DNA of 64,000 nt. It comes from Candidatus Binataceae bacterium (GTDB lineage: Bacteria; Desulfobacterota; Binatia; Binatales; Binataceae). Made by a program: the position numbers and the translations under genes. The stretch is taken from positions 7,908 to 71,907 of the forward strand of contig DASXMJ010000090.1 of NCBI GenBank assembly GCA_036495685.1. The letters run 5' to 3'. The notes beneath the pieces were generated by a model. That model did not search any database. It worked only from the letters and a program-made list of their open reading frames with translations, and had not been told where the DNA came from. Positions 1-64,000 of this stretch are shown piece after piece (the stretch's first letter is position 1; each line of letters begins with the position of its first letter).

Positions 1-187
1 CTTCGGTCGCCTTTATCACCGCGGTGACCTTGTCGCCCTTTTTGAGCTTCATCTCCTCGGCGCTGTGCTTGGTGATGACCGATTCGACGAGGTTGTCTCC
101 GACTTTGACCGTGATTAGCGCGGTTATCGTCCCGAGCAGGACCTCGGTGACTTCACCCTTCAAATGATTGCGCGCACTGAGTGCCAT
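1..187 (-). CDS. mop: Molbindin / TOBE-domain molybdate-binding protein (3' end runs off the window)
   Basis: Hand-translated MALSARNHLKGEVTEVLLGTITALITVKVGDNLVESVITKHSAEEMKLKKGDKVTAVIKATE; SARN and SxIT...LKKGDKVxAxIKA Mop motifs; AGGAGG RBS; divergent from modA; absent from ORF track. Confidence 0.9.
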   Translation of the reverse strand, partial: MALSARNHLKGEVTEVLLGTITALITVKVGDNLVESVITKHSAEEMKLKKGDKVTAVIKATE

Positions 188-220
188 AGAAAATTCCTCC
201 TGTGCGTTTGGGCCAGCATA

Positions 221-258
221 ATTGTCACATCGCAAGAATAATGGCATATGGTGACGAT
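221..258. promoter_or_regulatory. Imperfect inverted repeat in the mop/modA divergent intergenic region, possible Mo-responsive operator
   Basis: ATTGTCAC-N22-GTGACGAT (7 of 8 complementary); cognate regulator not in window. Confidence 0.3.
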
Positions 259-294
259 CGCGCGAAACGCTACGGAGCGCTGTGACAGTCTGAC

Positions 295-1110
295 ATGAAG
301 AATAACGAATTCCGATTGCCACGCATGATGATCCTTGTCGTCGGCGTGATCCTGCTGTGCTGGTCTCCACTCGCAGCGCACGCCGAGACTCTCACGGTCG
401 CGGCCGCTGCCGATCTCACGTTCGCGTTCAAAGGCGTGTCGGCCCAGTTCCAGCAGCAGAGCACGGACCAACTGCGCATCTCATACGGTTCGTCGGGTAA
501 TTTCTTTTCCCAAATCAAGAACGGTGCTCCCTATGACGTCTTCTTCTCGGCAGATGTCCAATACCCGCAAAAGCTCGAAGCGGCTGGCTTGGTCGAGCCA
601 GGAACCATCTACAAGTATGCCGCCGGTAAAATCGTTATCTGGGTGCCTGCCGCCTCGAAGGTCGACCTGGGCCGCGGTCTCAACGCGCTGCTGGACCCGA
701 GCATACGCAAAATAGCGATCGCGAACCCCGAGCATGCGCCCTACGGGCGGGCGGCGGTGGCCGCGATGCGGCACGACGCTATCTATGACAAGGTCCAGGG
801 CAAAGTGGTGATGGGTGAAGATATCGCGCAGACGGCCCAGTTCGTGCAGTCGGGCAATGCCGACGTGGGAATTCTGGCGCTTTCGCTCGCACTCGCGCCG
901 CCAATGAGGGAGCGCGGACACTTCGTGATAATTCCACCCAATTACTATCCGCCGATTATCCAAGCTGCGTGCGTAATCAGGGCGACCAAGCAGCTAGCAT
1001 TGGCGAAGCGGTTCCTGGAGTTCATGAAACAACCCGCAACCGTCGCGAAAATGGAAGAATATGGCTTTGTCCTACCGACCGCCGTGGCGGACCCCGGGCA
1101 TCAGAAATGA
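295..1110 (+). CDS. modA: Molybdate ABC transporter substrate-binding protein
   Basis: Signal peptide, VAAAADL, YGSSG, DVFFSAD, IANPEHAPYG motifs. Confidence 0.95.
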   Translation: MKNNEFRLPRMMILVVGVILLCWSPLAAHAETLTVAAAADLTFAFKGVSAQFQQQSTDQLRISYGSSGNFFSQIKNGAPYDVFFSADVQYPQKLEAAGLVEPGTIYKYAAGKIVIWVPAASKVDLGRGLNALLDPSIRKIAIANPEHAPYGRAAVAAMRHDAIYDKVQGKVVMGEDIAQTAQFVQSGNADVGILALSLALAPPMRERGHFVIIPPNYYPPIIQAACVIRATKQLALAKRFLEFMKQPATVAKMEEYGFVLPTAVADPGHQK

Positions 1111-1787
1111 TCGAATGGCGTCCCATAGTTCTGACTTTCAAGCTGGCGGCCGTGGTGTGCAGCGTGCTGTTCGCGATCGGCATACCGATCGCATGGTGGT
1201 TGAGTTTTACGAAGTGGCGCTGGAAATTCATGGTCGAGTCGGTTGTTGCGCTGCCGCTGGTGCTGCCGCCGACCGTGCTCGGCTTCTACATCCTGGTCGC
1301 GCTCGGCTCCAACAGCCCGATCGGACGATGGTATAGCGATATTTTCGGACACGGACTGCCTTTCACCTTCACGGGGCTCGTGATCGCATCGGTCATCTAT
1401 AGCCTCCCCTTCATGGTGCAGCCGATGGCCAGCGCGTTTGCGCAGGTGGACCGCAGCCTGATCAACGCGTCATCGATCCTGGGGGCATCAGGGTGGCGTA
1501 CTTTCTTCAGGATCGTGCTTCCGCTGTCAGTGGGCGGTGTGGTGACTGGAATCGTGCTCAGCTTTGCGCACACGTTGGGCGAATTCGGGGTGGTGCTGAT
1601 GGTCGGCGGCAACATTCCCGGTGCGACCCAGACGATTTCGATCGCGATTTACGACAACGTGCAGGCACTGAACTATTCGGCGGCCAACCACATGGCCATG
1701 CTCCTGCTGGCCTTCGCCTTCATCGCCTTGTCGCTGACCTACGCACTCAACCGCAGGGTCTGGGCGGTGTGGCCGTTGCATCGTTGA
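1107..1787 (+). CDS. modB: Molybdate ABC transporter permease
   Basis: LPLVLPPTVLG, SLPFMVQP, FAHTLGEFG; ATGA overlap with modA stop (ORF-track start 969 over-extended). Confidence 0.95.
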   Translation: MIEWRPIVLTFKLAAVVCSVLFAIGIPIAWWLSFTKWRWKFMVESVVALPLVLPPTVLGFYILVALGSNSPIGRWYSDIFGHGLPFTFTGLVIASVIYSLPFMVQPMASAFAQVDRSLINASSILGASGWRTFFRIVLPLSVGGVVTGIVLSFAHTLGEFGVVLMVGGNIPGATQTISIAIYDNVQALNYSAANHMAMLLLAFAFIALSLTYALNRRVWAVWPLHR

Positions 1788-1914
1788 GGGGTATTGTGCA
1801 CGACTTGGCGCAAAAGCGGGATGGAATCCAGCGACAGGCGACTAAATTTATCCGCTGACCCGTTCTCTGGGAGGAAACGGCAGGCGACAGTAAACGTTCT
1901 TAGCGGGCGAGGGT

Positions 1915-3015
1915 TTGCAAATTCCTGACTCGGTTGTGTCCGTCAACGTCGCGCGGAGAACCTCGAGCACCTTTTCCTTGGCGGCAGATTTCGAGGCCCG
2001 TCCCGGCTTCACGATGGTTCTGGGACCTTCCGGCAGTGGCAAGACGACCCTGCTGGATTGCATCGCAGGGTTCGCGCGGCCCGACTCGGGGCGAATCGCG
2101 ATTGGTGAAAGTGTCCTGTTCGATGCCGCCGCGCAAATCGATATACCCGTGGCGCAGCGCCGGCTCGCTTATCTGTTTCAGAGCCTCGCGCTGTTTCCCC
2201 ACCTTAGCGTCGAGCAAAACGTCAAGTACGGGATAGCTAAGCTCGCCGCGCCCGAACGCGAGCGCCGCATGCGGTCGCTGCTCGAATCGTTTCGCATTAC
2301 TCAGCTGCGCGACCGAAAGCCGGGGGAGATTTCCGGGGGTGAACGTCAGCGGGTCGCGCTGGCGCGCGCGCTGGTGACCGACCCGGTGCTGCTGCTGCTG
2401 GATGAACCGCTGACGGCGCTCGATCTCTCGACCAAGTCGAAAATCCTGGATGATTTGAGACGTTGGAACTCGGCGCATCGCATTCCGATCCTCTACGTAA
2501 CCCACGCGCCGCAGGAAGCATTCGCGCTGGGCGAGCGCGTGCTCGTGTTGGAAGGCGGGAAGTTGATCGCGCAGGGAATGCCGCACCAGATCCTGAAGTG
2601 GCCCCGCAGCGAGACGATCGCCCAGATAGTGGGATTCGAGAATGTGTTTGATGCAACCGTCGTCTCCTTGAGCGAAGCGCAGGGCACCATGCTGTGCCGG
2701 GTGGGAAGAAATCAACTGGTTCTTGAAGTGCCCCTGACCGGCACCGCGGTCGGTGCCCCGGTACGCATCGCGGTCCGAGCGGGAGATATAATGTTGGCTG
2801 GAGAGCGTCCCCATCGCCTGAGTGCGCGCAACACTTTTGAAGGGCGGGTCATCGAGGTTCGCCGCGCGGGGGTTACGGTGGTCGTGATGGTCGATTCCGG
2901 GGTAATCTTGGAGGTCCATGTAACGCCCGCGTCCGCGGAGGAACTTAAGCTCGCGCCTCAGCGGCCGGTGTGGCTGGTGCTCAAGACATATTCCTGCAGC
3001 CTGGTCGAGCGTTAA
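1915..3015 (+). CDS. modC: Molybdate ABC transporter ATP-binding protein with C-terminal TOBE
   Basis: Walker A GPSGSGKT, ISGGERQRVALARAL, LLLDEP, C-terminal LSARN TOBE. Confidence 0.92.
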   Translation: MQIPDSVVSVNVARRTSSTFSLAADFEARPGFTMVLGPSGSGKTTLLDCIAGFARPDSGRIAIGESVLFDAAAQIDIPVAQRRLAYLFQSLALFPHLSVEQNVKYGIAKLAAPERERRMRSLLESFRITQLRDRKPGEISGGERQRVALARALVTDPVLLLLDEPLTALDLSTKSKILDDLRRWNSAHRIPILYVTHAPQEAFALGERVLVLEGGKLIAQGMPHQILKWPRSETIAQIVGFENVFDATVVSLSEAQGTMLCRVGRNQLVLEVPLTGTAVGAPVRIAVRAGDIMLAGERPHRLSARNTFEGRVIEVRRAGVTVVVMVDSGVILEVHVTPASAEELKLAPQRPVWLVLKTYSCSLVER

Positions 3016-4575
3016 GTGCAAAAATCGATTAGCGCTGTGAGACCGTCGGTCCGGATGCTGTCCGGATTACTGGTGTTGGTGATTGCGATGGCAAATGGCG
3101 AAAACCGCGGCTACGGCGACATGAGCGCACCCGAAATTGCACGCCCCGGCCTGGAATGGTTCAACGTCGCAGCGCCGCTGCCGATAGCAAGTCTGCGCGG
3201 CCGGGTCGTCATTCTCGATTTCTGGACCGAAGGATGCATCAACTGCATGCATATCATTCCCACGCTGCGGCGGGTGGAAGAGAAGTTCCCCGAGCAGGTC
3301 GTGGTTATCGGGGTGCATTCGCCAAAGTTTGCCAACGAGAAGAACGCGGCCAGCGTGAAAGATGCGATCAGCCGTTACGAGATTCGTCATCCGATTATTC
3401 ACGATCCTCAAATGACGATCTGGCGCAATTACGGGGTCCAGGCGTGGCCCACCCTTATAGTCATTGGCGCCGACGGCGAGGTGGTTGGCAAAATACCCGG
3501 CGAGCCTGATCCGGATCGGCTGCTCGAGGCGATCGACAACCTGGTGAAGAACGATCAGCAGGGCGGAACCTTGAAACCGGCAAGGTTGGACCTCCAGCTG
3601 GTGGCAGAACCCAAGGGGCGTTTTCTTTTTCCCGGAAAGCTAAAAAAGGTCCCCGGCGGGCAGAAGCGTTGGGCGCTGGCTGACGGCGGACACAATCAGA
3701 TCGTGTTGCTCGACGATAGTGGCAAAGAGCTAGGGCGCTATGGGAGCGGCCAGGCGGGGTTGCTGGATGGAGCCCGGGAACAGGCGCGTTTAAACCATCC
3801 GCAGGGACTGGCAGCTTCGAGCGACACACTCTACGTGGCGGATACCGAGAATCACGCGATCCGGCGCATCGATTTGGCGAGTGGCGCGGTGACGACACTG
3901 GCGGGAACTGGAAGGCGAGGTTTGCCGCTGGGAAAAGCGCGGCCGGGGCCTACCACGGCCCTCGCCTCGCCCTGGGATCTGGAAATCAAGGGCAACCAGC
4001 TCTTTTTCGCGAATGCCGGAACTCATCAGATAGGTGTGCTTGATCTGCAGACCAACCAGGTGGCGCGCTTTGCCGGCACCGGCGAGGAAGCGCTTACGGA
4101 CGGACGCGCCTCGGAGGCGGCCCTGGCGCAGCCGAGCGGACTGGCGCTCAGCGCGGATGGCAAGAATCTCTACCTCGCAGACAGCGAGAGCTCGGCGCTG
4201 CGCGTGATCACGCTTTCAGATGATCCGCGCCTGATCACGCTGGTGGGAGCGGGCCTGTTCGATTTCGGATGGGTGAACGGTGACTTTCGGCACGCGCGCT
4301 TGCAACATCCACTGGGGGTGGCCTGCGACGGCGACCGGGTGCTGGTGGCCGACACCTACAACAGTACGATCCGTGCGCTGGATTTGGACACCCGGATGGT
4401 CGCAGATTTTGACGGCGGGAAATTTACCTGCGTCGATCCAATCTGCGTGCCGAGCCGCGAGCCGGCGGGAATTGCGGTCGACTCGCCGGATCGCATTCTA
4501 CTGGTCGATACCGGCAACCACCGAATCGACGAGTATCGGCCCTCTTCCAAGACTTACCACACTTGGGCGCGTTGA
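3016..4575 (+). CDS. Exported thioredoxin-like + NHL-repeat beta-propeller protein (NHLRC2/SOQ1-like)
   Basis: LDFWTEGCINCMH, VIGVHSPKF, WPT, repeated NHPQG/LAQPSG/LQHPLG and VADT NHL repeats; hydrophobic N-terminus. Confidence 0.88.
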   Translation: MQKSISAVRPSVRMLSGLLVLVIAMANGENRGYGDMSAPEIARPGLEWFNVAAPLPIASLRGRVVILDFWTEGCINCMHIIPTLRRVEEKFPEQVVVIGVHSPKFANEKNAASVKDAISRYEIRHPIIHDPQMTIWRNYGVQAWPTLIVIGADGEVVGKIPGEPDPDRLLEAIDNLVKNDQQGGTLKPARLDLQLVAEPKGRFLFPGKLKKVPGGQKRWALADGGHNQIVLLDDSGKELGRYGSGQAGLLDGAREQARLNHPQGLAASSDTLYVADTENHAIRRIDLASGAVTTLAGTGRRGLPLGKARPGPTTALASPWDLEIKGNQLFFANAGTHQIGVLDLQTNQVARFAGTGEEALTDGRASEAALAQPSGLALSADGKNLYLADSESSALRVITLSDDPRLITLVGAGLFDFGWVNGDFRHARLQHPLGVACDGDRVLVADTYNSTIRALDLDTRMVADFDGGKFTCVDPICVPSREPAGIAVDSPDRILLVDTGNHRIDEYRPSSKTYHTWAR

Positions 4576-4640
4576 GAGCGCGAGACCCGAGAGAAATTCC
4601 TTAGGGCTCCGGCGGCACGGTCGTCCACGGAGGTTTCAGC

Positions 4641-4674
4641 TTTATGATATTCACAATCTTGTGAAAGTTATAAA
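4641..4674. promoter_or_regulatory. Palindromic operator upstream of the GbsR/MarR gene (likely autoregulatory)
   Basis: Perfect TTCACAA-TC-TTGTGAA (4650-4665) flanked by TTTAT...ATAAA. Confidence 0.65.
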
Positions 4675-4694
4675 AATCTGATATCGAAGAGACC

Positions 4695-5222
4695 GTGGTT
4701 TCTAGAGTCCCGTCTACCCGCAAGGCCGAGGTGGTTTCGCAATTCGTCGAGAAGTTTGCCGCGGTGCTTACCGAGAGCGGGTTTCCGCGTATGCCCGCGC
4801 GGCTATTTGCCGCGCTGCTGGCCAGTGATTCCGGAACGATGACCGCCTCGGAACTGGTCGGGTTGCTGCGAATCAGTCCGGCCGCGATTTCCGGAGCAGT
4901 CCGCTATCTCACGCAGGTGAATCTAGTCAGCCGCGAGCACGAGCCGGGGTCACGGCGCGAGCGCTACCGGGTTCACAGCGACGTCTGGTACGAGGCGATG
5001 GCGCGGCGTGACCGGGTGCTGTCGCGCTGCGAACAGAGCCTGCGGGAAGGGATCGAGCTCTTGGGCCGCAACACGGGAGCGGGCGCGCGGATGGCGGAGA
5101 CGCTCGCGTTTTTCGAATTTATCCAAGCGGAATTGCATTCGCTGCTCGACCGTTGGCGCGAACGTAAGCGGCATCTGAATTTTGGCGGCAGAAGAACCGT
5201 TCGAGCAATCAAGCGGAGGTGA
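4695..5222 (+). CDS. GbsR/MarR-family transcriptional regulator
   Basis: GFPRMPARLFAALL, LTASEL..L.ISPAAISGAVRYL, PGSRRERY winged HTH. Confidence 0.88.
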   Translation: MVSRVPSTRKAEVVSQFVEKFAAVLTESGFPRMPARLFAALLASDSGTMTASELVGLLRISPAAISGAVRYLTQVNLVSREHEPGSRRERYRVHSDVWYEAMARRDRVLSRCEQSLREGIELLGRNTGAGARMAETLAFFEFIQAELHSLLDRWRERKRHLNFGGRRTVRAIKRR

Positions 5223-5684
5223 CCGTCGTGGCGTTGTTGAGAATGAAAATTCTGCTGGCTCTGTATATCGCATACGCGCTGCTTAAGTTTTTCGATTTCT
5301 TCTATCAAAGCTACGAGCGCAGGATCGGCGCGATTCGCTCCGCGTACGCGAATGATGCGCGCGCCATCAAGGCGTTCGATAGCGTCGTGCTGGTTCTCAT
5401 GGTGGTCCTAGTAGCGCTGCTGTTCTGGTCGGGCGTTGAGTACCTGAGCTTGTACGACGGGACTTCTGGTCGGGTCCACTCTGATCCAGGTCTATTTTCA
5501 TCGTTTTTGCGCGCCCCTGCCTGCGGACAAAGCGCCGGAGCCGCCGGTGTCGGCGATCAAGCTGATGTCGTATGCGATTCAGGCAAATCCCGAGAAGCCG
5601 TGGCGCGAGCTCGCGTTTCTGACGGTTCTGTTCGTCTGGGCGCTGTACCGCATTTTCACCCAGGGCTTCGGCCTGGCGTCATAG
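5219..5684 (+). pseudogene. Small membrane protein with an apparent +1 frameshift near 5450
   Basis: Hydrophobic frame to ..GVEYLS, continued in a shifted frame TTGLLVGSTLIQVYFHRF...WRELAFLTVLFVWALYRIFTQGFGLAS* (TAG 5682-5684). Confidence 0.6.
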
Positions 5685-5716
5685 CCTGTGAGACGCCCTC
5701 CGCAGTGAGGTCCACA

Positions 5717-6400
5717 ATGTTAATACTCAAATTGATCGGCGGTGCGATCGCACCCGTGATTCTTTGGGGTGCCCTGCTCTTCCTGCCGGCCGGAACGGTC
5801 GCGTGGTGGCAAGCCTGGGTTTTTCTCGCGGTGGTCTTGGCCTGCAGTGCGGCAACCATGGTGTGGGTATTCGCGACCAACGAGGCGCTGCTCAACGAGC
5901 GCTACGGCAGCCCGCTTCAGAAGGGACAGCCGTTGGCCGATAAGATCGTAGCGAACATCTTTGTGCTCTCGTTTTTCGCGGTGATTTTGTTCATCCCATT
6001 GGACGTGTTCCGCTTTCATGCGCTCCCGCCACCGCCGCCCATCGTCGCTTTCGCGGGCCTAGGTCTGTTCGTGGGCGGATGGCTGCTAATCGCGATCGCG
6101 ATGCGCGAGAACACCTTTGCCGCGCCAGTGGTAAAGCACCAGGAGGAAAGGCATCAGGAAACGATCAAGACCGGGGCCTATGCGATCGTGCGGCATCCGA
6201 TGTACACGAGCGTGATGCTACTGACACCGGGAATGGCGATTTGGCTTGGTTCGTACGCGGCCGCGTTACTTTCGATCGTACCAATTGTGTTGGTCGCGGT
6301 TCGGATTATTTTCGAGGAGCAGTTCTTGCGGCGCGAGTTGCCTGGTTACGAGGACTATACGCGTCAAGTGCGGTACCGGATGGTTCCGTTTGTCTGGTAG
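5717..6400 (+). CDS. Isoprenylcysteine carboxyl methyltransferase (ICMT/PEMT) family membrane protein
   Basis: MRENTFAAPVV, TGAYAIVRHPMY, RIIFEEQFLRRELPGYEDY..VRYR..PFVW; own ATG with GAGG RBS. Confidence 0.88.
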   Translation: MLILKLIGGAIAPVILWGALLFLPAGTVAWWQAWVFLAVVLACSAATMVWVFATNEALLNERYGSPLQKGQPLADKIVANIFVLSFFAVILFIPLDVFRFHALPPPPPIVAFAGLGLFVGGWLLIAIAMRENTFAAPVVKHQEERHQETIKTGAYAIVRHPMYTSVMLLTPGMAIWLGSYAAALLSIVPIVLVAVRIIFEEQFLRRELPGYEDYTRQVRYRMVPFVW

Positions 6401-6688
6401 GTGGAGGCTCGGATTGGTTGGTCTCGGGCCCGCCATGACCAGCGCTTAAGTTCTTAGGTCATAAGCGAACGCCTAGGAAATTCGAGCTCCTTCCTCCGGA
6501 TAGACCCGGGTTCCAGGTAAATCGGGAATCCGGCCCAAATCTGAGGGGACGTCGCTGATCGTCAGGCGGTAGGGACTGGGTCGCGCGAACCAAGCACCTT
6601 TATGGAGCGGGCCGTGATAGATGCAGCTGGTTCCATTCCGAACGGAAGCTTCGAAGGGCTTTTCAAAGGAATGAGCTCGGAGCAGGGG

Positions 6689-6717
6689 TTGACAAACACG
6701 TAACCTGAGAGTTACGT
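6689..6717 (+). promoter_or_regulatory. Sigma70 -35 box followed by a perfect 7-6-7 operator upstream of the GST
   Basis: TTGACA (6689-6694), then ACGTAAC-ctgaga-GTTACGT (6698-6717). Confidence 0.65.
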
Positions 6718-6743
6718 ATTAGGCCGCCAGGAGGCGATTCACT

Positions 6744-7358
6744 ATGAAACTTTACTATTTTCCATCACCCAACCCGCAAAAAGTTCGCTTTGCGCTCAAC
6801 GAGCTTGGGCTCGAGTGCGAGACGGTGCCGGTCGATCTGATCAAGCGCGAGCAGCGCACGAGCGAATTCCTCGCCCTGAATCCGTACGGGCGGGTACCCG
6901 TGCTGGTTGATGGGGATCTGAACCTGTGGGAATCGCACGCAATCCTCGCTTATCTGGGCGAAAAGACGGGGAGGCTGTGGCCTACTACCACCGCGGGGCG
7001 GGCGGACGCGCTCCGCTGGCTCTTCTTCCTGACCAGCGCGATTTCTCCCCCCGCCACCGAGGTAGCGTACAATCGGATCGCAGTAAAATTGGCGGGCGGG
7101 ACACCCGATGAAGCCGCGATCGCGCGCGGCGAGAAGGCGTTGCCCCCCACGATTGAGGTCGTCGAGCATCATCTCGCCAACCACAAATGGATGCTCGGCG
7201 CGGATTTCTCGCTGGTCGATTGCGACTACGGCCCGACCTTCAACGTGCTCGAGAAAGCCGGCTTCAGCTTCGCCGATTTTCCGAAGGTACACGCTTACCT
7301 TGATGCGACCCGTGCGCGTCGCGCCTGGCAGGAGACCCCGAGGTTGCCGGGGCTCTGA
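6744..7358 (+). CDS. Glutathione S-transferase
   Basis: PSPNPQKV, LNPYGRVPVL, LWESHAI, FSLVD motifs. Confidence 0.92.
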   Translation: MKLYYFPSPNPQKVRFALNELGLECETVPVDLIKREQRTSEFLALNPYGRVPVLVDGDLNLWESHAILAYLGEKTGRLWPTTTAGRADALRWLFFLTSAISPPATEVAYNRIAVKLAGGTPDEAAIARGEKALPPTIEVVEHHLANHKWMLGADFSLVDCDYGPTFNVLEKAGFSFADFPKVHAYLDATRARRAWQETPRLPGL

Positions 7359-7431
7359 TTTCTTTTCCGAGCGCGTGCGAACCCCCGCTCGGTATAGATT
7401 CGCCTCCCGGGTCTGCTAGACAAAGGGGGAC

Positions 7432-8448
7432 ATGAGCAGGCAGCGCAAGGTTGTTTCACTCGCTCCGGCGGGGCTCAATTTCATTTTCGACCCGATTGTC
7501 GCGGGACTGCGCGCGCGCGGATATCAGGTTACTCATTTCACCGACTTCACGGAATTCGACCGGGTGTCGGACGCGGTGTTGAAAGATGCCGAGGCTTTCG
7601 TAGTGCTCAGCAACTTCCCGTGCGGGAAGGCCCTGATGAAGAAAGCCCCGCAACTGCTCGGGATCGTGTCGCCATTCATTGGAACGGAGGGGATCGACGA
7701 AGTTGCGGCGACCGAGCTCGGAATCATGGTCGCCAATGGCCAGGTGCCGGAAAACGTCCTCAGCATGTCCGAATCGACCATCATGCTTATCCTGGTTTCG
7801 TTCTATTCCCTGCACTGGTGGCAACAGCAGTTACACGAGAACCGGCCCCATCCCGCGCAGGTTCCGGGCAGAATGATACGAGGCCGGACGCTTGGAATGA
7901 TTGGATGCGGCCAGATTGCCCGCGGGATCGCAGCGCGTCTGGCTGGATGGGAAATTCAAGTGCAGACCTACGTTCCGCGAGTGCGTACCCCGTTGCCCTC
8001 CGGGGTAAAACGGGTCAGCCTAGAGGAATTGTTGCAGACCAGCGATGTGGTTTGCGTGCTGGCGCCGCTTAGTGCCGAGACCCGGGGCATGCTTAATTTC
8101 GAGCGCTTGCGGCTGATGAAACCTGATGCGGTCCTGATTAATACGGCGCGCGGCGGAATTGTAGATGAGGCGGCGCTGGTGCGGGTCGCACGCGAGCGTC
8201 CCAGCCTGAGAATCGCGATAGACACGTTTGCGGAAGAGCCTCTGCCACCAGACAGTGCCTTGCGAGCGCTACCGAACGCGATTCTGACACCGCACGCGAT
8301 CGGGCACACCCAGGAGAGCATCAACGCATTGCCGACGGCGGCGATCGAAAACGTCTCGCGAATCCTCCAGGGAGAACTTCCACCCTACCTTCGCAATCCC
8401 GACGTAATCCCGCAGTGGCGACGCCGGTTTGCGACAGAACAGCAATAG
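7432..8448 (+). CDS. D-isomer-specific 2-hydroxyacid dehydrogenase (SerA-like)
   Basis: GMIGCGQIA, LINTARGGIVDE, DTFAEEP, LTPH catalytic motifs. Confidence 0.88.
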   Translation: MSRQRKVVSLAPAGLNFIFDPIVAGLRARGYQVTHFTDFTEFDRVSDAVLKDAEAFVVLSNFPCGKALMKKAPQLLGIVSPFIGTEGIDEVAATELGIMVANGQVPENVLSMSESTIMLILVSFYSLHWWQQQLHENRPHPAQVPGRMIRGRTLGMIGCGQIARGIAARLAGWEIQVQTYVPRVRTPLPSGVKRVSLEELLQTSDVVCVLAPLSAETRGMLNFERLRLMKPDAVLINTARGGIVDEAALVRVARERPSLRIAIDTFAEEPLPPDSALRALPNAILTPHAIGHTQESINALPTAAIENVSRILQGELPPYLRNPDVIPQWRRRFATEQQ

Positions 8449-8551
8449 GCACTCCGATTACGACCCAGTAGCGATTTGTGAATGGAGAATTCGGCGCCAA
8501 CCCGGAGAGCGGCGCGACCAATCCTAGTCCGCGGATCTTACTTTTATGGTC

Positions 8552-9010
8552 CTACGCCGCAGACTTCTTTTCGGCATCGTATTGCGCCTGGATACGGCGC
8601 AGTTCTTCCCAGCTAAGGTAGGAAGTGAAGCCATTGTCGTTGAAGAACAGCACCGGGCCGTTGCAGATAAACAGATATTCGGTGTCTTCGAGGGCGGTGG
8701 TCGCGCCGTGCACCATCCCGTTGGCCTCGTAGACGTAGTCGCCCGCGTTCAGTAGTCCGGTACGGACCTGGAGCTTGCCCGAGAGAATAAAGGTATGCGA
8801 CGGGCTGAGGTGCTTGTGCTGCGGGGCGACGTAGCCTTTGAGCCATTTGAGCAAGACCGCCCAGGTGCCGGACTCCGAACCGGTCCAGAGAATTTTCATG
8901 AACGCCCGTTTGGGATCATCGGCGGAGGGAATCCAATCCATCTTTCCTGCTTCGACTAGCGTGTCCATCAACTCGGAATTGAACGGGCGAATGTCCTGGG
9001 GAAGCGGCAT
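8552..9010 (-). CDS. Cupin dioxygenase, Dke1 (acetylacetone-cleaving)/DAD-like
   Basis: SGTWAV..., HxH (QHKH), GKLQVR, YExxGxxHG, NGPVLFFNDNG...SW. Confidence 0.7.
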   Translation of the reverse strand: MPLPQDIRPFNSELMDTLVEAGKMDWIPSADDPKRAFMKILWTGSESGTWAVLLKWLKGYVAPQHKHLSPSHTFILSGKLQVRTGLLNAGDYVYEANGMVHGATTALEDTEYLFICNGPVLFFNDNGFTSYLSWEELRRIQAQYDAEKKSAA

Positions 9011-9142
9011 GATGTGTCTCCTTCGCGTCGGGCCTGCCGGATGGTTAGTCCGAAAATGCCGAATTATCAAGCCAGCAGTAAAATTCCCAAGTTTCCGTGG
9101 TGCGGAAAGCTTGGACCTCCGGAATCCGCGGATTCTCTGCTC

Positions 9143-9931
9143 TTACACTGACCTCACCAGGCCGCCGTCGATTCGGATCATCGATCCGGTTACGTATGAT
9201 GCCAGGGGGCTAGCGAGAAATGCCGCCACAGCCCCGAATTCCTCGACCGTTCCTAGTCTCCCGACTGGAACCGCCGCACCGGCGCGCTTGACCGCCTCTT
9301 CGGTTGAGATGCCGCCGCGCTCGGCCGCGGCGCGATTGAGCTGGATCATCCGGTCAGTCGCGATGGTTCCTGGCAGCAGCATGTTAACGGTTATGCCATC
9401 TCGCGCGACTTCGCTCGCGAGCGTTTTGGCCCATCCGGCAACAGCACCGCGCAGCGAGTTGGAAATTCCCAGGTGGGGAATCGGTTCGATCACGCTGAAC
9501 GACGCGACGTTGAGGATTCTTCCCCATTTGCGCTCGCGCATTTCAGGGACCAGCAGGTCGGTGATACGAAACAGCGCCAGCACCATCGCGCGGAACTGCG
9601 CTTCCCATACCTCGGGCTTCACGCCGAGCGCGCCCGAGGGTGGCGGCCCGCCGGAATTGTTCACCAGGATGTCGATGGCTCCGAGCTGCTGACGTGCGGA
9701 ACGAACCGCGCTTTCGACACTTGGCCAATCCGCGAGATCGGCCGGTAATCCGAACGCGCGCCCGCCACCCCGCGCGTTGATTTCGCCCGCAGACTTGTCG
9801 AGGGTCTCTTTCGATCGTGCGACCAGCGCCACGTCCACCCCCTCCGCCGCGAGCGCGTCGGCGATACCGCGTCCGATTCCCTTGCTGCCGCCGAAAACCA
9901 ATGCCTTCTTACCCTTGAGCTTGAGATCCAT
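9143..9931 (-). CDS. SDR oxidoreductase (FabG-like)
   Basis: GGSKGIG, DILVNNSGGPP, SNSLR, GITVN..PG. Confidence 0.9.
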   Translation of the reverse strand: MDLKLKGKKALVFGGSKGIGRGIADALAAEGVDVALVARSKETLDKSAGEINARGGGRAFGLPADLADWPSVESAVRSARQQLGAIDILVNNSGGPPPSGALGVKPEVWEAQFRAMVLALFRITDLLVPEMRERKWGRILNVASFSVIEPIPHLGISNSLRGAVAGWAKTLASEVARDGITVNMLLPGTIATDRMIQLNRAAAERGGISTEEAVKRAGAAVPVGRLGTVEEFGAVAAFLASPLASYVTGSMIRIDGGLVRSV

Positions 9932-10192
9932 GGCTTCTTCTCCGGTTTCCTGAACACTCAGATCGTCTTCGCACTGTTGCGCATCTCTAAGACCGCCGTA
10001 AAGCGCTGCAAGCCGCGCGTGGTTTCAGGTCCGCGCGCTCCTTAGCTAGTTCGGCTGCTGGCTCGGCCGGCCCGCCCGGAGCACTCTGTTGCTTCGAGGC
10101 GTGGCCGGAGAGGACGGTGTCGGGCCAGTCCGTCTGCAGCAGTTGGATATTGCTAGATTTAGGGTAGACAATCGGTGCGGAGGACCGATCGT

Positions 10193-11080
10193 ATGAGCGG
10201 AATCAGTAGCCTTGGATATCTCGGACTCGGAGTGAGAGACGTGGCCGGATGGGAGAAATTCGCCACGCAGATTCTAGGCCTGCAGAGCGCGGGCATCAGG
10301 GAGGACGGTACGCTACGGCTCAAGATGGATGAGTACGCATACCGCTTTTCACTCCATCGCGATGACGCGGACGATCTGGCCTATATCGGTTGGGAGGTCG
10401 CCGATGCAGCGGCGCTTCGGGAAATCGCCGCGCGCTTGCGCAGCGCGGGCGTCACGGTGGAATCCGCGTCGGCTGAACTGACCGCATCGCGCGGGGTTGC
10501 GGAGCTGGTTCGCTTTGTCGATCCGAATGGCATCGCCAGCGAGGCATTCTACGGGCCGTCAGTTGAATTCGAGAAACCGTTCCATTCGCCACGCGCGATT
10601 TCAGGGTTCAAAACCGGCGCGCAAGGCCTTGGACATATCGTAGTTGCGACCAGCGATGTCGACAAAAGCGTTCGCTTCTACTGCGACACCCTGGGGTTTC
10701 GAGTCAGCGATTTTATCGACATGAAGTTCGGCGCGTTCGGATTCTCGATGGCTTTCATGCACTGCAACCCGCGCCACCACACGCTCGCTCTCATTCCGAT
10801 TCCGATGCCGAAAAAACTGTTGCACTTCATGCTGCAATGCCATTCGATCGATGACGTGGGGGCGACGATGTACCTGGTGCAGGAGGCGGGGATCGAAATC
10901 GCGGCCTCGCTGGGACGGCACACCAACGACCATATGCTGTCTTTCTACATGCGGACACCCTCGGGTTTCGAGGTGGAGTACGGATGGGGCGGACGCGAAA
11001 TAGACGACCGCATCTGGCACGTTCAGAAACATCACGCGCCCAGCATTTGGGGGCATCATCGCGCGGGCATGCCGCGTTAG
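10193..11080 (+). CDS. Type I extradiol ring-cleavage dioxygenase (BphC/HsaC family)
   Basis: SLGYLG, GLGHIV, HCNPRHHTLA, LHFMLQ, LGRHTNDHMLSFY..TPSGFEVEYGWG (His/His/Glu Fe ligands). Confidence 0.92.
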   Translation: MSGISSLGYLGLGVRDVAGWEKFATQILGLQSAGIREDGTLRLKMDEYAYRFSLHRDDADDLAYIGWEVADAAALREIAARLRSAGVTVESASAELTASRGVAELVRFVDPNGIASEAFYGPSVEFEKPFHSPRAISGFKTGAQGLGHIVVATSDVDKSVRFYCDTLGFRVSDFIDMKFGAFGFSMAFMHCNPRHHTLALIPIPMPKKLLHFMLQCHSIDDVGATMYLVQEAGIEIAASLGRHTNDHMLSFYMRTPSGFEVEYGWGGREIDDRIWHVQKHHAPSIWGHHRAGMPR

Positions 11081-11216
11081 AGTGGCTTCCGACGGGGTGT
11101 GGGGCAATTTCTCCGTACGCCGCGATGCCTTTCTCCCAAGAGACTCCAACAACGCGTCGCTTGGAGGCTCCTTTAGGACGACCTCGACTCCTCGCCGACC
11201 GGAGGCGCTCTCACGG

Positions 11217-12317
11217 CTAGCGTGGCGGGAGGAGGCGGAGGTCCTGCCAGCGGCCTATCCATTTGCGGAACATTGCTTCGGTGTCGATGCACTCGCTGAA
11301 TCCCGCCTGGCGGCCTTTGATGGTGCTCACGAGCATCGGAGGCGGCGACTGAGTGAAACCATACGCGAACACCGAATCAGTAAACTCAAAAGATCCGCCG
11401 ACCAAAGCGGCGAGATCCGTGGGCGCGCGCAGATTGTATTTGTTAACTATCGCGCTCCACTCGGCAGCGCGCGCCGGCATTTCTTCGCGCAGGGAATGCG
11501 GCTCCGGCGCACCGACCCGCATGCCGAACGCGTCCGCGATGACGGGCCAGACTTCGGTCCACACCAACACGTCGCCGTTGGTGATGTTGAAAATCTGGTT
11601 AGCGCAGGCAGGATTGGTCGCTGCCCATTCCATCGAATGTGCAAGGAGGTCGGCATCGATCGCTTCCACAACCCCGGGCGTGCCGCCGGGAAACGACAAC
11701 GGAAGCCCGGCTTCTTTGCGCAGCGCCGCATAAACCCCGAGCGCGGGAAGGACATTAAGATTGCCGCCGATCGCCTCCCCGAAAACGATCTGCGGGCGCA
11801 GGATCGTCCAGCTCCAGTTCTTCCCGTTTTGCTTCGCGCGCAGGTAGTCCTCCTGCAGCCAATAGAAGTTTTCGTGCTGGTGGCGCGGATTGCCCTCCCG
11901 CGCCGGTATTGGAATTGGCGCGACGTGCGCACCGTAGGCCTTAGTGCCTTGCAGCAGGGACACTTGGCGCAGATCACGCGCAACGCCGGAGAGCGGCTCG
12001 AACAGGTTTCGCAGCATGGTCAAGTTGGTTTCCATCTGATCGCGCTCGCGCCATCCGCGGATCAACCCGGTGGAGATTTTCTCGAACAGGGCGGCATATA
12101 CAACATGGGTCACATCGCCCATCGCGCCAAAGACTTCGCGGCAGCGCTTCTCATCCATCAGGTCTACGGAAATGAAGTCCGCGCCGTGGCGATCGAGCGG
12201 GGGACGACGCGAGACGGCTATGACCTCCCAATCGTCGCGCGCGCCGAAATGCTTCACCGCGCCGTAGCCAACCAGACCGGATGCACCAGCGATCAAGACC
12301 TTTCGCTTGTTGGTCAT
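11217..12317 (-). CDS. PRISE-type SDR (progesterone 5-beta-reductase/iridoid synthase-like)
   Basis: GASGLVG, VTHVVYAA, NLTMLRN, LQGTKAYG, NFYWLQED, WTILRP, DADLLA. Confidence 0.8.
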   Translation of the reverse strand: MTNKRKVLIAGASGLVGYGAVKHFGARDDWEVIAVSRRPPLDRHGADFISVDLMDEKRCREVFGAMGDVTHVVYAALFEKISTGLIRGWRERDQMETNLTMLRNLFEPLSGVARDLRQVSLLQGTKAYGAHVAPIPIPAREGNPRHQHENFYWLQEDYLRAKQNGKNWSWTILRPQIVFGEAIGGNLNVLPALGVYAALRKEAGLPLSFPGGTPGVVEAIDADLLAHSMEWAATNPACANQIFNITNGDVLVWTEVWPVIADAFGMRVGAPEPHSLREEMPARAAEWSAIVNKYNLRAPTDLAALVGGSFEFTDSVFAYGFTQSPPPMLVSTIKGRQAGFSECIDTEAMFRKWIGRWQDLRLLPPR

Positions 12318-12450
12318 TGCTATCCTCCACGGCGCGAGTTCACCGCCAAGGATGGCAGAGACTAAGGAGAGGGAAAAGAAAAAGCGCGGCCTCTTGATCG
12401 CGACGCCGTTGTTCGGCCCAGGCCGCGCCACGACGCCCTATACTGTGCGC

Positions 12451-12599
12451 CTAGATGGTGCCGAGAAGAACCAGAATCAAGACGATGACCAGGACCGTGC
12501 CGCGGGTTCCTGACGGGTAGTACCCAGCTGAAATTGCACGGCCCTATGAGTATCGCGATTAGTAGGAGCGACAAATACGAACATTAGTACCGAGGACAT
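12451..12599 (-). pseudogene. Degenerate DUF3309-like small membrane protein
   Basis: Fragments in different frames: LLLIAILIG..., GYYPSG..GTVLVIVLILVLLGTI*; ATG-to-TAG span 149 nt, not a multiple of 3. Confidence 0.5.
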
Positions 12600-12625
12600 A
12601 TCGATCTACTCGGGGGACTGGTCAC

Positions 12626-12706
12626 TCAGAGCATATGGACCACGAGGAACCAGAGGACCAACACCGAGATCGGTACTCCCAGCAGCCATGCAATCATGTA
12701 GCGCAT
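12626..12706 (-). CDS. 26-aa single-TM micropeptide MRYMIAWLLGVPISVLVLWFLVVHML
   Basis: Hand-translated; AAGGAAGG RBS upstream; resembles the widespread WLLGVP small membrane protein family; below ORF-track cutoff. Confidence 0.65.
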   Translation of the reverse strand: MRYMIAWLLGVPISVLVLWFLVVHML

Positions 12707-12761
12707 CGGTAATCATTCCTTCCTTTAGGTTCTGGGCAAAGTGATCCACGGGCCGACACGG

Positions 12762-13115
12762 CTAGTCGACGTTTCGTTTCGCCACGAACCCCGACTGGCC
12801 TTTCATTGGCCCTTGGGCAATTTCGACAACGGCGCCGTTTTGGTCACTCGATACAATTGTCACCGGGGTCTGGTCATCGATGTCCAAGGCGGTAAAGTTC
12901 TTGCGCACATCGCCGGCCATTCCTTCGATTCCGCCTTGCTGCTGCATCCGCGAAACTTTCACATAGGTCTGTTCATCGGGATACAACGCTATGGAATGTC
13001 TGTTGCCGGTTGCGACGAGTTTGTGTGGAACGATTGATTGTCCGCTCTGACATGCAGCGACCGTTAAAGCCAATGTGGCTAGGACAATCGCCAGAAAATT
13101 GAGTTTGGCTACCAT
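12762..13115 (-). CDS. Hypothetical lipoprotein
   Basis: Signal ending TVAAC lipobox; GGGAGG RBS. Confidence 0.7.
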   Translation of the reverse strand: MVAKLNFLAIVLATLALTVAACQSGQSIVPHKLVATGNRHSIALYPDEQTYVKVSRMQQQGGIEGMAGDVRKNFTALDIDDQTPVTIVSSDQNGAVVEIAQGPMKGQSGFVAKRNVD

Positions 13116-13187
13116 CTTTTAGCCTCCCGCATCACGCTTCTTCGCCCGACTCTTGCAAATTCATTAAGCGCGCCGGAGTTCATCGTT

Positions 13188-13349
13188 CTATCTACCTACC
13201 GTCGCCCGCCTCCGTTTGCCTTCTTGGCGGCCGGCGCAAGCTGCCGCCGCCCTCGCCCCGACGCCAGTATTCCAGTGGGTCTCCTCTCGGGCACTCTCCG
13301 CTTTCTCAAATTTCCAGCGCGTCGGCGCAGGTCGTTTGCTTTCATCCAT
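13188..13349 (-). CDS. Small hypothetical protein (MDESKRPAPTRWKFEK...)
   Basis: GGAG RBS and a sigma-54 promoter about 40 nt upstream; no recognised family. Confidence 0.45.
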   Translation of the reverse strand: MDESKRPAPTRWKFEKAESAREETHWNTGVGARAAAACAGRQEGKRRRATVGR

Positions 13350-13386
13350 CAAACCACTCCTGTGAACGATTCGACGCTGGATAGAG

Positions 13387-13403
13387 AAGCATCGGACGTG
13401 CCA
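13387..13403 (-). promoter_or_regulatory. Sigma-54 (RpoN) -24/-12 promoter
   Basis: TGGCACGTCCGATGCTT: GG-N10-GC spacing, TGGCACG consensus. Confidence 0.7.
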
Positions 13404-14042
13404 TGGATTCGGTCGCCAGTTTGGCACGAGACAGGCGTGCGTAGGCGAGCCTTCAGAACACGGAACGTAAGGTGAGGAGATCGTCACCTAGTAAAATTTA
13501 CCGAAAAATGGCGAAAGGGCGGAGGGGGGAACGGCACCTAGGTTGGCGTGGTGCACGTCGCGGCGATTCTTACACGAACGCGTGTCCGAAGATTTCACCG
13601 GGGTTGAGATGGCGTGTTAGCCAGACTTCATGTGGCTTAAGATTTTTCTTGCAGAATGGTCACCCTTAACGACGTCAGATCTGGGCCCGGTTCCCTTTCA
13701 GAAAGCTTGGCGGTGTCCGCCGAAGAGGATGGTCAGAGTCCGACCGACGCTACCGTTGCTCAAGGTGTGTCCTGAAACGACTATGAAGGGGGAGTGAAGC
13801 TGCAAAGAACGCAGGTGAGAGAACTGAAGCGGCGCGTCATTACCATCCGGTCATCGGCTACCGCGCGAGCCTCGAAAAGGGCGTCGTGTCATCGCGCCTA
13901 GGTATCCCTGGCACTGGTCGACGACGGCCATCCAAGGGTGGGCGGTCCACCAAAACTCACCGATCGTGAATCCAAGGTGACCGCGTAACCTGCCGCTTCC
14001 TCCAGTTGAGATCTAATATTCTCGGAAAACTGATCACCGCTT

Positions 14043-14558
14043 CTACTCGCTTCTTGCAGGCGGCAGAACCATTATCTGTCCGCCCATTGTGGGTTGATGC
14101 TGCATGCACTTGAAGTCGAATAAGCCCTCGCGATGGAACGTGAACACGTAGGAGGTTTTCTTGAGCGGCGGCAAGTCGACGTACATTAGGATGCTCAGAT
14201 CGGCGCCCAGTAGTGCGAAGTCGTGATCATCATCAGACTGGAGATTCCAGAACGTAATTGCGGTTGGCTTATCGCGATGAACAACGATCGTTTGTGGTGA
14301 GAACGCATAGACTTCGCCAAACATCTTGATCGTTTCCTGTGGCCCGCTTTCCTTAGTCGCGACTGGCTGCGTAACGACGATGATCTCGGCTTGTTCGGTT
14401 CCGGGCTTGCTAACCGTGACGGTCTCGGATGCGGCCGCGTCGGGTAGGTAGTAGTGGCCAGGCGGCTTGAGAGGCGATGCGGCGAATGCCGTGCTGGCAC
14501 AGAACAGCGTGGGCAGCAGAACCCAGGCGCAAGCGATGCTCGGGAGTCTTTCGATCAC
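14043..14558 (-). CDS. Exported cupredoxin-domain protein
   Basis: Signal peptide (AFA), FSPQTIVV, HDF...C-x2-H-x3-M (CMQHQPTM) type-1 Cu ligands. Confidence 0.8.
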   Translation of the reverse strand: MIERLPSIACAWVLLPTLFCASTAFAASPLKPPGHYYLPDAAASETVTVSKPGTEQAEIIVVTQPVATKESGPQETIKMFGEVYAFSPQTIVVHRDKPTAITFWNLQSDDDHDFALLGADLSILMYVDLPPLKKTSYVFTFHREGLFDFKCMQHQPTMGGQIMVLPPARSE

Positions 14559-14683
14559 TTTGATTGAAGAATAGCGGCCCGCTCCTGGTGCCGGTCCGCG
14601 ATGCAAGCAAGGTCGCTGGTAACCTCGCGCACGGTTTCTGCCCATCGCGCCGGCAGAGCGTACCTGAAAGGGACGGACTCGAG

Positions 14684-15163
14684 TTACTTTTCGTCCATCA
14701 CGGTTCCGCTTTTTTCGCGGCCCGGCCGGTTCATCATGCGATGGTCAATGCGCGCGACCACCTCGCCCTTTTGATTGATCAGTGTCGAGCGCACCACCGC
14801 GAACACCATCGTGCCCGTACGCCCCGTTTTTTCGTAAATTTCCTTCACCACGGATGATACCCGAATCGAATCGCCCGGCCGAAGCGGCTGTTCGAGTTCG
14901 AAATCGATTCCGGCCATCAACCCACCGCGACTAAAAACCGGAATCCGCTCGAAAACCTCGTCGCCGTAGCGGAAGCCGGCGACAAATGCAGGGGGCGCGA
15001 TGATCCCGCCATACGGTCCCCTGGCCGCCGCCGCTTCGTCCACGTAGAGCGGATTGGTCTCGCCGACCGCGGCGCAGAAACTGGCGATACGCTCGGCGGT
15101 CACCAGAATGGGCTCCCGCCCCAGATACGTACGACCCACGAATTTATCGTTTTCCTGATCCAC
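14684..15163 (-). CDS. MaoC/FAS1-like hot-dog dehydratase
   Basis: FCAAVGETNPLY, IIAPPAF, EQPLRPGD, GRTGTMVF. Confidence 0.85.
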   Translation of the reverse strand: MDQENDKFVGRTYLGREPILVTAERIASFCAAVGETNPLYVDEAAAARGPYGGIIAPPAFVAGFRYGDEVFERIPVFSRGGLMAGIDFELEQPLRPGDSIRVSSVVKEIYEKTGRTGTMVFAVVRSTLINQKGEVVARIDHRMMNRPGREKSGTVMDEK

Positions 15164-15288
15164 TGGACCCGATCAGTAGCACACTTCTACCTAGTCGGAC
15201 CGCATGCACTCAGCGTAGGCAGGGCGCTCCGTGGAATTCGTACCGTGTGATCGGCGGTCTGGCGCTTGACATTGATGACGACTATTTC

Positions 15289-15314
15289 CAAAAGTGACTA
15301 TATCGTCCACTTTG
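15289..15314. promoter_or_regulatory. Imperfect inverted repeat upstream of TetR (probable operator)
   Basis: CAAAAGTGAC-TATATC-GTCCACTTTG; TTGACA at 15266-15271. Confidence 0.5.
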
Positions 15315-15339
15315 AACGGTGACGTCACGAACCCAGGCA

Positions 15340-15997
15340 ATGGCCCTAGCATCAACCTTGAAAGGCTCGGGAGTAAGCAGTCGGCGCTCCACTCTCAGCC
15401 GCAGGGATCGCCGGAAACTTGAGACGCGCCAGGCACTGCTTGACGCGACCCACACGCTGCTGGCTTCGCGCAATCTCGACGCGCTCAGCGTCGATGAGAT
15501 CGCGATGCGAGCGGATGTGGCCAAGGGTACCTTCTACAACTACTTCGCCGACAAGGATGCTCTCGCGCGCGAGCTTGCAGCGCGGCCGGGTCCGGATGGA
15601 AGATTGAAATCGCGCGGGCCAACGCCCAGGTCGAGGACCCGATCGCCCGAGTGGCGCGAGCGCTTTGTTGCGTGATGCGCTTTGGGCTGCGCGAGCCGCA
15701 GCAGGCTGCGGCCATGATGCGGTTTTTTCCCCACGCGACCGATCCCGCGGCGCCGGTGAATGCGGGCGTCCGCGGCGACGTCGCAGCAGGCCTCAACCAT
15801 CGCCGCATCGGGGCCCCGTCGGAAGCTAGCGCGATCGCGGCTATCGTCGGCGTTATCATGGCGGGTTTGAACCGTGTGATGGATCTGACGCCGGACCGGA
15901 CCGCTACATTCGCACGAGACCTCTGCGCGGACTCGGAGTGGACCGCTCCAAAGCGGCTCGCATCATGAAGGCGGCGGTCGAAACGATTCTTGGATAG
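15340..15997 (+). pseudogene. TetR/AcrR-family regulator with 2-3 frameshifts
   Basis: HTH ADVAKGTFYNYF; shifts near 15585-15606 and about 15921 restore ..EIARANAQVEDPIARVARAL.. and ..DLLRGLGVDRSKAARIMKAAVETILG*. Confidence 0.75.
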
Positions 15998-16098
15998 ACG
16001 GCGAGGAGCTCGCGTGGGTATGAAGGTCCAAGACAAAGCGGGCTCGCAGTGGGGGCCGCCGGCGCCGCCCATGGTGAGCTGACCAGGAGGGTTGAACA

Positions 16099-16962
16099 AT
16101 GAAGCTCGCCAGGTATTCGGCCAAGGGAGAAATCAAACTGGGTGCAGTCAAGGGCGATGGCCTCGTCGAACTTGGCAAGCGATTGCCGGCGGTGGCTGAC
16201 AACATCATCGATCTGATCAAGATGTGGCCCGAGGTCGGTTCCACGGTATCGCAACTGCTCGCTGACTCGGCGCCGGATGAATCGCTGGCGACCGTCCATC
16301 TGCTCGCGCCGATTGCGAGGCCGGGCAAGATCATGGCAATCGGGCTCAACTACGCCGACCACGTGCAGGAAGCGCGACAGAAGATGCCGCCCCATCAGAT
16401 CTGGTTTACCAAGGCGGTGACCGCGATCAACGGACCGTTTGATCCGATTCAACTTCCGCGCGCTTCCGCGCAGACCGATTACGAGGCTGAGTTGGTCGTG
16501 ATCATCGGACGACGCTGCAAGCACGTGAGCAAAGAGCGCGCCTCGGAAGTAATCTTTGGTTATTGTGCGGGTAATGATGTTTCGGTGCGAGACTGGCAAC
16601 TCCAAACGACGCAGTGGGTGCTCGGCAAGTCGTTTGATACACACGCGCCGATTGGTCCATGGATCGTCACACCCGAGGAACTAGGCGATCCGCACACCAT
16701 GGGAATTCGCTGCTTCGTCAACGGGGAACGTCGGCAGAATTCCAATACCCGCCACCTGATCTTCAACGTCTTCGATCAGATCGCGCACCTCAGTCGCGCG
16801 ATGACCCTCGAGCAGGGCGACGTGATCTTCACCGGCACTCCGGGGGGAGTAGGCATGGCGATGAGCCCATCGCAGTTTCTCAAACCGGGCGACAAGGTGC
16901 GGGTGGAAATCGACCGTATCGGTGCGATCGAGGCAGTCGCCCTTGCGGAGCCGCTTTCCTGA
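16099..16962 (+). CDS. Fumarylacetoacetate hydrolase family protein
   Basis: GKIMAIGLNYADH, DYEAEL, NDVSVRDWQ, GKSFDT, GDVIFTGTPGGVG. Confidence 0.93.
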   Translation: MKLARYSAKGEIKLGAVKGDGLVELGKRLPAVADNIIDLIKMWPEVGSTVSQLLADSAPDESLATVHLLAPIARPGKIMAIGLNYADHVQEARQKMPPHQIWFTKAVTAINGPFDPIQLPRASAQTDYEAELVVIIGRRCKHVSKERASEVIFGYCAGNDVSVRDWQLQTTQWVLGKSFDTHAPIGPWIVTPEELGDPHTMGIRCFVNGERRQNSNTRHLIFNVFDQIAHLSRAMTLEQGDVIFTGTPGGVGMAMSPSQFLKPGDKVRVEIDRIGAIEAVALAEPLS

Positions 16963-16993
16963 GCGCAACTGCCGAGCGACGGAAATCTGAGCC

Positions 16994-17807
16994 GTGCAGT
17001 CACTCCCCGAAGAGCCGGTTCGTGCATTGAGCAAAGACGAGGTCGAAGCATTTGGTAGTGATGGCGTCATCTGCGTCCGCCAGATGCTGCCGGCACGGTG
17101 GATCGAAGTTGCGGCAGCGGCGATCGAACGCACTAAACAAGCGCCGAGCGAGACCGGGAAGGTGTTGTCCAAACCCGCGCCAAGATACCTGAACGACATT
17201 TTCGTGTGGCTGGTCGACGACGGATACCGCAGGTTTCTCTTCGAATCGCCGGCCGCGCGGCTCGCGCAACAGGTCATGGGCTCGCGGACGGTTACCTTCT
17301 TTTACGACCAGGTCTTCGTAAAGGAACCCCGCACCAACCTACCAACCCTGTGGCATCACGATTTGACGTTCTGGCCGATCGAGGGCACGCAGATTTGTTC
17401 AATCTGGGTGCCGGTAGATCCGGTCACGCGGGAGTCGAGCGGGCTCGAATACGTGCGCGGGTCGCATCGCTGGAACCGGCGCTTCAAGGCGGTCTCACCC
17501 GACTATCATCCGGCGCTGCTGGCCAGCAACTTGGAAGATCCGCCGGACATCGATGCGCACCGTGCGGACTACGATTTGGTCAATTTGGGACATGGAGCCG
17601 GGCGACGTTCTGCTCTTCTATCCACTGACCCTACACGGCTCGCGCGGGAATTCATCGCCGCGACGGCCGCGCGCGTTTGCCACCCGGTGGCTGGGTGGCG
17701 ATGTGATCTATGCGCCAGTCAAGGCGCGGATGCCGCTGCCCAAGGGTCATGGATTGGTTCGCGGTGACAAATTGAGCGGCCGCTTTTTCCCGCAGGTGCT
17801 CGGCTAG
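16994..17807 (+). pseudogene. Phytanoyl-CoA dioxygenase (PhyH) family Fe(II)/2OG oxygenase with a +1 frameshift
   Basis: WHHD HxD motif; extra T in TTT 17584-17586; removing it restores WDMEPGDVLLFYPLTLHG (distal His) and RRAFATRW. Confidence 0.8.
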
Positions 17808-17825
17808 TACGATGAGGGCTGAACC

Positions 17826-18991
17826 ATGAATTTGCTCTCCGAGGCAAAACGGCTCGCGCCGCAGCTTGCGGAAACGGCCGCCGTGGATCGCGAATTGCGG
17901 CGGCTCAGCGATCAGACCTGGAAAATTCTGCTCGACGGTGGTTTCGTGCGTCGCTTCAGCCGGCCCGCTGGGGCGGCGGTGAGGTTTCGTTGATCGACTT
18001 TGTCGACGCGATGCTCGAACTGTCGCGCGTCTCACCCGCGGCGGGATGGGTGGCCGGTGTTATCGGAGTGCATCCGTGGCAACTCGCGCTCTTCGATGAT
18101 GCAGCTCAACGCGAGTTGTGGAGCGAGGATGCGGCGACGATGCATTCGTCGTCATACAACCCGACCGGCAAGGCCGAGAAAGTTGCCGGCGGTTACAAGG
18201 TCTCGGGGCGTTGGTCATTTTCGTCCGGCTGTGATCACTGCCGCGGGGTCATGCTAGGAGCGATCTGCGGATCGCGCGAGGTCGCGGGGAAACCGGTCCG
18301 CGATTTTCGATCGTTTCTTTTGCGGCGCGACCAATACCAAATCGATGACAACTGGCACGTCGCTGGGCTCCAGGGAACCGGCAGCAAGGATATCGTGGTC
18401 GCAGAGGCGTTTGTCCCCGAATATCGCAGCCAATCTCACTTTGACTACGCGACGAACCTTCCCTTGCCCGGGCAGAAGCTCAACGATGGGCCATTGTACC
18501 GCCTCCCGTGGTCGGTGGTATTCCACATGGCGCTGGCCTCAGCGACGCTCGGCTCAGCGCGCGGCTTTGTGGAGTTGTGGATAGCGCACACGCGCGATCG
18601 CACTCTGAGCTTCGGTGGACGCGCGGCCGACGACGCATTGATGCAGAAACGTCTGGCGGAGGCGACCTGGTACCTGGATACGTCCATCATGCGGATGCGG
18701 GCCGACGCGATCGAGTTGAGCCAGATGGCTGAGGCACGCAAAGCGGCACCGATGGAACTGCGGGCGCGGATGCGGTGGAACTTGAACCGGGGATGCGAGC
18801 TGGTCGGTCAGGCGGTCGCGGAGCTCTTTCACGCCGCCACCGGCCGCACCGTTTTCCTGGATCATCCGTTACAGCAGCGCTTCCAGGACCTCCAGGCCGC
18901 GATGGCGCACGCCTACATGACGCCCGACCAGGTGGCGCGCGCGGTCGGCGGGTCATTGCTCGAAACCTCGAAGCCGGAAATTATTCTGTGA
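17826..18991 (+). pseudogene. Flavin-dependent monooxygenase, acyl-CoA dehydrogenase fold (HsaA/C2-like), -1 frameshift near 17950
   Basis: ATG 17826 MNLLSEAKRLAP..; a shifted frame gives LQPARWGGGE; then SSSY, GRWSFSSGCDH, DNWHVAGLQGTGSKD, QRFQDL..AH. Confidence 0.8.
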
Positions 18992-19019
18992 GTCGAATTC
19001 GGCCGCAAGGAGTGTGGTT

Positions 19020-19835
19020 ATGGCGGAGAAGATCGCGATCAACAGTGTGAATTTGAAATATGCCACCATCGCCGAAGCCCGCAAGATGTCGGGACTACGG
19101 CTCATCCTCGGCGCGATCGCGGTTCCCGGTCCGTGGCGCGAGGCGTGCAAGGGAATCTTTTACGTCAAGAAGGTCCCGTATGTTCCGGTGGCGGCGGTTG
19201 GCGATGATGGGACCGATCGCGAGTTGATTGATTGGACGGCGCAAAGCAGCGCACCGGTCGCAATCTGGAATGAAGAGCGGCCGCGTTCGACCTGGATTGA
19301 GCAGCTCTACCTTGCCGAACGGCTTGCGGCGAATCCTCCGCTGGTTCCCGCTTCGATCGAAGAACGCACGCTAATGTTCGGTTATGCAAACGAGCTGTGC
19401 GGTGAGAACGGCCTGGGATGGTCGAAGCGACTCACGATGATTAACTCAACCGTGACCAATCCCGCTACGCCCGATAACGTCAAAGGGTTCTGGCTCAAGT
19501 TTGGAACAAAATATGGTTACAGCGCAGCAGCGGCGCAAGCTGCGCCTCCACGGATGACCGAGATTTTGCGTCTGCTTGATGCGCGATTGTCCCAGCAGAA
19601 GGCGAAAGGCAGTCGCTTTCTGGTCAGCGATCGATTGTCAGCGCTGGATATCTACTGGGCCGCGTTTGCCGCCCTGCTGCGCCCGCTGGAGCCCGAGCTA
19701 TGCCCGATGGCGACCGGCTTTCGCGACTTCTATAGGGAAACTAACCCGGCAGTAACCGCGGCGCTTTCGCAAGGGTTGTTGGAGCATCGCGACTTCATTT
19801 ATCGCGAGTACCTGGAATTGCCGGTGGTGTTCTGA
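19020..19835 (+). CDS. Atypical GST-fold protein
   Basis: PGPWREACKGIFYVKKVPY, APVAIWNEE, LYLAER..LVP, LSALDIYWA; last gene of the operon. Confidence 0.55.
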   Translation: MAEKIAINSVNLKYATIAEARKMSGLRLILGAIAVPGPWREACKGIFYVKKVPYVPVAAVGDDGTDRELIDWTAQSSAPVAIWNEERPRSTWIEQLYLAERLAANPPLVPASIEERTLMFGYANELCGENGLGWSKRLTMINSTVTNPATPDNVKGFWLKFGTKYGYSAAAAQAAPPRMTEILRLLDARLSQQKAKGSRFLVSDRLSALDIYWAAFAALLRPLEPELCPMATGFRDFYRETNPAVTAALSQGLLEHRDFIYREYLELPVVF

Positions 19836-20021
19836 ATTTTGTAAAGCGCACGCGACGTCGCGCCAAATTTCGGGAATGGGTCTTCGTGCCGCTGACGCGC
19901 GTGCTTGCGGGTATGCAGGCGGCGGCTGGCGGGCCGGCGAGCCATCCGCGCCTCTGGGAGGCGACCTCGGGTGGCCGTTTACGCGGCCGGCCCTGCGCAA
20001 ATGCGTCGCGGGTCGCCGGGA

Positions 20022-20336
20022 CTACGGCGCCTGCGGCGATCGCTTGCTGGGATCGCTGTTAGCTTTGGTCGATTGTTTGCGTTTACGCGGTGCTGGCTTG
20101 GCGGCGGTCGGTGTACCGTCGAGCGCATCTTTAGCTTTCGCCACCATCGATCCGATCCGGCTTTTTCGTGAAGCGCGCGGTCTGGCGCCGTTGCCGTTCG
20201 AGGAATTCGCTTCGAGACTCAGCTCGCGCACCGCGGCCTGCCAGTGCTGCAACTCTCGCCCCTGCGGACGCCCCTCACGCTCCCAGATGTAATACGCGCG
20301 TTCGCGCACTGCTGCTTCGTTATCAATTCTCATCAT
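20022..20336 (-). CDS. DUF2934-domain protein with a basic C-terminal tail
   Basis: VRERAYYIWEREGRPQGRELQHWQAA; K/R/A/P-rich tail; GGAAGG RBS. Confidence 0.85.
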   Translation of the reverse strand: MMRIDNEAAVRERAYYIWEREGRPQGRELQHWQAAVRELSLEANSSNGNGARPRASRKSRIGSMVAKAKDALDGTPTAAKPAPRKRKQSTKANSDPSKRSPQAP

Positions 20337-20393
20337 CCTCAAACCTTCCCATCATCAAAAAAATAAGGCTGGGCACCCACTCTCCACGCCAAC

Positions 20394-20410
20394 AAGCATC
20401 CGACGTGCCA
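20394..20410 (-). promoter_or_regulatory. Sigma-54 (RpoN) -24/-12 promoter
   Basis: TGGCACGTCGGATGCTT, one mismatch from the copy at 13387-13403. Confidence 0.7.
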
Positions 20411-20582
20411 TCGATTTCCCGCCTCATTCTACAGGATAGCAGATGGCGATGCTCAATCCGATTTGTGAAAAGCGGATGAATCTAAACGCTGAGCCCCAGC
20501 GTCGTCAACAAGTCATCGCCCTTCGCTGTGCAGATGCTGCCGGAGCATTCAGCACGGCCCTTTTCGGTTGGGACAAGAGCGG

Positions 20583-21263
20583 CTATTTGGTCACGTCGAC
20601 CGGCGGGGTCGACTGACTTAACCTGGCGGTGACTTCCGCGTCGCTCATGTTGTAAAGCCGCTCCATCCCCTCCATCATCGGCTTGCCCGAATTCGGCGGC
20701 GGCTGCGCGACCTTGCCGCCCTCGCCTTGGAACGGCGGCGGATTCCGATAACGCCGCAGGTCGGACGGAGTGATTCCGGCAAGGCGCACCACCTCTGGAT
20801 CGAGCCACGCATCTGCGTTGATGGCTTTTCCCTCGGAGGTTGAGAACTCAAGCATGATCCCCTCGGGGGCGGCTAGATAGATCGATTTGCAGAAGCCGTG
20901 GTCTAGGGGACCCATCACCCAGTGCCCGTGCGAACGCACTCGATCACGCATCGTGAGGAGGTCCTCTTCGGTGTCGACGTTGAGCGCGACGTGCTGCATC
21001 ACACCGGCGGCGACCGGTCTTGCCGGAGAACCCGCGTGCGAGACACCGTTGATGCCCTGGATCTCCCCGATCTCCGGCGATTCCACGAATGCGATGGAAG
21101 AGCTGTCGTTCAACTTGAGGAAACCGTGAAAGGTGTTGTCGACGCCATGCATCCAGTACAGCGCGACCAGCTCCATCCCGACGACGTGGGTGAAAAATTC
21201 GATCTGGCCTTTGATGTCCTTGGTGCAGATCGCGAGGTGATGAACTCCGTTAGGAAGACCCAT
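20583..21263 (-). CDS. VOC/glyoxalase family protein
   Basis: GVHHLAI, MQHVAL, KSIY...PEGIMLEF; ORF-track start 21806 over-extended. Confidence 0.85.
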   Translation of the reverse strand: MGLPNGVHHLAICTKDIKGQIEFFTHVVGMELVALYWMHGVDNTFHGFLKLNDSSSIAFVESPEIGEIQGINGVSHAGSPARPVAAGVMQHVALNVDTEEDLLTMRDRVRSHGHWVMGPLDHGFCKSIYLAAPEGIMLEFSTSEGKAINADAWLDPEVVRLAGITPSDLRRYRNPPPFQGEGGKVAQPPPNSGKPMMEGMERLYNMSDAEVTARLSQSTPPVDVTK

Positions 21264-21530
21264 GAATGAAAACCTCCTTGACCAGCGCGGCGCTGCTTCC
21301 TCCTTACTCCTTCTGCGTCCTCGTGCAAGCGCCAACGAATGTCTGGTTGGTCGCTCGGCTGCGAGGGTTACTTGTGACCGTGTATCCGATTGATACGCTG
21401 TAAAACCTCTCAATGAAGTTCTCGACGGGCTGGAGGTCGGTTGGTTAGGAGAGGACCGCCGCTGTTTTACAATCTCGCAGCTTTCTTCTACAGACGAGTT
21501 CGACAGAAGGTTTAAGCGCGGAGGTAAGCT

Positions 21531-22088
21531 ATGAGTCTGGTTCCATACCCTGACATCGGAAAGCTGCCCGAAGAGGTGCACAACGCGCTCGCTCAGGCGC
21601 CGGTGCAATTGAACATTTTCAAGATGATGGCCAACGCGGAGACCTGTTTCGTTCCGTTCTCGCGGCTGGGCGCGGCAATTTTGGGGCGGCAGAAGCTGGA
21701 CTCGAAGTTGCGCGAACTGGCGATCCTGCTGGCAGTTAAGATGGAGGGCGGCGAGTACGAATGGGTGCAGCACGTGCCAATCGCGATTTCGGTTGGGGCG
21801 ACGCAAGAGCAGGTGGATGCGATTGCGGATCGCAAGTTATTGGGGTCGTGTTTCAGCAATCTGGAACGGACCGTGCTTCAGTTAACCGAGCAGGTGGTGG
21901 AAAAGGTCAGGGCTGATGAGCCGGTGGTTAGGGAGGCACTGGGGTTTTTGTCGCCGCGCGAAATTGTCGAACTGATCATGACCATCGGCTTCTACATGAC
22001 GGCGGCGCGAATAACCGAAACGACGCGCACTGACCTTGATCCGCCCGCCGGCACAAAGGTGCTTGATCAGATTCGGCGCGCTCGATAG
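21531..22088 (+). CDS. Carboxymuconolactone decarboxylase (AhpD/CMD) family protein
   Basis: LRELAIL, YEWVQHVPIA, EIVELIMTIGFY. Confidence 0.88.
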   Translation: MSLVPYPDIGKLPEEVHNALAQAPVQLNIFKMMANAETCFVPFSRLGAAILGRQKLDSKLRELAILLAVKMEGGEYEWVQHVPIAISVGATQEQVDAIADRKLLGSCFSNLERTVLQLTEQVVEKVRADEPVVREALGFLSPREIVELIMTIGFYMTAARITETTRTDLDPPAGTKVLDQIRRAR

Positions 22089-22288
22089 TCGCATCGAGCG
22101 ATTGATGTGGCGGACTTGAATAAATCTGCAGTGAGCTGAGTGCGAACGGACCGCGCCCTAGGCGCGGACCCGGTCCGGAGAGGGGGCGGCGGTGCGACTC
22201 GTATCTGCGTGATCTGATATGGTTTTCGAAGTCGTTCGCCGGTGGCGTCCTGCGCGATGGCCGCCGCGTCCGGGAGATTTTTACCTTA

Positions 22289-23809
22289 GTGGCATTGGAT
22301 GACGCTAATTCTGCCCCTGTCGCAATGCGCGACGTTTTTGGACCCGCAAGTCCGAAAGAGCCGGTCCCGGACACGTTTCAGTTTCTGGCGCCGCTTATCG
22401 TCGGCTGCGCGCTCTTCATGGAGATGCTCGACTCGACGGTTATCTCCACCGCCTTGCCCGCGATCGCGCATTCCATGCATGAAGATCCGATCCGGCTGAA
22501 CCTCGCGATCACGTCGTACTTGCTGAGCCTGGCGGTATTCATTCCGATCAGCGGCTGGATGGCGGACCGCTACGGTTCGCGCACAGTGTTCCGCACCGCG
22601 ATAGTGCTTTTCACCTTCGGCTCGATCCTCTGCGGCGTCTCGCAATCGCTCTCACAGCTGGTCGCCGCGCGCATTGTGCAAGGCTTCGGCGGGGCAATGA
22701 TGGTGCCGGTCGGACGTCTGATCGTGCTCAAGACGATTCCCAAGTCCGAACTGGTGGCGGCAATGTCGTATTTGACGGTGCCCGCGGTGCTCGGCCCGGT
22801 GGTGGGGCCACCCGTGGGTGGGTTTATCGTCACCTACTACTCTTGGCGCTGGATTTTTTTCATCAACGTCCCCATCAGCTTCGTGGGAATCACGCTGGTC
22901 ACGATGTTCATCGAGAATATCCACGAGGAGGATGTCCCGCCGCTGGACCTGAGCGGCTTTATCCTCACCGGCCTGGGGCTTGCGGGACTGGTTTTCGGCT
23001 TCGAGATGCTGGGCCGCGGAGTGCTCCCGGTGGGCCTGGTGATGTGTTTGCTCGCCGGAGGTGGACTGTGCTCGGGAGCGTATGTGCTGCACGCGCGGCG
23101 TACACGCTTTCCGATCATCGATCTCGCGTTGCTCAAGATTCCGACTTTCAGCTCGGCGACAGTTGGCGGCGGGCTGTTCCGGATGGGAATTGGCGCGCTG
23201 CCGTTCCTGATGCCGATGTTGCTGCAGCTCGTGTTTGGCCTTACTCCGTTCGCATCGGGGATGATCACGTTCACCGGGGCGGCGGGTGCCTTGTTCATGA
23301 AGCCGACTGCACCGCCTATTATTCGGCGGTTTGGGTTTCGCAACGTGTTGGTCGGCAACGGATTGGTAAGCTCCTGTATAATGATGAGCTACGCGCTGTT
23401 CCGTCCTTCAACGCCGCATTCGCTGATTATCGCTACACTGTTGGTAGGTGGATTTTTTCGCTCCCTTCAGTTCACCGCGCTCGGCACGCTCGCTTACGCG
23501 GACGTCCCGCCGATACTGATGAGCAACGCAAGCAGCGCGTCGAGCATGGCGCAACAATTGTTCCTCAGCCTCGGCGTCGCGACCGCGGCCCTGCTGCTTC
23601 ACGTAAGCCTGCACGGGCGCAGCGTCGCAACGCTGTCGTGGCAGGACTTCACGCTGCCGTTTGTGATCACCGGGATCCTCGCGATCGGATCTTCACTCAT
23701 TTATCTGTGGCTCGATCCAAACGCCGGCGCGGAAGTGAGTGGGCGCCGCGGCTCGGTCGCGATTTCCAGAACTGTGCGAACGGCGCGGGACGTTGAAGTC
23801 GCCGATTGA
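22289..23809 (+). CDS. DHA2-family MFS efflux transporter
   Basis: MEMLDSTVISTALP, GWMADRYG, PVVGPPVGG, WRWIFFINVP. Confidence 0.92.
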   Translation: MALDDANSAPVAMRDVFGPASPKEPVPDTFQFLAPLIVGCALFMEMLDSTVISTALPAIAHSMHEDPIRLNLAITSYLLSLAVFIPISGWMADRYGSRTVFRTAIVLFTFGSILCGVSQSLSQLVAARIVQGFGGAMMVPVGRLIVLKTIPKSELVAAMSYLTVPAVLGPVVGPPVGGFIVTYYSWRWIFFINVPISFVGITLVTMFIENIHEEDVPPLDLSGFILTGLGLAGLVFGFEMLGRGVLPVGLVMCLLAGGGLCSGAYVLHARRTRFPIIDLALLKIPTFSSATVGGGLFRMGIGALPFLMPMLLQLVFGLTPFASGMITFTGAAGALFMKPTAPPIIRRFGFRNVLVGNGLVSSCIMMSYALFRPSTPHSLIIATLLVGGFFRSLQFTALGTLAYADVPPILMSNASSASSMAQQLFLSLGVATAALLLHVSLHGRSVATLSWQDFTLPFVITGILAIGSSLIYLWLDPNAGAEVSGRRGSVAISRTVRTARDVEVAD

Positions 23810-23920
23810 AGGAGGGTGAAGCGCCCGGCTCTACGGGTCTTTTCATCCTGCGGCTGGCACGCTAAGTACCGCACACGGTGACGATTTGTCGCGCCGCTAG
23901 GGCCGCGATAGAGGTGAATC

Positions 23921-25072
23921 ATGGGACCATTAACCGGATATCGAGTAATCGAATTTGCGGGTATCGGGCCGGGACCGATGTGCGCGATGCTGCTCTCGGA
24001 TATGGGCGCCGACGTCCTGCGTATCGACCGGACGTCTGCGGCGGGGCTCGGAATTTCGATGCGGACGAAGTTCGACCTCCTCAACCGCGGTCGGCGTTCG
24101 GTTGCGTTTGATCTCAAAAAGCCCGAGGCGATTGACGCGGTTAAGCGCCTGGTCGAAAAAGCCGACGCATTGATCGAGGGATTTCGGCCCGGCGTCATGG
24201 AGCGGCTGGGACTGAGTCCCGACCAATGCCTGGCGCGAAATCCGCGGCTGGTGTTCGGACGAATGACGGGCTGGGGCCAGGAAGGGCCGCTGGCCGAAGC
24301 GGCGGGCCACGATATCAACTACATCGCGCTCACCGGAGCGCTGCACTCGATCGGGCGTACCGGTGATCGGCCATTGCCGCCGCTCAACCTGGTCGGTGAC
24401 TTCGGAGGCGGCGCTCTCTACCTAGCGCTCGGCGTAGTCGCCGGACTACTGGAAGCGCAGAAGTCGGGCAAAGGACAGGTGGTGGATGCGGCCATGGTCG
24501 ATGGCGCATCCTCGCTCATGACGGCGATCTACGGGATCAAGGCGGCGGGAATGTGGACCAACAATCGCGGCGAGAATCTGCTCGACACGGGGGCGCATTT
24601 CTACGAAGTCTACGAGACGAGTGACGGAAAGTTTGTATCGATCGGATCGATCGAAGGCAAGTTCTATGAAGAGCTGCTCGACCTTTCCGGGCTCAAGGGC
24701 CAGGAACTGCCCAATCAGATGGATCGCACCGCGTGGCCGGCGCTGAAGAATCAGCTGACGAAAATCTTCAAAAGCAAAACGCGCGACGAGTGGTGCAAGA
24801 TTATGGAAGGCAGCGACGTGTGCTTCGCGCCCGTGCTGAGCATGGAAGAAGCGCCCAAGCATGCCCATAACCGGCAGCGCGGTACTTTCGTCGAAGTGGA
24901 AGGGGTGGTCCAGCCGGGTCCTGCCCCGCGCTTCAGCAGGACGCCGGGGGAAATTCAGCGGCCACCCGCAAGTCCCGGCGAGCATACCGAAGAAGCGCTG
25001 CGTGATTGGGGCTTCAGCAGCGTGGAGCTGGAAAGGCTTCGCGCGCAGGGCGCGATCGTGCAAAGCAAGTAG
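23921..25072 (+). CDS. Alpha-methylacyl-CoA racemase (family III CoA-transferase fold)
   Basis: [39 protein letters not shown]. Confidence 0.85.
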
Positions 25073-25126
25073 CGGCGGCCGCTGCGGCCTGGGAAGGCGC
25101 CCGGGCTGAACCCGGTGGACGGCTGG

Positions 25127-25275
25127 TTCTCGCCCCGAACGAAAGTGTCGGGTGGGTGCGGCGCGCGTCTTGGACCTACCGCCGCAACGACGCACCTCGC
25201 AGCCGAGGCGCTGTCCAGTCGGCCGCGCGTCGTCGGCGCGGTGAGGAGAGCGACACTTTCCGGGCCGCAAGATTA
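25127..25275. other. Rod-like inverted-repeat intergenic element (candidate structured RNA)
   Basis: GAAAGTGTCG (25141-25150) / CGACACTTTC (25251-25260) perfect pair enclosing nested CGCGCG, TGGAC/GTCCA pairs and a CCTCG-CAGC-CGAGG hairpin. Confidence 0.35.
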
Positions 25276-25429
25276 GGTAGCGGTGTGCTCTCCGGAGCGC
25301 GGAGAATTTCCGCAGCCACATCGGCGGAGTTGCCCGGGTAGCCGCCAGTATCGAAAAGCAACTTTGGTTCTCGTCAAGCGCAGCGCGCTCGACTAGAGTC
25401 ACGGGCGGCAAATGCACACGGAGGTCGGT

Positions 25430-26026
25430 ATGCGACTTAAGGCCTGGCGGAGATCCCTTGCGCTGGCTTTTCTTGGTCTGGTTGCCGCGGCGGCGGCCGC
25501 GCGCGCCGAGACCTGGAATATCGATCCGGCCCACACGACGGTCGAATTCTCGGTGCGGCACATGATGATCTCCAACGTAAAAGGTCAGTTCGAAAAAGTG
25601 TCCGGTACGATCGCCGCCAGCGGCAATGACCCCGGCTCGGTGCAGATCAATGCTGTGATCGACGCGACTTCGATCAATACGCGGGTCGAAAAGCGCGACG
25701 CCCACCTGAAAAGTGCGGCTTTCCTGGAGGTGGACAAGTATCCCACCATCACTTTCAAATCGACTAAGGTCGAGCCCGACGGACCCAACAAATGGAAGGT
25801 CACCGGCGACCTGACGCTGCATGGCGTGACCAAACCGGTCGTACTCGAGGTCGAAACCGCCACACCGATCAAGGACCCCACTGGCAATACTCGCGCCGGG
25901 GCATCGGCAACCACCCAGATCGATCGCAAGGATTTCGGCATAGTCTGGAATAAGCCACTGGAGACGGGAGGCGTGTTGGTCGGTGACGAGGTGTCGATCG
26001 CGATCGAGGTCGAGACGGTCCAGTAG
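25430..26026 (+). CDS. YceI family periplasmic lipid/polyisoprenoid-binding protein
   Basis: Signal peptide; WNIDPAHTTVEFSVRHMMIS, RDAHLKS, GDLTLHGVTKPV, IDRKDFG. Confidence 0.92.
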   Translation: MRLKAWRRSLALAFLGLVAAAAAARAETWNIDPAHTTVEFSVRHMMISNVKGQFEKVSGTIAASGNDPGSVQINAVIDATSINTRVEKRDAHLKSAAFLEVDKYPTITFKSTKVEPDGPNKWKVTGDLTLHGVTKPVVLEVETATPIKDPTGNTRAGASATTQIDRKDFGIVWNKPLETGGVLVGDEVSIAIEVETVQ

Positions 26027-26045
26027 TAGCGGAGAAGTAAATCCA

Positions 26046-27035
26046 ATGGAGTTTGGACTGCAACTAACCAACCTGGAACCGGCGCGCCTGCGCTCCATCG
26101 CGCAAACGGCCGAGGGGCTCGGTTACGGCCTGATCGTCTTCCCCGATCACATCGTGATCGAGGGTCCCGAGCGGCACTACGACCCGCATGCGCTGGCGTA
26201 CGATGCGATGATCGTGGCGGCGACCGTGGCCGAGGCCACCAGCAAGGTCAAGATCGGCCACCTGGTGCTGTGCAATCTGTTTCGCCATCCCGCCATCACC
26301 GCGCAGAGTCTGGTAGCGCTCGACCACATCAGCAACGGCCGATTGCTCGCGGGTCTAGGTACCGGATGGACGGAGACCGAATTTCAGATGACGGGAATCC
26401 CGTTTCCGCCGATCGGGGAGCGGTTGAGGATGCTGGACGAGTCGCTGGAATGCATTCTGTCGTTGTGGGGGAATGAGCGGACCACCTTCAGCGGTGAGTT
26501 TTACCAGCTCCGCGATGCGATTCTGTGGCCCAAACCCATCCAGAAACCGCATCCACCGATTATCATCGGGGGCGGCGGCAATGGCCTGTTGCGCATCGCG
26601 GCCAAGTACGCGGACAACGTCAACCTTATCCCGGACGCAGGGAAGCAGGGAAAAATCTCGCTCGACAACGTCAAGAAGATGACCGACGAGTCCTTTCGCA
26701 AGAAGATCGATTTCGTGCGCGAGGAAGCAAAACGCCACGGGCGCGATCTCGCGGCGATCAAATTCAGCAACTTTATCTTCAACTACATGATAACCGATTC
26801 GAAGGAAGCGACGCGCCAGACGGCCGAAATGATGGCGGCCGGTTTTGGGATGCCCAGCGGCGAAGCGATGCTGCAATCACCGATGTCGCTAATTGGTACC
26901 CCCGACGAGTGTATCGCGGAGTTAAAGCGCCGTGCCAAAAGTTGGGGCGTGTCTCAATTCATATTCGCGACGGCGATGGGGATCGACGAAGCGCAGACCC
27001 GCACGCTTTACGAGCAAGTTCTTTCGCACGTGTGA
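26046..27035 (+). CDS. LLM-class flavin/F420-dependent oxidoreductase
   Basis: FPDH, FRHPA..A...LDHISNGRL..GLGTGW, PKPIQKPHPPIIIGG. Confidence 0.9.
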   Translation: MEFGLQLTNLEPARLRSIAQTAEGLGYGLIVFPDHIVIEGPERHYDPHALAYDAMIVAATVAEATSKVKIGHLVLCNLFRHPAITAQSLVALDHISNGRLLAGLGTGWTETEFQMTGIPFPPIGERLRMLDESLECILSLWGNERTTFSGEFYQLRDAILWPKPIQKPHPPIIIGGGGNGLLRIAAKYADNVNLIPDAGKQGKISLDNVKKMTDESFRKKIDFVREEAKRHGRDLAAIKFSNFIFNYMITDSKEATRQTAEMMAAGFGMPSGEAMLQSPMSLIGTPDECIAELKRRAKSWGVSQFIFATAMGIDEAQTRTLYEQVLSHV

Positions 27036-27058
27036 CAAATCGACCAGGGGAAAAACTA

Positions 27059-27526
27059 ATGGAAACCATACGCTTTGATGATGTGGAAAAGCTGCGGTCG
27101 AAGATTAGCCAGGAGTATGGCAGCTGGTGCAAACCGATCGAGGTAAGCCAGCAGAAGATTAACCAGTTCGCCGACGTTACCGGCGATCATCAGTGGATTC
27201 ATATCGATATCGAGCGCTGCAAGAAGGAGAGTCCGTTCGGGGGTCCGGTGGCACACGGATTTCTGACGCTGAGCCTGCTCCCTGCGTTCGAATACTCGAA
27301 TGATTGGCAGGTGGTCGGGTTCCGCAACGTCGTGAACTACGGCGCCAACAAGCTGCGCTTCATCTCGCCGGTTCCCGCGGGAGCGCAGGTGCATGCGCAT
27401 TCGCGTCTGGTCGCGGTGGAGGCACGTCCACAGGCTACCCAGGTAACCCAGGAGACGGCGGTACACGTGGTTGGCAATGATAGGCCCGCGCTGATTTACG
27501 AAGGGATCTTTCTGTACGTGAAGTAG
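27059..27526 (+). CDS. MaoC-family dehydratase
   Basis: FADVTGDHQWIH, PFGGPVAHGFLTLSL, NYGANKLRF. Confidence 0.92.
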   Translation: METIRFDDVEKLRSKISQEYGSWCKPIEVSQQKINQFADVTGDHQWIHIDIERCKKESPFGGPVAHGFLTLSLLPAFEYSNDWQVVGFRNVVNYGANKLRFISPVPAGAQVHAHSRLVAVEARPQATQVTQETAVHVVGNDRPALIYEGIFLYVK

Positions 27527-27656
27527 CACAACTTCGAAGAGCAGAGACGAAGGGGGCAGACCCGCCGCGACTGCGGCGCCGTTTAAGAAACAGCCGATCT
27601 TCCCGAAACACGGAGCCTTTGGACATCGTGGGAGCCCAGGCTCTAGGATGTGATGC

Positions 27657-28889
27657 ATGGAAAAGCCACGGATGCTTGAGGGTTATCGGGTTCTTGATTT
27701 CACCCACTTTGTGGCGGGGCCGACCTGCACCCGAATTCTTGGCGAGATGGGCGCCGATGTGATCAAAGTCGAGCGCTCGCCCGAAGGCGACCGTGTGCGG
27801 GCGCTGGGAATCGTGCGGGATGGAATCAGCACCTACTATGTCCAGCACAACCATTCCAAGCGCAGCCTCGCGATCGATTTGCGCCAGCCAAGGGGACGCG
27901 ATCTGCTGCTCTCGATGATCCCGAAAATTGATGTGGTGGTGGAAAATTTCGCACCGGGCGTGATTGCGAAAATGGGCTTCGGCTACGAAGCTCTCAGCAA
28001 GATCAACCCGCGTATCGTCATGTGTTCGGTCTCGGTCGCGGGCCAGACCGGACCACTCAGCTATAAACCCGGGTACGACTATCTGGGTGCGTCATACGCC
28101 GGAGTAATCGATCAGCTGGGCGAACCGGATCGCACGCCGATCACCCCGCCCCTGGCGATTGGCGACATCTCGACCGGGGTGGCAGCCGCGATGGCGGTGG
28201 GATTCGCGCTACTCGATCGCGAGCGCACGGGCGAAGGCCAGTATCTGGATGCGTCGCTGCTGGATACCTACTTCCACATGCACGAATTGTCGGTGCCGGT
28301 AGTGTCACTGCGCCCCGGTCGCTGGTCTCCGAAGCGCAATGGAGCACTCCATCCGACCGGCGCGCCGACCGGGGTCTATCGGAGCAAGGAAGGCTACGTC
28401 TTCCTGGTGGTCCAGCAACACGAGATTGCCCGGCTGTGGCGCGCGATGAAGCGTCCCGACCTCGCCGAAGATTCGCGCTTCAAAACCAATCGCGATCGAG
28501 TGAAGAACCAAGAAGCGCTACGCGAGATTATCGAGCGGTGGCTGCAGTCCCTTCCGGATCGGGATTCTGCTCTGCGCGAGTTGGATGCGCAGCGCGTACC
28601 GTGCGCCCCGGTGCTCAAGCTCGAGGAATCGATGGCGCAACCGCATCTGCGCGAGCGGAAGACTGTTCGCCGGATCAAGCACGACGCACTTGGAGAATTC
28701 GACCTACCCGGAATGCCGGTGAAATTCTCGCGATGGCCGGATCGCACCGATCTGAAAGCGTCGCGGGTGGGTGCGGACAACACGGCGATTCTGTCCGAAG
28801 TGCTGGGAATGACGGCCGCGGAAATTGAGGAACTCTATCGCGAGCAGGTGTTGCTGGCCGCGCCGGTTTCGCCGGCGGCCGCCTCGTAA
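27657..28889 (+). CDS. CaiB/BaiF family CoA-transferase
   Basis: VAGP.CTRILGEMGADVIKVE, DVVVENF, GDISTG, GEGQYLDASL. Confidence 0.92.
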   Translation: MEKPRMLEGYRVLDFTHFVAGPTCTRILGEMGADVIKVERSPEGDRVRALGIVRDGISTYYVQHNHSKRSLAIDLRQPRGRDLLLSMIPKIDVVVENFAPGVIAKMGFGYEALSKINPRIVMCSVSVAGQTGPLSYKPGYDYLGASYAGVIDQLGEPDRTPITPPLAIGDISTGVAAAMAVGFALLDRERTGEGQYLDASLLDTYFHMHELSVPVVSLRPGRWSPKRNGALHPTGAPTGVYRSKEGYVFLVVQQHEIARLWRAMKRPDLAEDSRFKTNRDRVKNQEALREIIERWLQSLPDRDSALRELDAQRVPCAPVLKLEESMAQPHLRERKTVRRIKHDALGEFDLPGMPVKFSRWPDRTDLKASRVGADNTAILSEVLGMTAAEIEELYREQVLLAAPVSPAAAS

Positions 28890-28929
28890 AACACCGGCGG
28901 TCTAGCGACTGGCCAGGAGGTAACTCCCA

Positions 28930-29298
28930 ATGGTCACCGCGCGCATGCTGAATCACATCAACCTGAACGTCAGCGACATCCAGCGCTCGGCACGCTTTTA
29001 CCAGGAAGCGCTGGGACTGGAGATTGGATTCTGGGAAGGCAAGACCATGGTTTTCCTCCATTCACCCGGCGCACAGGATACCATCACCCTCTGCCAGGCA
29101 GGTGCGGGCGAACCGATCGGCGGCAGCGGAGTGTCGCATTTCGGATTTTCAATTGGGGCCGGGAATCTGGATGAAGCCGTGGACCAGTTCCGACGAGCTG
29201 GTGGCCAGCTGCTGAGCCGAGGCAAGCATGGCGGCCGATTTCCATACGCATATTTTTCCGACCCGGACGGCTACGTCATCGAATTGGGGAACGGATGA
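28930..29298 (+). CDS. VOC/glyoxalase family protein
   Basis: LNHINLNVSD, SHFGF, YFSDPDGYVIEL. Confidence 0.9.
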   Translation: MVTARMLNHINLNVSDIQRSARFYQEALGLEIGFWEGKTMVFLHSPGAQDTITLCQAGAGEPIGGSGVSHFGFSIGAGNLDEAVDQFRRAGGQLLSRGKHGGRFPYAYFSDPDGYVIELGNG

Positions 29299-29549
29299 AG
29301 CACGCAGGACCCGAGGCGCTGGACCAACTGGAACCAGTGCTCGCTAAGTTGCGCAAACTCGACGGGTTGCGCGAGCGCAAGCGTGGAGCGTTCTATCGCG
29401 GCTCGTCGGCATTTCTGCATTTTCATGAAGACCCGGCAGGATTTTTCGCTGACCTGAAGGTGGCTGACGACTTCATCCGGTTTCCGGTGAATAGCGGCGC
29501 TGAGGTGGAAAGGTTACTTGCGCGTGCGGCGCGGGCGCTCAAGGGATGA
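29295..29549 (+). CDS. Small hypothetical protein
   Basis: ATGA overlap with the VOC gene; FYRGSSAFLHFHEDPAGFFADLK. Confidence 0.7.
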   Translation: MKHAGPEALDQLEPVLAKLRKLDGLRERKRGAFYRGSSAFLHFHEDPAGFFADLKVADDFIRFPVNSGAEVERLLARAARALKG

Positions 29550-29719
29550 CCCGCCAGGCGCAGCGGCGTTCTTCAACTTTGCCCATGATTGGCAACCGTT
29601 GAGATGTCATGCTCCGCGCGGGTCGAAACGAGGTCCGTAGAGAGATCGCACTCGGGACCGAATCACGCGCGGTTCAAAAATCCACCGCATGGTAGAACCC
29701 TGGGTCTCGCTGAAGAGAA

Positions 29720-29947
29720 CTACCCGTGCGGGGGGCGTTTGCGCCGCAGGTCGGCGGCCGCGCGGGGGAGTGCTTCCGGGCCGGCACGATGGCGCAGCTG
29801 CATATCGTTGCCGCAGTGCGGACAATTGATATCTTTCCACTGCACGCCACGGCCGCAGAACGGGCATTTGTAACGGCGGCGCCCAACCCAATAGAAGCCG
29901 AGCGCGGTCAGCACCACCATTAGCAGTCCGATAATCGTGTGCCGCAC
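29720..29947 (-). CDS. Small membrane-anchored zinc-ribbon protein
   Basis: N-terminal TM, then CPFC-x9-CPHC. Confidence 0.6.
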   Translation of the reverse strand: MRHTIIGLLMVVLTALGFYWVGRRRYKCPFCGRGVQWKDINCPHCGNDMQLRHRAGPEALPRAAADLRRKRPPHG

Positions 29948-29963
29948 GTTCCCCCCGTGATAG

Positions 29964-30386
29964 TCAGGCGGCGCCGGCCTTAAGCGCCTGCTCCAGGGCA
30001 CCGATATTCAGCTCATGACCTTGCGCCATCACCACCAGGAATGCCTTCAGTTCGGGGTCCGAAACGGTGGCCAGATTTTCGTTGATCCTGCGAATAACCC
30101 ATCGTTGGCCGCGATTTAGCAGCTCGAGCTTGCCGCGAAACTCACCGACCGCTCTGACCTTCTCCACGAAGTCGCCGGTTTTGTTCGATGCGTTTCCGCC
30201 CAGCCGCCGCACGTGATGCGACAGCTCGCCGGCGTAGTAACCTTCGTCATGCGCGACTTTTTTGAGCAGTTCCTTGAGTTCCAGAGATCTGGCTTGCCCG
30301 GTAAGTTCGTGAAGTACGCGCCCGCCTGCGCGTTCGGCGTCTCCCAGCCCGTTGAGAAATTCTTCGACGTGATTTTCCATCGGCAT
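29964..30386 (-). CDS. Ferritin-like four-helix protein (DUF6306-like)
   Basis: AERAGGRV, HDEG, TGDFVEKV, LLNRGQRWV, H..NI. Confidence 0.7.
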   Translation of the reverse strand: MPMENHVEEFLNGLGDAERAGGRVLHELTGQARSLELKELLKKVAHDEGYYAGELSHHVRRLGGNASNKTGDFVEKVRAVGEFRGKLELLNRGQRWVIRRINENLATVSDPELKAFLVVMAQGHELNIGALEQALKAGAA

Positions 30387-30569
30387 TACTCCAGATAGAC
30401 GTCCCCCGTCGCCAGCGGAACGCCAAGGCTACCTCGTAAAGAGGGAATTGGAAGCGACTCTAACCATCCGTCTGGCTACCCTTATCCCGACGGCGCTCTA
30501 AAAGGGAGCTCGCCGCGACCGAGTGGTGGCAGCTTCCTAGGGGGGCTTAGTGCCCGTATGAAAGCTCAT

Positions 30570-32312
30570 CTACATCACCGGAACTACCGGGCAGTACGCC
30601 GCGCGGAAGCGGCTGTAGCCTAAGAGCATGGAACGGAACATCCGGAGGACAGGTGCTACAGCCCGCGCCGGACTTGGGCTGAACGCCGCCGCGACCCTGC
30701 CTGCGAGCAATGATTCGAGGAACCCGGGCTGTTCCGGAAGCTCTTCGATTTTTACTTCCGCGCCGGCCGGCATTCCGGCAAATTCCTTCGCCTTCGCCAG
30801 CGCGTCGTCGAATGTGCCGACCGCGTCGATGAGCTTGAGCTCCTTCGCCCTAAGGCCGGTCCACACCCGTCCTTGCGCTACGTCATTCACCTGCCCGATC
30901 GTCATGTGCCGGTCGGCGGCGACCACCTTCAGGAAATAGGCGTAGTCGTCGCCGAGGATCTGTTCCTCGAAAATCCTCTGTTGCGCGGGCGTGAAGTCCG
31001 TGAAGGAGTCGAACATTTCGTAGTTGGCACCGCGTGTTACCGACCCCGAGTTGAGATAGAACTTCTCGGTTGCCGGCGCGATATTGAACTTGCCGCCCAA
31101 CACGCCGATAGAACCGGTGATGGTTCCCGCTTCGGCCACAATTGCTTTGGCCGGCACAGAAATCCAGTAGCCGCCTGAAGCCGCGTAGCCCGACATACTC
31201 ACCACCACCGGCTTTTTTCTCGCGGTTAACTCGACCTCGCGGCGAATCAACTCAGATGCCAGGGTCGATCCCCCCGGCGAGTCGACGCGGAAGACGACCG
31301 CGCGGACGTCATCGTCTTCGCGGGCATCCTTCAATGCATCGACGATTTCATCGGAACCCATGGAATTGCTGTCGGGCGAAAGCAGCGGGTCGAACCCGCC
31401 CTCGCCATGCTCGATCGCTCCCGACCCATAAATGACGGCTATCTTGTCGCCACCGCGGAACCCATCAAGCAGCCGCGCGCGGGTGTAGTCGTCGTAGTTC
31501 TCTAGCCGGTGATGTCCTCCGCCCCAGTTCTTGAGTTTCTCCGTGAACTCATCTTCGTAGGCAAGCTTGTCAACCAGTTTGGCCTTGAGGCTATTGGCTG
31601 CGTTGATCGGCGCCTGGTCAACCAGGGTCTTGATCGTGGCCGCATCCAGATGGCGCTCATCCGCAATTTGCCCGACGATCTGATCAAACAGGTCACCGAC
31701 CAGTGCGTCATCGTCCCGGTGCTGCGGTTCAGTAAATTCCTTGTTCGTGAAGACGTTAAAGGCTGTCTTGTATTCGCCGATCGCACCGATGTTCGGTTTG
31801 ATGCCGAGCCAGTCCAGCGTTCCACGTCCGAAGAACTCCCTCAATCCGACCCCGATCAGATTCAACTCGCCGCGCGGCATCAGCGAGACATTATCCGCGG
31901 CGGCGGCGACCAGGTAGGGCAAATTGCCGGGGTCGCCGTCACCCGCAGTTTCAATGTAGGCTGCGGTCCACTTGCCGGTCTTGCGAAACTTCCTAACCTC
32001 TGCGGCAATCTCCTGCGCCTGCGCGAGTTCCATTTCAGGATCGATGACTTTGATCGCCAGACCGATGATTCTGGGATCTTTGGCGCCCCGATCGATCGCG
32101 CGTCGCACAAAGTTCAGCGGGGTTCCATTCGAATTCAGCAGACCCAATACGCCGTTCGAGCCGCGCTCGGCCACCGGTCCCGACAGCGTCACGACCAGCA
32201 CCGAGCCAGCGGGCACTCGATGCGCGACGTAATCAGAGGCGAGTACGATCACGAACAGCACCGCAATCACAATTATGGTCCGCACGAACCAGCGGAAAAT
32301 TCTTTTCAGCAT
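30570..32312 (-). CDS. sppA: Signal peptide peptidase SppA (67K type)
   Basis: N-terminal TM, GEYKTA, RVDSPGGS, VSMSGYAASGGYWIS, TGSIGV, QGRVWTG. Confidence 0.93.
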   Translation of the reverse strand: MLKRIFRWFVRTIIVIAVLFVIVLASDYVAHRVPAGSVLVVTLSGPVAERGSNGVLGLLNSNGTPLNFVRRAIDRGAKDPRIIGLAIKVIDPEMELAQAQEIAAEVRKFRKTGKWTAAYIETAGDGDPGNLPYLVAAAADNVSLMPRGELNLIGVGLREFFGRGTLDWLGIKPNIGAIGEYKTAFNVFTNKEFTEPQHRDDDALVGDLFDQIVGQIADERHLDAATIKTLVDQAPINAANSLKAKLVDKLAYEDEFTEKLKNWGGGHHRLENYDDYTRARLLDGFRGGDKIAVIYGSGAIEHGEGGFDPLLSPDSNSMGSDEIVDALKDAREDDDVRAVVFRVDSPGGSTLASELIRREVELTARKKPVVVSMSGYAASGGYWISVPAKAIVAEAGTITGSIGVLGGKFNIAPATEKFYLNSGSVTRGANYEMFDSFTDFTPAQQRIFEEQILGDDYAYFLKVVAADRHMTIGQVNDVAQGRVWTGLRAKELKLIDAVGTFDDALAKAKEFAGMPAGAEVKIEELPEQPGFLESLLAGRVAAAFSPSPARAVAPVLRMFRSMLLGYSRFRAAYCPVVPVM

Positions 32313-32468
32313 TCAACTCTCCGTTGCGCCACGCGCTATATGGGGGCGGCCAGGCGGGTGCGCTCCCTATTCCCTTGGTAACCAGCGCCCTGCAAGATAG
32401 CCAACCACACCTGTCGGAACGGGGCCAGACTGAGTTTTGACTCGCGGCGGGGGAACGATCTCACAACC

Positions 32469-33782
32469 ATGGCGACCGCCTTAAAGCCGCACACTCTGCT
32501 GCACGAACTCCCGATGGGAAGGACGCACGTCAGGATCATCGTGTTGTGCTTCTTCGCCTGGATTTTCGACTTCTACGATCTGATTCTGTATTCGTTCTTG
32601 CTGGTGCCAATCGCCCGGGAGCTGCGCCTGAGCCCGGGCGCTTCATCTCTGGCGCTCGGAAGCTCGCTGCTGATGACGGCGGCGGGCGGAATAATCTTCG
32701 GTTTCGCCGGCGATCGCTTTGGCCGCAAGCCGACCATCGTCGTGACCGTCGCGATTTATGGAATTGGTACTCTGCTATCTGCCGCGAGCAGCTCGCTGGT
32801 GGAACTGATCGTTTATCGATCGATCACCGGCCTTGGGATGGGTGGTGGATGGGCACCGGGGCAGAGTTTGATCGCGGAGAGCGTTCCGGCGCAGTATCGC
32901 GCGCGCTACGCCGCATATGTGCAGACTGGAGCACCGCTGGGAATTCTGCTCGCGGCGGTCGTCAGCGGCCAGGTTACACCGATCATCGGATGGCGCGCGA
33001 CGTTTATGCTCTCTGCCGCGCCTGCCCTGATCGTCGCGGTGGCGGTCATTCGCTATCTGCCGGAAAGCGATGTGTGGCTTCATATCCGTGCCGTCGCGAA
33101 AGCCGAGGGCGTGACCGGGGGTGGCGCAGTGGATGACTCTTGGACCTCCGCGCTCCGGGAACATCGCCGGATATTCACGCTGCTGTTTTTCACCCTGTTA
33201 CTCAGTTCGGAGGCCTACTGGTTCACCTACACCTGGATGCCTGGCTACCTGGAACTGAAGCGCGGGCTCAGTGCAGCAGGGGTGAGTGCGCTGGTCATCT
33301 TCATGCAGGTTGGTGGGGTTATCGGTTATGCGATCTTTGGTCTGCTTGCCGATCGGTTCGGGCGCCGGCCGACGTACTTTGTGTTCGGCGTGCTGATGGC
33401 AGTGGGCTTGCTGCCGCCGACGATCTTTTGGGACGCGGCGTCGGGAGTGCGCGGGCTGATCGCGGTGGCGATGTTCATGGTGGGCTTCGGCACCGGACTA
33501 TGGAGCGGCGTGGCACCGATGATCTCTGAGATGTTGCCCACGCGGGTGCGCAATACCGCGCTCGGGCTACTGCTCAATGTCACCCGCGGTTTTCAATTTT
33601 TCACCCCGATCTTCATCGCGGCGATGGGCGCACGGGTGGGGTTTGCCCCGACCCTCGCGCTGGGCGCGGTGTTCTCGGCCGCAGGCGCTTCAATGGTGTG
33701 GACGCTGCCGGAGACGCGGGGCCGGCGCATTACCGCACTCGACAGGGCGGTCGCGCCGAGCCGCGTTCACCCCGACCCCTGA
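32469..33782 (+). CDS. MFS transporter (aromatic acid:H+ symporter-like)
   Basis: FDFYD, GDRFGRK, ADRFGRRP, EMLPTRVR, LPETRG. Confidence 0.88.
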   Translation: MATALKPHTLLHELPMGRTHVRIIVLCFFAWIFDFYDLILYSFLLVPIARELRLSPGASSLALGSSLLMTAAGGIIFGFAGDRFGRKPTIVVTVAIYGIGTLLSAASSSLVELIVYRSITGLGMGGGWAPGQSLIAESVPAQYRARYAAYVQTGAPLGILLAAVVSGQVTPIIGWRATFMLSAAPALIVAVAVIRYLPESDVWLHIRAVAKAEGVTGGGAVDDSWTSALREHRRIFTLLFFTLLLSSEAYWFTYTWMPGYLELKRGLSAAGVSALVIFMQVGGVIGYAIFGLLADRFGRRPTYFVFGVLMAVGLLPPTIFWDAASGVRGLIAVAMFMVGFGTGLWSGVAPMISEMLPTRVRNTALGLLLNVTRGFQFFTPIFIAAMGARVGFAPTLALGAVFSAAGASMVWTLPETRGRRITALDRAVAPSRVHPDP

Positions 33783-33872
33783 CGCCTTCCTCACAGGCAT
33801 TCACGGTTAGTGGCGGCTCTGAGCCAGGGTCAGCGCGCAAAGCGGGTAGACCACTCTCTTCCGATCCCGACG

Positions 33873-35726
33873 CTACGGCGAGCTGCCGAGGGGCTCGCGC
33901 TCTACCGAGGAGTCATCGAAGTAGAGATGATCGCCGAGCCGTGTCAAACGCAGCGTAGTGGTCGTCCTCACACCCTGCAGTTCCAGTTCGGTCTTCATGG
34001 TGAACCCGTGTGCAGGGCCGGCGTATGAGCTTTCGCCCTTGAGCGCTTCGCGCATGACGCGCCCGCTGGGAGAGATCGAGCCGGGTCCCACGTTGGGCAA
34101 CAAACCGAGTACCGAGGCTATGGTTGGGGCGACGTCGATATTTCCGGTGGGATTCTCATCCGAAAACCCCCGCTTGAAGTCGGGACCGATGGCCGCGGCA
34201 AAGTTGTGAATTTCGCGCACCCCAGCCGCGCCGTGCATACCCATTCCGGTCGTGAAACCGTCGATTTTCCCGGTATCCGAATAGACCAGGCCCCTAACCG
34301 GATGCACCAATTCCTGCGACTTGTTGGGCATCGGTTGCTGGCCCTTGAGTGCCAATGCGAACGCGAGGTTGTTGGGACCGGTGAGACCCTTGTTGTCGGT
34401 GTCTGCGGATTCCGCAAAGGAGATAATCAAATCCGGCGAGCGAGCCTGGTTCAGAAGGCCAAGCGCCGATTGCGCAAAGGTCCCATCAATCCAGCCCTTG
34501 TAAGGCGGCTCGGGTTTGTACCGGCGACCATGCTTGGCGGCGGGCGCAACGATCGCCAACTCCCGCGAAAAGATCGGGCCGCACCATTCCTGCGCCTCGC
34601 AGAAATCGACGATCTTCTGTAAGCGCTCGCGAATTGCCTCGCGAGTCGGGAATGCTGTGGAGGAAAGATAGAGCAAATCGCTGCCGCCGTTGGGCGCGAT
34701 GACCACATCGTTGGAGTCGATCGCTTTCTTGAGCCCGGCTGAAACCAGTAGCGCGGCCAGCCACACCCGCAGGCGAATCGTCGCAAAGCCGTGATCCGAC
34801 ACCACCATCATATCGGTGCGATTGTCGAGCCTTGTAGCCGCCACCGCCGCACGGACCGTCATCAGATCTTCGTCGGCCGCCCGCAGCGCTTCCATGGCGG
34901 GGAGGGTGCCGAGCCCGGCGCGATGCTGGGTAACGTCGGGATTGTGCAGCCACAGGGTAACCAGCGCGGGATGGCCGTTCTCGAGGGATTGTTTAGCGGC
35001 GGGAATCGCGCGGTCCGCGACGAACCGCGCGAACGCTCGGTCGCGTTCGCGATCCGAAACACCCTCACGGGTGGTCGGCGGCAATGCATTGCGCACGTCG
35101 TCGAGGACCGGCGGGAACGCGGCGTCATCGCTCAAGAACGTGTAGTTGGCTTGCGGTAGCCGCAGCAAGTCGCGTCCGTCGACGACCGTGTCCGCTCGAG
35201 TGTCGAACAGAAAAGTCGGTCCGCGCTTGCCGACAATCGCGAGAAACCCGTTCTCGCGCTCCACTTGCTGTGCCACGCTGTCGACCCCGAGCAGATAACC
35301 GGCAAACCCGCCCGGGGAATCCAGTGCTGAAAGCGTGTGGGTGTCCTCTAGGTCGACGACCTGCGCGAGGGTCTTAAGCGGCTCTTGGCTGAGGTTCGCA
35401 CCGTGCTGCGCGAGTGCCGGGCCAAGATACATCGTGTCGCCGAGAATACCGGTGGTTCCCGCCGAAGCGCCGGTCGCCAGAGTGGCCGCATTGACCATCG
35501 TGACGGTCGGGAATTGCGAATGCTGGCGGTCGAAGCGAACCCCCTCGCGTGCGAGATCATAAAGATGAGGCATGTCGCGCGGGATGACTGAATCGGGCCG
35601 CAGGCCGTCGCAAACGACCACGATGAAAAGGCGTGGATTCCCGCGGCTCTGCGCGGATGCAAATCCGTCGGCTAGAGCGAACAGGCCGACGAGAATCAGG
35701 GGCACGAGCAAGAGAAACCGCTTCAT
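33873..35726 (-). CDS. Exported alkaline phosphatase superfamily (NPP-type) phosphodiesterase
   Basis: Signal peptide, DGLRPD, FPTVT (Thr nucleophile), PDVTQH, VSDHG, GMHG. Confidence 0.85.
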   Translation of the reverse strand: MKRFLLLVPLILVGLFALADGFASAQSRGNPRLFIVVVCDGLRPDSVIPRDMPHLYDLAREGVRFDRQHSQFPTVTMVNAATLATGASAGTTGILGDTMYLGPALAQHGANLSQEPLKTLAQVVDLEDTHTLSALDSPGGFAGYLLGVDSVAQQVERENGFLAIVGKRGPTFLFDTRADTVVDGRDLLRLPQANYTFLSDDAAFPPVLDDVRNALPPTTREGVSDRERDRAFARFVADRAIPAAKQSLENGHPALVTLWLHNPDVTQHRAGLGTLPAMEALRAADEDLMTVRAAVAATRLDNRTDMMVVSDHGFATIRLRVWLAALLVSAGLKKAIDSNDVVIAPNGGSDLLYLSSTAFPTREAIRERLQKIVDFCEAQEWCGPIFSRELAIVAPAAKHGRRYKPEPPYKGWIDGTFAQSALGLLNQARSPDLIISFAESADTDNKGLTGPNNLAFALALKGQQPMPNKSQELVHPVRGLVYSDTGKIDGFTTGMGMHGAAGVREIHNFAAAIGPDFKRGFSDENPTGNIDVAPTIASVLGLLPNVGPGSISPSGRVMREALKGESSYAGPAHGFTMKTELELQGVRTTTTLRLTRLGDHLYFDDSSVEREPLGSSP

Positions 35727-36032
35727 GGGTCAGAGCATCAAAGCGGGTGACTAACGGTGAAGTCAACTGAAGGGTCGTGACGGCCGTCTCCTGCGACCCG
35801 CTCACCCGCCTTACGGGAGCGCGCCGTGTTCCGGTGACCCGGGAGATCGCGGACGCATTGAGAGATGAGCCAGTCGCGATCGCGCTGAGCGCAGCCATGC
35901 GCTTTTCAGCCCGCGAGAGCGCGCGATTTCTGGGGAGGTCGGCTTATCGGGCGGAAAGGCAGCCCTGACCGCGGTTTCAAGTGCCGCGCAGCTTTTGGTA
36001 GCGTGGTCGTCCGGTTGCGGAGGGCAGGTGCG

Positions 36033-36950
36033 TTGCGCATAGCGTTGCTCGGACAGGCGGCTTTCGCGGAGAAAGCGCTCGAGGCGCTCGTCAAACATGG
36101 CGACGAGATCGTACGCGTGTTCGCGCCGCCTGACCCGCCCGCGGGCAGGGCGGACCCACTCAAGGTGAAGGCCCTCGAGCTGGGTCTTCCGCTGTCACAG
36201 CCAGGGTCGTTCAAAAGAGACCCGGCGGCATTCGAACATTTCAAAGCGCTCAACGCCGACCTCGCGATTCTCGCCTTCGTGACCATCATCGTCCCGGAGC
36301 CAATCCTGTATCTGCCACGCCATAAGTCGATTTGCTTCCACCCTTCACTACTGCCGCGACGTCGAGGCGCGAGCGCAATCAATTGGGCAATCATAAAAGG
36401 CGATCGCGAGACCGGCGTCACCTGGTTCTGGCCCGACGCAGGAATCGACACGGGGCCTATCCTGATCCAGAAGCGCGTCCCCATAAGCGAGGGCGACACA
36501 ACCGGCTCGATCTACTTCAACAAGCTCTTCCCGCTGGGGATAGAAACGATGATCGAGGCGGTCGATTTGATCGAGGCGGGCAAAGCTCCGGCGCTGGTGC
36601 AGGACGAGAGCCAGGCGACCTACGAACCACCGTGCCGCGATGAACATGCAAAAATTGATTTTGCCAGACCCGCGCGAGAAGTCTTCAACCTGGTTCGCGG
36701 GTGTGACCCGCAGCCAGGTGCGTATGCCGAGCTCAATGGCAAACGCGTACGCCTATACGACGCTGCGCTGGAGGCCACGCCCGCGGACGGAGCGCCGGGT
36801 ACCATCGTGACGATCGCGGCGGACGCGATGCGCATCGCGCTGGGGGATGGTGCGCAATTGGCAGTCAAGCGTGCGCGCATCGACCCCAGCCCCAAGAAGG
36901 TTGCGCCCGGCGAGCTGGGCGAACTGCGGGCCCGTGCACAGTTGAAGTGA
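36033..36950 (+). CDS. Fmt-fold protein of the 10-formyl-THF hydrolase (ALDH1L1 N-terminal) type
   Basis: IALLGQAAF, ICFHPSLLPRRRGASAINW, FWPDAGIDTG, KLFPLG; TTG start with GGAGG RBS. Confidence 0.75.
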   Translation: MRIALLGQAAFAEKALEALVKHGDEIVRVFAPPDPPAGRADPLKVKALELGLPLSQPGSFKRDPAAFEHFKALNADLAILAFVTIIVPEPILYLPRHKSICFHPSLLPRRRGASAINWAIIKGDRETGVTWFWPDAGIDTGPILIQKRVPISEGDTTGSIYFNKLFPLGIETMIEAVDLIEAGKAPALVQDESQATYEPPCRDEHAKIDFARPAREVFNLVRGCDPQPGAYAELNGKRVRLYDAALEATPADGAPGTIVTIAADAMRIALGDGAQLAVKRARIDPSPKKVAPGELGELRARAQLK

Positions 36951-37081
36951 CTGGCTTTGTCGCATGTCTTGACATCGCGTAGAATCGGTGGCCGAGACTG
37001 GTCCAAGCGAGGTGTGTCCACAGCTCGCGAGATTCGACGACTGCGTCACAAATGCTCGGCGCGGAATGACGGTGGCTGACC

Positions 37082-38086
37082 ATGCGAATCTGCGTAGGAA
37101 CCTCCAAGGGAGTGGTCATTCTCGATCCGGCGCGCGGCCCGCTGCCGCTGATGGTGCTGGCCGATCCCACGGCTGTCTGGTGTATGGCGCAGGACTGCGC
37201 CGAACCTGCGGTGATCTATGCGGGTGCGACCGAACACGTGCGCGGACGCGGTACCCTGGCCCGTTCGGTCGATGGCGGCAGGTCGTGGACCGATATCACG
37301 CCGGGCGGTGCGCGCGATGAGGAAGTCTGGGCCCTGGGGGCGTCGCCAGTGGTCAAGGACCAGGTCTTCGTAGGCACGTCACATGCGCGGCTGTTTCGCA
37401 GTGATGATCGCGGCCGGTCGTTCCGCGAGTGCGCAGGTTTTTTGAGAATTCCGGGCCGGGACCGGTGGACCTTTCCCCCACCGCCTCACATACCGCACGT
37501 GCGTTCGATAAGCTTCGACCCGCACATCCCGTCGACGATGTATGTCGGGGTCGAGGAAGGCGGCGTGTATCGCTCCCGCGACGCGGGCGCCAACTTCGAG
37601 TCGCTCAACGAGGGACTCTACGACGATATTCACACGGTCGCGATCGATCCGCGCGATTCGCGCCGGCTGTATGCAACTACCGGGGACGGCTTTTATCGAT
37701 CCGACAATGCCGGCGGCTCCTGGCAGCACATCACGGACGGTATGGATCGCAGCTACACGGTGCCACTGCTGATCGCGGGAACTGATGCAGAGACGATCTT
37801 CACTGCCGCAGCGGCGGGACCTCCGCCGACCTGGTCCATAGGACACGCCGGCGCCGACGCGATGCTTTTTCGCAGCACCGATCATGGGCAGAGCTTCACG
37901 CCAATTTTGGCCGAACATGTGTGGGGCCGCGGCATGATCATGCGCCTGCGGTGCGACCCCGAGTGCGGCGGGTTTCTTGGGGTCACCAACGACGGCTACG
38001 TGATTCGCGCTACCGAGCAATGCGCGAGCGTAAAGGCGATCGCCGAGAAGTTGCCACCTGCCTACGATCTGGTAGCTCTGTCCTGA
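37082..38086 (+). CDS. BNR/Asp-box repeat beta-propeller protein
   Basis: Repeated S-x-D-x-G-x-S/T-W/F boxes; WTFPPPPHIPHVR. Confidence 0.8.
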   Translation: MRICVGTSKGVVILDPARGPLPLMVLADPTAVWCMAQDCAEPAVIYAGATEHVRGRGTLARSVDGGRSWTDITPGGARDEEVWALGASPVVKDQVFVGTSHARLFRSDDRGRSFRECAGFLRIPGRDRWTFPPPPHIPHVRSISFDPHIPSTMYVGVEEGGVYRSRDAGANFESLNEGLYDDIHTVAIDPRDSRRLYATTGDGFYRSDNAGGSWQHITDGMDRSYTVPLLIAGTDAETIFTAAAAGPPPTWSIGHAGADAMLFRSTDHGQSFTPILAEHVWGRGMIMRLRCDPECGGFLGVTNDGYVIRATEQCASVKAIAEKLPPAYDLVALS

Positions 38087-38216
38087 GCAAGTAGACGCCC
38101 ATATTCGGCCGATTTAGCCGATTTCCCCCGACACTCGATTTCCCGGACAACACGGACACTCGGGATACCTGAACACCCGGTGTGGCCACTGCCAAGTGAG
38201 TGCTGCTTGACTGGGA

Positions 38217-38231
38217 CGAAAAAAAAGCGAA
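38217..38231 (+). promoter_or_regulatory. CGAA-N7-CGAA direct repeat in the radical SAM promoter (possible LexA-type box)
   Basis: CGAA-AAAAAAG-CGAA between TTGACT (38207-38212) and ATG 38241. Confidence 0.35.
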
Positions 38232-38240
38232 ACTAGGTCT

Positions 38241-39233
38241 ATGAAGGCCGCCGACACCTTGCCGCTCCAGCTACAATCCGAGGGCGAACTCGAACAGACC
38301 CGCGGAGTGGAATTCATCGAGATGCCGGTGCATCGGATTTTGAACCGATGCACGAGCGAGCGAATGCCGTTTCGCTGGACCATCAATCCCTATCGCGGAT
38401 GCGAGTTCGGGTGTGTTTATTGCTACGCGCGCTACACCCACGACTTCCTCGAGCTGCGCGATCCGCTGGATTTTGAGCGGCGCATCTTCGTCAAGCGGAT
38501 GGCGGCTGAGGTCCTGGCGCGCACGCTGTCGCGCACGCCGATCGGCGAGGACGCCATCGCGATCGGCACGGCGACCGATCCGTATCAGCCAGCCGAGCGC
38601 AAATTCCGGCTCACCCGCTCGATGCTGGAAGTGTTTGCGAATCTGGCAGGGCTCAATCTCTCGATCACCACCAAGTCCGCGCTGGTTACGCGCGACCTTG
38701 ACCTGCTGATGAAGATAAACCGGCGTTCGCATCTGCAGGTGAATATCTCCCTGATAACGCTCGACCGGCGATTGCAGCGGCTGCTGGAGCCACGCGCACC
38801 GCGGCCTGCCCTAAGGCTGCGCGCGCTCAATGAGCTCGCGCGCGCCGGCATCCGCTGCAACATCCTGATGATGCCGATGATTCCGGGCCTCACCGACGAG
38901 CCGGCGCGCATCGAAAACGTGATTCGCGCAGCGAAGCGCGCTGGTGCCGACGGTCTGTGGTGGCGGTCGCTATATCTTAAGCCCGCGGCAGCGCGAAGAT
39001 TCATTCCCTTCGTCCGGGAACGATTTCCGCAGCTCGCGCCGCGTATCGATGAGTTCTACGGGCGCCACGTTTACGCACCCGCGGCTTACGACGACCGGAT
39101 GCGAGCGATCTTCGATCGCTTGCGCCAGCGGCACGGCTTCGCACTATCGCGGGAACGCGACGAGTCGGCCAATGTGGCGATTCGGCCCGCGGCGCAAGTT
39201 CCCAGGCAGTTGAGTTTAGTAGCTGGTTCCTAG
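38241..39233 (+). CDS. Radical SAM protein, SplB-like Rv2578c/PA0069 family
   Basis: INPYRGCEFGCVYCYAR, GTATDPYQPAE, ITTKS, LEPRAP. Confidence 0.9.
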   Translation: MKAADTLPLQLQSEGELEQTRGVEFIEMPVHRILNRCTSERMPFRWTINPYRGCEFGCVYCYARYTHDFLELRDPLDFERRIFVKRMAAEVLARTLSRTPIGEDAIAIGTATDPYQPAERKFRLTRSMLEVFANLAGLNLSITTKSALVTRDLDLLMKINRRSHLQVNISLITLDRRLQRLLEPRAPRPALRLRALNELARAGIRCNILMMPMIPGLTDEPARIENVIRAAKRAGADGLWWRSLYLKPAAARRFIPFVRERFPQLAPRIDEFYGRHVYAPAAYDDRMRAIFDRLRQRHGFALSRERDESANVAIRPAAQVPRQLSLVAGS

Positions 39234-39435
39234 TTGGAATTTCAGGCGGGTCCTGCTGCCTTTTCTAGGAACGCGGGCTCAAGCAGTGCCCACTTAAGGA
39301 CGATTGGGTGCTCGCCCTCTCCCACCACTTAACCTTCTCTTCATTGCTCCGACCCGTTGCTCGGGTTATATAGCCGTCGCGACTGCGTCGCTTCTGGGCA
39401 CTCCCGCGAAGGGATGCGCTCAGACTGAAAACAGC

Positions 39436-40029
39436 ATGCGGATGATTGAATTTCGTCGGGAGCTAAGGAGGGTGTTAGTCGCGCTGTTCGCGATGGCGAC
39501 GACGGTGGCGTGTACACATGCGTTTCAGACCAGCGGCGAGGCTCTCCCGGAGAAGATGCATGTGGGAGAATTTTCCTTCGAACGACCGCAGGGGGAGGGA
39601 TGGTACCTCGAGAATGTGAGCGACCCGCCGACCATCGTGGAATTCACCAAGCGTGGCCCGCAATGGGAAGCGCAGATCCTGGTGTTGGGATTTCATCCGG
39701 ACGGCCGCGTCACCAATTCCAATGAACTGATGGAATGGGCCCAGGAACTGCCCGACGCCGACAAGGTGGTTGCGCCGGCGCCGGGGCACGGAGCGACTTG
39801 CGTGCGCTATCACGGCCGCTCGTTCATGACCCTGCACTACGCGAACACGCCGAACCCGGTGTCCAATCAGATCGCGACCGACGAAGACAGCCTCGAATGC
39901 ATCGACCCGCATCAGCCTGGACTGCTGGTCAGGTTCATCACCACGCAGCGCAGCGAGACCGGCGGCACCCCCGAGGGCACCGCTGAGGCGTATGCGTTCC
40001 TCAAGAGCATCCAGTTCGCGGAAAAGTAG
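39436..40029 (+). CDS. Hypothetical lipoprotein
   Basis: TVAC lipobox after a hydrophobic stretch; no recognised domain. Confidence 0.6.
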   Translation: MRMIEFRRELRRVLVALFAMATTVACTHAFQTSGEALPEKMHVGEFSFERPQGEGWYLENVSDPPTIVEFTKRGPQWEAQILVLGFHPDGRVTNSNELMEWAQELPDADKVVAPAPGHGATCVRYHGRSFMTLHYANTPNPVSNQIATDEDSLECIDPHQPGLLVRFITTQRSETGGTPEGTAEAYAFLKSIQFAEK

Positions 40030-40168
40030 AGAGCGATCCCCGCAAGTGGACTTCGGTTGTGTGGATGGGCGCCTTTCCCAGAAGGGGAGCCAGCAAAAAT
40101 GGCCGCTATCCCCGAGCAGGCTCGGTGCGGTTTGTGGGAACGTGGTAACTTGCAGGAACGGAAAAGTT

Positions 40169-40254
40169 TGGTGCGCGGGGCGGGACTTGAACCCGCACGG
40201 TATCACTACCACTAGCCCCTCAAACTAGCGTGTCTGCCATTCCACCACCCGCGC
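40169..40254 (-). tRNA. tRNA-Leu (GAG)
   Basis: GCGCGGG acceptor stem, GG D-loop, anticodon loop TTGAGGG, long variable arm, GTTCAAGTCC, encoded CCA; canonical position after secG. Confidence 0.95.
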
Positions 40255-40311
40255 ACATCGAAAAGATCCGGGCGATCCTTGAGGGAGCGTCGCACTTGCC
40301 CGGACTCAGGT

Positions 40312-40668
40312 CTAATGACTGGCCGGGGCGGGCGTCGCGCTACCCCCCGGATTTCCCGGTGCCGGCGCCTTCGACACCGGCGCTGCCGGCATCACGCTTC
40401 GGCTGCCGGAGAATGGCCCCGAGAAGATGCTGCCGGTGACGCGGCGCGTGGACGCATAGGCCAGGAAAAGCGAGGTCACGAAGAAAATCGTCGCAAGCAG
40501 CACGGTCGCCTTGGTCAACGCGTTGCCCGCCCCGCCGGCGCCGAAGACGGTCTGGCTCGACCCGCCAAAAACTGCCCCCACATCGGCACCCTTGCCATGC
40601 TGGAGGAGAATGATGATGACCAGCGCGAGGCTGACCAGCACGTGTATTGTGATTACTGCCGATGCCAT
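40312..40668 (-). CDS. secG: Preprotein translocase subunit SecG
   Basis: IILLQHGKGADVGAVFGGSSQTVFG...LTKAT. Confidence 0.95.
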   Translation of the reverse strand: MASAVITIHVLVSLALVIIILLQHGKGADVGAVFGGSSQTVFGAGGAGNALTKATVLLATIFFVTSLFLAYASTRRVTGSIFSGPFSGSRSVMPAAPVSKAPAPGNPGGSATPAPASH

Positions 40669-40675
40669 CTGAGCG

Positions 40676-41449
40676 TCAGCCGACCTTGGCTCGAACAATC
40701 CTGGCAAACGAGTCAGCCTTCAAGCTTGCCCCGCCGACCAGAGCCCCGTCAATATTCGGCTTGGACACGAGCGAGTCAACATTCTCGGCGGTAACGCTTC
40801 CGCCGTACAGAATCCTTATCGAGTCGGCTTTTTCCTGCCCAACCAGGTCGCGGAGCGATTCGCGAATGGCGCCGTGGACATGCTCGGCCTGCTCCGGGGT
40901 GGCGTTGCGCCCGGTGCCGATCGCCCATACCGGCTCGTAAGCAACCGTCACCTCTCCGCGGTGTTGCGGGTACACGCCCGCGAGCCCCGCTTGCAACTGG
41001 GTGAGTACAACCTCCAGCGCGCGGCCCGCGTCATGCTCCTGCTGGGTTTCGCCAACGCAGAGGATGGGAGTCAGCCGGTGACGAGCCGCGGCCAGTACTT
41101 TTCGATTAATCAGGTCGTCGTTCTCGCGAAAAACGTGGCGGCGCTCGGAGTGGCCCAGAATGACGTGGGTAACTCCGAATCCCTTGAGCATCGGAGCCGA
41201 CACTTCGCCAGTGAAGGCGCCCTGGTCTTCGAAGTGCATGTTCTGCGCCCCCAACGCGATCGATGCGCCGGCGAGCGCTTGCGACGCGGCCGGAATGAGC
41301 ACCGCGGGTGGAGCGATCAACACGTCGCGATCGCGAGCGAGCGCGGCCGCATCGCGATCGATATCCTTCCGCAACGCTGCGAGCAGCGCACGCGCCTCGA
41401 GCGCGGTCAGATTCATCTTCCAGTTGCCAGCTATTAATATCCTGCGCAT
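40676..41449 (-). CDS. tpiA: Triosephosphate isomerase
   Basis: IAGNWKMN, GHSERR, AYEPVWAIGTG, LVGGASL. Confidence 0.97.
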   Translation of the reverse strand: MRRILIAGNWKMNLTALEARALLAALRKDIDRDAAALARDRDVLIAPPAVLIPAASQALAGASIALGAQNMHFEDQGAFTGEVSAPMLKGFGVTHVILGHSERRHVFRENDDLINRKVLAAARHRLTPILCVGETQQEHDAGRALEVVLTQLQAGLAGVYPQHRGEVTVAYEPVWAIGTGRNATPEQAEHVHGAIRESLRDLVGQEKADSIRILYGGSVTAENVDSLVSKPNIDGALVGGASLKADSFARIVRAKVG

Positions 41450-41465
41450 CGCGGTTTTCCCTGCT

Positions 41466-42641
41466 TCAGCTTTCCAGCGCTTTGACCCCGGGCAGCACAC
41501 GGCCTTCGAGATACTCCAGCGTCGCGCCGCCGCCGGTCGAGATGTGCGTGAAGCGGCTGGCCCACGGTGCATGCGCTAGGGCTGCCGCGGTGTCTCCACC
41601 ACCGATAATCGACTTGACGCCGTCGGTGTTGGCCAGCGCCTCTCCGACCGCAAGGGTGCCGTGCGCGAACTCGGGCAGTTCGAAGAATCCTAGCGGGCCA
41701 TTCCAGATTACCGTCTTGGCGTGCGCGATCTCGCTCTTGAACTGCTCGATGGTGGTAGGCCCGATATCCAGTCCCATCAGGTCGCCTGGAATGTCGGTCA
41801 CCGTGCGGATAAGGGCGCCGGCCTCGGGCGCCGAAGCGACCACGTGGTCGCTCGGCAGCATGATCCGGACGCCTTTACGCTCGGCCTCGGCAACCAGGTC
41901 ACGCGCGAGTTCGAGTTTGTCTTCCTCGACGCGCGAGCGGCCGGTGACGATGCCGTTGGCCTTGAGGAAGGTATAGGCCATCGCACCGCCTATCAGGATT
42001 GCGTCTACCTTGGTCAGCAGATTGCGGATCACGCCGATTTTGTCAGACACCTTGGCGCCGCCCATGATCGCGAGCGAGGGGCGCGCGGGATTTTCGATGA
42101 CCGCGCCAAGAGCCTCCAGCTCCCTCATCATCAGGAAGCCCGCCGCGCGTTCAGCGATAAACGCGGTCACGCCCACGGTCGATGCGTGCGCGCGATGAGC
42201 GGTGCCGAATGCGTCATTCACATACGCTTGCTTGCCGCGCGCCAGCTCGTGCGCGAAATCGCGATCGTTGGCCTCTTCTTCAGCATGGAAGCGGAGATTC
42301 TCCAGCAGGAGCGCATCACCGGGTTTGAGCGCATTGATCATCCGGCCCGTCACCTCGCCAATGCAATCGGGCGCCAGCGCGACCTTGCGCGCAAGGACCT
42401 CGCTCAGGTAATCGGCGACTGGTTTCAGAGAGAGCGCGGGAGTGCGCTCCTTGGGGCGGCCAAGATGCGAGCACAGCACCGCGCTTCCTCCCTGCTCGAT
42501 CACGTAGCGGATGGTGGGGAGGCTGGCATCGATTCGACCGGTGTCGGAAATCGTGCGGTCGGCGAGCGGCACGTTGAAGTCGAAGCGCAACAGCACGTGC
42601 TTGCCGGCGAGTTTGAGCTGCGCGATCGATGATATCGGCAT
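41466..42641 (-). CDS. pgk: Phosphoglycerate kinase
   Basis: [37 protein letters not shown]. Confidence 0.97.
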
Positions 42642-42903
42642 GGGCCGCGACCTAACCTGCCCGCCGCGGGCCGCGAACAGGCACCCTGACTTTTCCCACG
42701 TCCGTGACTGCGGCGCCGGCGTGAGGCACCCGCGCGCGGCTTAGCTGGTTGCTGAAATCGCTGCTCGGGTATGGGCCGCACCGGATGCTCGAGTTGGAGC
42801 GCCGTTTACCAGGTGCGCGGCCCGCCCCCTCGTTCACGGCTGAGAACGAACGGCGCCCCTCGGGCGAAAAAGCGGATTCCTTCACGTTCCCGGAAAGCGA
42901 CCG

Positions 42904-43908
42904 CTAGAGTCTGGCCGCCACAAACGCCGTTACGTCGGCGAGCCGGTTGGAGTATCCCCACTCGTTGTCATACCAGGAGAAAATTTTCACCAGCTTGCCA
43001 CCCAAGACCTTGGTCAGCGGCGCATCAAAGATCGACGATGCGGGGTTGCCGTTGAAATCGACCGACACCAGCGGCGCCTCGCTGTACGCGAGAATGCCCT
43101 TGAGCGGGCCTTCGGCCGCTTTCTTCATCGCGTCGTTGACCGCCCTCTCATCGGCGTCCCTCTCGATGGTCGCGGTCAGGTCGACCACCGAGACGTTCGC
43201 GGTCGGCACCCGCACCGCAATTCCATCGAGCTTGCCTTTGAGCGCGGGCAGCACTAGCCCGATCGCGCGTGCCGCACCGGTCGAGGTAGGAACCATGGAC
43301 AGCGCGGCGGCGCGGGCCCGTCGCAAATCATTATGCGGGCCGTCCTGGAGCATCTGATCGGAGGTGTAGCTGTGCACGGTGGTCATGAGCCCGTGGATGA
43401 CACCGAAATTCTCGTGCAGGACTTTCGCCACCGGAGCCAGGCAATTGGTGGTGCACGATGCGTTGGAGATGACATCGTGCTTCGCGCGGTCGTAAGTCTC
43501 CTCGTTCACTCCGAGACACAGCGTGACGTCGGCACCATCGGCCGGTGCGCTGATCACGACCTTCTTCGCGCCGGCAGCAATATGAAGCGCGGCCTTGTCG
43601 CGCGCGGTGAACAGCCCGGTCGATTCGACCACCGCCTGCACCCCGAGCCTCGCCCACGGCAGTTTTGCGGGGTCGCGTTCGGCGAGCACCTGGATCGGGC
43701 GACCATCGACTACGATGCTAGTACCTTCGGTCTTGACCTCCTGCTTTAGGGTGCCGTGTATCGAATCGTGCTTGAGAAGATGAGCGAGCGTCGCGGCATT
43801 GGTGATATCGTTGACCGCGACGACCTCGAGTTCCGGCTTACCCAGCGCTGCCCGAAAGAACATCCGACCGATCCGGCCGAAGCCGTTTATTCCAATCTTG
43901 CTCGCCAC
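42904..43908 (-). CDS. gap: Glyceraldehyde-3-phosphate dehydrogenase type I
   Basis: GINGFGRIGR, SNASCTTNCL, WYDNEWGY. Confidence 0.97.
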   Translation of the reverse strand: MASKIGINGFGRIGRMFFRAALGKPELEVVAVNDITNAATLAHLLKHDSIHGTLKQEVKTEGTSIVVDGRPIQVLAERDPAKLPWARLGVQAVVESTGLFTARDKAALHIAAGAKKVVISAPADGADVTLCLGVNEETYDRAKHDVISNASCTTNCLAPVAKVLHENFGVIHGLMTTVHSYTSDQMLQDGPHNDLRRARAAALSMVPTSTGAARAIGLVLPALKGKLDGIAVRVPTANVSVVDLTATIERDADERAVNDAMKKAAEGPLKGILAYSEAPLVSVDFNGNPASSIFDAPLTKVLGGKLVKIFSWYDNEWGYSNRLADVTAFVAARL

Positions 43909-44097
43909 GTGATTTGCCTCCGAGACTCAGCGGAAAGTGCTGCCCGGAACCTTAGATAAGGAGGGGCATTCGCTTCAAGTCTGCTATCAGTTTCATCTTG
44001 GCCTGGTTTTATCGACTCAGGCTAGGGTTGCTTCGGGTCACTGGTTTTGATTTGGGCGAAAACCCTATAATAACCGCATCTTCGGAATGGCGGTGCT

Positions 44098-44814
44098 ATG
44101 CTTCCTCAGATGAGCGAGGCGACCGGGCAGCTGGGTGTGGTGCAGTTGGTGGTGGGGACCGGGCCGGTCGTCGCGGCCGTGCTGTGGATTCTAATCGCTT
44201 TTTCCGTCGGCTGCTGGGGAGTCATTCTTTACAAGCTGGTGCAGGTTTCCCGCGCGCGGCGCCAATCCGAGCGCTTTATCACGATTTTCTGGGAATCCAA
44301 GAACCTCAACGCCATCCACACCGCGAGCCTTGGCTTCGGCCACAGTCCGGTCGCGCAGGTGTTTCGCGCCGGCTACCAAGAGCTGCTGCAGCTCACCCGT
44401 GCCAAGAAGCAGGTGGTCGGCGGTGAAGGTTCGTTTTCCACCGATCTGGGCGGTATCGAAAACGTCACCCGCTCGATGAAGCGGCAATCGAACGTCGAAC
44501 TGACCAAGCTCGAATACGGCACGACTTTTCTCGCCACCTCCGGATCGACCTGTCCGTTTATCGGACTGTTCGGCACGGTTTGGGGAATCATGACCGCGTT
44601 TATTGGCCTGTCGGCGGCGCATTCTTCGAATATCCAGGCGGTAGCACCCGGCATCGCCGAGGCGCTGATCGCGACCGCGGTTGGTCTGGTCGCCGCCATT
44701 CCCGCGCAGATGTTTTACAATTATTTCGTCGCGCGGATTCGCGTGCTGGCGACCGAGATGGACAATTTCACGTCCGAATTCCTGAATATTGCCGAACGCC
44801 ACTTCCTGTCATAG
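44098..44814 (+). CDS. tolQ: Tol-Pal protein TolQ
   Basis: PFIGLFGTVWGIM, VAPGIAEALIATAVGL. Confidence 0.93.
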   Translation: MLPQMSEATGQLGVVQLVVGTGPVVAAVLWILIAFSVGCWGVILYKLVQVSRARRQSERFITIFWESKNLNAIHTASLGFGHSPVAQVFRAGYQELLQLTRAKKQVVGGEGSFSTDLGGIENVTRSMKRQSNVELTKLEYGTTFLATSGSTCPFIGLFGTVWGIMTAFIGLSAAHSSNIQAVAPGIAEALIATAVGLVAAIPAQMFYNYFVARIRVLATEMDNFTSEFLNIAERHFLS

Positions 44815-44822
44815 TGCCCCCA

Positions 44823-45284
44823 ATGGCTTTTGAACCCGGACAGCGCGGTCAATTCGTATCGCAGATCAATGTTACGCCGCTGGTCGACGTAATGCTGGTG
44901 CTGCTGGTGATTTTTATGGTGACCGCGCCAATTATCCAGCAAGGCGTGCAGGTCGCGCTGCCCAAGGTCAAGGCCGAAGCGCTGCCCGGGAAGGAAGAGC
45001 AGTTCGTCGTCTCGATCACCCGTGACGACCAGATTTACCTGAACGATACCAAGCTCACGGCGGTCGCTTTGACCGACAAGCTGACCGCGATAGCAAAAGA
45101 GCGCCCCGACCGGCAGGTTTTCATCCGCGCCGACGAGCAGGTTCCTTACGGCGAAGTGATCCGCACGATGGCCGCGATCAAGGCAGCCGGCATCGAAAAC
45201 GTCGGGATGGTAACGCAACCTGCGACAGAAGCCGCGTCGGATTCTTCTGCAAACCAACACACCAGTGGCAAGCCCGACCAATAG
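44823..45284 (+). CDS. tolR: Tol-Pal protein TolR
   Basis: INVTPLVDVMLVLLVIFMVTAP, RADEQVPYG. Confidence 0.93.
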   Translation: MAFEPGQRGQFVSQINVTPLVDVMLVLLVIFMVTAPIIQQGVQVALPKVKAEALPGKEEQFVVSITRDDQIYLNDTKLTAVALTDKLTAIAKERPDRQVFIRADEQVPYGEVIRTMAAIKAAGIENVGMVTQPATEAASDSSANQHTSGKPDQ

Positions 45285-46341
45285 TCGTACTGAGGCCCCC
45301 GGGCGGGCGGGCTATCTAGTAGCGATTCTGGTTTCCGCGCTGGGGCACGTGGGCCTGTTCGTGGTGGTGTTTTTCCTCGCGCCGCGCTGGCTCCATTCCG
45401 AAGACCGGACCCCGCCCGCGTACACGGTAAAAATCGTTGATGCGCTGCCGGCGGGCGATCTGGGTAGTCATTTGCCGCGGCTCGCACGCAGGACCGCGGA
45501 GATCAAGCCACCTGAAGCCCTCGAGGAGGAACCCCCGGTCGAGGAGCAAAAGCCCCCGGAGCAGAAAACCCCGGCGGACGAAGATAAAAACGCCATCGCT
45601 CTCAACACGAAGAGCCAGGAAGCGACCCCGACCGAAACTCCGACGCCCACTCCGGAACCGACCCCCGTGCCGACGGTCGAAGCGACCAAAGCGCCGTCGG
45701 CGCTTCATACGGCGGTGCCCAGGAAACACCCGATTCCCGTTCCAACTACGGCCAAGAGGCACCCCAACGCCAACCCGACACCGATGTTGATGGCCAAGGT
45801 GGAGGTAAAGCCGACCCCGAGCGTTCAGCAGCGGCTCAATAAGCTGCGCGCGCAACTTCTTGCGGAATCGCTCAAGCGACGGTCCAAGGACCAGGAGGAC
45901 GAAGACACCGACGACGAGGACGAAGACACCGATACCGCATCGCCGCCGACGTCCGGCCCCGCGGGCGCGGGCCCGGTGGTTGGCTCCATTCCGCGTGAGG
46001 GCAAGGGTTACGGGGTTGGTCCTGGCGCTGGAAGTGAAGGAATGCTGCAGGACCCCGATTTTGTACTGTACTATCAGGCTGTGCAGGATAAGATTAAGAA
46101 GGCTTGGAGCTTCATGGGTGGCTCCTCGGATTTGACCGCGACGGTCGACTTCTCGATCGGTCCGGATGGTGCGCTGACGGGTGTGAAGCTGGCGGCGGGC
46201 TCTAAAGATTCCGCCTTCGATGAGTCGGTAATCCGCGCAATTCGGCGCGCGGCACCATTCCCCGCGCCGCCTGACAAATATCGCTCCGAATTCATGCAGG
46301 GCATTGAAGCGCAGTTCGCTCTTGGGGATCTTAGATCCTAG
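45265..46341 (+). CDS. tolA: TolA/TonB-family energy transducer
   Basis: TM with SxxxH, Pro/Thr-rich linker, C-terminal TonB_2 domain (FDESVIRAIRRAAPFP); operon position. Confidence 0.85.
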   Translation: MASPTNSRTEAPGRAGYLVAILVSALGHVGLFVVVFFLAPRWLHSEDRTPPAYTVKIVDALPAGDLGSHLPRLARRTAEIKPPEALEEEPPVEEQKPPEQKTPADEDKNAIALNTKSQEATPTETPTPTPEPTPVPTVEATKAPSALHTAVPRKHPIPVPTTAKRHPNANPTPMLMAKVEVKPTPSVQQRLNKLRAQLLAESLKRRSKDQEDEDTDDEDEDTDTASPPTSGPAGAGPVVGSIPREGKGYGVGPGAGSEGMLQDPDFVLYYQAVQDKIKKAWSFMGGSSDLTATVDFSIGPDGALTGVKLAAGSKDSAFDESVIRAIRRAAPFPAPPDKYRSEFMQGIEAQFALGDLRS

Positions 46342-46364
46342 GCCTTAACGGGAGAGGTGAGGTT

Positions 46365-47744
46365 GTGCGGACGCGGTGGCGTGGCAGTCCTACCCGATTG
46401 CCTCTAAGTCGGCGAAATATCGAGCGGCGAACCCTACCCCATCTGTGTGCATGGCTGGCAGGGGTGATTGCGCTGTTTTTACCGATTGCGGCTCGCGCGC
46501 AGATCCAGATGCGCATCATCGGGCAGGAGCGGCAGTATGCGATGGCGGTGTCGCCGCTCAAGAACCTTTCCGGCGACGACAATCATCAAGCTTCCAACGC
46601 CTTCACCAGAACGCTGACGCGGGACTTTGAGCTTTCCGGCTATTTTCGCATCATCGATCCGCACGCCTACGTCGAGGACGCGCAGCAATCGGGCTACGAG
46701 CTCGGTCAGTTCAATTTCGCGGACTGGACCTCGATAAACACCGACTTCCTGGTCAAGGGCGCGGTCACCGTCAACAGTGCCAAGGTCCAGCTCACGGTAT
46801 ACTTGTACGACGTTGCGCAGCAGCGCCGTAAGATGGGCAAGAGTTTCAGCGGCGCCGTGGACGAGGTGCCGCGGATGGCGCGGCGGTTCGCCGACGCGGC
46901 ATTGGAGGCGATGACCGGGCAGCGCGGGCCGTTTGACAGTAAGCTCGCCTTCGTTTCGACCGGCACGAGCCGATTCAAGGAGGTTTATACCCAGAGCATC
47001 GACGGGCAGGACTTGAACCAACAGACCCACAACTCGACTATCAACCTGTTTCCCGATTGGGATCAGAGCACGCGCTTCCTGCTGTATCTCTCGTACAAGA
47101 GCGGCGAGCCGGGTCTTTACCTGGCCGATCTCAAGCAACGCGTGGAATCGCGCATCACCACCAATCGCGGGATTATCATCGGCGGGGCGCTCTCTCCCGA
47201 CGGGCAGCTCGTCGTGGCATCAATCGAGCGCGCCGGCGCGACCAATCTCTACCTCTTGGACCGCAACGGTCACGAAATGCGGCGGCTCACCGACACCGGA
47301 GGCATCAATTGCACGCCGAACTTTTCACAGGATGGGTCGAAGCTGGCGTTCACTTCGGATCGGTCGGGCACTCCGCAAGTGTACATGATGCCGCTTTCCG
47401 GCGAATCGCCTCAGCGCATCACCTACAAGGGCAACTACAACACTAATCCCGCTTTTTCGCCCAAGGGCGATCGCATCGCCTACCAAAGCCGTAACGGCGG
47501 GCGGTTCGACATCTTCACGATCCCGAGCGCCGGCGGCGATCCAACTCAGCTCACCGAGGGCGGAGGGACCAACGAATCACCCTCGTGGTCGCCGGACGGA
47601 CGCTACCTTGCCTTCAGTTCGACTCGCGAAGGGCACCCCCACATCTTTGTTATGATGGTTCAGACAGGCAAACTGATCGGGTCTCTAACGGAGGGAAACG
47701 GTAATGACACTTCACCAGCGTGGTCGTGGTGGTTGGGTGAATAG
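46365..47744 (+). CDS. tolB: Tol-Pal beta-propeller protein TolB
   Basis: TolB N-domain, then PD40 repeats (SPDG, FTSDRSGTPQVY, PSWSPDG); exact start uncertain. Confidence 0.93.
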   Translation: MRTRWRGSPTRLPLSRRNIERRTLPHLCAWLAGVIALFLPIAARAQIQMRIIGQERQYAMAVSPLKNLSGDDNHQASNAFTRTLTRDFELSGYFRIIDPHAYVEDAQQSGYELGQFNFADWTSINTDFLVKGAVTVNSAKVQLTVYLYDVAQQRRKMGKSFSGAVDEVPRMARRFADAALEAMTGQRGPFDSKLAFVSTGTSRFKEVYTQSIDGQDLNQQTHNSTINLFPDWDQSTRFLLYLSYKSGEPGLYLADLKQRVESRITTNRGIIIGGALSPDGQLVVASIERAGATNLYLLDRNGHEMRRLTDTGGINCTPNFSQDGSKLAFTSDRSGTPQVYMMPLSGESPQRITYKGNYNTNPAFSPKGDRIAYQSRNGGRFDIFTIPSAGGDPTQLTEGGGTNESPSWSPDGRYLAFSSTREGHPHIFVMMVQTGKLIGSLTEGNGNDTSPAWSWWLGE

Positions 47745-48255
47745 AGGCTGGCGAGCAGCTAGCCTGGGAGGGCTGGTCGCGCTAGGCCTCATTCTGGCCC
47801 CCGGATGTTCCTCCAAGACCAAAGGGCTACAGGGTGAGGGCAGCGGGGTCGGCCGTGAAAGCAACATCGGTTCCCAGGGTTCCCTCGAACAATTCAAGAA
47901 TACCGGAACGCTCAGCGGGAGTGGCCCGCTCAGCGATATTCACTTCGGCTACAACACCTACAACATCGAGCCGCAGGACGGATCGGTCCTGAAGCAGAAT
48001 GCGAGTTGGCTGCAGTCCAATCCAAGAACCCGGGTACAGGTCGAGGGTCATTGTGATGAGCGGGGTTCGGAAGAATACAATATCGCACTCGGCGCCAAGC
48101 GCGCCCAGGCGGCGAAAGACTATCTGGAAACTCTCGGCGTTGAAGGCAGCCGTATCTCCACGATTAGCTATGGTAAAGAACTGCCTATGTGCACCGACCA
48201 TGACGAGTCGTGCTGGCAGCAGAATCGGCGCGATCACTTCGTCGTGCAACAATAG
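47737..48255 (+). CDS. pal: Peptidoglycan-associated lipoprotein
   Basis: Lipobox Cys, EGHCDERGSEEYNIALG.KRA, ISYGKE, NRR. Confidence 0.95.
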   Translation: MNRGWRAASLGGLVALGLILAPGCSSKTKGLQGEGSGVGRESNIGSQGSLEQFKNTGTLSGSGPLSDIHFGYNTYNIEPQDGSVLKQNASWLQSNPRTRVQVEGHCDERGSEEYNIALGAKRAQAAKDYLETLGVEGSRISTISYGKELPMCTDHDESCWQQNRRDHFVVQQ

Positions 48256-48265
48256 AGGCTGACCC

Positions 48266-49120
48266 GTGCCGAGAATCGCACCCTTCCTTCCACGCTTGCT
48301 TGTCTGTGGTTTGACGCTGGGCGGTCTCGCACTCGGCGGATGCACCACGGACAGCGACATTCAGCAACTTAACCAGAACCAGTTCACCCTGCGCGGCATG
48401 ATTGCGAACGATCGGCAGGAAATCGACTCGCTGCAAGCGCAGGTTCGCGCGCTCAAGGAGCAGGTCAACGAGGTTTCGCATGGCAGGGGCGGAGCCAACG
48501 GCGAGCAAGCTTCGTCGCTCAACGACCGGTTGAACAAACTCGACGCGCAGGTGAGCGGCTTGCAGGCCGGAATGAGCGCGGCGCCGGTCGGCGCGACGCC
48601 CGTTGCGCCCGGGGAAACGGTCGCGTCGGTGCCAAGCGCACCTTCCGTCACAGCGCCGCCTCCGGCGGCCGCGGTATCGGAAGCGCAACCCACCTGGCCA
48701 CAGGAACTCGACGCGGAAATCGACGCGGCGCAGAGTTCACACGAGCCGGGCGTGAAGACGTATCGGGAGGGGTTGGCGGCCATGAAGGACAGCCAGTATC
48801 CGCTCGCGATCAGCAAGTTCACCGAACTGGCGCACCACTACCCGAAGTCGCCACTGGTCACACCTGCGGAATATTTCACCGCCAATGCGCTGTATGAGAG
48901 CGGCAAATACGATCAATCGATTTTGCAGTTCAATGACGCGGTGATGCGCGACCCCAAGGGCAAGTATGCAAGTCAGGCCCTGCTGCGCGAAGCGCAGGCC
49001 TTCATGAAGCTGAACGACAGTATCGACGCGCGGCTTACGCTGCAGAAGCTACTCGCTGATCACGCCGACTCACCCGAGGCGCCCACCGCGACCGCCCTGA
49101 TGAAGAGCCTCTCGGGCTAG
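48266..49120 (+). CDS. cpoB: Tol-Pal-associated CpoB/YbgF
   Basis: Lipoprotein signal, coiled coil, C-terminal TPR; follows pal. Confidence 0.88.
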   Translation: MPRIAPFLPRLLVCGLTLGGLALGGCTTDSDIQQLNQNQFTLRGMIANDRQEIDSLQAQVRALKEQVNEVSHGRGGANGEQASSLNDRLNKLDAQVSGLQAGMSAAPVGATPVAPGETVASVPSAPSVTAPPPAAAVSEAQPTWPQELDAEIDAAQSSHEPGVKTYREGLAAMKDSQYPLAISKFTELAHHYPKSPLVTPAEYFTANALYESGKYDQSILQFNDAVMRDPKGKYASQALLREAQAFMKLNDSIDARLTLQKLLADHADSPEAPTATALMKSLSG

Positions 49121-49170
49121 AAAAGTCAGGGCGCCCAATACCCAAGTTTCCAGAGAGGGTATCACGAGAA

Positions 49171-49198
49171 CTTTGTGTCCCGGTGCCTTTGTGGTTAA
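49171..49198. repeat. Single arm resembling the ACCACAAAGnCAC..GACACAAAG interspersed (REP-like) repeat
   Basis: CTTTGTGTCCCGGTGCCTTTGTGGTTAA; no partner arm in window. Confidence 0.3.
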
Positions 49199-49260
49199 GT
49201 CCCTTCTACGCTTGAAGGCGCCACGGCTTCAGAGCACATGAGTCAGTTCTGCACACGCCT

Positions 49261-50184
49261 ATGGAGATAATTCGCGATCTGGAGCGGCTCACGCGCCACT
49301 CTCACCCCGTGGTCACGCCCGGCAACTTCGATGGGGTGCATCTGGGCCATCGGGCGATCCTGAAGGCCACCATCGATCGTGCTCGCGCCGCGGGGGGCAC
49401 CGCCTTTGCGCTCACTTACGAACCGCTACCCCAAAAATTCCTATTCCCGGAGCGTGCTCCGCAGCTAATCCTGGCGCCGCCGGACAAGTTGGAACTGCTG
49501 CGCCTGTCGGGACTCGATGGTGTGATCGTGCTGGAATTCAACTTGCGACTTAGCGAGGTGGAGCCGCGCGATTTCGTGCGCGAGTACCTGCTGGGGAAAA
49601 TCGGCGCACGCGAAGTGATCATCGGTCACAGCGTCAATTTCGGCCATAAGCGCGCCGGGAACGCAGCGGTGATGGTCGAACTGGGGCACGAGCTGGGATT
49701 TGACACCGCGGTGGTCGGACCCGTCAGAGTCGGTGGGACGGAAGTCAGCTCGACCAAGATTCGCGAGCTCATCTCGGGCGGCGATTTGCGCGGCGCCTCC
49801 GAGCTGCTGGGCCGGTATCACTTCCTGCACGGTCCGGTCGTGCATGGGCGTGAGCGCGGGCGCACGATCGGCTTTCCAACCGCAAACATCGAGAGCGACA
49901 CCGAATGCATCCCGCCCGATGGGGTTTACGCGACCAGGGTGGTGCTGGACGACGGTGCGTTCGGCTCGATAACCAACATCGGAATGCGCCCGACATTTAA
50001 CGAAGGGGTACGTTCGGTCGAGGCGCACATCTTCGACTTCAGTCGCGACATATACGGTCAGCGCGTGAAGCTGGAGCTAATCGAACGCATCCGGGGCGAG
50101 AGGAAATTCGCGAGCGGTGACGCCCTGCGCAGTCAGATCGCTATCGATTTAACCAGGGCCAGGCAAATTCTGGCCACGGTCTAA
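49261..50184 (+). CDS. ribF: Bifunctional riboflavin kinase/FAD synthetase
   Basis: GNFDGVHLGH, VSSTKIR, GRTIGFPTAN, GMRPTF, VEAHIFDF. Confidence 0.95.
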   Translation: MEIIRDLERLTRHSHPVVTPGNFDGVHLGHRAILKATIDRARAAGGTAFALTYEPLPQKFLFPERAPQLILAPPDKLELLRLSGLDGVIVLEFNLRLSEVEPRDFVREYLLGKIGAREVIIGHSVNFGHKRAGNAAVMVELGHELGFDTAVVGPVRVGGTEVSSTKIRELISGGDLRGASELLGRYHFLHGPVVHGRERGRTIGFPTANIESDTECIPPDGVYATRVVLDDGAFGSITNIGMRPTFNEGVRSVEAHIFDFSRDIYGQRVKLELIERIRGERKFASGDALRSQIAIDLTRARQILATV

Positions 50185-50424
50185 AGCGGTTCCCTGGCCT
50201 TTCCTTTCACTGGCCTTATAGCCGGCGGGAGAGTGCGAAGTGCGGATTCGGAATTGCGACCCAAGCGGTAGCCTGGGCGCAATTGTTTGGTCGCCCTGCG
50301 CACCCCAGCACATTGGAGATCGGAAATCTTAGCGACTGATGAAGACAGCGCACGGTGCTTGCTTGGATTTCCCTACCGCCCGCCTCTTGGACAAGACGCG
50401 GGACTACGCGCTACGGATGGCGTT

Positions 50425-51558
50425 ATGGCTGAGCAACGCTTTTCCGTAATTACCGAGAAGGGGATGTCCGACCTGCGCAAGCTCGTCGGCGTACCGGTTC
50501 AAGACTCGCTTGAGCCGTGGTGTTACGAGGCGACTCGCGACAATATCCGCCACTGGGCCCACGGCATCGGTGACGACAATCCGCTGTGGTGCGACCCGGC
50601 ATATGCCGGGAATACCGGCTACGGCCGGCTGGTAGCGCCGCCCTCTTTTATTTTTCCGCTCAACCGCTCCTTCAGCGGCTATGTCGCTGGATTGCCGGGA
50701 ATCCATGCGATGTTCGCAGGCATCGATGTAACCTGGCACCATCCGATGCTGCTCGGCGACGAGTTCACGACCAAGGTATGGCTCAAGGAACTCGTAGAGC
50801 ATCAGACGCGATTCGCCGGTCGCTCCATTCAACAGATCTATCGGTGTGAGTTCTACAACCAGAATCGGCAGCTGGTCGCCGAAGGCGATAGCTGGTGTTT
50901 TCGCACCGAACGTGACACCGCGCGCGAACAAGGCACCAAGTACGAGGCGGTGAAGAAGAAGGCGGCGGTGCACTACACCCGCGACGAGCTCGCGAAAATT
51001 TTCGCGCTCTACGCCGCCGAGCAAATCCGGGGTGCCGAGCCGCGTTACGTCGAAGACGTGCACGTCGGCGACCAGCTGCCGAGGATGGTCAAGGGGCCGA
51101 TGACCGTCACCGGCTTTATCGCGTTCGCGCAGGGCTGGGGCGGCCTCTACATCCGCGCCAACAAACTTGCGTGGAAGCAACTCCAGAAGCATCCGGGGCT
51201 GGGCATCGCGAATCGGTTTGGCATTCCCGACGTACCCGAACGGGTTCATTGGGACGACGACCTGGCAGCACTAGTAGGCACCCCTGCGGCATATGACTAC
51301 GGCCCCGAGCGGTGCTCGTGGATGGCGCACCATCTGACCAACTGGATGGGCGACGACGGTTCCCTGCGCCATCTGCACGTCGAGATTCGCCGCCACAATC
51401 CCGTCGGCGACACGCTCTACATCGATGGCGAAGTATCGCGGTCCTTTGCGGAGAACGGCGCGCACTATGTGGAGATCAAACAGAAGGCGGTGAATCAAGA
51501 CAGCGAACTGTCGGTGCTGGCCACCGGCATCGTCCGGCTATCATCTCGCACAGCATGA
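50425..51558 (+). CDS. Double hot-dog (tandem MaoC-like) acyl-CoA dehydratase
   Basis: WAHGIGDDNPLW, LVAPP; second domain DVHVGDQLP..KGP, AYDYGPER. Confidence 0.8.
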   Translation: MAEQRFSVITEKGMSDLRKLVGVPVQDSLEPWCYEATRDNIRHWAHGIGDDNPLWCDPAYAGNTGYGRLVAPPSFIFPLNRSFSGYVAGLPGIHAMFAGIDVTWHHPMLLGDEFTTKVWLKELVEHQTRFAGRSIQQIYRCEFYNQNRQLVAEGDSWCFRTERDTAREQGTKYEAVKKKAAVHYTRDELAKIFALYAAEQIRGAEPRYVEDVHVGDQLPRMVKGPMTVTGFIAFAQGWGGLYIRANKLAWKQLQKHPGLGIANRFGIPDVPERVHWDDDLAALVGTPAAYDYGPERCSWMAHHLTNWMGDDGSLRHLHVEIRRHNPVGDTLYIDGEVSRSFAENGAHYVEIKQKAVNQDSELSVLATGIVRLSSRTA

Positions 51559-51601
51559 GTTTTGAGGTCGGCCGGCTGCGCGCGAACTGGGCGCAGCACG
51601 T

Positions 51602-53473
51602 TCAGAGCTTCGTGAAACCGTCGCGGCTCCACTGCTCGGAACCAACGCCGTTATGGACGATGAAAAGCCCATCGGGGTCGTACTTCCGTTTTATTTCAGC
51701 CAATCGCGGGTAGTTGCCTCCCCAATACGATTGCTGCCATCCCTTCTCGAAATAGTTGCTCTCGCTCACGTACGCTCCGGTTTCTCCGCTGACCGCGCGA
51801 AGTTCATTAACGCACCGATCGATGCGCTCCGCTGCCCTTCGGCCTTCGTCAACCGACGGCTCGTGCCCGGGAATTCCAGGATACGCTGGCCCCTGCCCGT
51901 CGGCCGCAATCACCAGCGCGAAAGCGCTCAGAACCGCAGGATTGGTCGCCGTGTCCTTGGCCGCGGCGATCGCCTCGGGCGGTGCTCCCCCGAGCCCCTT
52001 ATTGAAGTGCAGTTCCAGACCCGAATGTCGGGAGGCGGCGAATAGTGCGTCGGCTAGCCGCTGCTGCGATCTGCTATCAAGCAGCGATTCGGGCAGCCAT
52101 AGCGATTCGTATGCCCATATGTACCAACCACACTCGCCCGTGTTGCCCTTCCACCATGCGTTGTTCGATCCCGCGCCAGGCCGATTGTCATAGTCCAAAA
52201 TAGGTTGAGAAATCAGGTGGAGGAGCACGTCGTCGAGCAGCGCGTGCACCGGATTGCCGTTTCGAGGGAGAATTACTTCGGGCCAATGTTCTTTCCACCA
52301 CGCTACGTCCCAGAAATGCCGCGCTGGAATACTTCCAATCGTCACCGGCCATTTGACGGAATAGTCGTTGGAACGCTTGACCCAGTCGAGGAACGGTTGC
52401 CAGACCTTCTTTGGTTGCTCGGCGTCCAATCCATGAGAGAGCATCGCGATTTCGAAGGTGTTGTCGGGACGCATGCGCGCCTGCTCACCCCAGTGATCGT
52501 TGAAAAGGTTCTCGCTGTAGAAACTCACAAACTGACGGATGAGCCGCCGATAAGCATCGTCTGACGCCGCCGTGATTTTGAAGTTGACGGTTCCGAAGTA
52601 CTCGGGAAGATCGTGGGCTCGCACCGTCAACCTGCTTACGGCCCCGAAGGTGCCGCCGCCACCACCCTTGAGTGCCCAGAACAGGTCGGGATTGGTGCAT
52701 GCGTTTGCGATTCGAATTTGGCCGTCGGAGGTTACGACCTCGGCTTCGAGCAAGCTTCCGGCGGCAGTGCCGTAGTGCTTCGAAAAACTCCCGAAGCCAC
52801 CGCCCTGGATTAGGCCCGCCAGTCCGACAGTCAGGCATCCACCGCCCTGGACGTACTTCCCTCCTTTACTGATAACCGCATCGTACGCCTGAATCCCGAT
52901 CGTGCCGGCACCGAGGGTCACCGCAGGTTGAGGCTTGAGCGTATGCTCGCATCCCTGCGGTACGAATGCGTCATGCATCTTGATCTCATGCATGTGGCGC
53001 GTCCAGATGAGGAGCGATTCGGGCGCGTTGGATGTGCCCTGGTAGCTATGGCCGCCCCCCTTGATCGCGAGCCGCAAATTGTTTTCGCGAGCGAAATTGA
53101 CGGCGGCGGCGATATCCTGCGCATTTCGCGCCGCGAGGGCGTAAACACTTGGTTTAGTCTCCCACGCATCGACCCATCCTAGTGTTTCCGTGAGGCCGGC
53201 TTGGTCACCGATGTAATACGGATTCTTGAGATTCTTCAGAAAAGCCTTTGCGGCATCACTGTCCGGATTGTTTTTGAGTATCGAGAGGGGAAAGTCGATC
53301 GGAATAAGATTTCCGCCGACGGTTTCGTTAAGCTGCTTCCATGCGGTCTGCGACGGCCACGCCGCATCACTCGGACGGTAACGGCTGGATGGCGCCGCCG
53401 CCCGCACCCCTGGCGGCATCATCGTGAGCAAGGCAGCCGCACCCGACGCTTTGAGGAATGTTCTTCTGTTCAT
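51602..53473 (-). CDS. Tat-exported FAD-linked oxidase, VAO/BBE family (copy 1)
   Basis: NRRTFLK Tat signal, KGGGHSY, QGGGCLTVG, DLFWALKGGGG, C-terminal YWG.NYPRL..IK.KYDP. Confidence 0.9.
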   Translation of the reverse strand: MNRRTFLKASGAAALLTMMPPGVRAAAPSSRYRPSDAAWPSQTAWKQLNETVGGNLIPIDFPLSILKNNPDSDAAKAFLKNLKNPYYIGDQAGLTETLGWVDAWETKPSVYALAARNAQDIAAAVNFARENNLRLAIKGGGHSYQGTSNAPESLLIWTRHMHEIKMHDAFVPQGCEHTLKPQPAVTLGAGTIGIQAYDAVISKGGKYVQGGGCLTVGLAGLIQGGGFGSFSKHYGTAAGSLLEAEVVTSDGQIRIANACTNPDLFWALKGGGGGTFGAVSRLTVRAHDLPEYFGTVNFKITAASDDAYRRLIRQFVSFYSENLFNDHWGEQARMRPDNTFEIAMLSHGLDAEQPKKVWQPFLDWVKRSNDYSVKWPVTIGSIPARHFWDVAWWKEHWPEVILPRNGNPVHALLDDVLLHLISQPILDYDNRPGAGSNNAWWKGNTGECGWYIWAYESLWLPESLLDSRSQQRLADALFAASRHSGLELHFNKGLGGAPPEAIAAAKDTATNPAVLSAFALVIAADGQGPAYPGIPGHEPSVDEGRRAAERIDRCVNELRAVSGETGAYVSESNYFEKGWQQSYWGGNYPRLAEIKRKYDPDGLFIVHNGVGSEQWSRDGFTKL

Positions 53474-53560
53474 CTAACCCGCCTCAGAAATCATTCCAAT
53501 GCGATGTCGACCATCTCACGTCATCGCACTCGTGGTGCGGCACGTTGGCATAGCTCGAAA

Positions 53561-54047
53561 TGTATCTTACCCACGATGGTCGTTATACCCGCGGGTAGTT
53601 TTCTGATCGGGGATAGCGTCTACGGGCGTCCGCCACATCGGGTTAAGATCAAGACCCCTTTTGCGGTTGCCAAGGACCTGGTCACGCGACAGGAATATCA
53701 GGTGTTTGTGACTGACACTGGATATTCCGCCGATCGGTCGTGGCAATCTATCGACAAGAAAAGTGACGATCCTGTAGTGAATGTAGACTGGGACGACGCG
53801 CAGGCTTATGTGCAATGGCTAAGCGCGAAAACGAACCACCGGTATCGACTCCTCTCCGAATCAGAATACGAATACGCGGAACGAGCCGGATCGACGACGT
53901 TTTTCTGGTGGGGCGATGAAGCAGCGGCGGTCTGCCTCTACGCGAACTATCACAATTGCAGTAGCGGACCGGAGCGTGTAGGCGCATACCGCCCCAATGC
54001 GTTCGGCCTCGACGATATGACCGGAACCACATTCGAGTGGGTGGAAG
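53561..54047 (+). pseudogene. Truncated formylglycine-generating enzyme (FGE-sulfatase/SUMF1) domain remnant
   Basis: MVVIPAG, PVVNVDWDDAQAY..WLS, YRLLSESEYEYA.RAG, PNAFGL.DM.G..FEW; breaks off where the ABC gene ends. Confidence 0.7.
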
Positions 54048-54050
54048 CGG

Positions 54051-55757
54051 CTATGCTGCCGTTTGCACCTCGAAGTCGTCACTTGCTCCAATCTTCCACT
54101 CGCGATCGGGCGAGAGTTGCAGGACGTTGCGATGGAACTTCAGAAGAGTGGGACGATGACCCGAGCTCAGGAATGGAATCGCCTGTTTGCTCAACAACTC
54201 ATACATCAACTGTTCGTTTGCGACGTCAAGCGCGCTGGTCGCTTCGTCCAGGAACGCAAATCGTGGGCGATTCAGAAGCAGACGCGCGAATGCGAGCCGC
54301 TGCTGCTCACCCGGCGACAGTACATCCGCCCAATGCATCTCCGCGTCGAGCCCGCCGAATCGCTCGGGCAGATTCGACAGATTCACCGTTCGCAGCATCT
54401 CATAAAGTTGTTCGTCGCTCTTTCCAGAAGCTTTTGGATAGGTGAGCTGATCGCGCAGCGAGCCTAACACCATGTAAGGACGCTGCGGCAGAAACATAAC
54501 GTCGGCGAGCGGGGGGCGAGTAACAGTGCCGCTTCCTTCGCGCCAGATTCCCGCCAACGCGCGCATCAGCGAAGTCTTGCCGGTTCCGCTGGGCCCCTGA
54601 ACCAGCACCGGCTCGAGCGCGCTCACGTCCACGTTCAGGTCCTGGATCAGCGTCCTGCCGCCATCGGGAGTCATCACGGTCAGCTGGTCGAGCTCCACGC
54701 CGGGTCCGTCGGCAATTTCGATCATTTTGTGATCACCATCGGCGTCGAATTTACGCGCGGCGTCCGCCTCCTCGAGATATTCGCCCAGGCGGACCACGAC
54801 GTTTGCGTAATTGGTAATGTCCACAAAGTTGGTCACGATGATCGACAGCGCCGTGTGCAGCGCCGCGAAGGCGGCGGCGGCTTGCGGCACCTGTCCGAAC
54901 TGGATCCGGCCCGCGACATAGGCCGCGGCCAGGAATAAAGTCGGAACCAGCACGGCCAGGCCGCCGTACGAATCGGTCAGAAATCCGAGATTGCGCTTCC
55001 ACAGGATCAGGTCCTTGAAGTTTCTGACCACCGCCGCGAACCGGTGGCGCAACTGATCCGATTCGTGCCGCTCGCCGCCGTACATGAAGATCGGCTCGAT
55101 ATTGTCGCGCACGTGAACCAGGCCGAAGCGGAAATCCCCCTGGTACCTTTCCTGGAAATAGTTGAGACCGATGAGCCGCCGTCCTATGACTACCGAGAAG
55201 TAGGTGCCCGCGATCGCATAGGCAATCAGGAACAGCGCAAGCGACGATGAGATCGACCACAGGATCGCGAAGTACGTAGCTACCCCGGCGATCGCAAACA
55301 CCAGCGGAACTGTGAGCCGTTCGGTCCATTCGACGAACGAGCCGATATCGTCGGCGATTCGCTGGTCGGGATTATCGACCTTGCCGACCAGACTCATGCG
55401 GTAGAACGCACGATGCGCAAATCCCTGGTCCACGAAATAATGCGTGAGCCATTCGCGCCACTCGATATACAGCAGGCCGCCCGTGTATTCCTCAAAGACT
55501 TTTGCGAACGCACCGGCTATCGTCGCCGCCACGGCCAGCAACATTAAGTGGTAAAAGGGGATCAGGTGCTTCCCCAGCAGCGCGTTGGTGACGTCCCGGC
55601 TCAGGTACGTCCCGTATGCGCCGAGCGCGAGTCCTATCGCCCCGAGCCCCCCGACACACATCAGCAGCTTCACGCCGCGACGCCGATCCCTCGATACCCA
55701 ATAGAGTCTGACCAGTGACCAGACTCGCTTCCAGAAAGTCCTGTCAAACCTGTTCAA
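54051..55757 (-). CDS. ABC transporter permease/ATPase fusion, BclA/Rv1819c/YddA (ABCD-like) family
   Basis: DNPDQRI, RFGLVHVRDNIE, GPSGTGKT, FLPQRPY, WADVLSPGEQQRLAFARLL, LDEATSALD. Confidence 0.9.
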   Translation of the reverse strand: MNRFDRTFWKRVWSLVRLYWVSRDRRRGVKLLMCVGGLGAIGLALGAYGTYLSRDVTNALLGKHLIPFYHLMLLAVAATIAGAFAKVFEEYTGGLLYIEWREWLTHYFVDQGFAHRAFYRMSLVGKVDNPDQRIADDIGSFVEWTERLTVPLVFAIAGVATYFAILWSISSSLALFLIAYAIAGTYFSVVIGRRLIGLNYFQERYQGDFRFGLVHVRDNIEPIFMYGGERHESDQLRHRFAAVVRNFKDLILWKRNLGFLTDSYGGLAVLVPTLFLAAAYVAGRIQFGQVPQAAAAFAALHTALSIIVTNFVDITNYANVVVRLGEYLEEADAARKFDADGDHKMIEIADGPGVELDQLTVMTPDGGRTLIQDLNVDVSALEPVLVQGPSGTGKTSLMRALAGIWREGSGTVTRPPLADVMFLPQRPYMVLGSLRDQLTYPKASGKSDEQLYEMLRTVNLSNLPERFGGLDAEMHWADVLSPGEQQRLAFARLLLNRPRFAFLDEATSALDVANEQLMYELLSKQAIPFLSSGHRPTLLKFHRNVLQLSPDREWKIGASDDFEVQTAA

Positions 55758-55815
55758 TGACCTTCCCTCGCGATGGGGTGCTCTTCAGCAAGCGGTATGC
55801 CGATCAGATTCAAAC

Positions 55816-57696
55816 TTACAGCTTGGTGAATCCGTCGCGGCTCCACTGTTCGGAGCCGACTCCATTGTGAACGAAGAATAGCCCGTCTGGATCGTACTTA
55901 GCTTTGAGCTGAGCGAGCCGCGGATGATTGCTGCCCCAGTACGCTTGCTGCCAATCCTTCTCGAAGTAATTGCTCTCGCTCCAGTAAGCTCCGGTCGCCC
56001 CGGTCACGGCGCGTAGCTGATCGACACAATCATCAACGCGCTTTCGAGCGGCGCGCCCCTGCGCAACTTCAGGCTCGTGACCCGGAATTCCAGGATAGGC
56101 TGAGCCCTGCGCGTCACCGACGATCGCGAGCGCAAATGCGTCCAGCACCGCGGGATTGGTTGCTGTATCCTTTGCAGCTGCGATCACGTCCGGTGGCGCT
56201 CCCGCGAGTCCCTTATTGCAATGCAACTCGAGACCTGAATGGCGCGAGGCCGCAAACAAGGCGTCGGCGAGATGCTGCTGCGAGTTGCCCTCGAGCAGCG
56301 CGCCTGGAATCCATAGCGACTCCATTCCCCAGAGGTACCAACCGCACTGACCGGCATCGCCTTGCCACCACGCGTTACTCGGATTCGCACCCGGCCGCTC
56401 GTCGAGCTTGAAGACTGGTTGCGGAATGACGTCAACCAGGACACGATCGAGAAGACCGCTCAACATTCCTGTATTGGGGATTGCGATCTCGGGCCAATGC
56501 TCCTTCCACCAGTCGACATCCCACCAACGTTGAGCCGGCACGGTTCCGATCACAACTCGTCCTTGGAACGAATAGTCACTCGATGAACTCTTCAGCCATT
56601 CGAGAAACGGCTGCCACACCTTGTTCGCCTCGGCTCGGTCAAGTCCCTGCGAGGACATGTTGATCTCAAATACGTTGTCCGGCCGGAAGCGCGCCTGCTC
56701 TCCCCAATGATCGTTGAAGAGATTCTCTTTGTAGAAGCTCACAAACTGGCGGATAAGCCGCCGATAGGCATCGTCCGAAGAGACCTTGACTTTGAAGTTG
56801 GCCCCGCCGAAGTGCTCGGGAAGATCGTGAACGCGCAGCGTCACCTTGCTAATCACCCCGTAGCTTCCGCCACCGCCGCCTTTCAACGCCCAGAACAGAT
56901 CGGGATTATTGGTTGCGTTGGCAATTCGAATCTGGCCGTCCGCCGTGACGACCTCGGCCTCGAGCAGGCCCGCGGCTGCCGTGCCATAGTGTTTCGAATA
57001 GCTTCCAAAGCCACCGCTCTGGATGAGGCCCGCGACACCTACCGTTGTACATCCTCCGCCCTGGACATACTTCCCGCCCTTGGTGGTGACCGCCTGATAC
57101 GCCTGCATCCAGATCGTTCCTGCGCCGAGCGTGACCGCGGGCTGTGGCTTCAGAGTCTGTTCACATCCCTGCGGCACGAACGCGTCATGCATCTCGATAT
57201 CGTGCATGTGCCGCGTCCAGATGAGCAGTGAGTCGGCCGCGTTGGACGTCCCCTGGTAGCTATGCCCCCCGCCTTTGACCGCGAGGCGCAGATTGTTGTC
57301 GCGCGCGAATTTAACCGCCGCCGCGATGTCTTCAGCGTTCCTCGCCGCGACTGCGTAAACACTTGGTTTGGTGTCCCACGCATCGACCCAACCGAGTGAC
57401 TGAGTAAGCCCCGGCTGATCGCCGATAAAAAAAGGATTCTTCAGATTCTTCCAAAGCTGCTTGGCTGCGTCGCTGTCCGGATCCTTCTGAAGGATCGAAA
57501 TCGGAAAATCGACGGGAATAAGATTGCCGCCGACCGTTTCGTCAAGCTGCTTCCACGCGGTCTTAGAGGGCCACGCCGGATCCCTAGGACGAACTCGCGT
57601 GAAGTTTGTGTTCGTAGCCGCCGATAGTGGATGCGGCAGGATAGGCAGCAGCGCCGCTGATCCGATTGCTTTGAGGAATGCTCTTCTATTCATCAA
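55816..57696 (-). CDS. Tat-exported FAD-linked oxidase, VAO/BBE family (copy 2)
   Basis: NRRAFLK Tat signal, KGGGHSY, QGGGCTTVG, identical C-terminus HNGVGSEQWSRDGFTKL to copy 1. Confidence 0.9.
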   Translation of the reverse strand: MMNRRAFLKAIGSAALLPILPHPLSAATNTNFTRVRPRDPAWPSKTAWKQLDETVGGNLIPVDFPISILQKDPDSDAAKQLWKNLKNPFFIGDQPGLTQSLGWVDAWDTKPSVYAVAARNAEDIAAAVKFARDNNLRLAVKGGGHSYQGTSNAADSLLIWTRHMHDIEMHDAFVPQGCEQTLKPQPAVTLGAGTIWMQAYQAVTTKGGKYVQGGGCTTVGVAGLIQSGGFGSYSKHYGTAAAGLLEAEVVTADGQIRIANATNNPDLFWALKGGGGGSYGVISKVTLRVHDLPEHFGGANFKVKVSSDDAYRRLIRQFVSFYKENLFNDHWGEQARFRPDNVFEINMSSQGLDRAEANKVWQPFLEWLKSSSSDYSFQGRVVIGTVPAQRWWDVDWWKEHWPEIAIPNTGMLSGLLDRVLVDVIPQPVFKLDERPGANPSNAWWQGDAGQCGWYLWGMESLWIPGALLEGNSQQHLADALFAASRHSGLELHCNKGLAGAPPDVIAAAKDTATNPAVLDAFALAIVGDAQGSAYPGIPGHEPEVAQGRAARKRVDDCVDQLRAVTGATGAYWSESNYFEKDWQQAYWGSNHPRLAQLKAKYDPDGLFFVHNGVGSEQWSRDGFTKL

Positions 57697-57714
57697 TGAC
57701 CCTTCCGCGCAGTC

Positions 57715-58797
57715 TCACCGCGACAACTGCGGGCGGAGGCGGACAATGCCGAACATTGCGATAACCACCGCAAAGGCGAAGACCATCGCTGCGTCCGGAA
57801 CCACTTCGAACGCTGTCGCATGATCGAAAATCAAACCCAGATATGCGTCCATCGCCCACGATGCCGGAGACAGATGTGCAAGAGTTTTCATGAATGGCGG
57901 CACCACTTCGAGCGGCCACATGCATCCCCCCAGCATTCCGAGTGCCACCCCGATCCATGGTCCGAGTGAAGTCGCTTGCTGCGGAGTGCGGAACACCGTT
58001 CCCATCAACAATACGATCGCAACCCCCAGCGAGGTGACCGCCGCCGTGATCAACAACAGCCCCAGCGTATCGCCCCAGTGAACGCCGAAGAAAAACCTCG
58101 CGCTGAGAATCACGAACACCGCCTGCGCGATCATTTGCTGCGCCGGTCCGACCGCGAGCATCGCAAAGAGTTCCCAGGTGCGCCTAGGCGCGGCCAAAAG
58201 TCGGCGCGAAATTCCTCGTTCGCGAAGCTGGAGAATGGTAAGCGCCGACACGAAGCCGTTGATCATCACGAACAGCACCAGGTTCGCGGGGGCGGTGTAC
58301 GCGAATCCCAGTCGAGGAGAACCAGCGTGCCCTCCCGCTGGATACCGAACCCGAGCATCGAGCGGTTTGCCACCGTGCGCCATCGCGCTCAGTTCGGCAT
58401 CGATACCAACGCGCACGATGGTTGAGGTACTGCTGGCGCTGGAGAAGTACACAGGCAGGTTTCGCTCACCGTGCCATCCGGGTGGAATCAGGATTCCCGC
58501 GTTCATTCTGCCCCGGAACACTGCCATCCGAAGCCGGTCCTGATCGGTATATTCACGAATGCGAAACTGCTCGTTTGCTACCAGCGCTTGAGCTAGCGCG
58601 CGGCTTTCCCGGGTGTGCGCGCGATCGATTATCCCGACCGCGAACGATTGGCTGCTGTAGCCGCCCATTGCGAATCCCACGATTGCCATCACCGTCACCG
58701 GCACCAGGAACAGCGCCGTGAGCCGGCGGCGATCGCGGCTTACTCCGGCACCGCTGGCGGAAGCAGCGCCGAAGATGACATTCCAGCTGTGCGGCAT
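57715..58797 (-). CDS. ABC-2 type exporter permease
   Basis: TM, extracellular domain, ERGISRRLLAAP, LGGCMWP, SPASWA. Confidence 0.88.
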   Translation of the reverse strand: MPHSWNVIFGAASASGAGVSRDRRRLTALFLVPVTVMAIVGFAMGGYSSQSFAVGIIDRAHTRESRALAQALVANEQFRIREYTDQDRLRMAVFRGRMNAGILIPPGWHGERNLPVYFSSASSTSTIVRVGIDAELSAMAHGGKPLDARVRYPAGGHAGSPRLGFAYTAPANLVLFVMINGFVSALTILQLRERGISRRLLAAPRRTWELFAMLAVGPAQQMIAQAVFVILSARFFFGVHWGDTLGLLLITAAVTSLGVAIVLLMGTVFRTPQQATSLGPWIGVALGMLGGCMWPLEVVPPFMKTLAHLSPASWAMDAYLGLIFDHATAFEVVPDAAMVFAFAVVIAMFGIVRLRPQLSR

Positions 58798-58801
58798 CGG
58801 G

Positions 58802-59908
58802 TTACGTCATCCTCTGCAGCGCGCCGCGAGCCCGAAGTCCCGCGAACGCGATTCCGCTCAACCCAACTACCGCGGTGAATGCCAGGGGCTGAGCGATTGT
58901 GAGCAGGCTTCCACCCACGCCGGCGGCCGACAAGTCGATAAAGCCGAACTGGGCCTGCCCGTTTGGTGTGAGTCGAGTCAGCGTTTCGAACACATCAGGT
59001 AGTCCTTGCGGGGGCAGGAATTGGCCACCGACGATCGAGAGCAGGGTGATAACTATTGCCGCCAGTGCAGTGCCCTGTTCGGCATTGTTGGCGAGGCTCA
59101 TTAAGAACCCGGTCAGCCCAATCGCCATCAGCACACTGGTAAACATCAGCGCCGTCACAGGCAGCGGATTTCCCCAGCGCGTGCCGAACAAGACCGAGGT
59201 TGCGAGGACCATAGTCCCCATCTGCAGTAGTCCTATAAGCATCAAGGCAGCGAATTTTCCTACGAAGATCGCGTAGGGCTGCGACGGTGACGCGATCAGC
59301 CGCAAGATCGTGCGCGAATCGACCTCCGCCTGCATCGCACGAACCCCCGACAACACTCCGAAGATGAGGAAGAGCACCGTCATCGACACGGCGAAGAAAT
59401 CGACGACCCGCAACTGCCCGCCCGCAGAGACCGGAATCACCTCGCGGATCGTATGGTCGCCGGAAAGTACCGCACGGTTCATGAATCCGCGCAGCAGCCC
59501 GCGCGTCGCCAGCATCGCGAATTGCTCGCCACGTGCGGCCAGAATTTCCGCGGGCGGAGGATCGCCGCGCTCGATCGCCTGCGCAAATCCAGCGCCCAGT
59601 ACTACTGCACACTCCGCCTGATGCTGCTGAATCATCGTCTCTGCTGCCAGGACCGAATCGGCGGCTTCCACGTGAACCTTTCCCTGCAGCGTCGGCCTCT
59701 CAAGGAAGGCGACAAACCGCGATGAGAGCTCTGAATGCTCGAGATCCGCGATAGCAAGCCGCATCCCGGATCCGCCGTGTGAACCGCCGAGCGCCGAACC
59801 CATCAGCAAGGTCAGCGCGAGCGGTGCGCCGATAGCCGTCAGAATCGCGGTACGATCGCGCAGCCGCTGGCGAAGGTCCTTGATACAAACGATGAGCGCG
59901 TGACCCAT
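58802..59908 (-). CDS. ABC-2 type exporter permease
   Basis: KDLRQRLRD, RLIASP, VGGQFLP, LTPNG. Confidence 0.88.
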   Translation of the reverse strand: MGHALIVCIKDLRQRLRDRTAILTAIGAPLALTLLMGSALGGSHGGSGMRLAIADLEHSELSSRFVAFLERPTLQGKVHVEAADSVLAAETMIQQHQAECAVVLGAGFAQAIERGDPPPAEILAARGEQFAMLATRGLLRGFMNRAVLSGDHTIREVIPVSAGGQLRVVDFFAVSMTVLFLIFGVLSGVRAMQAEVDSRTILRLIASPSQPYAIFVGKFAALMLIGLLQMGTMVLATSVLFGTRWGNPLPVTALMFTSVLMAIGLTGFLMSLANNAEQGTALAAIVITLLSIVGGQFLPPQGLPDVFETLTRLTPNGQAQFGFIDLSAAGVGGSLLTIAQPLAFTAVVGLSGIAFAGLRARGALQRMT

Positions 59909-59914
59909 AGGAGA

Positions 59915-60871
59915 TCAGTCCCGCAGCGCGCGTCCCGTCATCCTCAGGAACACGTCCTCAAGATTCGGTTCCACCACCCGCACGCTCTCCGCCATCGCCC
60001 CGGCATTGAGCAGCGCCGTCAGCATCGCGGGCAACCGATTGGCGCCACGGTCGGCAACTACGTGAAGATGGTTGTTCTCCACGGTCGCCGACATCACCCC
60101 GTCGAGGGCGCCGACGATGCGTTCGGCGCGTTCCGGGGAGTCGCCCCGGCCCAATCCAATCTCGATGCGAGAATCCTGTCCCAGGCCCGCGACCAGCTCG
60201 GCGCGGGTGCCTTCGGCAATGAGCTTGCCCGAGTCGATAATCCCGATCCGCGCGCACAGGCGCTCCGCTTCCTCCATATAGTGCGTGGTGTAGAGGATCG
60301 CAGTGCCCTCGTCGCGCAGCCGCTCCACCAGATCGAAGATGGCGCTGCGGCTCTGCGGGTCCACGCCCACCGTCGGCTCATCAAGAATGAGGAGTTTGGG
60401 CTGATGCAGAATGCCGGCCGCGAGATTCAAGCGCCGCTGCATGCCGCCCGAGTAGGTGCCGACGATATCGTCGGCACGCTTGGTCAGACCCACCGCGTCA
60501 AGAGCGGCGTCAATCGCTTGCTGCAGTGCGGCGCCGCTGAGATCGTACATCCGTCCCCAGAAATCGAGATTTTCGCGCGCGGTGAGATCGAGATAGAGAG
60601 TGATCGCCTGCGGCACGATTCCGATCAGGGCACGTGCCGCCGGTCCCGCGTCGATATCGGTGCCATCGATCGCGACTTCGCCGGCGTCGCGCGCGAGGAT
60701 TCCCGCGATCATTGAGATCGAGGTGGTTTTGCCGGCGCCGTTGGGTCCCAGCAGTCCGTAGATTTCGCCAGGTGCGATGGTGAACCCGATACCATCGACA
60801 GCAAGCCGCGAACCGAAGCTCTTGCTGAGCCCTTTGACAACCAGTGGAGGCTTGGATTGTTCCCGGTTCAT
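59915..60871 (-). CDS. ABC-2 type exporter ATP-binding protein (LnrL/DrrA-like)
   Basis: GPNGAGKT, YSGGMQRRLN, LDEPTVGVDP, TTHYMEEAE, NLEDVF. Confidence 0.93.
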   Translation of the reverse strand: MNREQSKPPLVVKGLSKSFGSRLAVDGIGFTIAPGEIYGLLGPNGAGKTTSISMIAGILARDAGEVAIDGTDIDAGPAARALIGIVPQAITLYLDLTARENLDFWGRMYDLSGAALQQAIDAALDAVGLTKRADDIVGTYSGGMQRRLNLAAGILHQPKLLILDEPTVGVDPQSRSAIFDLVERLRDEGTAILYTTHYMEEAERLCARIGIIDSGKLIAEGTRAELVAGLGQDSRIEIGLGRGDSPERAERIVGALDGVMSATVENNHLHVVADRGANRLPAMLTALLNAGAMAESVRVVEPNLEDVFLRMTGRALRD

Positions 60872-60930
60872 CGCCTTTGCCGCCAGTCTCAGGTTTGTCC
60901 GCCAACCCGACCAAGCTCAGCCGTGCCGCA

Positions 60931-62430
60931 TCACGAGGCCGCGCTGATATCCAGCTGTTCGCGAGTCAGCACCTTCAGTTCATCTCCCGAATCAGGTTCA
61001 TCGGCGTTCTTAAGCCGCGCGAGGTTTTTCTCGTGCGTAGAACGGTCGATGTTGTAAAAGAGCAGTACTGTGATCGCGATCGCGCTGAAGATCGTGACAA
61101 TCGGAACGAAGACCATTCCCAGGTGATAGAGGATCGCGGGATCGACATGACCTTGCTGCGCGTGCTGCGGGAAGCTGATCCACGTAAGGATTAGACCGGA
61201 AAGGAAGGTACCGACTCCCGTGACGCATTTCGCGATAAGGCCATTGGCCGCGAACAGCAACCCCTCCGATCGCTGCCCAGTCGATACCGCCGCATCTTCG
61301 ACCACATCTGCCATCATCGAGCTCGCGATAATGAACCCGCTCAGGCCGAGCGTCGCCGCGACAAAGGTGAAGCCAAGGACGGTCATAAATACTGCGCGCG
61401 TACCGTTTGGTGGCAAGACGCCGATGAGGCGCAGCAAAATCGGGGTGCTCGACGCGAACAGCGACGTGAAGAAGACGGCGATCATCGCCGGCTTCTTGCC
61501 GAATCGTTTCGAGATCGCGGGCGCAAGTCCGACACCCGCGAAGGCAGCGACCAAAGTGGCTAGTGCAAGATACGACATCTGCGCGGGAGTGAGCTCGAAG
61601 AAGTACGCGGAGATGTAGAAGTCGAGGCCCTGCCTGAGGCCCGTCGAAATAGCTCCTACGATCCCGGAAACCGTCAGCGCCAAGAACGAGCGGTTGGTCA
61701 CCGTGCCGCTGATTTCGCGGAGCTTGTCGCGCCATCTGGTGCGAACCCTGGGCTCATGCACTACCGGGATGAAGCGGTGAGTACCGACGCACGAGATGAT
61801 GATCGAAAAGAAGATCGCGATACTCGCCGCGATCGCTGTCTCGCGGTAGCCTGCCGGATTCAGCAGGCCGAGAGGGTGCGTCGCGTCCTTGCGCAGAAAG
61901 ACCTGCAGCGCCACGAACGAAATCGCCGCGCCGCCGAGTGTGCCGAAAAAGAAGCGCGAGCTCATCAGGCTCGTGCGCTCGTCATAGTCGAACGTCAATT
62001 CAGGCCCCAGCGCGGAGCTCGGTATTTCGTAGAGGCTTAGCAGCACGCGCACCGTGACCAGCATCACGCCCATGTAAACGAGCAGGCTGGTCTTCGACCA
62101 TCCGAGCGGTGGCGCAAACAGGAAGTAAAACGCGATCGCGGCGGGCAGCGCCGACGCGTACATGAACGGATGCCGCCGGCCCCATCGCGAGCGTGTGTGA
62201 TCCGACCATTCGCCGATCAACGGATCGCAAACGGCGTCGAAGATCAGGGTGATCATGATCATCGCGCCGACCCAGGCCGCAGGCAGCCCGACCACCTGGT
62301 TGAAGAACAACAGGAGCGCGGAGGTGAGGGTCGCCTGATGGACTCCGAAGGCGACCGAGCCGACGCCGAAAAGAACGTTGGTCGAAAACGCGAGCCGCGG
62401 AGGCTTTGACGATGATTTTTCCGCGCTCAC
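60931..62430 (-). CDS. GPH-family (MelB-like) MFS cation symporter
   Basis: DAVCDPLIGEWSD.TRSRWGRRHPF, ELTFDYDERT, MMADVVE; GTGA overlap with the SDR stop. Confidence 0.88.
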   Translation of the reverse strand: MSAEKSSSKPPRLAFSTNVLFGVGSVAFGVHQATLTSALLLFFNQVVGLPAAWVGAMIMITLIFDAVCDPLIGEWSDHTRSRWGRRHPFMYASALPAAIAFYFLFAPPLGWSKTSLLVYMGVMLVTVRVLLSLYEIPSSALGPELTFDYDERTSLMSSRFFFGTLGGAAISFVALQVFLRKDATHPLGLLNPAGYRETAIAASIAIFFSIIISCVGTHRFIPVVHEPRVRTRWRDKLREISGTVTNRSFLALTVSGIVGAISTGLRQGLDFYISAYFFELTPAQMSYLALATLVAAFAGVGLAPAISKRFGKKPAMIAVFFTSLFASSTPILLRLIGVLPPNGTRAVFMTVLGFTFVAATLGLSGFIIASSMMADVVEDAAVSTGQRSEGLLFAANGLIAKCVTGVGTFLSGLILTWISFPQHAQQGHVDPAILYHLGMVFVPIVTIFSAIAITVLLFYNIDRSTHEKNLARLKNADEPDSGDELKVLTREQLDISAAS

Positions 62431-63239
62431 CAGGAACGCTCTCCACGCTGCGTGCACTCGACGCCGCCGTCAACAAAAAGGATCTGTCCTGTCATCAGCG
62501 AGTTCTCTTCGCTCAAGCACCAAGCGATGATTGCGGCCATCTGCTCCGGCCGTCCCGGATACGCGCCGCTGAGCGGCACCATCTGCCCCATCGCCGCCTT
62601 GCTCTCAGGATTCGAGAGGATGTACGCGGCGCCGGGCGTATCGATAAATCCCGGCGCGATCACGTTCAGCGTGATACCCGCGCCTGCCCACTCAGGAGAA
62701 CCGGCCGCGCGCCGGCACCAGCAGTTCAACGAGTACTTGGCGTTAGCGTACAGCGCCAACCCCACCTGCATCCCTTGCGTCGGTGTCATTTCGTTGATCG
62801 GCGCGATTTTCGCCGCAAATTTCCACGCGCCGTCGCTCGCCGCCTTCTCATCCATCCTCAGCATGGCATCAACGAGTCCCTGGTCGATTGGACTGAACGA
62901 CGCTATCGAAGAGACGGCGGTAGCCCGAGGCGCCGAGCTCGACTTGAGCAGCGGGCTCAGGCCTTCGAGCGTCGCGACCGTGCCGAAGAAGTTCAATTGC
63001 AGGCTGGTCTGCGGAGGACCGCCGCCGGCTACCGCGGCGATCGCGTCGATCTTGCCGCCCGAGAGACGCGTCACGCTGTCGACCAGGGCCTTGCGTCCTT
63101 CGCTGGTCGTAAGATCGGCAATGACATCGGCATTGCGGAGATCGCATCCGATAACCCGGCCGCCACGCTCTCGAAGCCATCGCGCAGTCGCCGCTCCGAT
63201 TCCGGAAGCGGCGCCGGTGACGACATAAGTTCGATCCAT
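62427..63239 (-). CDS. SDR oxidoreductase, 3-alpha-HSD/carbonyl reductase-like
   Basis: VVTGAASGIG, DVIADL, YANAK, NVIAPG, TGQILFVDGG. Confidence 0.85.
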   Translation of the reverse strand: MDRTYVVTGAASGIGAATARWLRERGGRVIGCDLRNADVIADLTTSEGRKALVDSVTRLSGGKIDAIAAVAGGGPPQTSLQLNFFGTVATLEGLSPLLKSSSAPRATAVSSIASFSPIDQGLVDAMLRMDEKAASDGAWKFAAKIAPINEMTPTQGMQVGLALYANAKYSLNCWCRRAAGSPEWAGAGITLNVIAPGFIDTPGAAYILSNPESKAAMGQMVPLSGAYPGRPEQMAAIIAWCLSEENSLMTGQILFVDGGVECTQRGERSW

Positions 63240-63388
63240 CGTTAACACTCCCGGCATCGGCGATTCGGGTAGGAGCAACCGCGATGCCATCGGCGAAGTC
63301 GGTCAAATTCCACAATTCCTCGTTCGCGCGAACGCAGTCCGGGCGCTGCGTGCAGCGTCACGCGTGCATACGATTTCGATCTCGACGA

Positions 63389-64000
63389 TCATTTAAATGC
63401 CGGCTTGACGATTCCGAGCTCGATCATCGTGCGGCCAGTCTCGAAGAGCGTGTCATCGACCGGCCGCGTCGTAAGGCCCAGCTCCTCGCGCGCGCGATCG
63501 CAATAGGCGCGTGGCGAGTCATACGGGCGGCCATGCTTCGCGACAATCTCCGCGTATTGCTTCGGCGGACCGCCGACCGCGATATGCGGGAAGAGGCGCG
63601 ACAGATGCTCCTGCAGCTCGGCGGCGTTGAGCTCGCCCGATCGATCCGCTGCCGTCAGTTGATAGCGCCCGCCGTTCTTGCACCTGGCGCTTTCGATTGT
63701 CAGCGCGTGCGCCTCGCCCACGTCGCGCACGTCCACGATATTCCACAGATGCTGCCAACCGCGCCCGCACGGCTTTCCCATCAGCATCCGTCCGAGGAAG
63801 TATTGCCACGAGCCCGGCAGCTCATGCGCGCGCGAGAGCAGCGGCCCCAGCCCGGCGCACGGACACACAGTGATTACGTCGAAGCGTCCGTCCTCCTCCG
63901 CGACGCGCCACGCCATCCGCTCGGTCGCAATCTTGCCCATCGCGTACGCGACGTCGCCGTTGGTGTCGATACTCTCAGGGGTCCAGCTCGCATCCTTGCC
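63389..64000 (-). CDS. Extended SDR, dihydroflavonol/aldehyde reductase-like (5' part outside window)
   Basis: Frame open to the window edge; YAMGK YxxxK, VITVCP..GPLL, VDVRDVGEAH. Confidence 0.8.
   Translation of the reverse strand, partial: GKDASWTPESIDTNGDVAYAMGKIATERMAWRVAEEDGRFDVITVCPCAGLGPLLSRAHELPGSWQYFLGRMLMGKPCGRGWQHLWNIVDVRDVGEAHALTIESARCKNGGRYQLTAADRSGELNAAELQEHLSRLFPHIAVGGPPKQYAEIVAKHGRPYDSPRAYCDRAREELGLTTRPVDDTLFETGRTMIELGIVKPAFK

Follow-up and report, generated by a model that had tools for sequence, protein, structure and literature searches.

A palindrome-linked gene cluster with two Tat-signal flavin oxidases and three kinds of transporters in a soil Binataceae bacterium: a loose, reshuffled module

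In the late steps of anthracycline pathways, an exporter is followed by an exported bicovalent oxidase, and in Pseudomonas, eugenol hydroxylase, calA and ech make up a catabolic cluster that is initiated by a periplasmic flavoenzyme. The closest match to the oxidases considered here, in both sequence and structure, is provided by MtVAO615 (PDB 6F72) and MtVAO713 (6F74), two Myceliophthora thermophila oxidases of the VAO/BBE type (clade II). For MtVAO615, bicovalent attachment of FAD is proven and a kox of 1.3e5 M-1 s-1 was reported, while no activity was seen with 23 carbohydrates, with steroids or secondary alcohols, or with plant material (PMC6017366). Those enzymes of its fungal sister clade that have been characterised oxidise secondary alcohols of lipids, for example, ricinoleic acid or the 22-OH of ecdysteroids (PMC6017366). 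In the wider family, the gatekeeper at position Cys+3 is either Val or Leu, with Val marking the oxidase type, that is, the O2-reactive members (PMC4513132).

The window analysed here, a stretch of 64,000 nucleotides from a Binataceae bacterium, carries two such oxidase genes among transporter and reductase genes (Table 1). Gene calls were taken from open reading frames and families from Pfam and NCBIfam profiles. The extended SDR gene is cut by the window end at position 64000; contig L085, which is 99.1 % identical to the window, carries the full gene and, beyond it, genes for an Amidohydro_3 protein and, in divergent orientation, for TetR. The resulting co-directional string comprises the amidohydrolase, extended SDR, classical SDR, MFS_2 symporter, ABC-2 pump, oxidase 1, ABCD-type protein, and, after 577 nt, oxidase 2, and the flanks of this 21-kb locus are housekeeping genes (Tol-Pal, ribF, gap, pgk). 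All ten elements listed in the initial annotation were recovered in their place and order by ORF calls, Pfam, and NCBIfam, but its placing of the FGE relic among the minus-strand genes was not, as the relic lies on the plus strand, inside the gap that separates BBE2 from the upstream genes. The short spacing described from the classical SDR to the ABCD gene was borne out (-4, 59, 6, 4, 18, and 58 nt), including the GTGA start-stop overlap at 62430-62427, through which the symporter gene is predicted to be translationally coupled to the upstream SDR gene. Among soil metatranscriptome contigs, matches of 95-99 % identity span BBE2, one permease and the ATPase, MFS_2 with its SDR junction, and the extended SDR, and hardly any lie over the ABCD gene; the same library may contain DNA carry-over.

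Table 1. Features of the cluster; positions refer to the window or, where prefixed, to contig L085.
Feature	Position	Strand	Evidence
BBE2, Tat-signal bicovalent-type BBE/VAO flavin oxidase, 623 aa	51602..53473	-	Pfam FAD_binding_4, BBE, TAT_signal
FGE-sulfatase-domain relic, 3'-truncated	53570..54050 (about)	+	Pfam FGE-sulfatase, profile positions 3-191 of 255
ABCD/Rv1819c(BacA)-type fused ABC transporter, 568 aa	54051..55757	-	Pfam ABC_membrane_2, SbmA_BacA, ABC_tran
BBE1, Tat-signal bicovalent-type BBE/VAO flavin oxidase, 625-626 aa	55816..57696	-	Pfam, PDB match, AF2 model
ABC-2 permease 2, 360 aa	57715..58797	-	Pfam ABC2_membrane_3, ABC2_membrane
ABC-2 permease 1, 368 aa	58802..59908	-	Pfam ABC2_membrane_3
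ABC-2 ATPase, DrrA/NodI-like, 318 aa	59915..60871	-	Pfam ABC_tran, DrrA1-3_C
MFS_2 (GPH-type) cation symporter, 499 aa from GTG at 62430	60931..62430	-	Pfam MFS_2
Classical SDR, 3-alpha-HSD/carbonyl-reductase-like, 270 aa	62427..63239	-	PDB 1fjh, 2dkn
Extended SDR, DFR/CCR-like, C-terminal 203 codons (full length 360 aa)	63389..64000	-	translation, PDB
Amidohydro_3 gene, outside window, upstream of extended SDR	L085:607-2250		
Palindromic putative operator, outside window	L085:492-509		
Divergent TetR gene, outside window	L085:2-490		

The two oxidases share 73 % identity, and a dN/dS of 0.11 for BBE2 versus BBE1 points to purifying selection acting on both paralogues; BBE2 groups as sister of the second oxidase copy in L006. 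Both carry the motifs N-R-R-x-F-L-K, KGGGHSYQG, and QGGGC(T/L)TVG, in agreement with the earlier description of RRxFLK Tat signals together with the GGGHSY His and the GGGC Cys. The best PDB match of BBE1 is MtVAO615 (1.7e-52), and a Foldseek search with its AF2 model (pLDDT 90.2) yielded 6f72 and 6f74 with TM scores of 0.83 and 0.79, respectively. In the alignment, H145, C216, and E574 correspond to His157, Cys222, and Glu519 of MtVAO615; the proposed bicovalent-FAD residues thus coincide with an experimentally proven pair (PMC6017366). With the two fungal proteins, the window oxidases further share the Val gatekeeper, a Glu in place of the usual catalytic Tyr, and, by prediction, export from the cell. 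They are bacterial relatives of MtVAO615, albeit with only 26 % identity. In contrast to the glycosylated, secreted fungal proteins, they are predicted to be Tat-exported, carry NDHWGEQ as an invariant motif, have a loop that is disordered at 403-425, and are encoded inside a regulated transporter cluster. In the pocket, His237, Thr341, and Tyr352 of MtVAO615 are replaced by Phe, Ala, and Asn, respectively. As MtVAO615 has no known substrate, the match does not assign a function to the window oxidases, and none of their close relatives has a known substrate either.

The two SDR families named in the initial annotation were upheld. The classical SDR, which carries TGxxxGxG and YxxxK motifs, has 3-alpha-HSD/carbonyl reductase as its best solved relatives (PDB 1fjh, from Comamonas testosteroni, and 2dkn, both 3e-32; next best match 1e-14), and the extended SDR has DFR (4qtz, 2e-32) and CCR. 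Unlike 1FJH and CalA-type enzymes, the classical SDR is coupled to an MFS_2 symporter, and it scores below the cut-off of the CalA-type coniferyl-alcohol dehydrogenase subfamily (PRK12428, 93.8 bits against 242). The symporter itself reached 288 bits with Pfam MFS_2 and 183 bits with TIGR00792, under the cut-off of 231. Since the MFS_2 protein is similar to glycoside-pentoside-hexuronide symporters, an oxidative sugar pathway may be envisaged, in which the oxidases would work in the periplasm and turn the reducing end of a glycoside, an oligosaccharide, or an N-acetyl-amino sugar (debris of chitin or peptidoglycan) into a lactone or aldonate, followed by GPH-type import, OngB-like de-N-acetylation (GlcNAc1A) by the amidohydrolase, and processing of the sugar acid by the SDRs. 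Many BBE-like oxidases, such as GOOX, ChitO, and HexNAc oxidase, are indeed C1 sugar oxidases and structural neighbours (PMC9299179), a Gfo/Idh/MocA dehydrogenase gene follows MFS_2 in one variant cluster, and the amidohydrolase matches D-aminoacylases and the GlcNAc1A deacetylase PpOngB (1e-27), although this match is limited to the N-terminal 200 residues. We nevertheless consider this pathway rather unlikely, given that the catalytic position is occupied by Glu where sugar oxidases have Tyr, that MtVAO615 did not act on any of the carbohydrates tested, and that the classical SDR is much nearer to 3-alpha-HSD/carbonyl reductase than to sugar-acid SDRs (1e-12 or weaker). Moreover, no variant was seen to encode a glycoside hydrolase, sugar kinase, deaminase, or aldolase.

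The assignment of the fused ABC protein to the BclA/Rv1819c type also stood, with plant ABCD1 (1e-92), Rv1819c (9e-77), and ABCD4 (7e-64) as best solved relatives. Its gene has a TTG start preceded by a ribosome-binding site, and the protein combines ABC_membrane_2, SbmA_BacA, and ABC_tran domains like Rv1819c (6TQE), BacA/BclA, ABCD4, and the peroxisomal ABCD proteins, while being approximately 80 residues shorter than Rv1819c. It is probably an importer. Homologues adjoin BBE genes in L168-170 and L171-173, and this linkage to exported oxidase and Amidohydro_3 genes (L171, L174) is undescribed for the known members. The FGE relic is convergent with the ABCD gene, and its homology ends exactly at the ABCD stop codon; in L085/L086, it is annotated as a fragment of 62 aa, and it was not found in any of the 79 genome loci. 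The relic does not belong to the functional unit; it marks the junction of a rearrangement, and both the relic and the ABCD gene at the present position are specific to the window's lineage.

A conserved palindrome, TTAGAATATCCGTTCTAA, adjoins the divergent TetR gene and heads the gene string. The exact palindrome occurs once per locus in 17 loci, always in the TetR-divergent intergenic region, and with up to two mismatches in 11 further loci, irrespective of whether the first gene encodes the amidohydrolase, SDR, MFS_2, or oxidase. A second copy was not found within the window, nor was the palindrome found upstream of stand-alone oxidase genes. The cluster is thus predicted to be under TetR repressor control, with the palindrome as putative operator. 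The most constant unit is TetR divergent from SDR-MFS_2, with the SDR directly upstream of MFS_2 in 28 of 38 homologous loci. The oxidase accompanies this core in about 40 % of loci (absent in 23 of 39 informative ones), for example, as SDR-MFS_2-BBE in L007, L008, L013, and many metagenome loci. ABC-2 or ABCD genes join in a minority of loci, in shuffled order and in Binataceae only. The ABC-2 trio takes three different positions (the window, L012, and L121; L006; L100), a second, unrelated ABC-2 type precedes MFS_2-BBE in L094/L095, TetR-ABCD-BBE is seen in L168-170 and L173, and L171 reads amidohydrolase-ABCD-ABC-2-BBE-BBE with a frameshifted SDR and only a remnant of MFS_2.

The fixed oxidase-transporter layout put forward initially did not hold, as the order is shuffled and 73 of the 79 species-level loci have the oxidase without any of these partners, a pattern that the initial annotation had itself named as refuting it. 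What stood is a linkage of oxidase and transporters that recurs in Binataceae in different orders. The core is often found without the oxidase. Conceivably, there is no system at all, and the operon of TetR, SDR, and symporter, the efflux pump, the ABC importer, and the duplicated stand-alone oxidases are independent neighbours in a gene-dense genome. This would be in line with the mostly solitary oxidase (no neighbour family in more than 7 of 77 loci), the variable gene order, the arrival of the ABCD gene with a pseudogene junction, and the homologues of each transporter without oxidase (L167, L174, L176). Such a coincidence appears quite improbable, however, since the same families re-associated independently in at least six orders across many loci, the genes are co-directional with gaps of 4-60 nt, and the oxidase directly follows the shared TetR palindrome in L115 and a one-mismatch copy in L012. 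The cluster is conserved in Binataceae, but as a loose, reshuffled module and not as a fixed new machine.

The ABC-2 ATPase scored 277.8 bits with TIGR01188 (drrA; cut-off 312), permease 2 has 76-79 % homologues in L006, L100, L121, and L171, and the permease 1 family is small (176 proteins at E<=1e-20). The combination of a Tat-type exported BBE-like oxidase, a predicted bulky extracytoplasmic substrate, a DrrA-like pump, and a TetR-family regulator resembles the AknOx, Dbv29, and TamL clusters of actinomycetes, whereas the host is a Gram-negative-type Binataceae bacterium, whose cluster lacks biosynthetic genes and has importers as well as enzymes of catabolic type; AknOx itself is matched weakly (1.5e-15) and in the FAD domain only. 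The cluster might still serve resistance rather than nutrition, with TetR sensing a toxic natural product, the pump expelling it, the exported oxidases inactivating it outside the cytoplasm, and the cytoplasmic reductases and hydrolase likewise inactivating whatever gets in. TetR plus a DrrA-like pump is a classical resistance pairing, BBE-like resistance or extracellular tailoring enzymes (McrA, AknOx) are among the matches, and two unrelated ABC-2 pump types were recruited beside MFS_2-BBE. In addition, Rv1819c/BacA-type proteins, going by their family names, import antimicrobial compounds, and acidobacterial homologues adjoin MacB-like ADOP permeases and LytS/LytTR sensors. We regard a resistance island as unlikely, because the partner found most constantly is a symporter of importer type that is coupled to a dehydrogenase, the pump occurs in only 2 of 39 loci plus a few others, and the accessory crotonase, BVMO, esterase, and ADH look catabolic. 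Alternatively, a cytoplasmic metabolite of the organism's own might leave via the pump and be matured by the periplasmic oxidases, as with aclacinomycin/AknOx and pyoverdine, possibly to be re-imported by the ABCD or MFS_2 transporter. The exporter-then-exported-oxidase layout is like late anthracycline steps (AknOx, 2ipi, is among the matches), and the best named match of the FGE relic is PvdO (pyoverdine maturation). This scenario seems very improbable: the FGE pseudogene is truncated and sits on the opposite strand, the flanks are housekeeping genes, the pump is missing from most loci, and no PKS, NRPS, terpene synthase, or glycosyltransferase is present in the 21-kb locus or its relatives.

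The reading that we favour, at about even confidence, is that of a TetR-controlled regulon of modular make-up, found in Binataceae and present in the window for its larger part, which would oxidise one class of bulky, hydroxylated exogenous compound in the periplasm, take it up, and pump it out. Going by the enzyme set of the window and variant clusters, the compounds are probably lipophilic ketones or secondary alcohols that resemble steroids, terpenoids, or hydroxy lipids and may be conjugated; the lipid alcohols oxidised in the fungal sister clade point the same way. Variant clusters add genes for an Abhydrolase_3 esterase, a Zn-ADH, a BVMO-like monooxygenase, a luciferase-like (LLM) oxidoreductase, and a crotonase, reminiscent of routes from alcohol via ketone and ester (BVMO) to an esterase step. 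A periplasmic VAO-superfamily enzyme, a CalA-like SDR, and a crotonase also recall eugenol hydroxylase-calA-ech, a likeness in logic only, as the window flavoenzyme is an oxidase of a different subfamily and not a flavocytochrome, and aldehyde dehydrogenase and CoA ligase are missing from the cluster. In the proposed regulon, an inducer would free TetR from the palindrome, and the oxidases, exported folded to the periplasm, would use O2 to oxidise an alcohol-type group of the compound, releasing H2O2. Import of the compound, or of the product of this oxidation, would then be through the cation-coupled symporter and/or the Rv1819c/ABCD-like protein, which appear interchangeable. In the cytoplasm, the 3-alpha-HSD/carbonyl-reductase-like SDR would act on it, the DFR/CCR-like SDR (crotonase in one relative) and the D-aminoacylase-like amidohydrolase may process it further, and the DrrAB-like pump would expel surplus compound or a toxic intermediate. 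Several points count against the regulon: importer and exporter co-occur in one unit without a proven logic, BBE2 is placed behind a gap with a pseudogene and has no palindrome of its own in the window, and RNA contigs are scarce over the ABCD gene. In any case, exported flavin oxidases in two copies, three kinds of transporters, and several cytoplasmic enzymes are brought together in one cluster of a soil Binataceae bacterium.

Scanning the open reading frames and their translations against Pfam and NCBIfam bore out the gene list of the initial annotation. The short gaps (under about 60 nt) claimed from the classical SDR to the ABCD gene, which encodes a Rv1819c(BacA)-type fused ABC transporter, amount to -4, 59, 6, 4, 18, and 58 nt and include the predicted GTGA coupling, in which SDR stop and MFS_2 start overlap at 62430–62427. 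An FGE relic is present as well, but lies on the plus strand rather than among the minus-strand genes where it had been placed, and the 577-nt stretch holding it sets BBE2 apart from the upstream genes. Exact look-up of the 287-aa SDR ORF returned no record; the called start differs.

Genes and gene fragments of the cluster with window coordinates, strand, and family matches
Feature	Position	Strand	Length and match
BBE2 oxidase	51602–53473	-	623 aa; FAD_binding_4 + BBE + TAT_signal
FGE-sulfatase fragment	about 53570–54050	+	partial Pfam match
ABCD/Rv1819c-type ABC protein	54051–55757	-	568 aa; ABC_membrane_2 + SbmA_BacA + ABC_tran
BBE1 oxidase	55816–57696	-	about 626 aa; FAD_binding_4 + BBE
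ABC-2 permease 2	57715–58797	-	360 aa; ABC2_membrane_3
ABC-2 permease 1	58802–59908	-	368 aa; ABC2_membrane_3
DrrA/NodI-like ATPase	59915–60871	-	318 aa; ABC_tran, DrrA1-3_C
MFS_2 symporter	60931–62430	-	499 aa; MFS_2
Classical SDR	62427–63239	-	270 aa; adh_short_C2
Extended SDR, 3′ part	63389–64000	-	203 codons; Epimerase

The cluster ends at 51602, beyond which a convergent double-hotdog gene follows (50287–51558, plus strand; FAS1_DH_region, HadA/HadB-like). A MaoC-type hydratase gene is likewise found 5′ of a solitary oxidase in one of the homologous loci fetched for comparison (L005:9198–9653), and such neighbors could be coincidental in genomes rich in acyl-CoA genes. The rest of the window is ordinary chromosome (the genes gap and pgk, a Tol-Pal cluster, ribF, a CoA-transferase, and MFS_1 transporters). 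A mobile element or foreign island was rejected, since no integrase or transposase was found, the flanks are housekeeping genes, and the GC content is just slightly lower at 52–54 kb. Elsewhere in the window, three putative ORFs of 550, 427, and 373 aa (24446–26098, minus; 11082–12365, plus; 1900–3021, minus) match no Pfam family at E≤1e-5, and a 519-aa protein unrelated to the cluster (3016–4575, plus) carries both a thioredoxin/AhpC-like domain and NHL repeats.

The two oxidases share 73 % identity over their full length, and a dN/dS of 0.11 indicates purifying selection on both paralogues. Both exceed the Pfam cut-offs for FAD_binding_4 (PF01565) and the C-terminal BBE domain (PF08031), which places them among BBE-like/VAO enzymes, and the motifs initially read from the sequence (a Tat motif N-R-R-x-F-L-K, KGGGHSYQG, and QGGGC(T/L)TVG) were recovered in both. 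Tat-dependent export is predicted from S/T-R-R-x-F-L-K, a hydrophobic stretch, and an A-x-A-type cleavage site (MNRRAFLKAIGSAALL...LSA and MNRRTFLKASGAAALL...VRA); the Pfam TAT_signal cut-off is reached by BBE2 only, and the twin arginines are kept in a 47-sequence consensus. As a side observation, the first oxidase copy of locus L006 is closest overall to BBE1 (85 %), while the signal peptide at L006:10001–10060 (MNRRTFLKASGAAALLSMMP) is almost the same as that of BBE2 (window 53473–53414), a mismatch that may reflect 5′-end gene conversion between the paralogues.

By sequence, the best PDB relative is the Myceliophthora thermophila oxidase MtVAO615 (6F72; E 1.7e-52), followed by MtVAO713 (6F74) from the same fungus and EncM at about 1e-27. 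Analogies to type II cholesterol oxidase (absent from the best 60 PDB matches) and to DprE1/DprE2 (matched through the generic FAD domain only) were dropped. An AF2 model computed from 24 homologues (72–87 % identical) was unusable (pLDDT 43.8); a second alignment, to which 27 more-distant representatives were added (47 sequences, 30–87 % identity), gave a model with a pLDDT of 90.2 and a pTM of 0.89, disordered only at residues 1–28 (signal peptide) and 403–425 (loop). Foldseek placed 6F72 (TM 0.83) and 6F74 (0.79) on top, followed by EncM, PpBBE1, FgCelDH7C, and ChitO, and the model matches 6f72, 6f74, EncM, GOOX, and BBE at probability 1.0. MtVAO615 and MtVAO713 exceed usual BBE-like enzymes by about 100 residues owing to an extra N-terminal domain (PMC6017366), which the window-type oxidases share.

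Alignment places H145 and C216 of BBE1 at His157 and Cys222 of MtVAO615, which were crystallographically shown to bind FAD bicovalently (PMC6017366), and thus points to the same double tether in the window oxidases; both residues are shared by all of 24 homologues and reach at least 90 % conservation across 47. Y147 corresponds to Tyr159 and E574 to Glu519, an unusual residue at the position where sugar oxidases have a catalytic Tyr (PMC6017366), whereas the pocket residues His237, Thr341, and Tyr352 of MtVAO615 are replaced by Phe, Ala, and Asn. A gatekeeper Val lets BBE-like enzymes react quickly with O2, and a Leu there suppresses the reaction (PMC4513132). This position (Cys+3) is V219 in BBE1 and an equivalent Val in BBE2, invariant in close homologues. 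Given the Val gatekeeper, and as the Val225-bearing MtVAO615 is a true oxidase (reoxidation 1.3e5 M-1 s-1; PMC6017366), the window oxidases can with good support be predicted to release H2O2. Judged by these residues, they fall into the bicovalent, O2-reactive BBE-like/VAO class, within the orphan MtVAO615/713 clade. This homology yields a chemistry and no substrate, because MtVAO615 showed no activity with 23 carbohydrates, steroids, secondary alcohols, or plant material, and the clade is known only for MtVAO713, which weakly oxidizes ricinoleic acid, and for 22-oxidation of ecdysteroids in a relative (PMC6017366).

Family models assign the transporters to MFS_2, ABC-2, and ABCD, with the cut-offs for GPH (TIGR00792), DrrA, DrrB, and SagH all missed. 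Membership of the ABC-2 trio (DrrA-like ATPase and permeases 1 and 2) in the DrrAB/LnrLMN-type exporters failed against curated models (drrA TIGR01188, 277.8 vs. a cut-off of 312.45; drrB, 40 vs. 223; SagH, 58–89 vs. 450); the trio matches the Pfam ABC-2 families and is, by family, an exporter outside those systems. The Rv1819c/BacA-BclA type held for the ABCD protein, in which a SbmA/BacA-like ABC_membrane_2 domain is fused to an ABC ATPase. For the 3-alpha-HSD-like SDR, the name is backed by the nearest solved relative but not by the PRK12428 subfamily model (93.8 vs. 242 bits).

The initial annotation had proposed a conserved, undescribed cross-envelope system and had itself held that oxidase homologues usually occurring without these transporters would speak against it. 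At least 8000 candidates match the oxidase at E≤1e-20, the best 120 of them all at least 72 % identical and from Binataceae and Terriglobales, and homologues form 987 clusters at 50 % identity (E≤1e-30). A scan of species-representative genomes yielded 79 oxidase loci (53–85 % identity) from Binataceae, Acidobacteriota, Verrucomicrobiota, Steroidobacteraceae, Alphaproteobacteria, Gemmataceae, and Rhodanobacter, which were taken with 10-kb flanks and searched by tblastn with every cluster protein. Partner genes occur in six loci, all within the 18 of Binataceae type: L006 and L012 hold the full set, L007, L008, and L013 the order TetR/SDR-MFS_2-BBE, and L015 just MFS_2-BBE. The other 73 of the 79 lack any partner, so that the proposed multi-gene system is not conserved as such: co-location is confined to part of the Binataceae and its order varies. 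De novo clustering of neighbors found no family in more than seven of 77 oxidase loci, and on long contigs solitary oxidase genes adjoin ribosomal or lipid genes. In Acidobacteriota, the oxidase adjoins a duplicated permease of the ADOP family (MacB-like) in seven loci (e.g., L034:12285–14966 and L035:8001–9898) and a LytS-type kinase with a LytTR regulator in four; both adjacencies may be due to chance, ADOP genes being numerous in these genomes.

With the symporter as query and around MFS_2 homologues of at least 70 % identity, the SDR lies directly upstream in 28 of 38 informative loci (1/21 below 70 %), a divergent TetR gene in 16 of 25 (1/17), and the oxidase directly downstream in 12 of 39 (0/25) and elsewhere in the locus in four more (0/25), with a window-type ABC-2 trio in two of 39 (none below 70 %). 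SDR-MFS_2 stands without an oxidase in 23 of 39 loci, and MFS_2 loci lacking it often continue with a different redox gene (a luciferase-like oxidoreductase four times, Gfo/Idh/MocA once). The trio itself varies in position: the window, L012, and L121 read MFS_2-ABC2-BBE, L006 reads BBE-ABC2-BBE, and L100 reads ABC2-MFS_2-BBE; it is absent from L087, which has a tandem BBE-BBE, and a 63 % homologue stands without any oxidase. At L094:172–2791 and L095:28–2647, an ABC2_membrane_6 permease and an ATPase 29 % identical to that of the window lie directly upstream of MFS_2-BBE, which looks like independent recruitment of an unrelated exporter to the same module. In a neighbor-joining tree, BBE1 and BBE2 pair with the two L006 copies and the two pairs are sisters, hence the duplication is older than the window/L006 split; cluster-linked and solitary oxidases are interleaved inside the Binataceae clade. 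The association is real and selected, with at least six gene orders re-assembled under one putative operator. Rather than a multi-component system of fixed make-up, the cluster is best read as a modular regulon that part of one family carries.

This operator lies outside the window. Window 45813–64000 is matched at 99.1 % identity by the JGI soil contig L085, which reaches 2.7 kb further, and the gene unit is indeed longer than the window: the contig holds the full extended SDR (360 aa), then a 547-aa Amidohydro_3 protein and, beyond it, a divergent TetR-family gene. Between the latter two lies the 18-bp palindrome TTAGAATATCCGTTCTAA (L085:492–509, about 2.2 kb past the window end), also present at L001:4623–4640, L008:7639–7656, L115:5173–5190, and others. 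Exact TTAGAA-N6-TTCTAA is found in 17 of the fetched loci, a single time in each and without exception in the TetR-divergent intergenic region (11 more have it with up to two mismatches); chance would give this 12-base pattern about 0.002 times per 20-kb locus, so that the palindrome represents a conserved operator-type site. It precedes the amidohydrolase in L001, L085, and L171, the SDR in L008, L089, L102, and others, MFS_2 in L117, and the oxidase in L115, and a one-mismatch copy precedes the second oxidase copy in L012. Two tandem copies are found in L117, L118, and L126. The window holds no copy, including before BBE2 and ABCD, and stand-alone oxidase genes are not preceded by it beyond chance. 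A conserved cTTGAC element lies 13 nt upstream, at a spacing unlike a canonical sigma-70 -35/-10 pair. Lying in the promoter region shared with a divergent TetR gene, the conserved palindrome is probably a TetR operator overlapping the promoter. A scan of 49–64 kb for consensus promoters and terminators was uninformative, returning fewer sites than in shuffles.

The ABCD gene is absent from all 79 genome loci. Its start is most likely the TTG at 55757, behind the ribosome-binding site GAGGGAAGG, and its homologues are mostly 566–568 aa long. The adjoining FGE fragment (best named match PvdO, far below cut-off) covers profile positions 3–191 of 255 only, and its homology stops exactly at the convergent ABCD stop codon (junction 54050/54051), after which the ORF runs antisense through ABCD; it is therefore read as a 3′-truncated pseudogene at a rearrangement junction. 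Specific to this lineage at this site, the junction resembles a scar left when ABCD came to lie between the two oxidase genes. In other contigs, ABCD is found as TetR-ABCD-BBE with a 40-nt gap (L168–170; same order in L173), divergent from SDR-MFS_2 (L125), flanked by two Amidohydro_3 genes with a crotonase and a PhyH gene (L174), or in an unrelated context (L167). L171/172 read TetR/amidohydrolase-ABCD-(frameshifted SDR)-(60-aa MFS_2 remnant)-ABC2-BBE-BBE; in L171 (GCA_052146355.1), where ABCD directly follows the amidohydrolase, a frameshift splits the SDR and about 60 codons of MFS_2 are left (L171:9945–10872). As SDR and MFS_2 have decayed where ABCD is present, this one case suggests that the two importers are alternatives, one replacing the other.

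Close relatives probably express the cluster in soil. The window sequence itself was found in no RNA run, and only three RNA-type runs contain 5–7 % of its sequence words. One soil metatranscriptome contains contigs 95–99 % identical over BBE2, permease 1, the ATPase, MFS_2, SDR (with 46 nt across the SDR/MFS_2 junction), and the extended SDR, and almost none over ABCD; such contigs cannot prove co-transcription and may include DNA carry-over. RNA depth of up to 254 at window 60660–60770 was rejected as expression, as unrelated contigs with loose ends match conserved ABC ATPase motifs there.

We rate the cluster as of an inducible, TetR-controlled catabolic or detoxification type with a periplasmic flavin oxidase; the sequences directly show regulator and operator-type site, tightly spaced co-directional genes, Tat motifs, tethering residues, and the oxidase-type gatekeeper. 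The periplasmic oxidases would attack an alcohol-type group of a bulky compound, releasing H2O2, and either this compound or its product would be taken up through the MFS_2 symporter and/or the ABCD protein, whose relatives Rv1819c and ABCD4 are importers; family names among the ABCD homologues agree with this role. Cytoplasmic steps may then be taken by the coupled 3-alpha-HSD/CR-like SDR, the DFR/CCR-like SDR (replaced by a PRK08290 crotonase in L012), and the amidohydrolase, all three of which lack a signal peptide. The ABC-2 pump could expel excess compound or an intermediate. The main rival on purpose is a resistance role. Variant clusters have recruited accessory genes: an Abhydrolase_3 esterase, a Zn-ADH, a BVMO-like monooxygenase, a luciferase-like oxidoreductase, and a crotonase.

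Together with the nearest relatives of the SDRs and the activities of the fungal sister clade, these accessory genes recall the logic of alcohol to ketone to ester, hydrolysis, and beta-oxidation, which is why a lipophilic secondary alcohol or ketone is ranked first as substrate class. The main rival on chemistry is a glycoside or amino-sugar route. The best solved relatives of the amidohydrolase are N-acyl-D-glutamate deacylase, D-aminoacylase, and the GlcNAc1A deacetylase PpOngB (N-terminal 200 residues only); the MFS_2 symporter (Pfam MFS_2, 288 bits) scores 183 bits vs. a cut-off of 231 for GPH and stays far below the cut-offs of the MelB, GusB, and YagG equivalogs, and a sugar substrate is therefore not established.

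As a system, the cluster is modular and no new kind of machinery, and in the literature we found no description of the bacterial oxidase subfamily or of the cluster layout. The MtVAO615-like, Tat-exported-type oxidase spans soil Binatia, Acidobacteriota, Verrucomicrobiota, Planctomycetota, and Proteobacteria at 53–75 % identity; the subfamily is abundant in dominant uncultured soil phyla, and its closest characterized relative, MtVAO615, is well studied, with a substrate never found. The Binataceae clusters provide the first genomic context for this clade (repressor and operator, two alternative importers, pumps, and dehydrogenases), which makes the substrate question approachable by experiment. 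An ambitious and, in our estimate, unlikely reading is that the widespread soil oxidase clade represents an unrecognized extracellular H2O2 producer acting on one common soil compound, with the Binataceae regulon built around it. If true, with a dedicated regulon of alternative importers and pumps, repressor and operator would offer a handle on the missing substrate, and a common soil compound would imply an extracellular H2O2 source relevant to carbon turnover. The finding is mainly of value for the access it gives to this orphan clade of enzymes, which abounds in uncultured soil bacteria.
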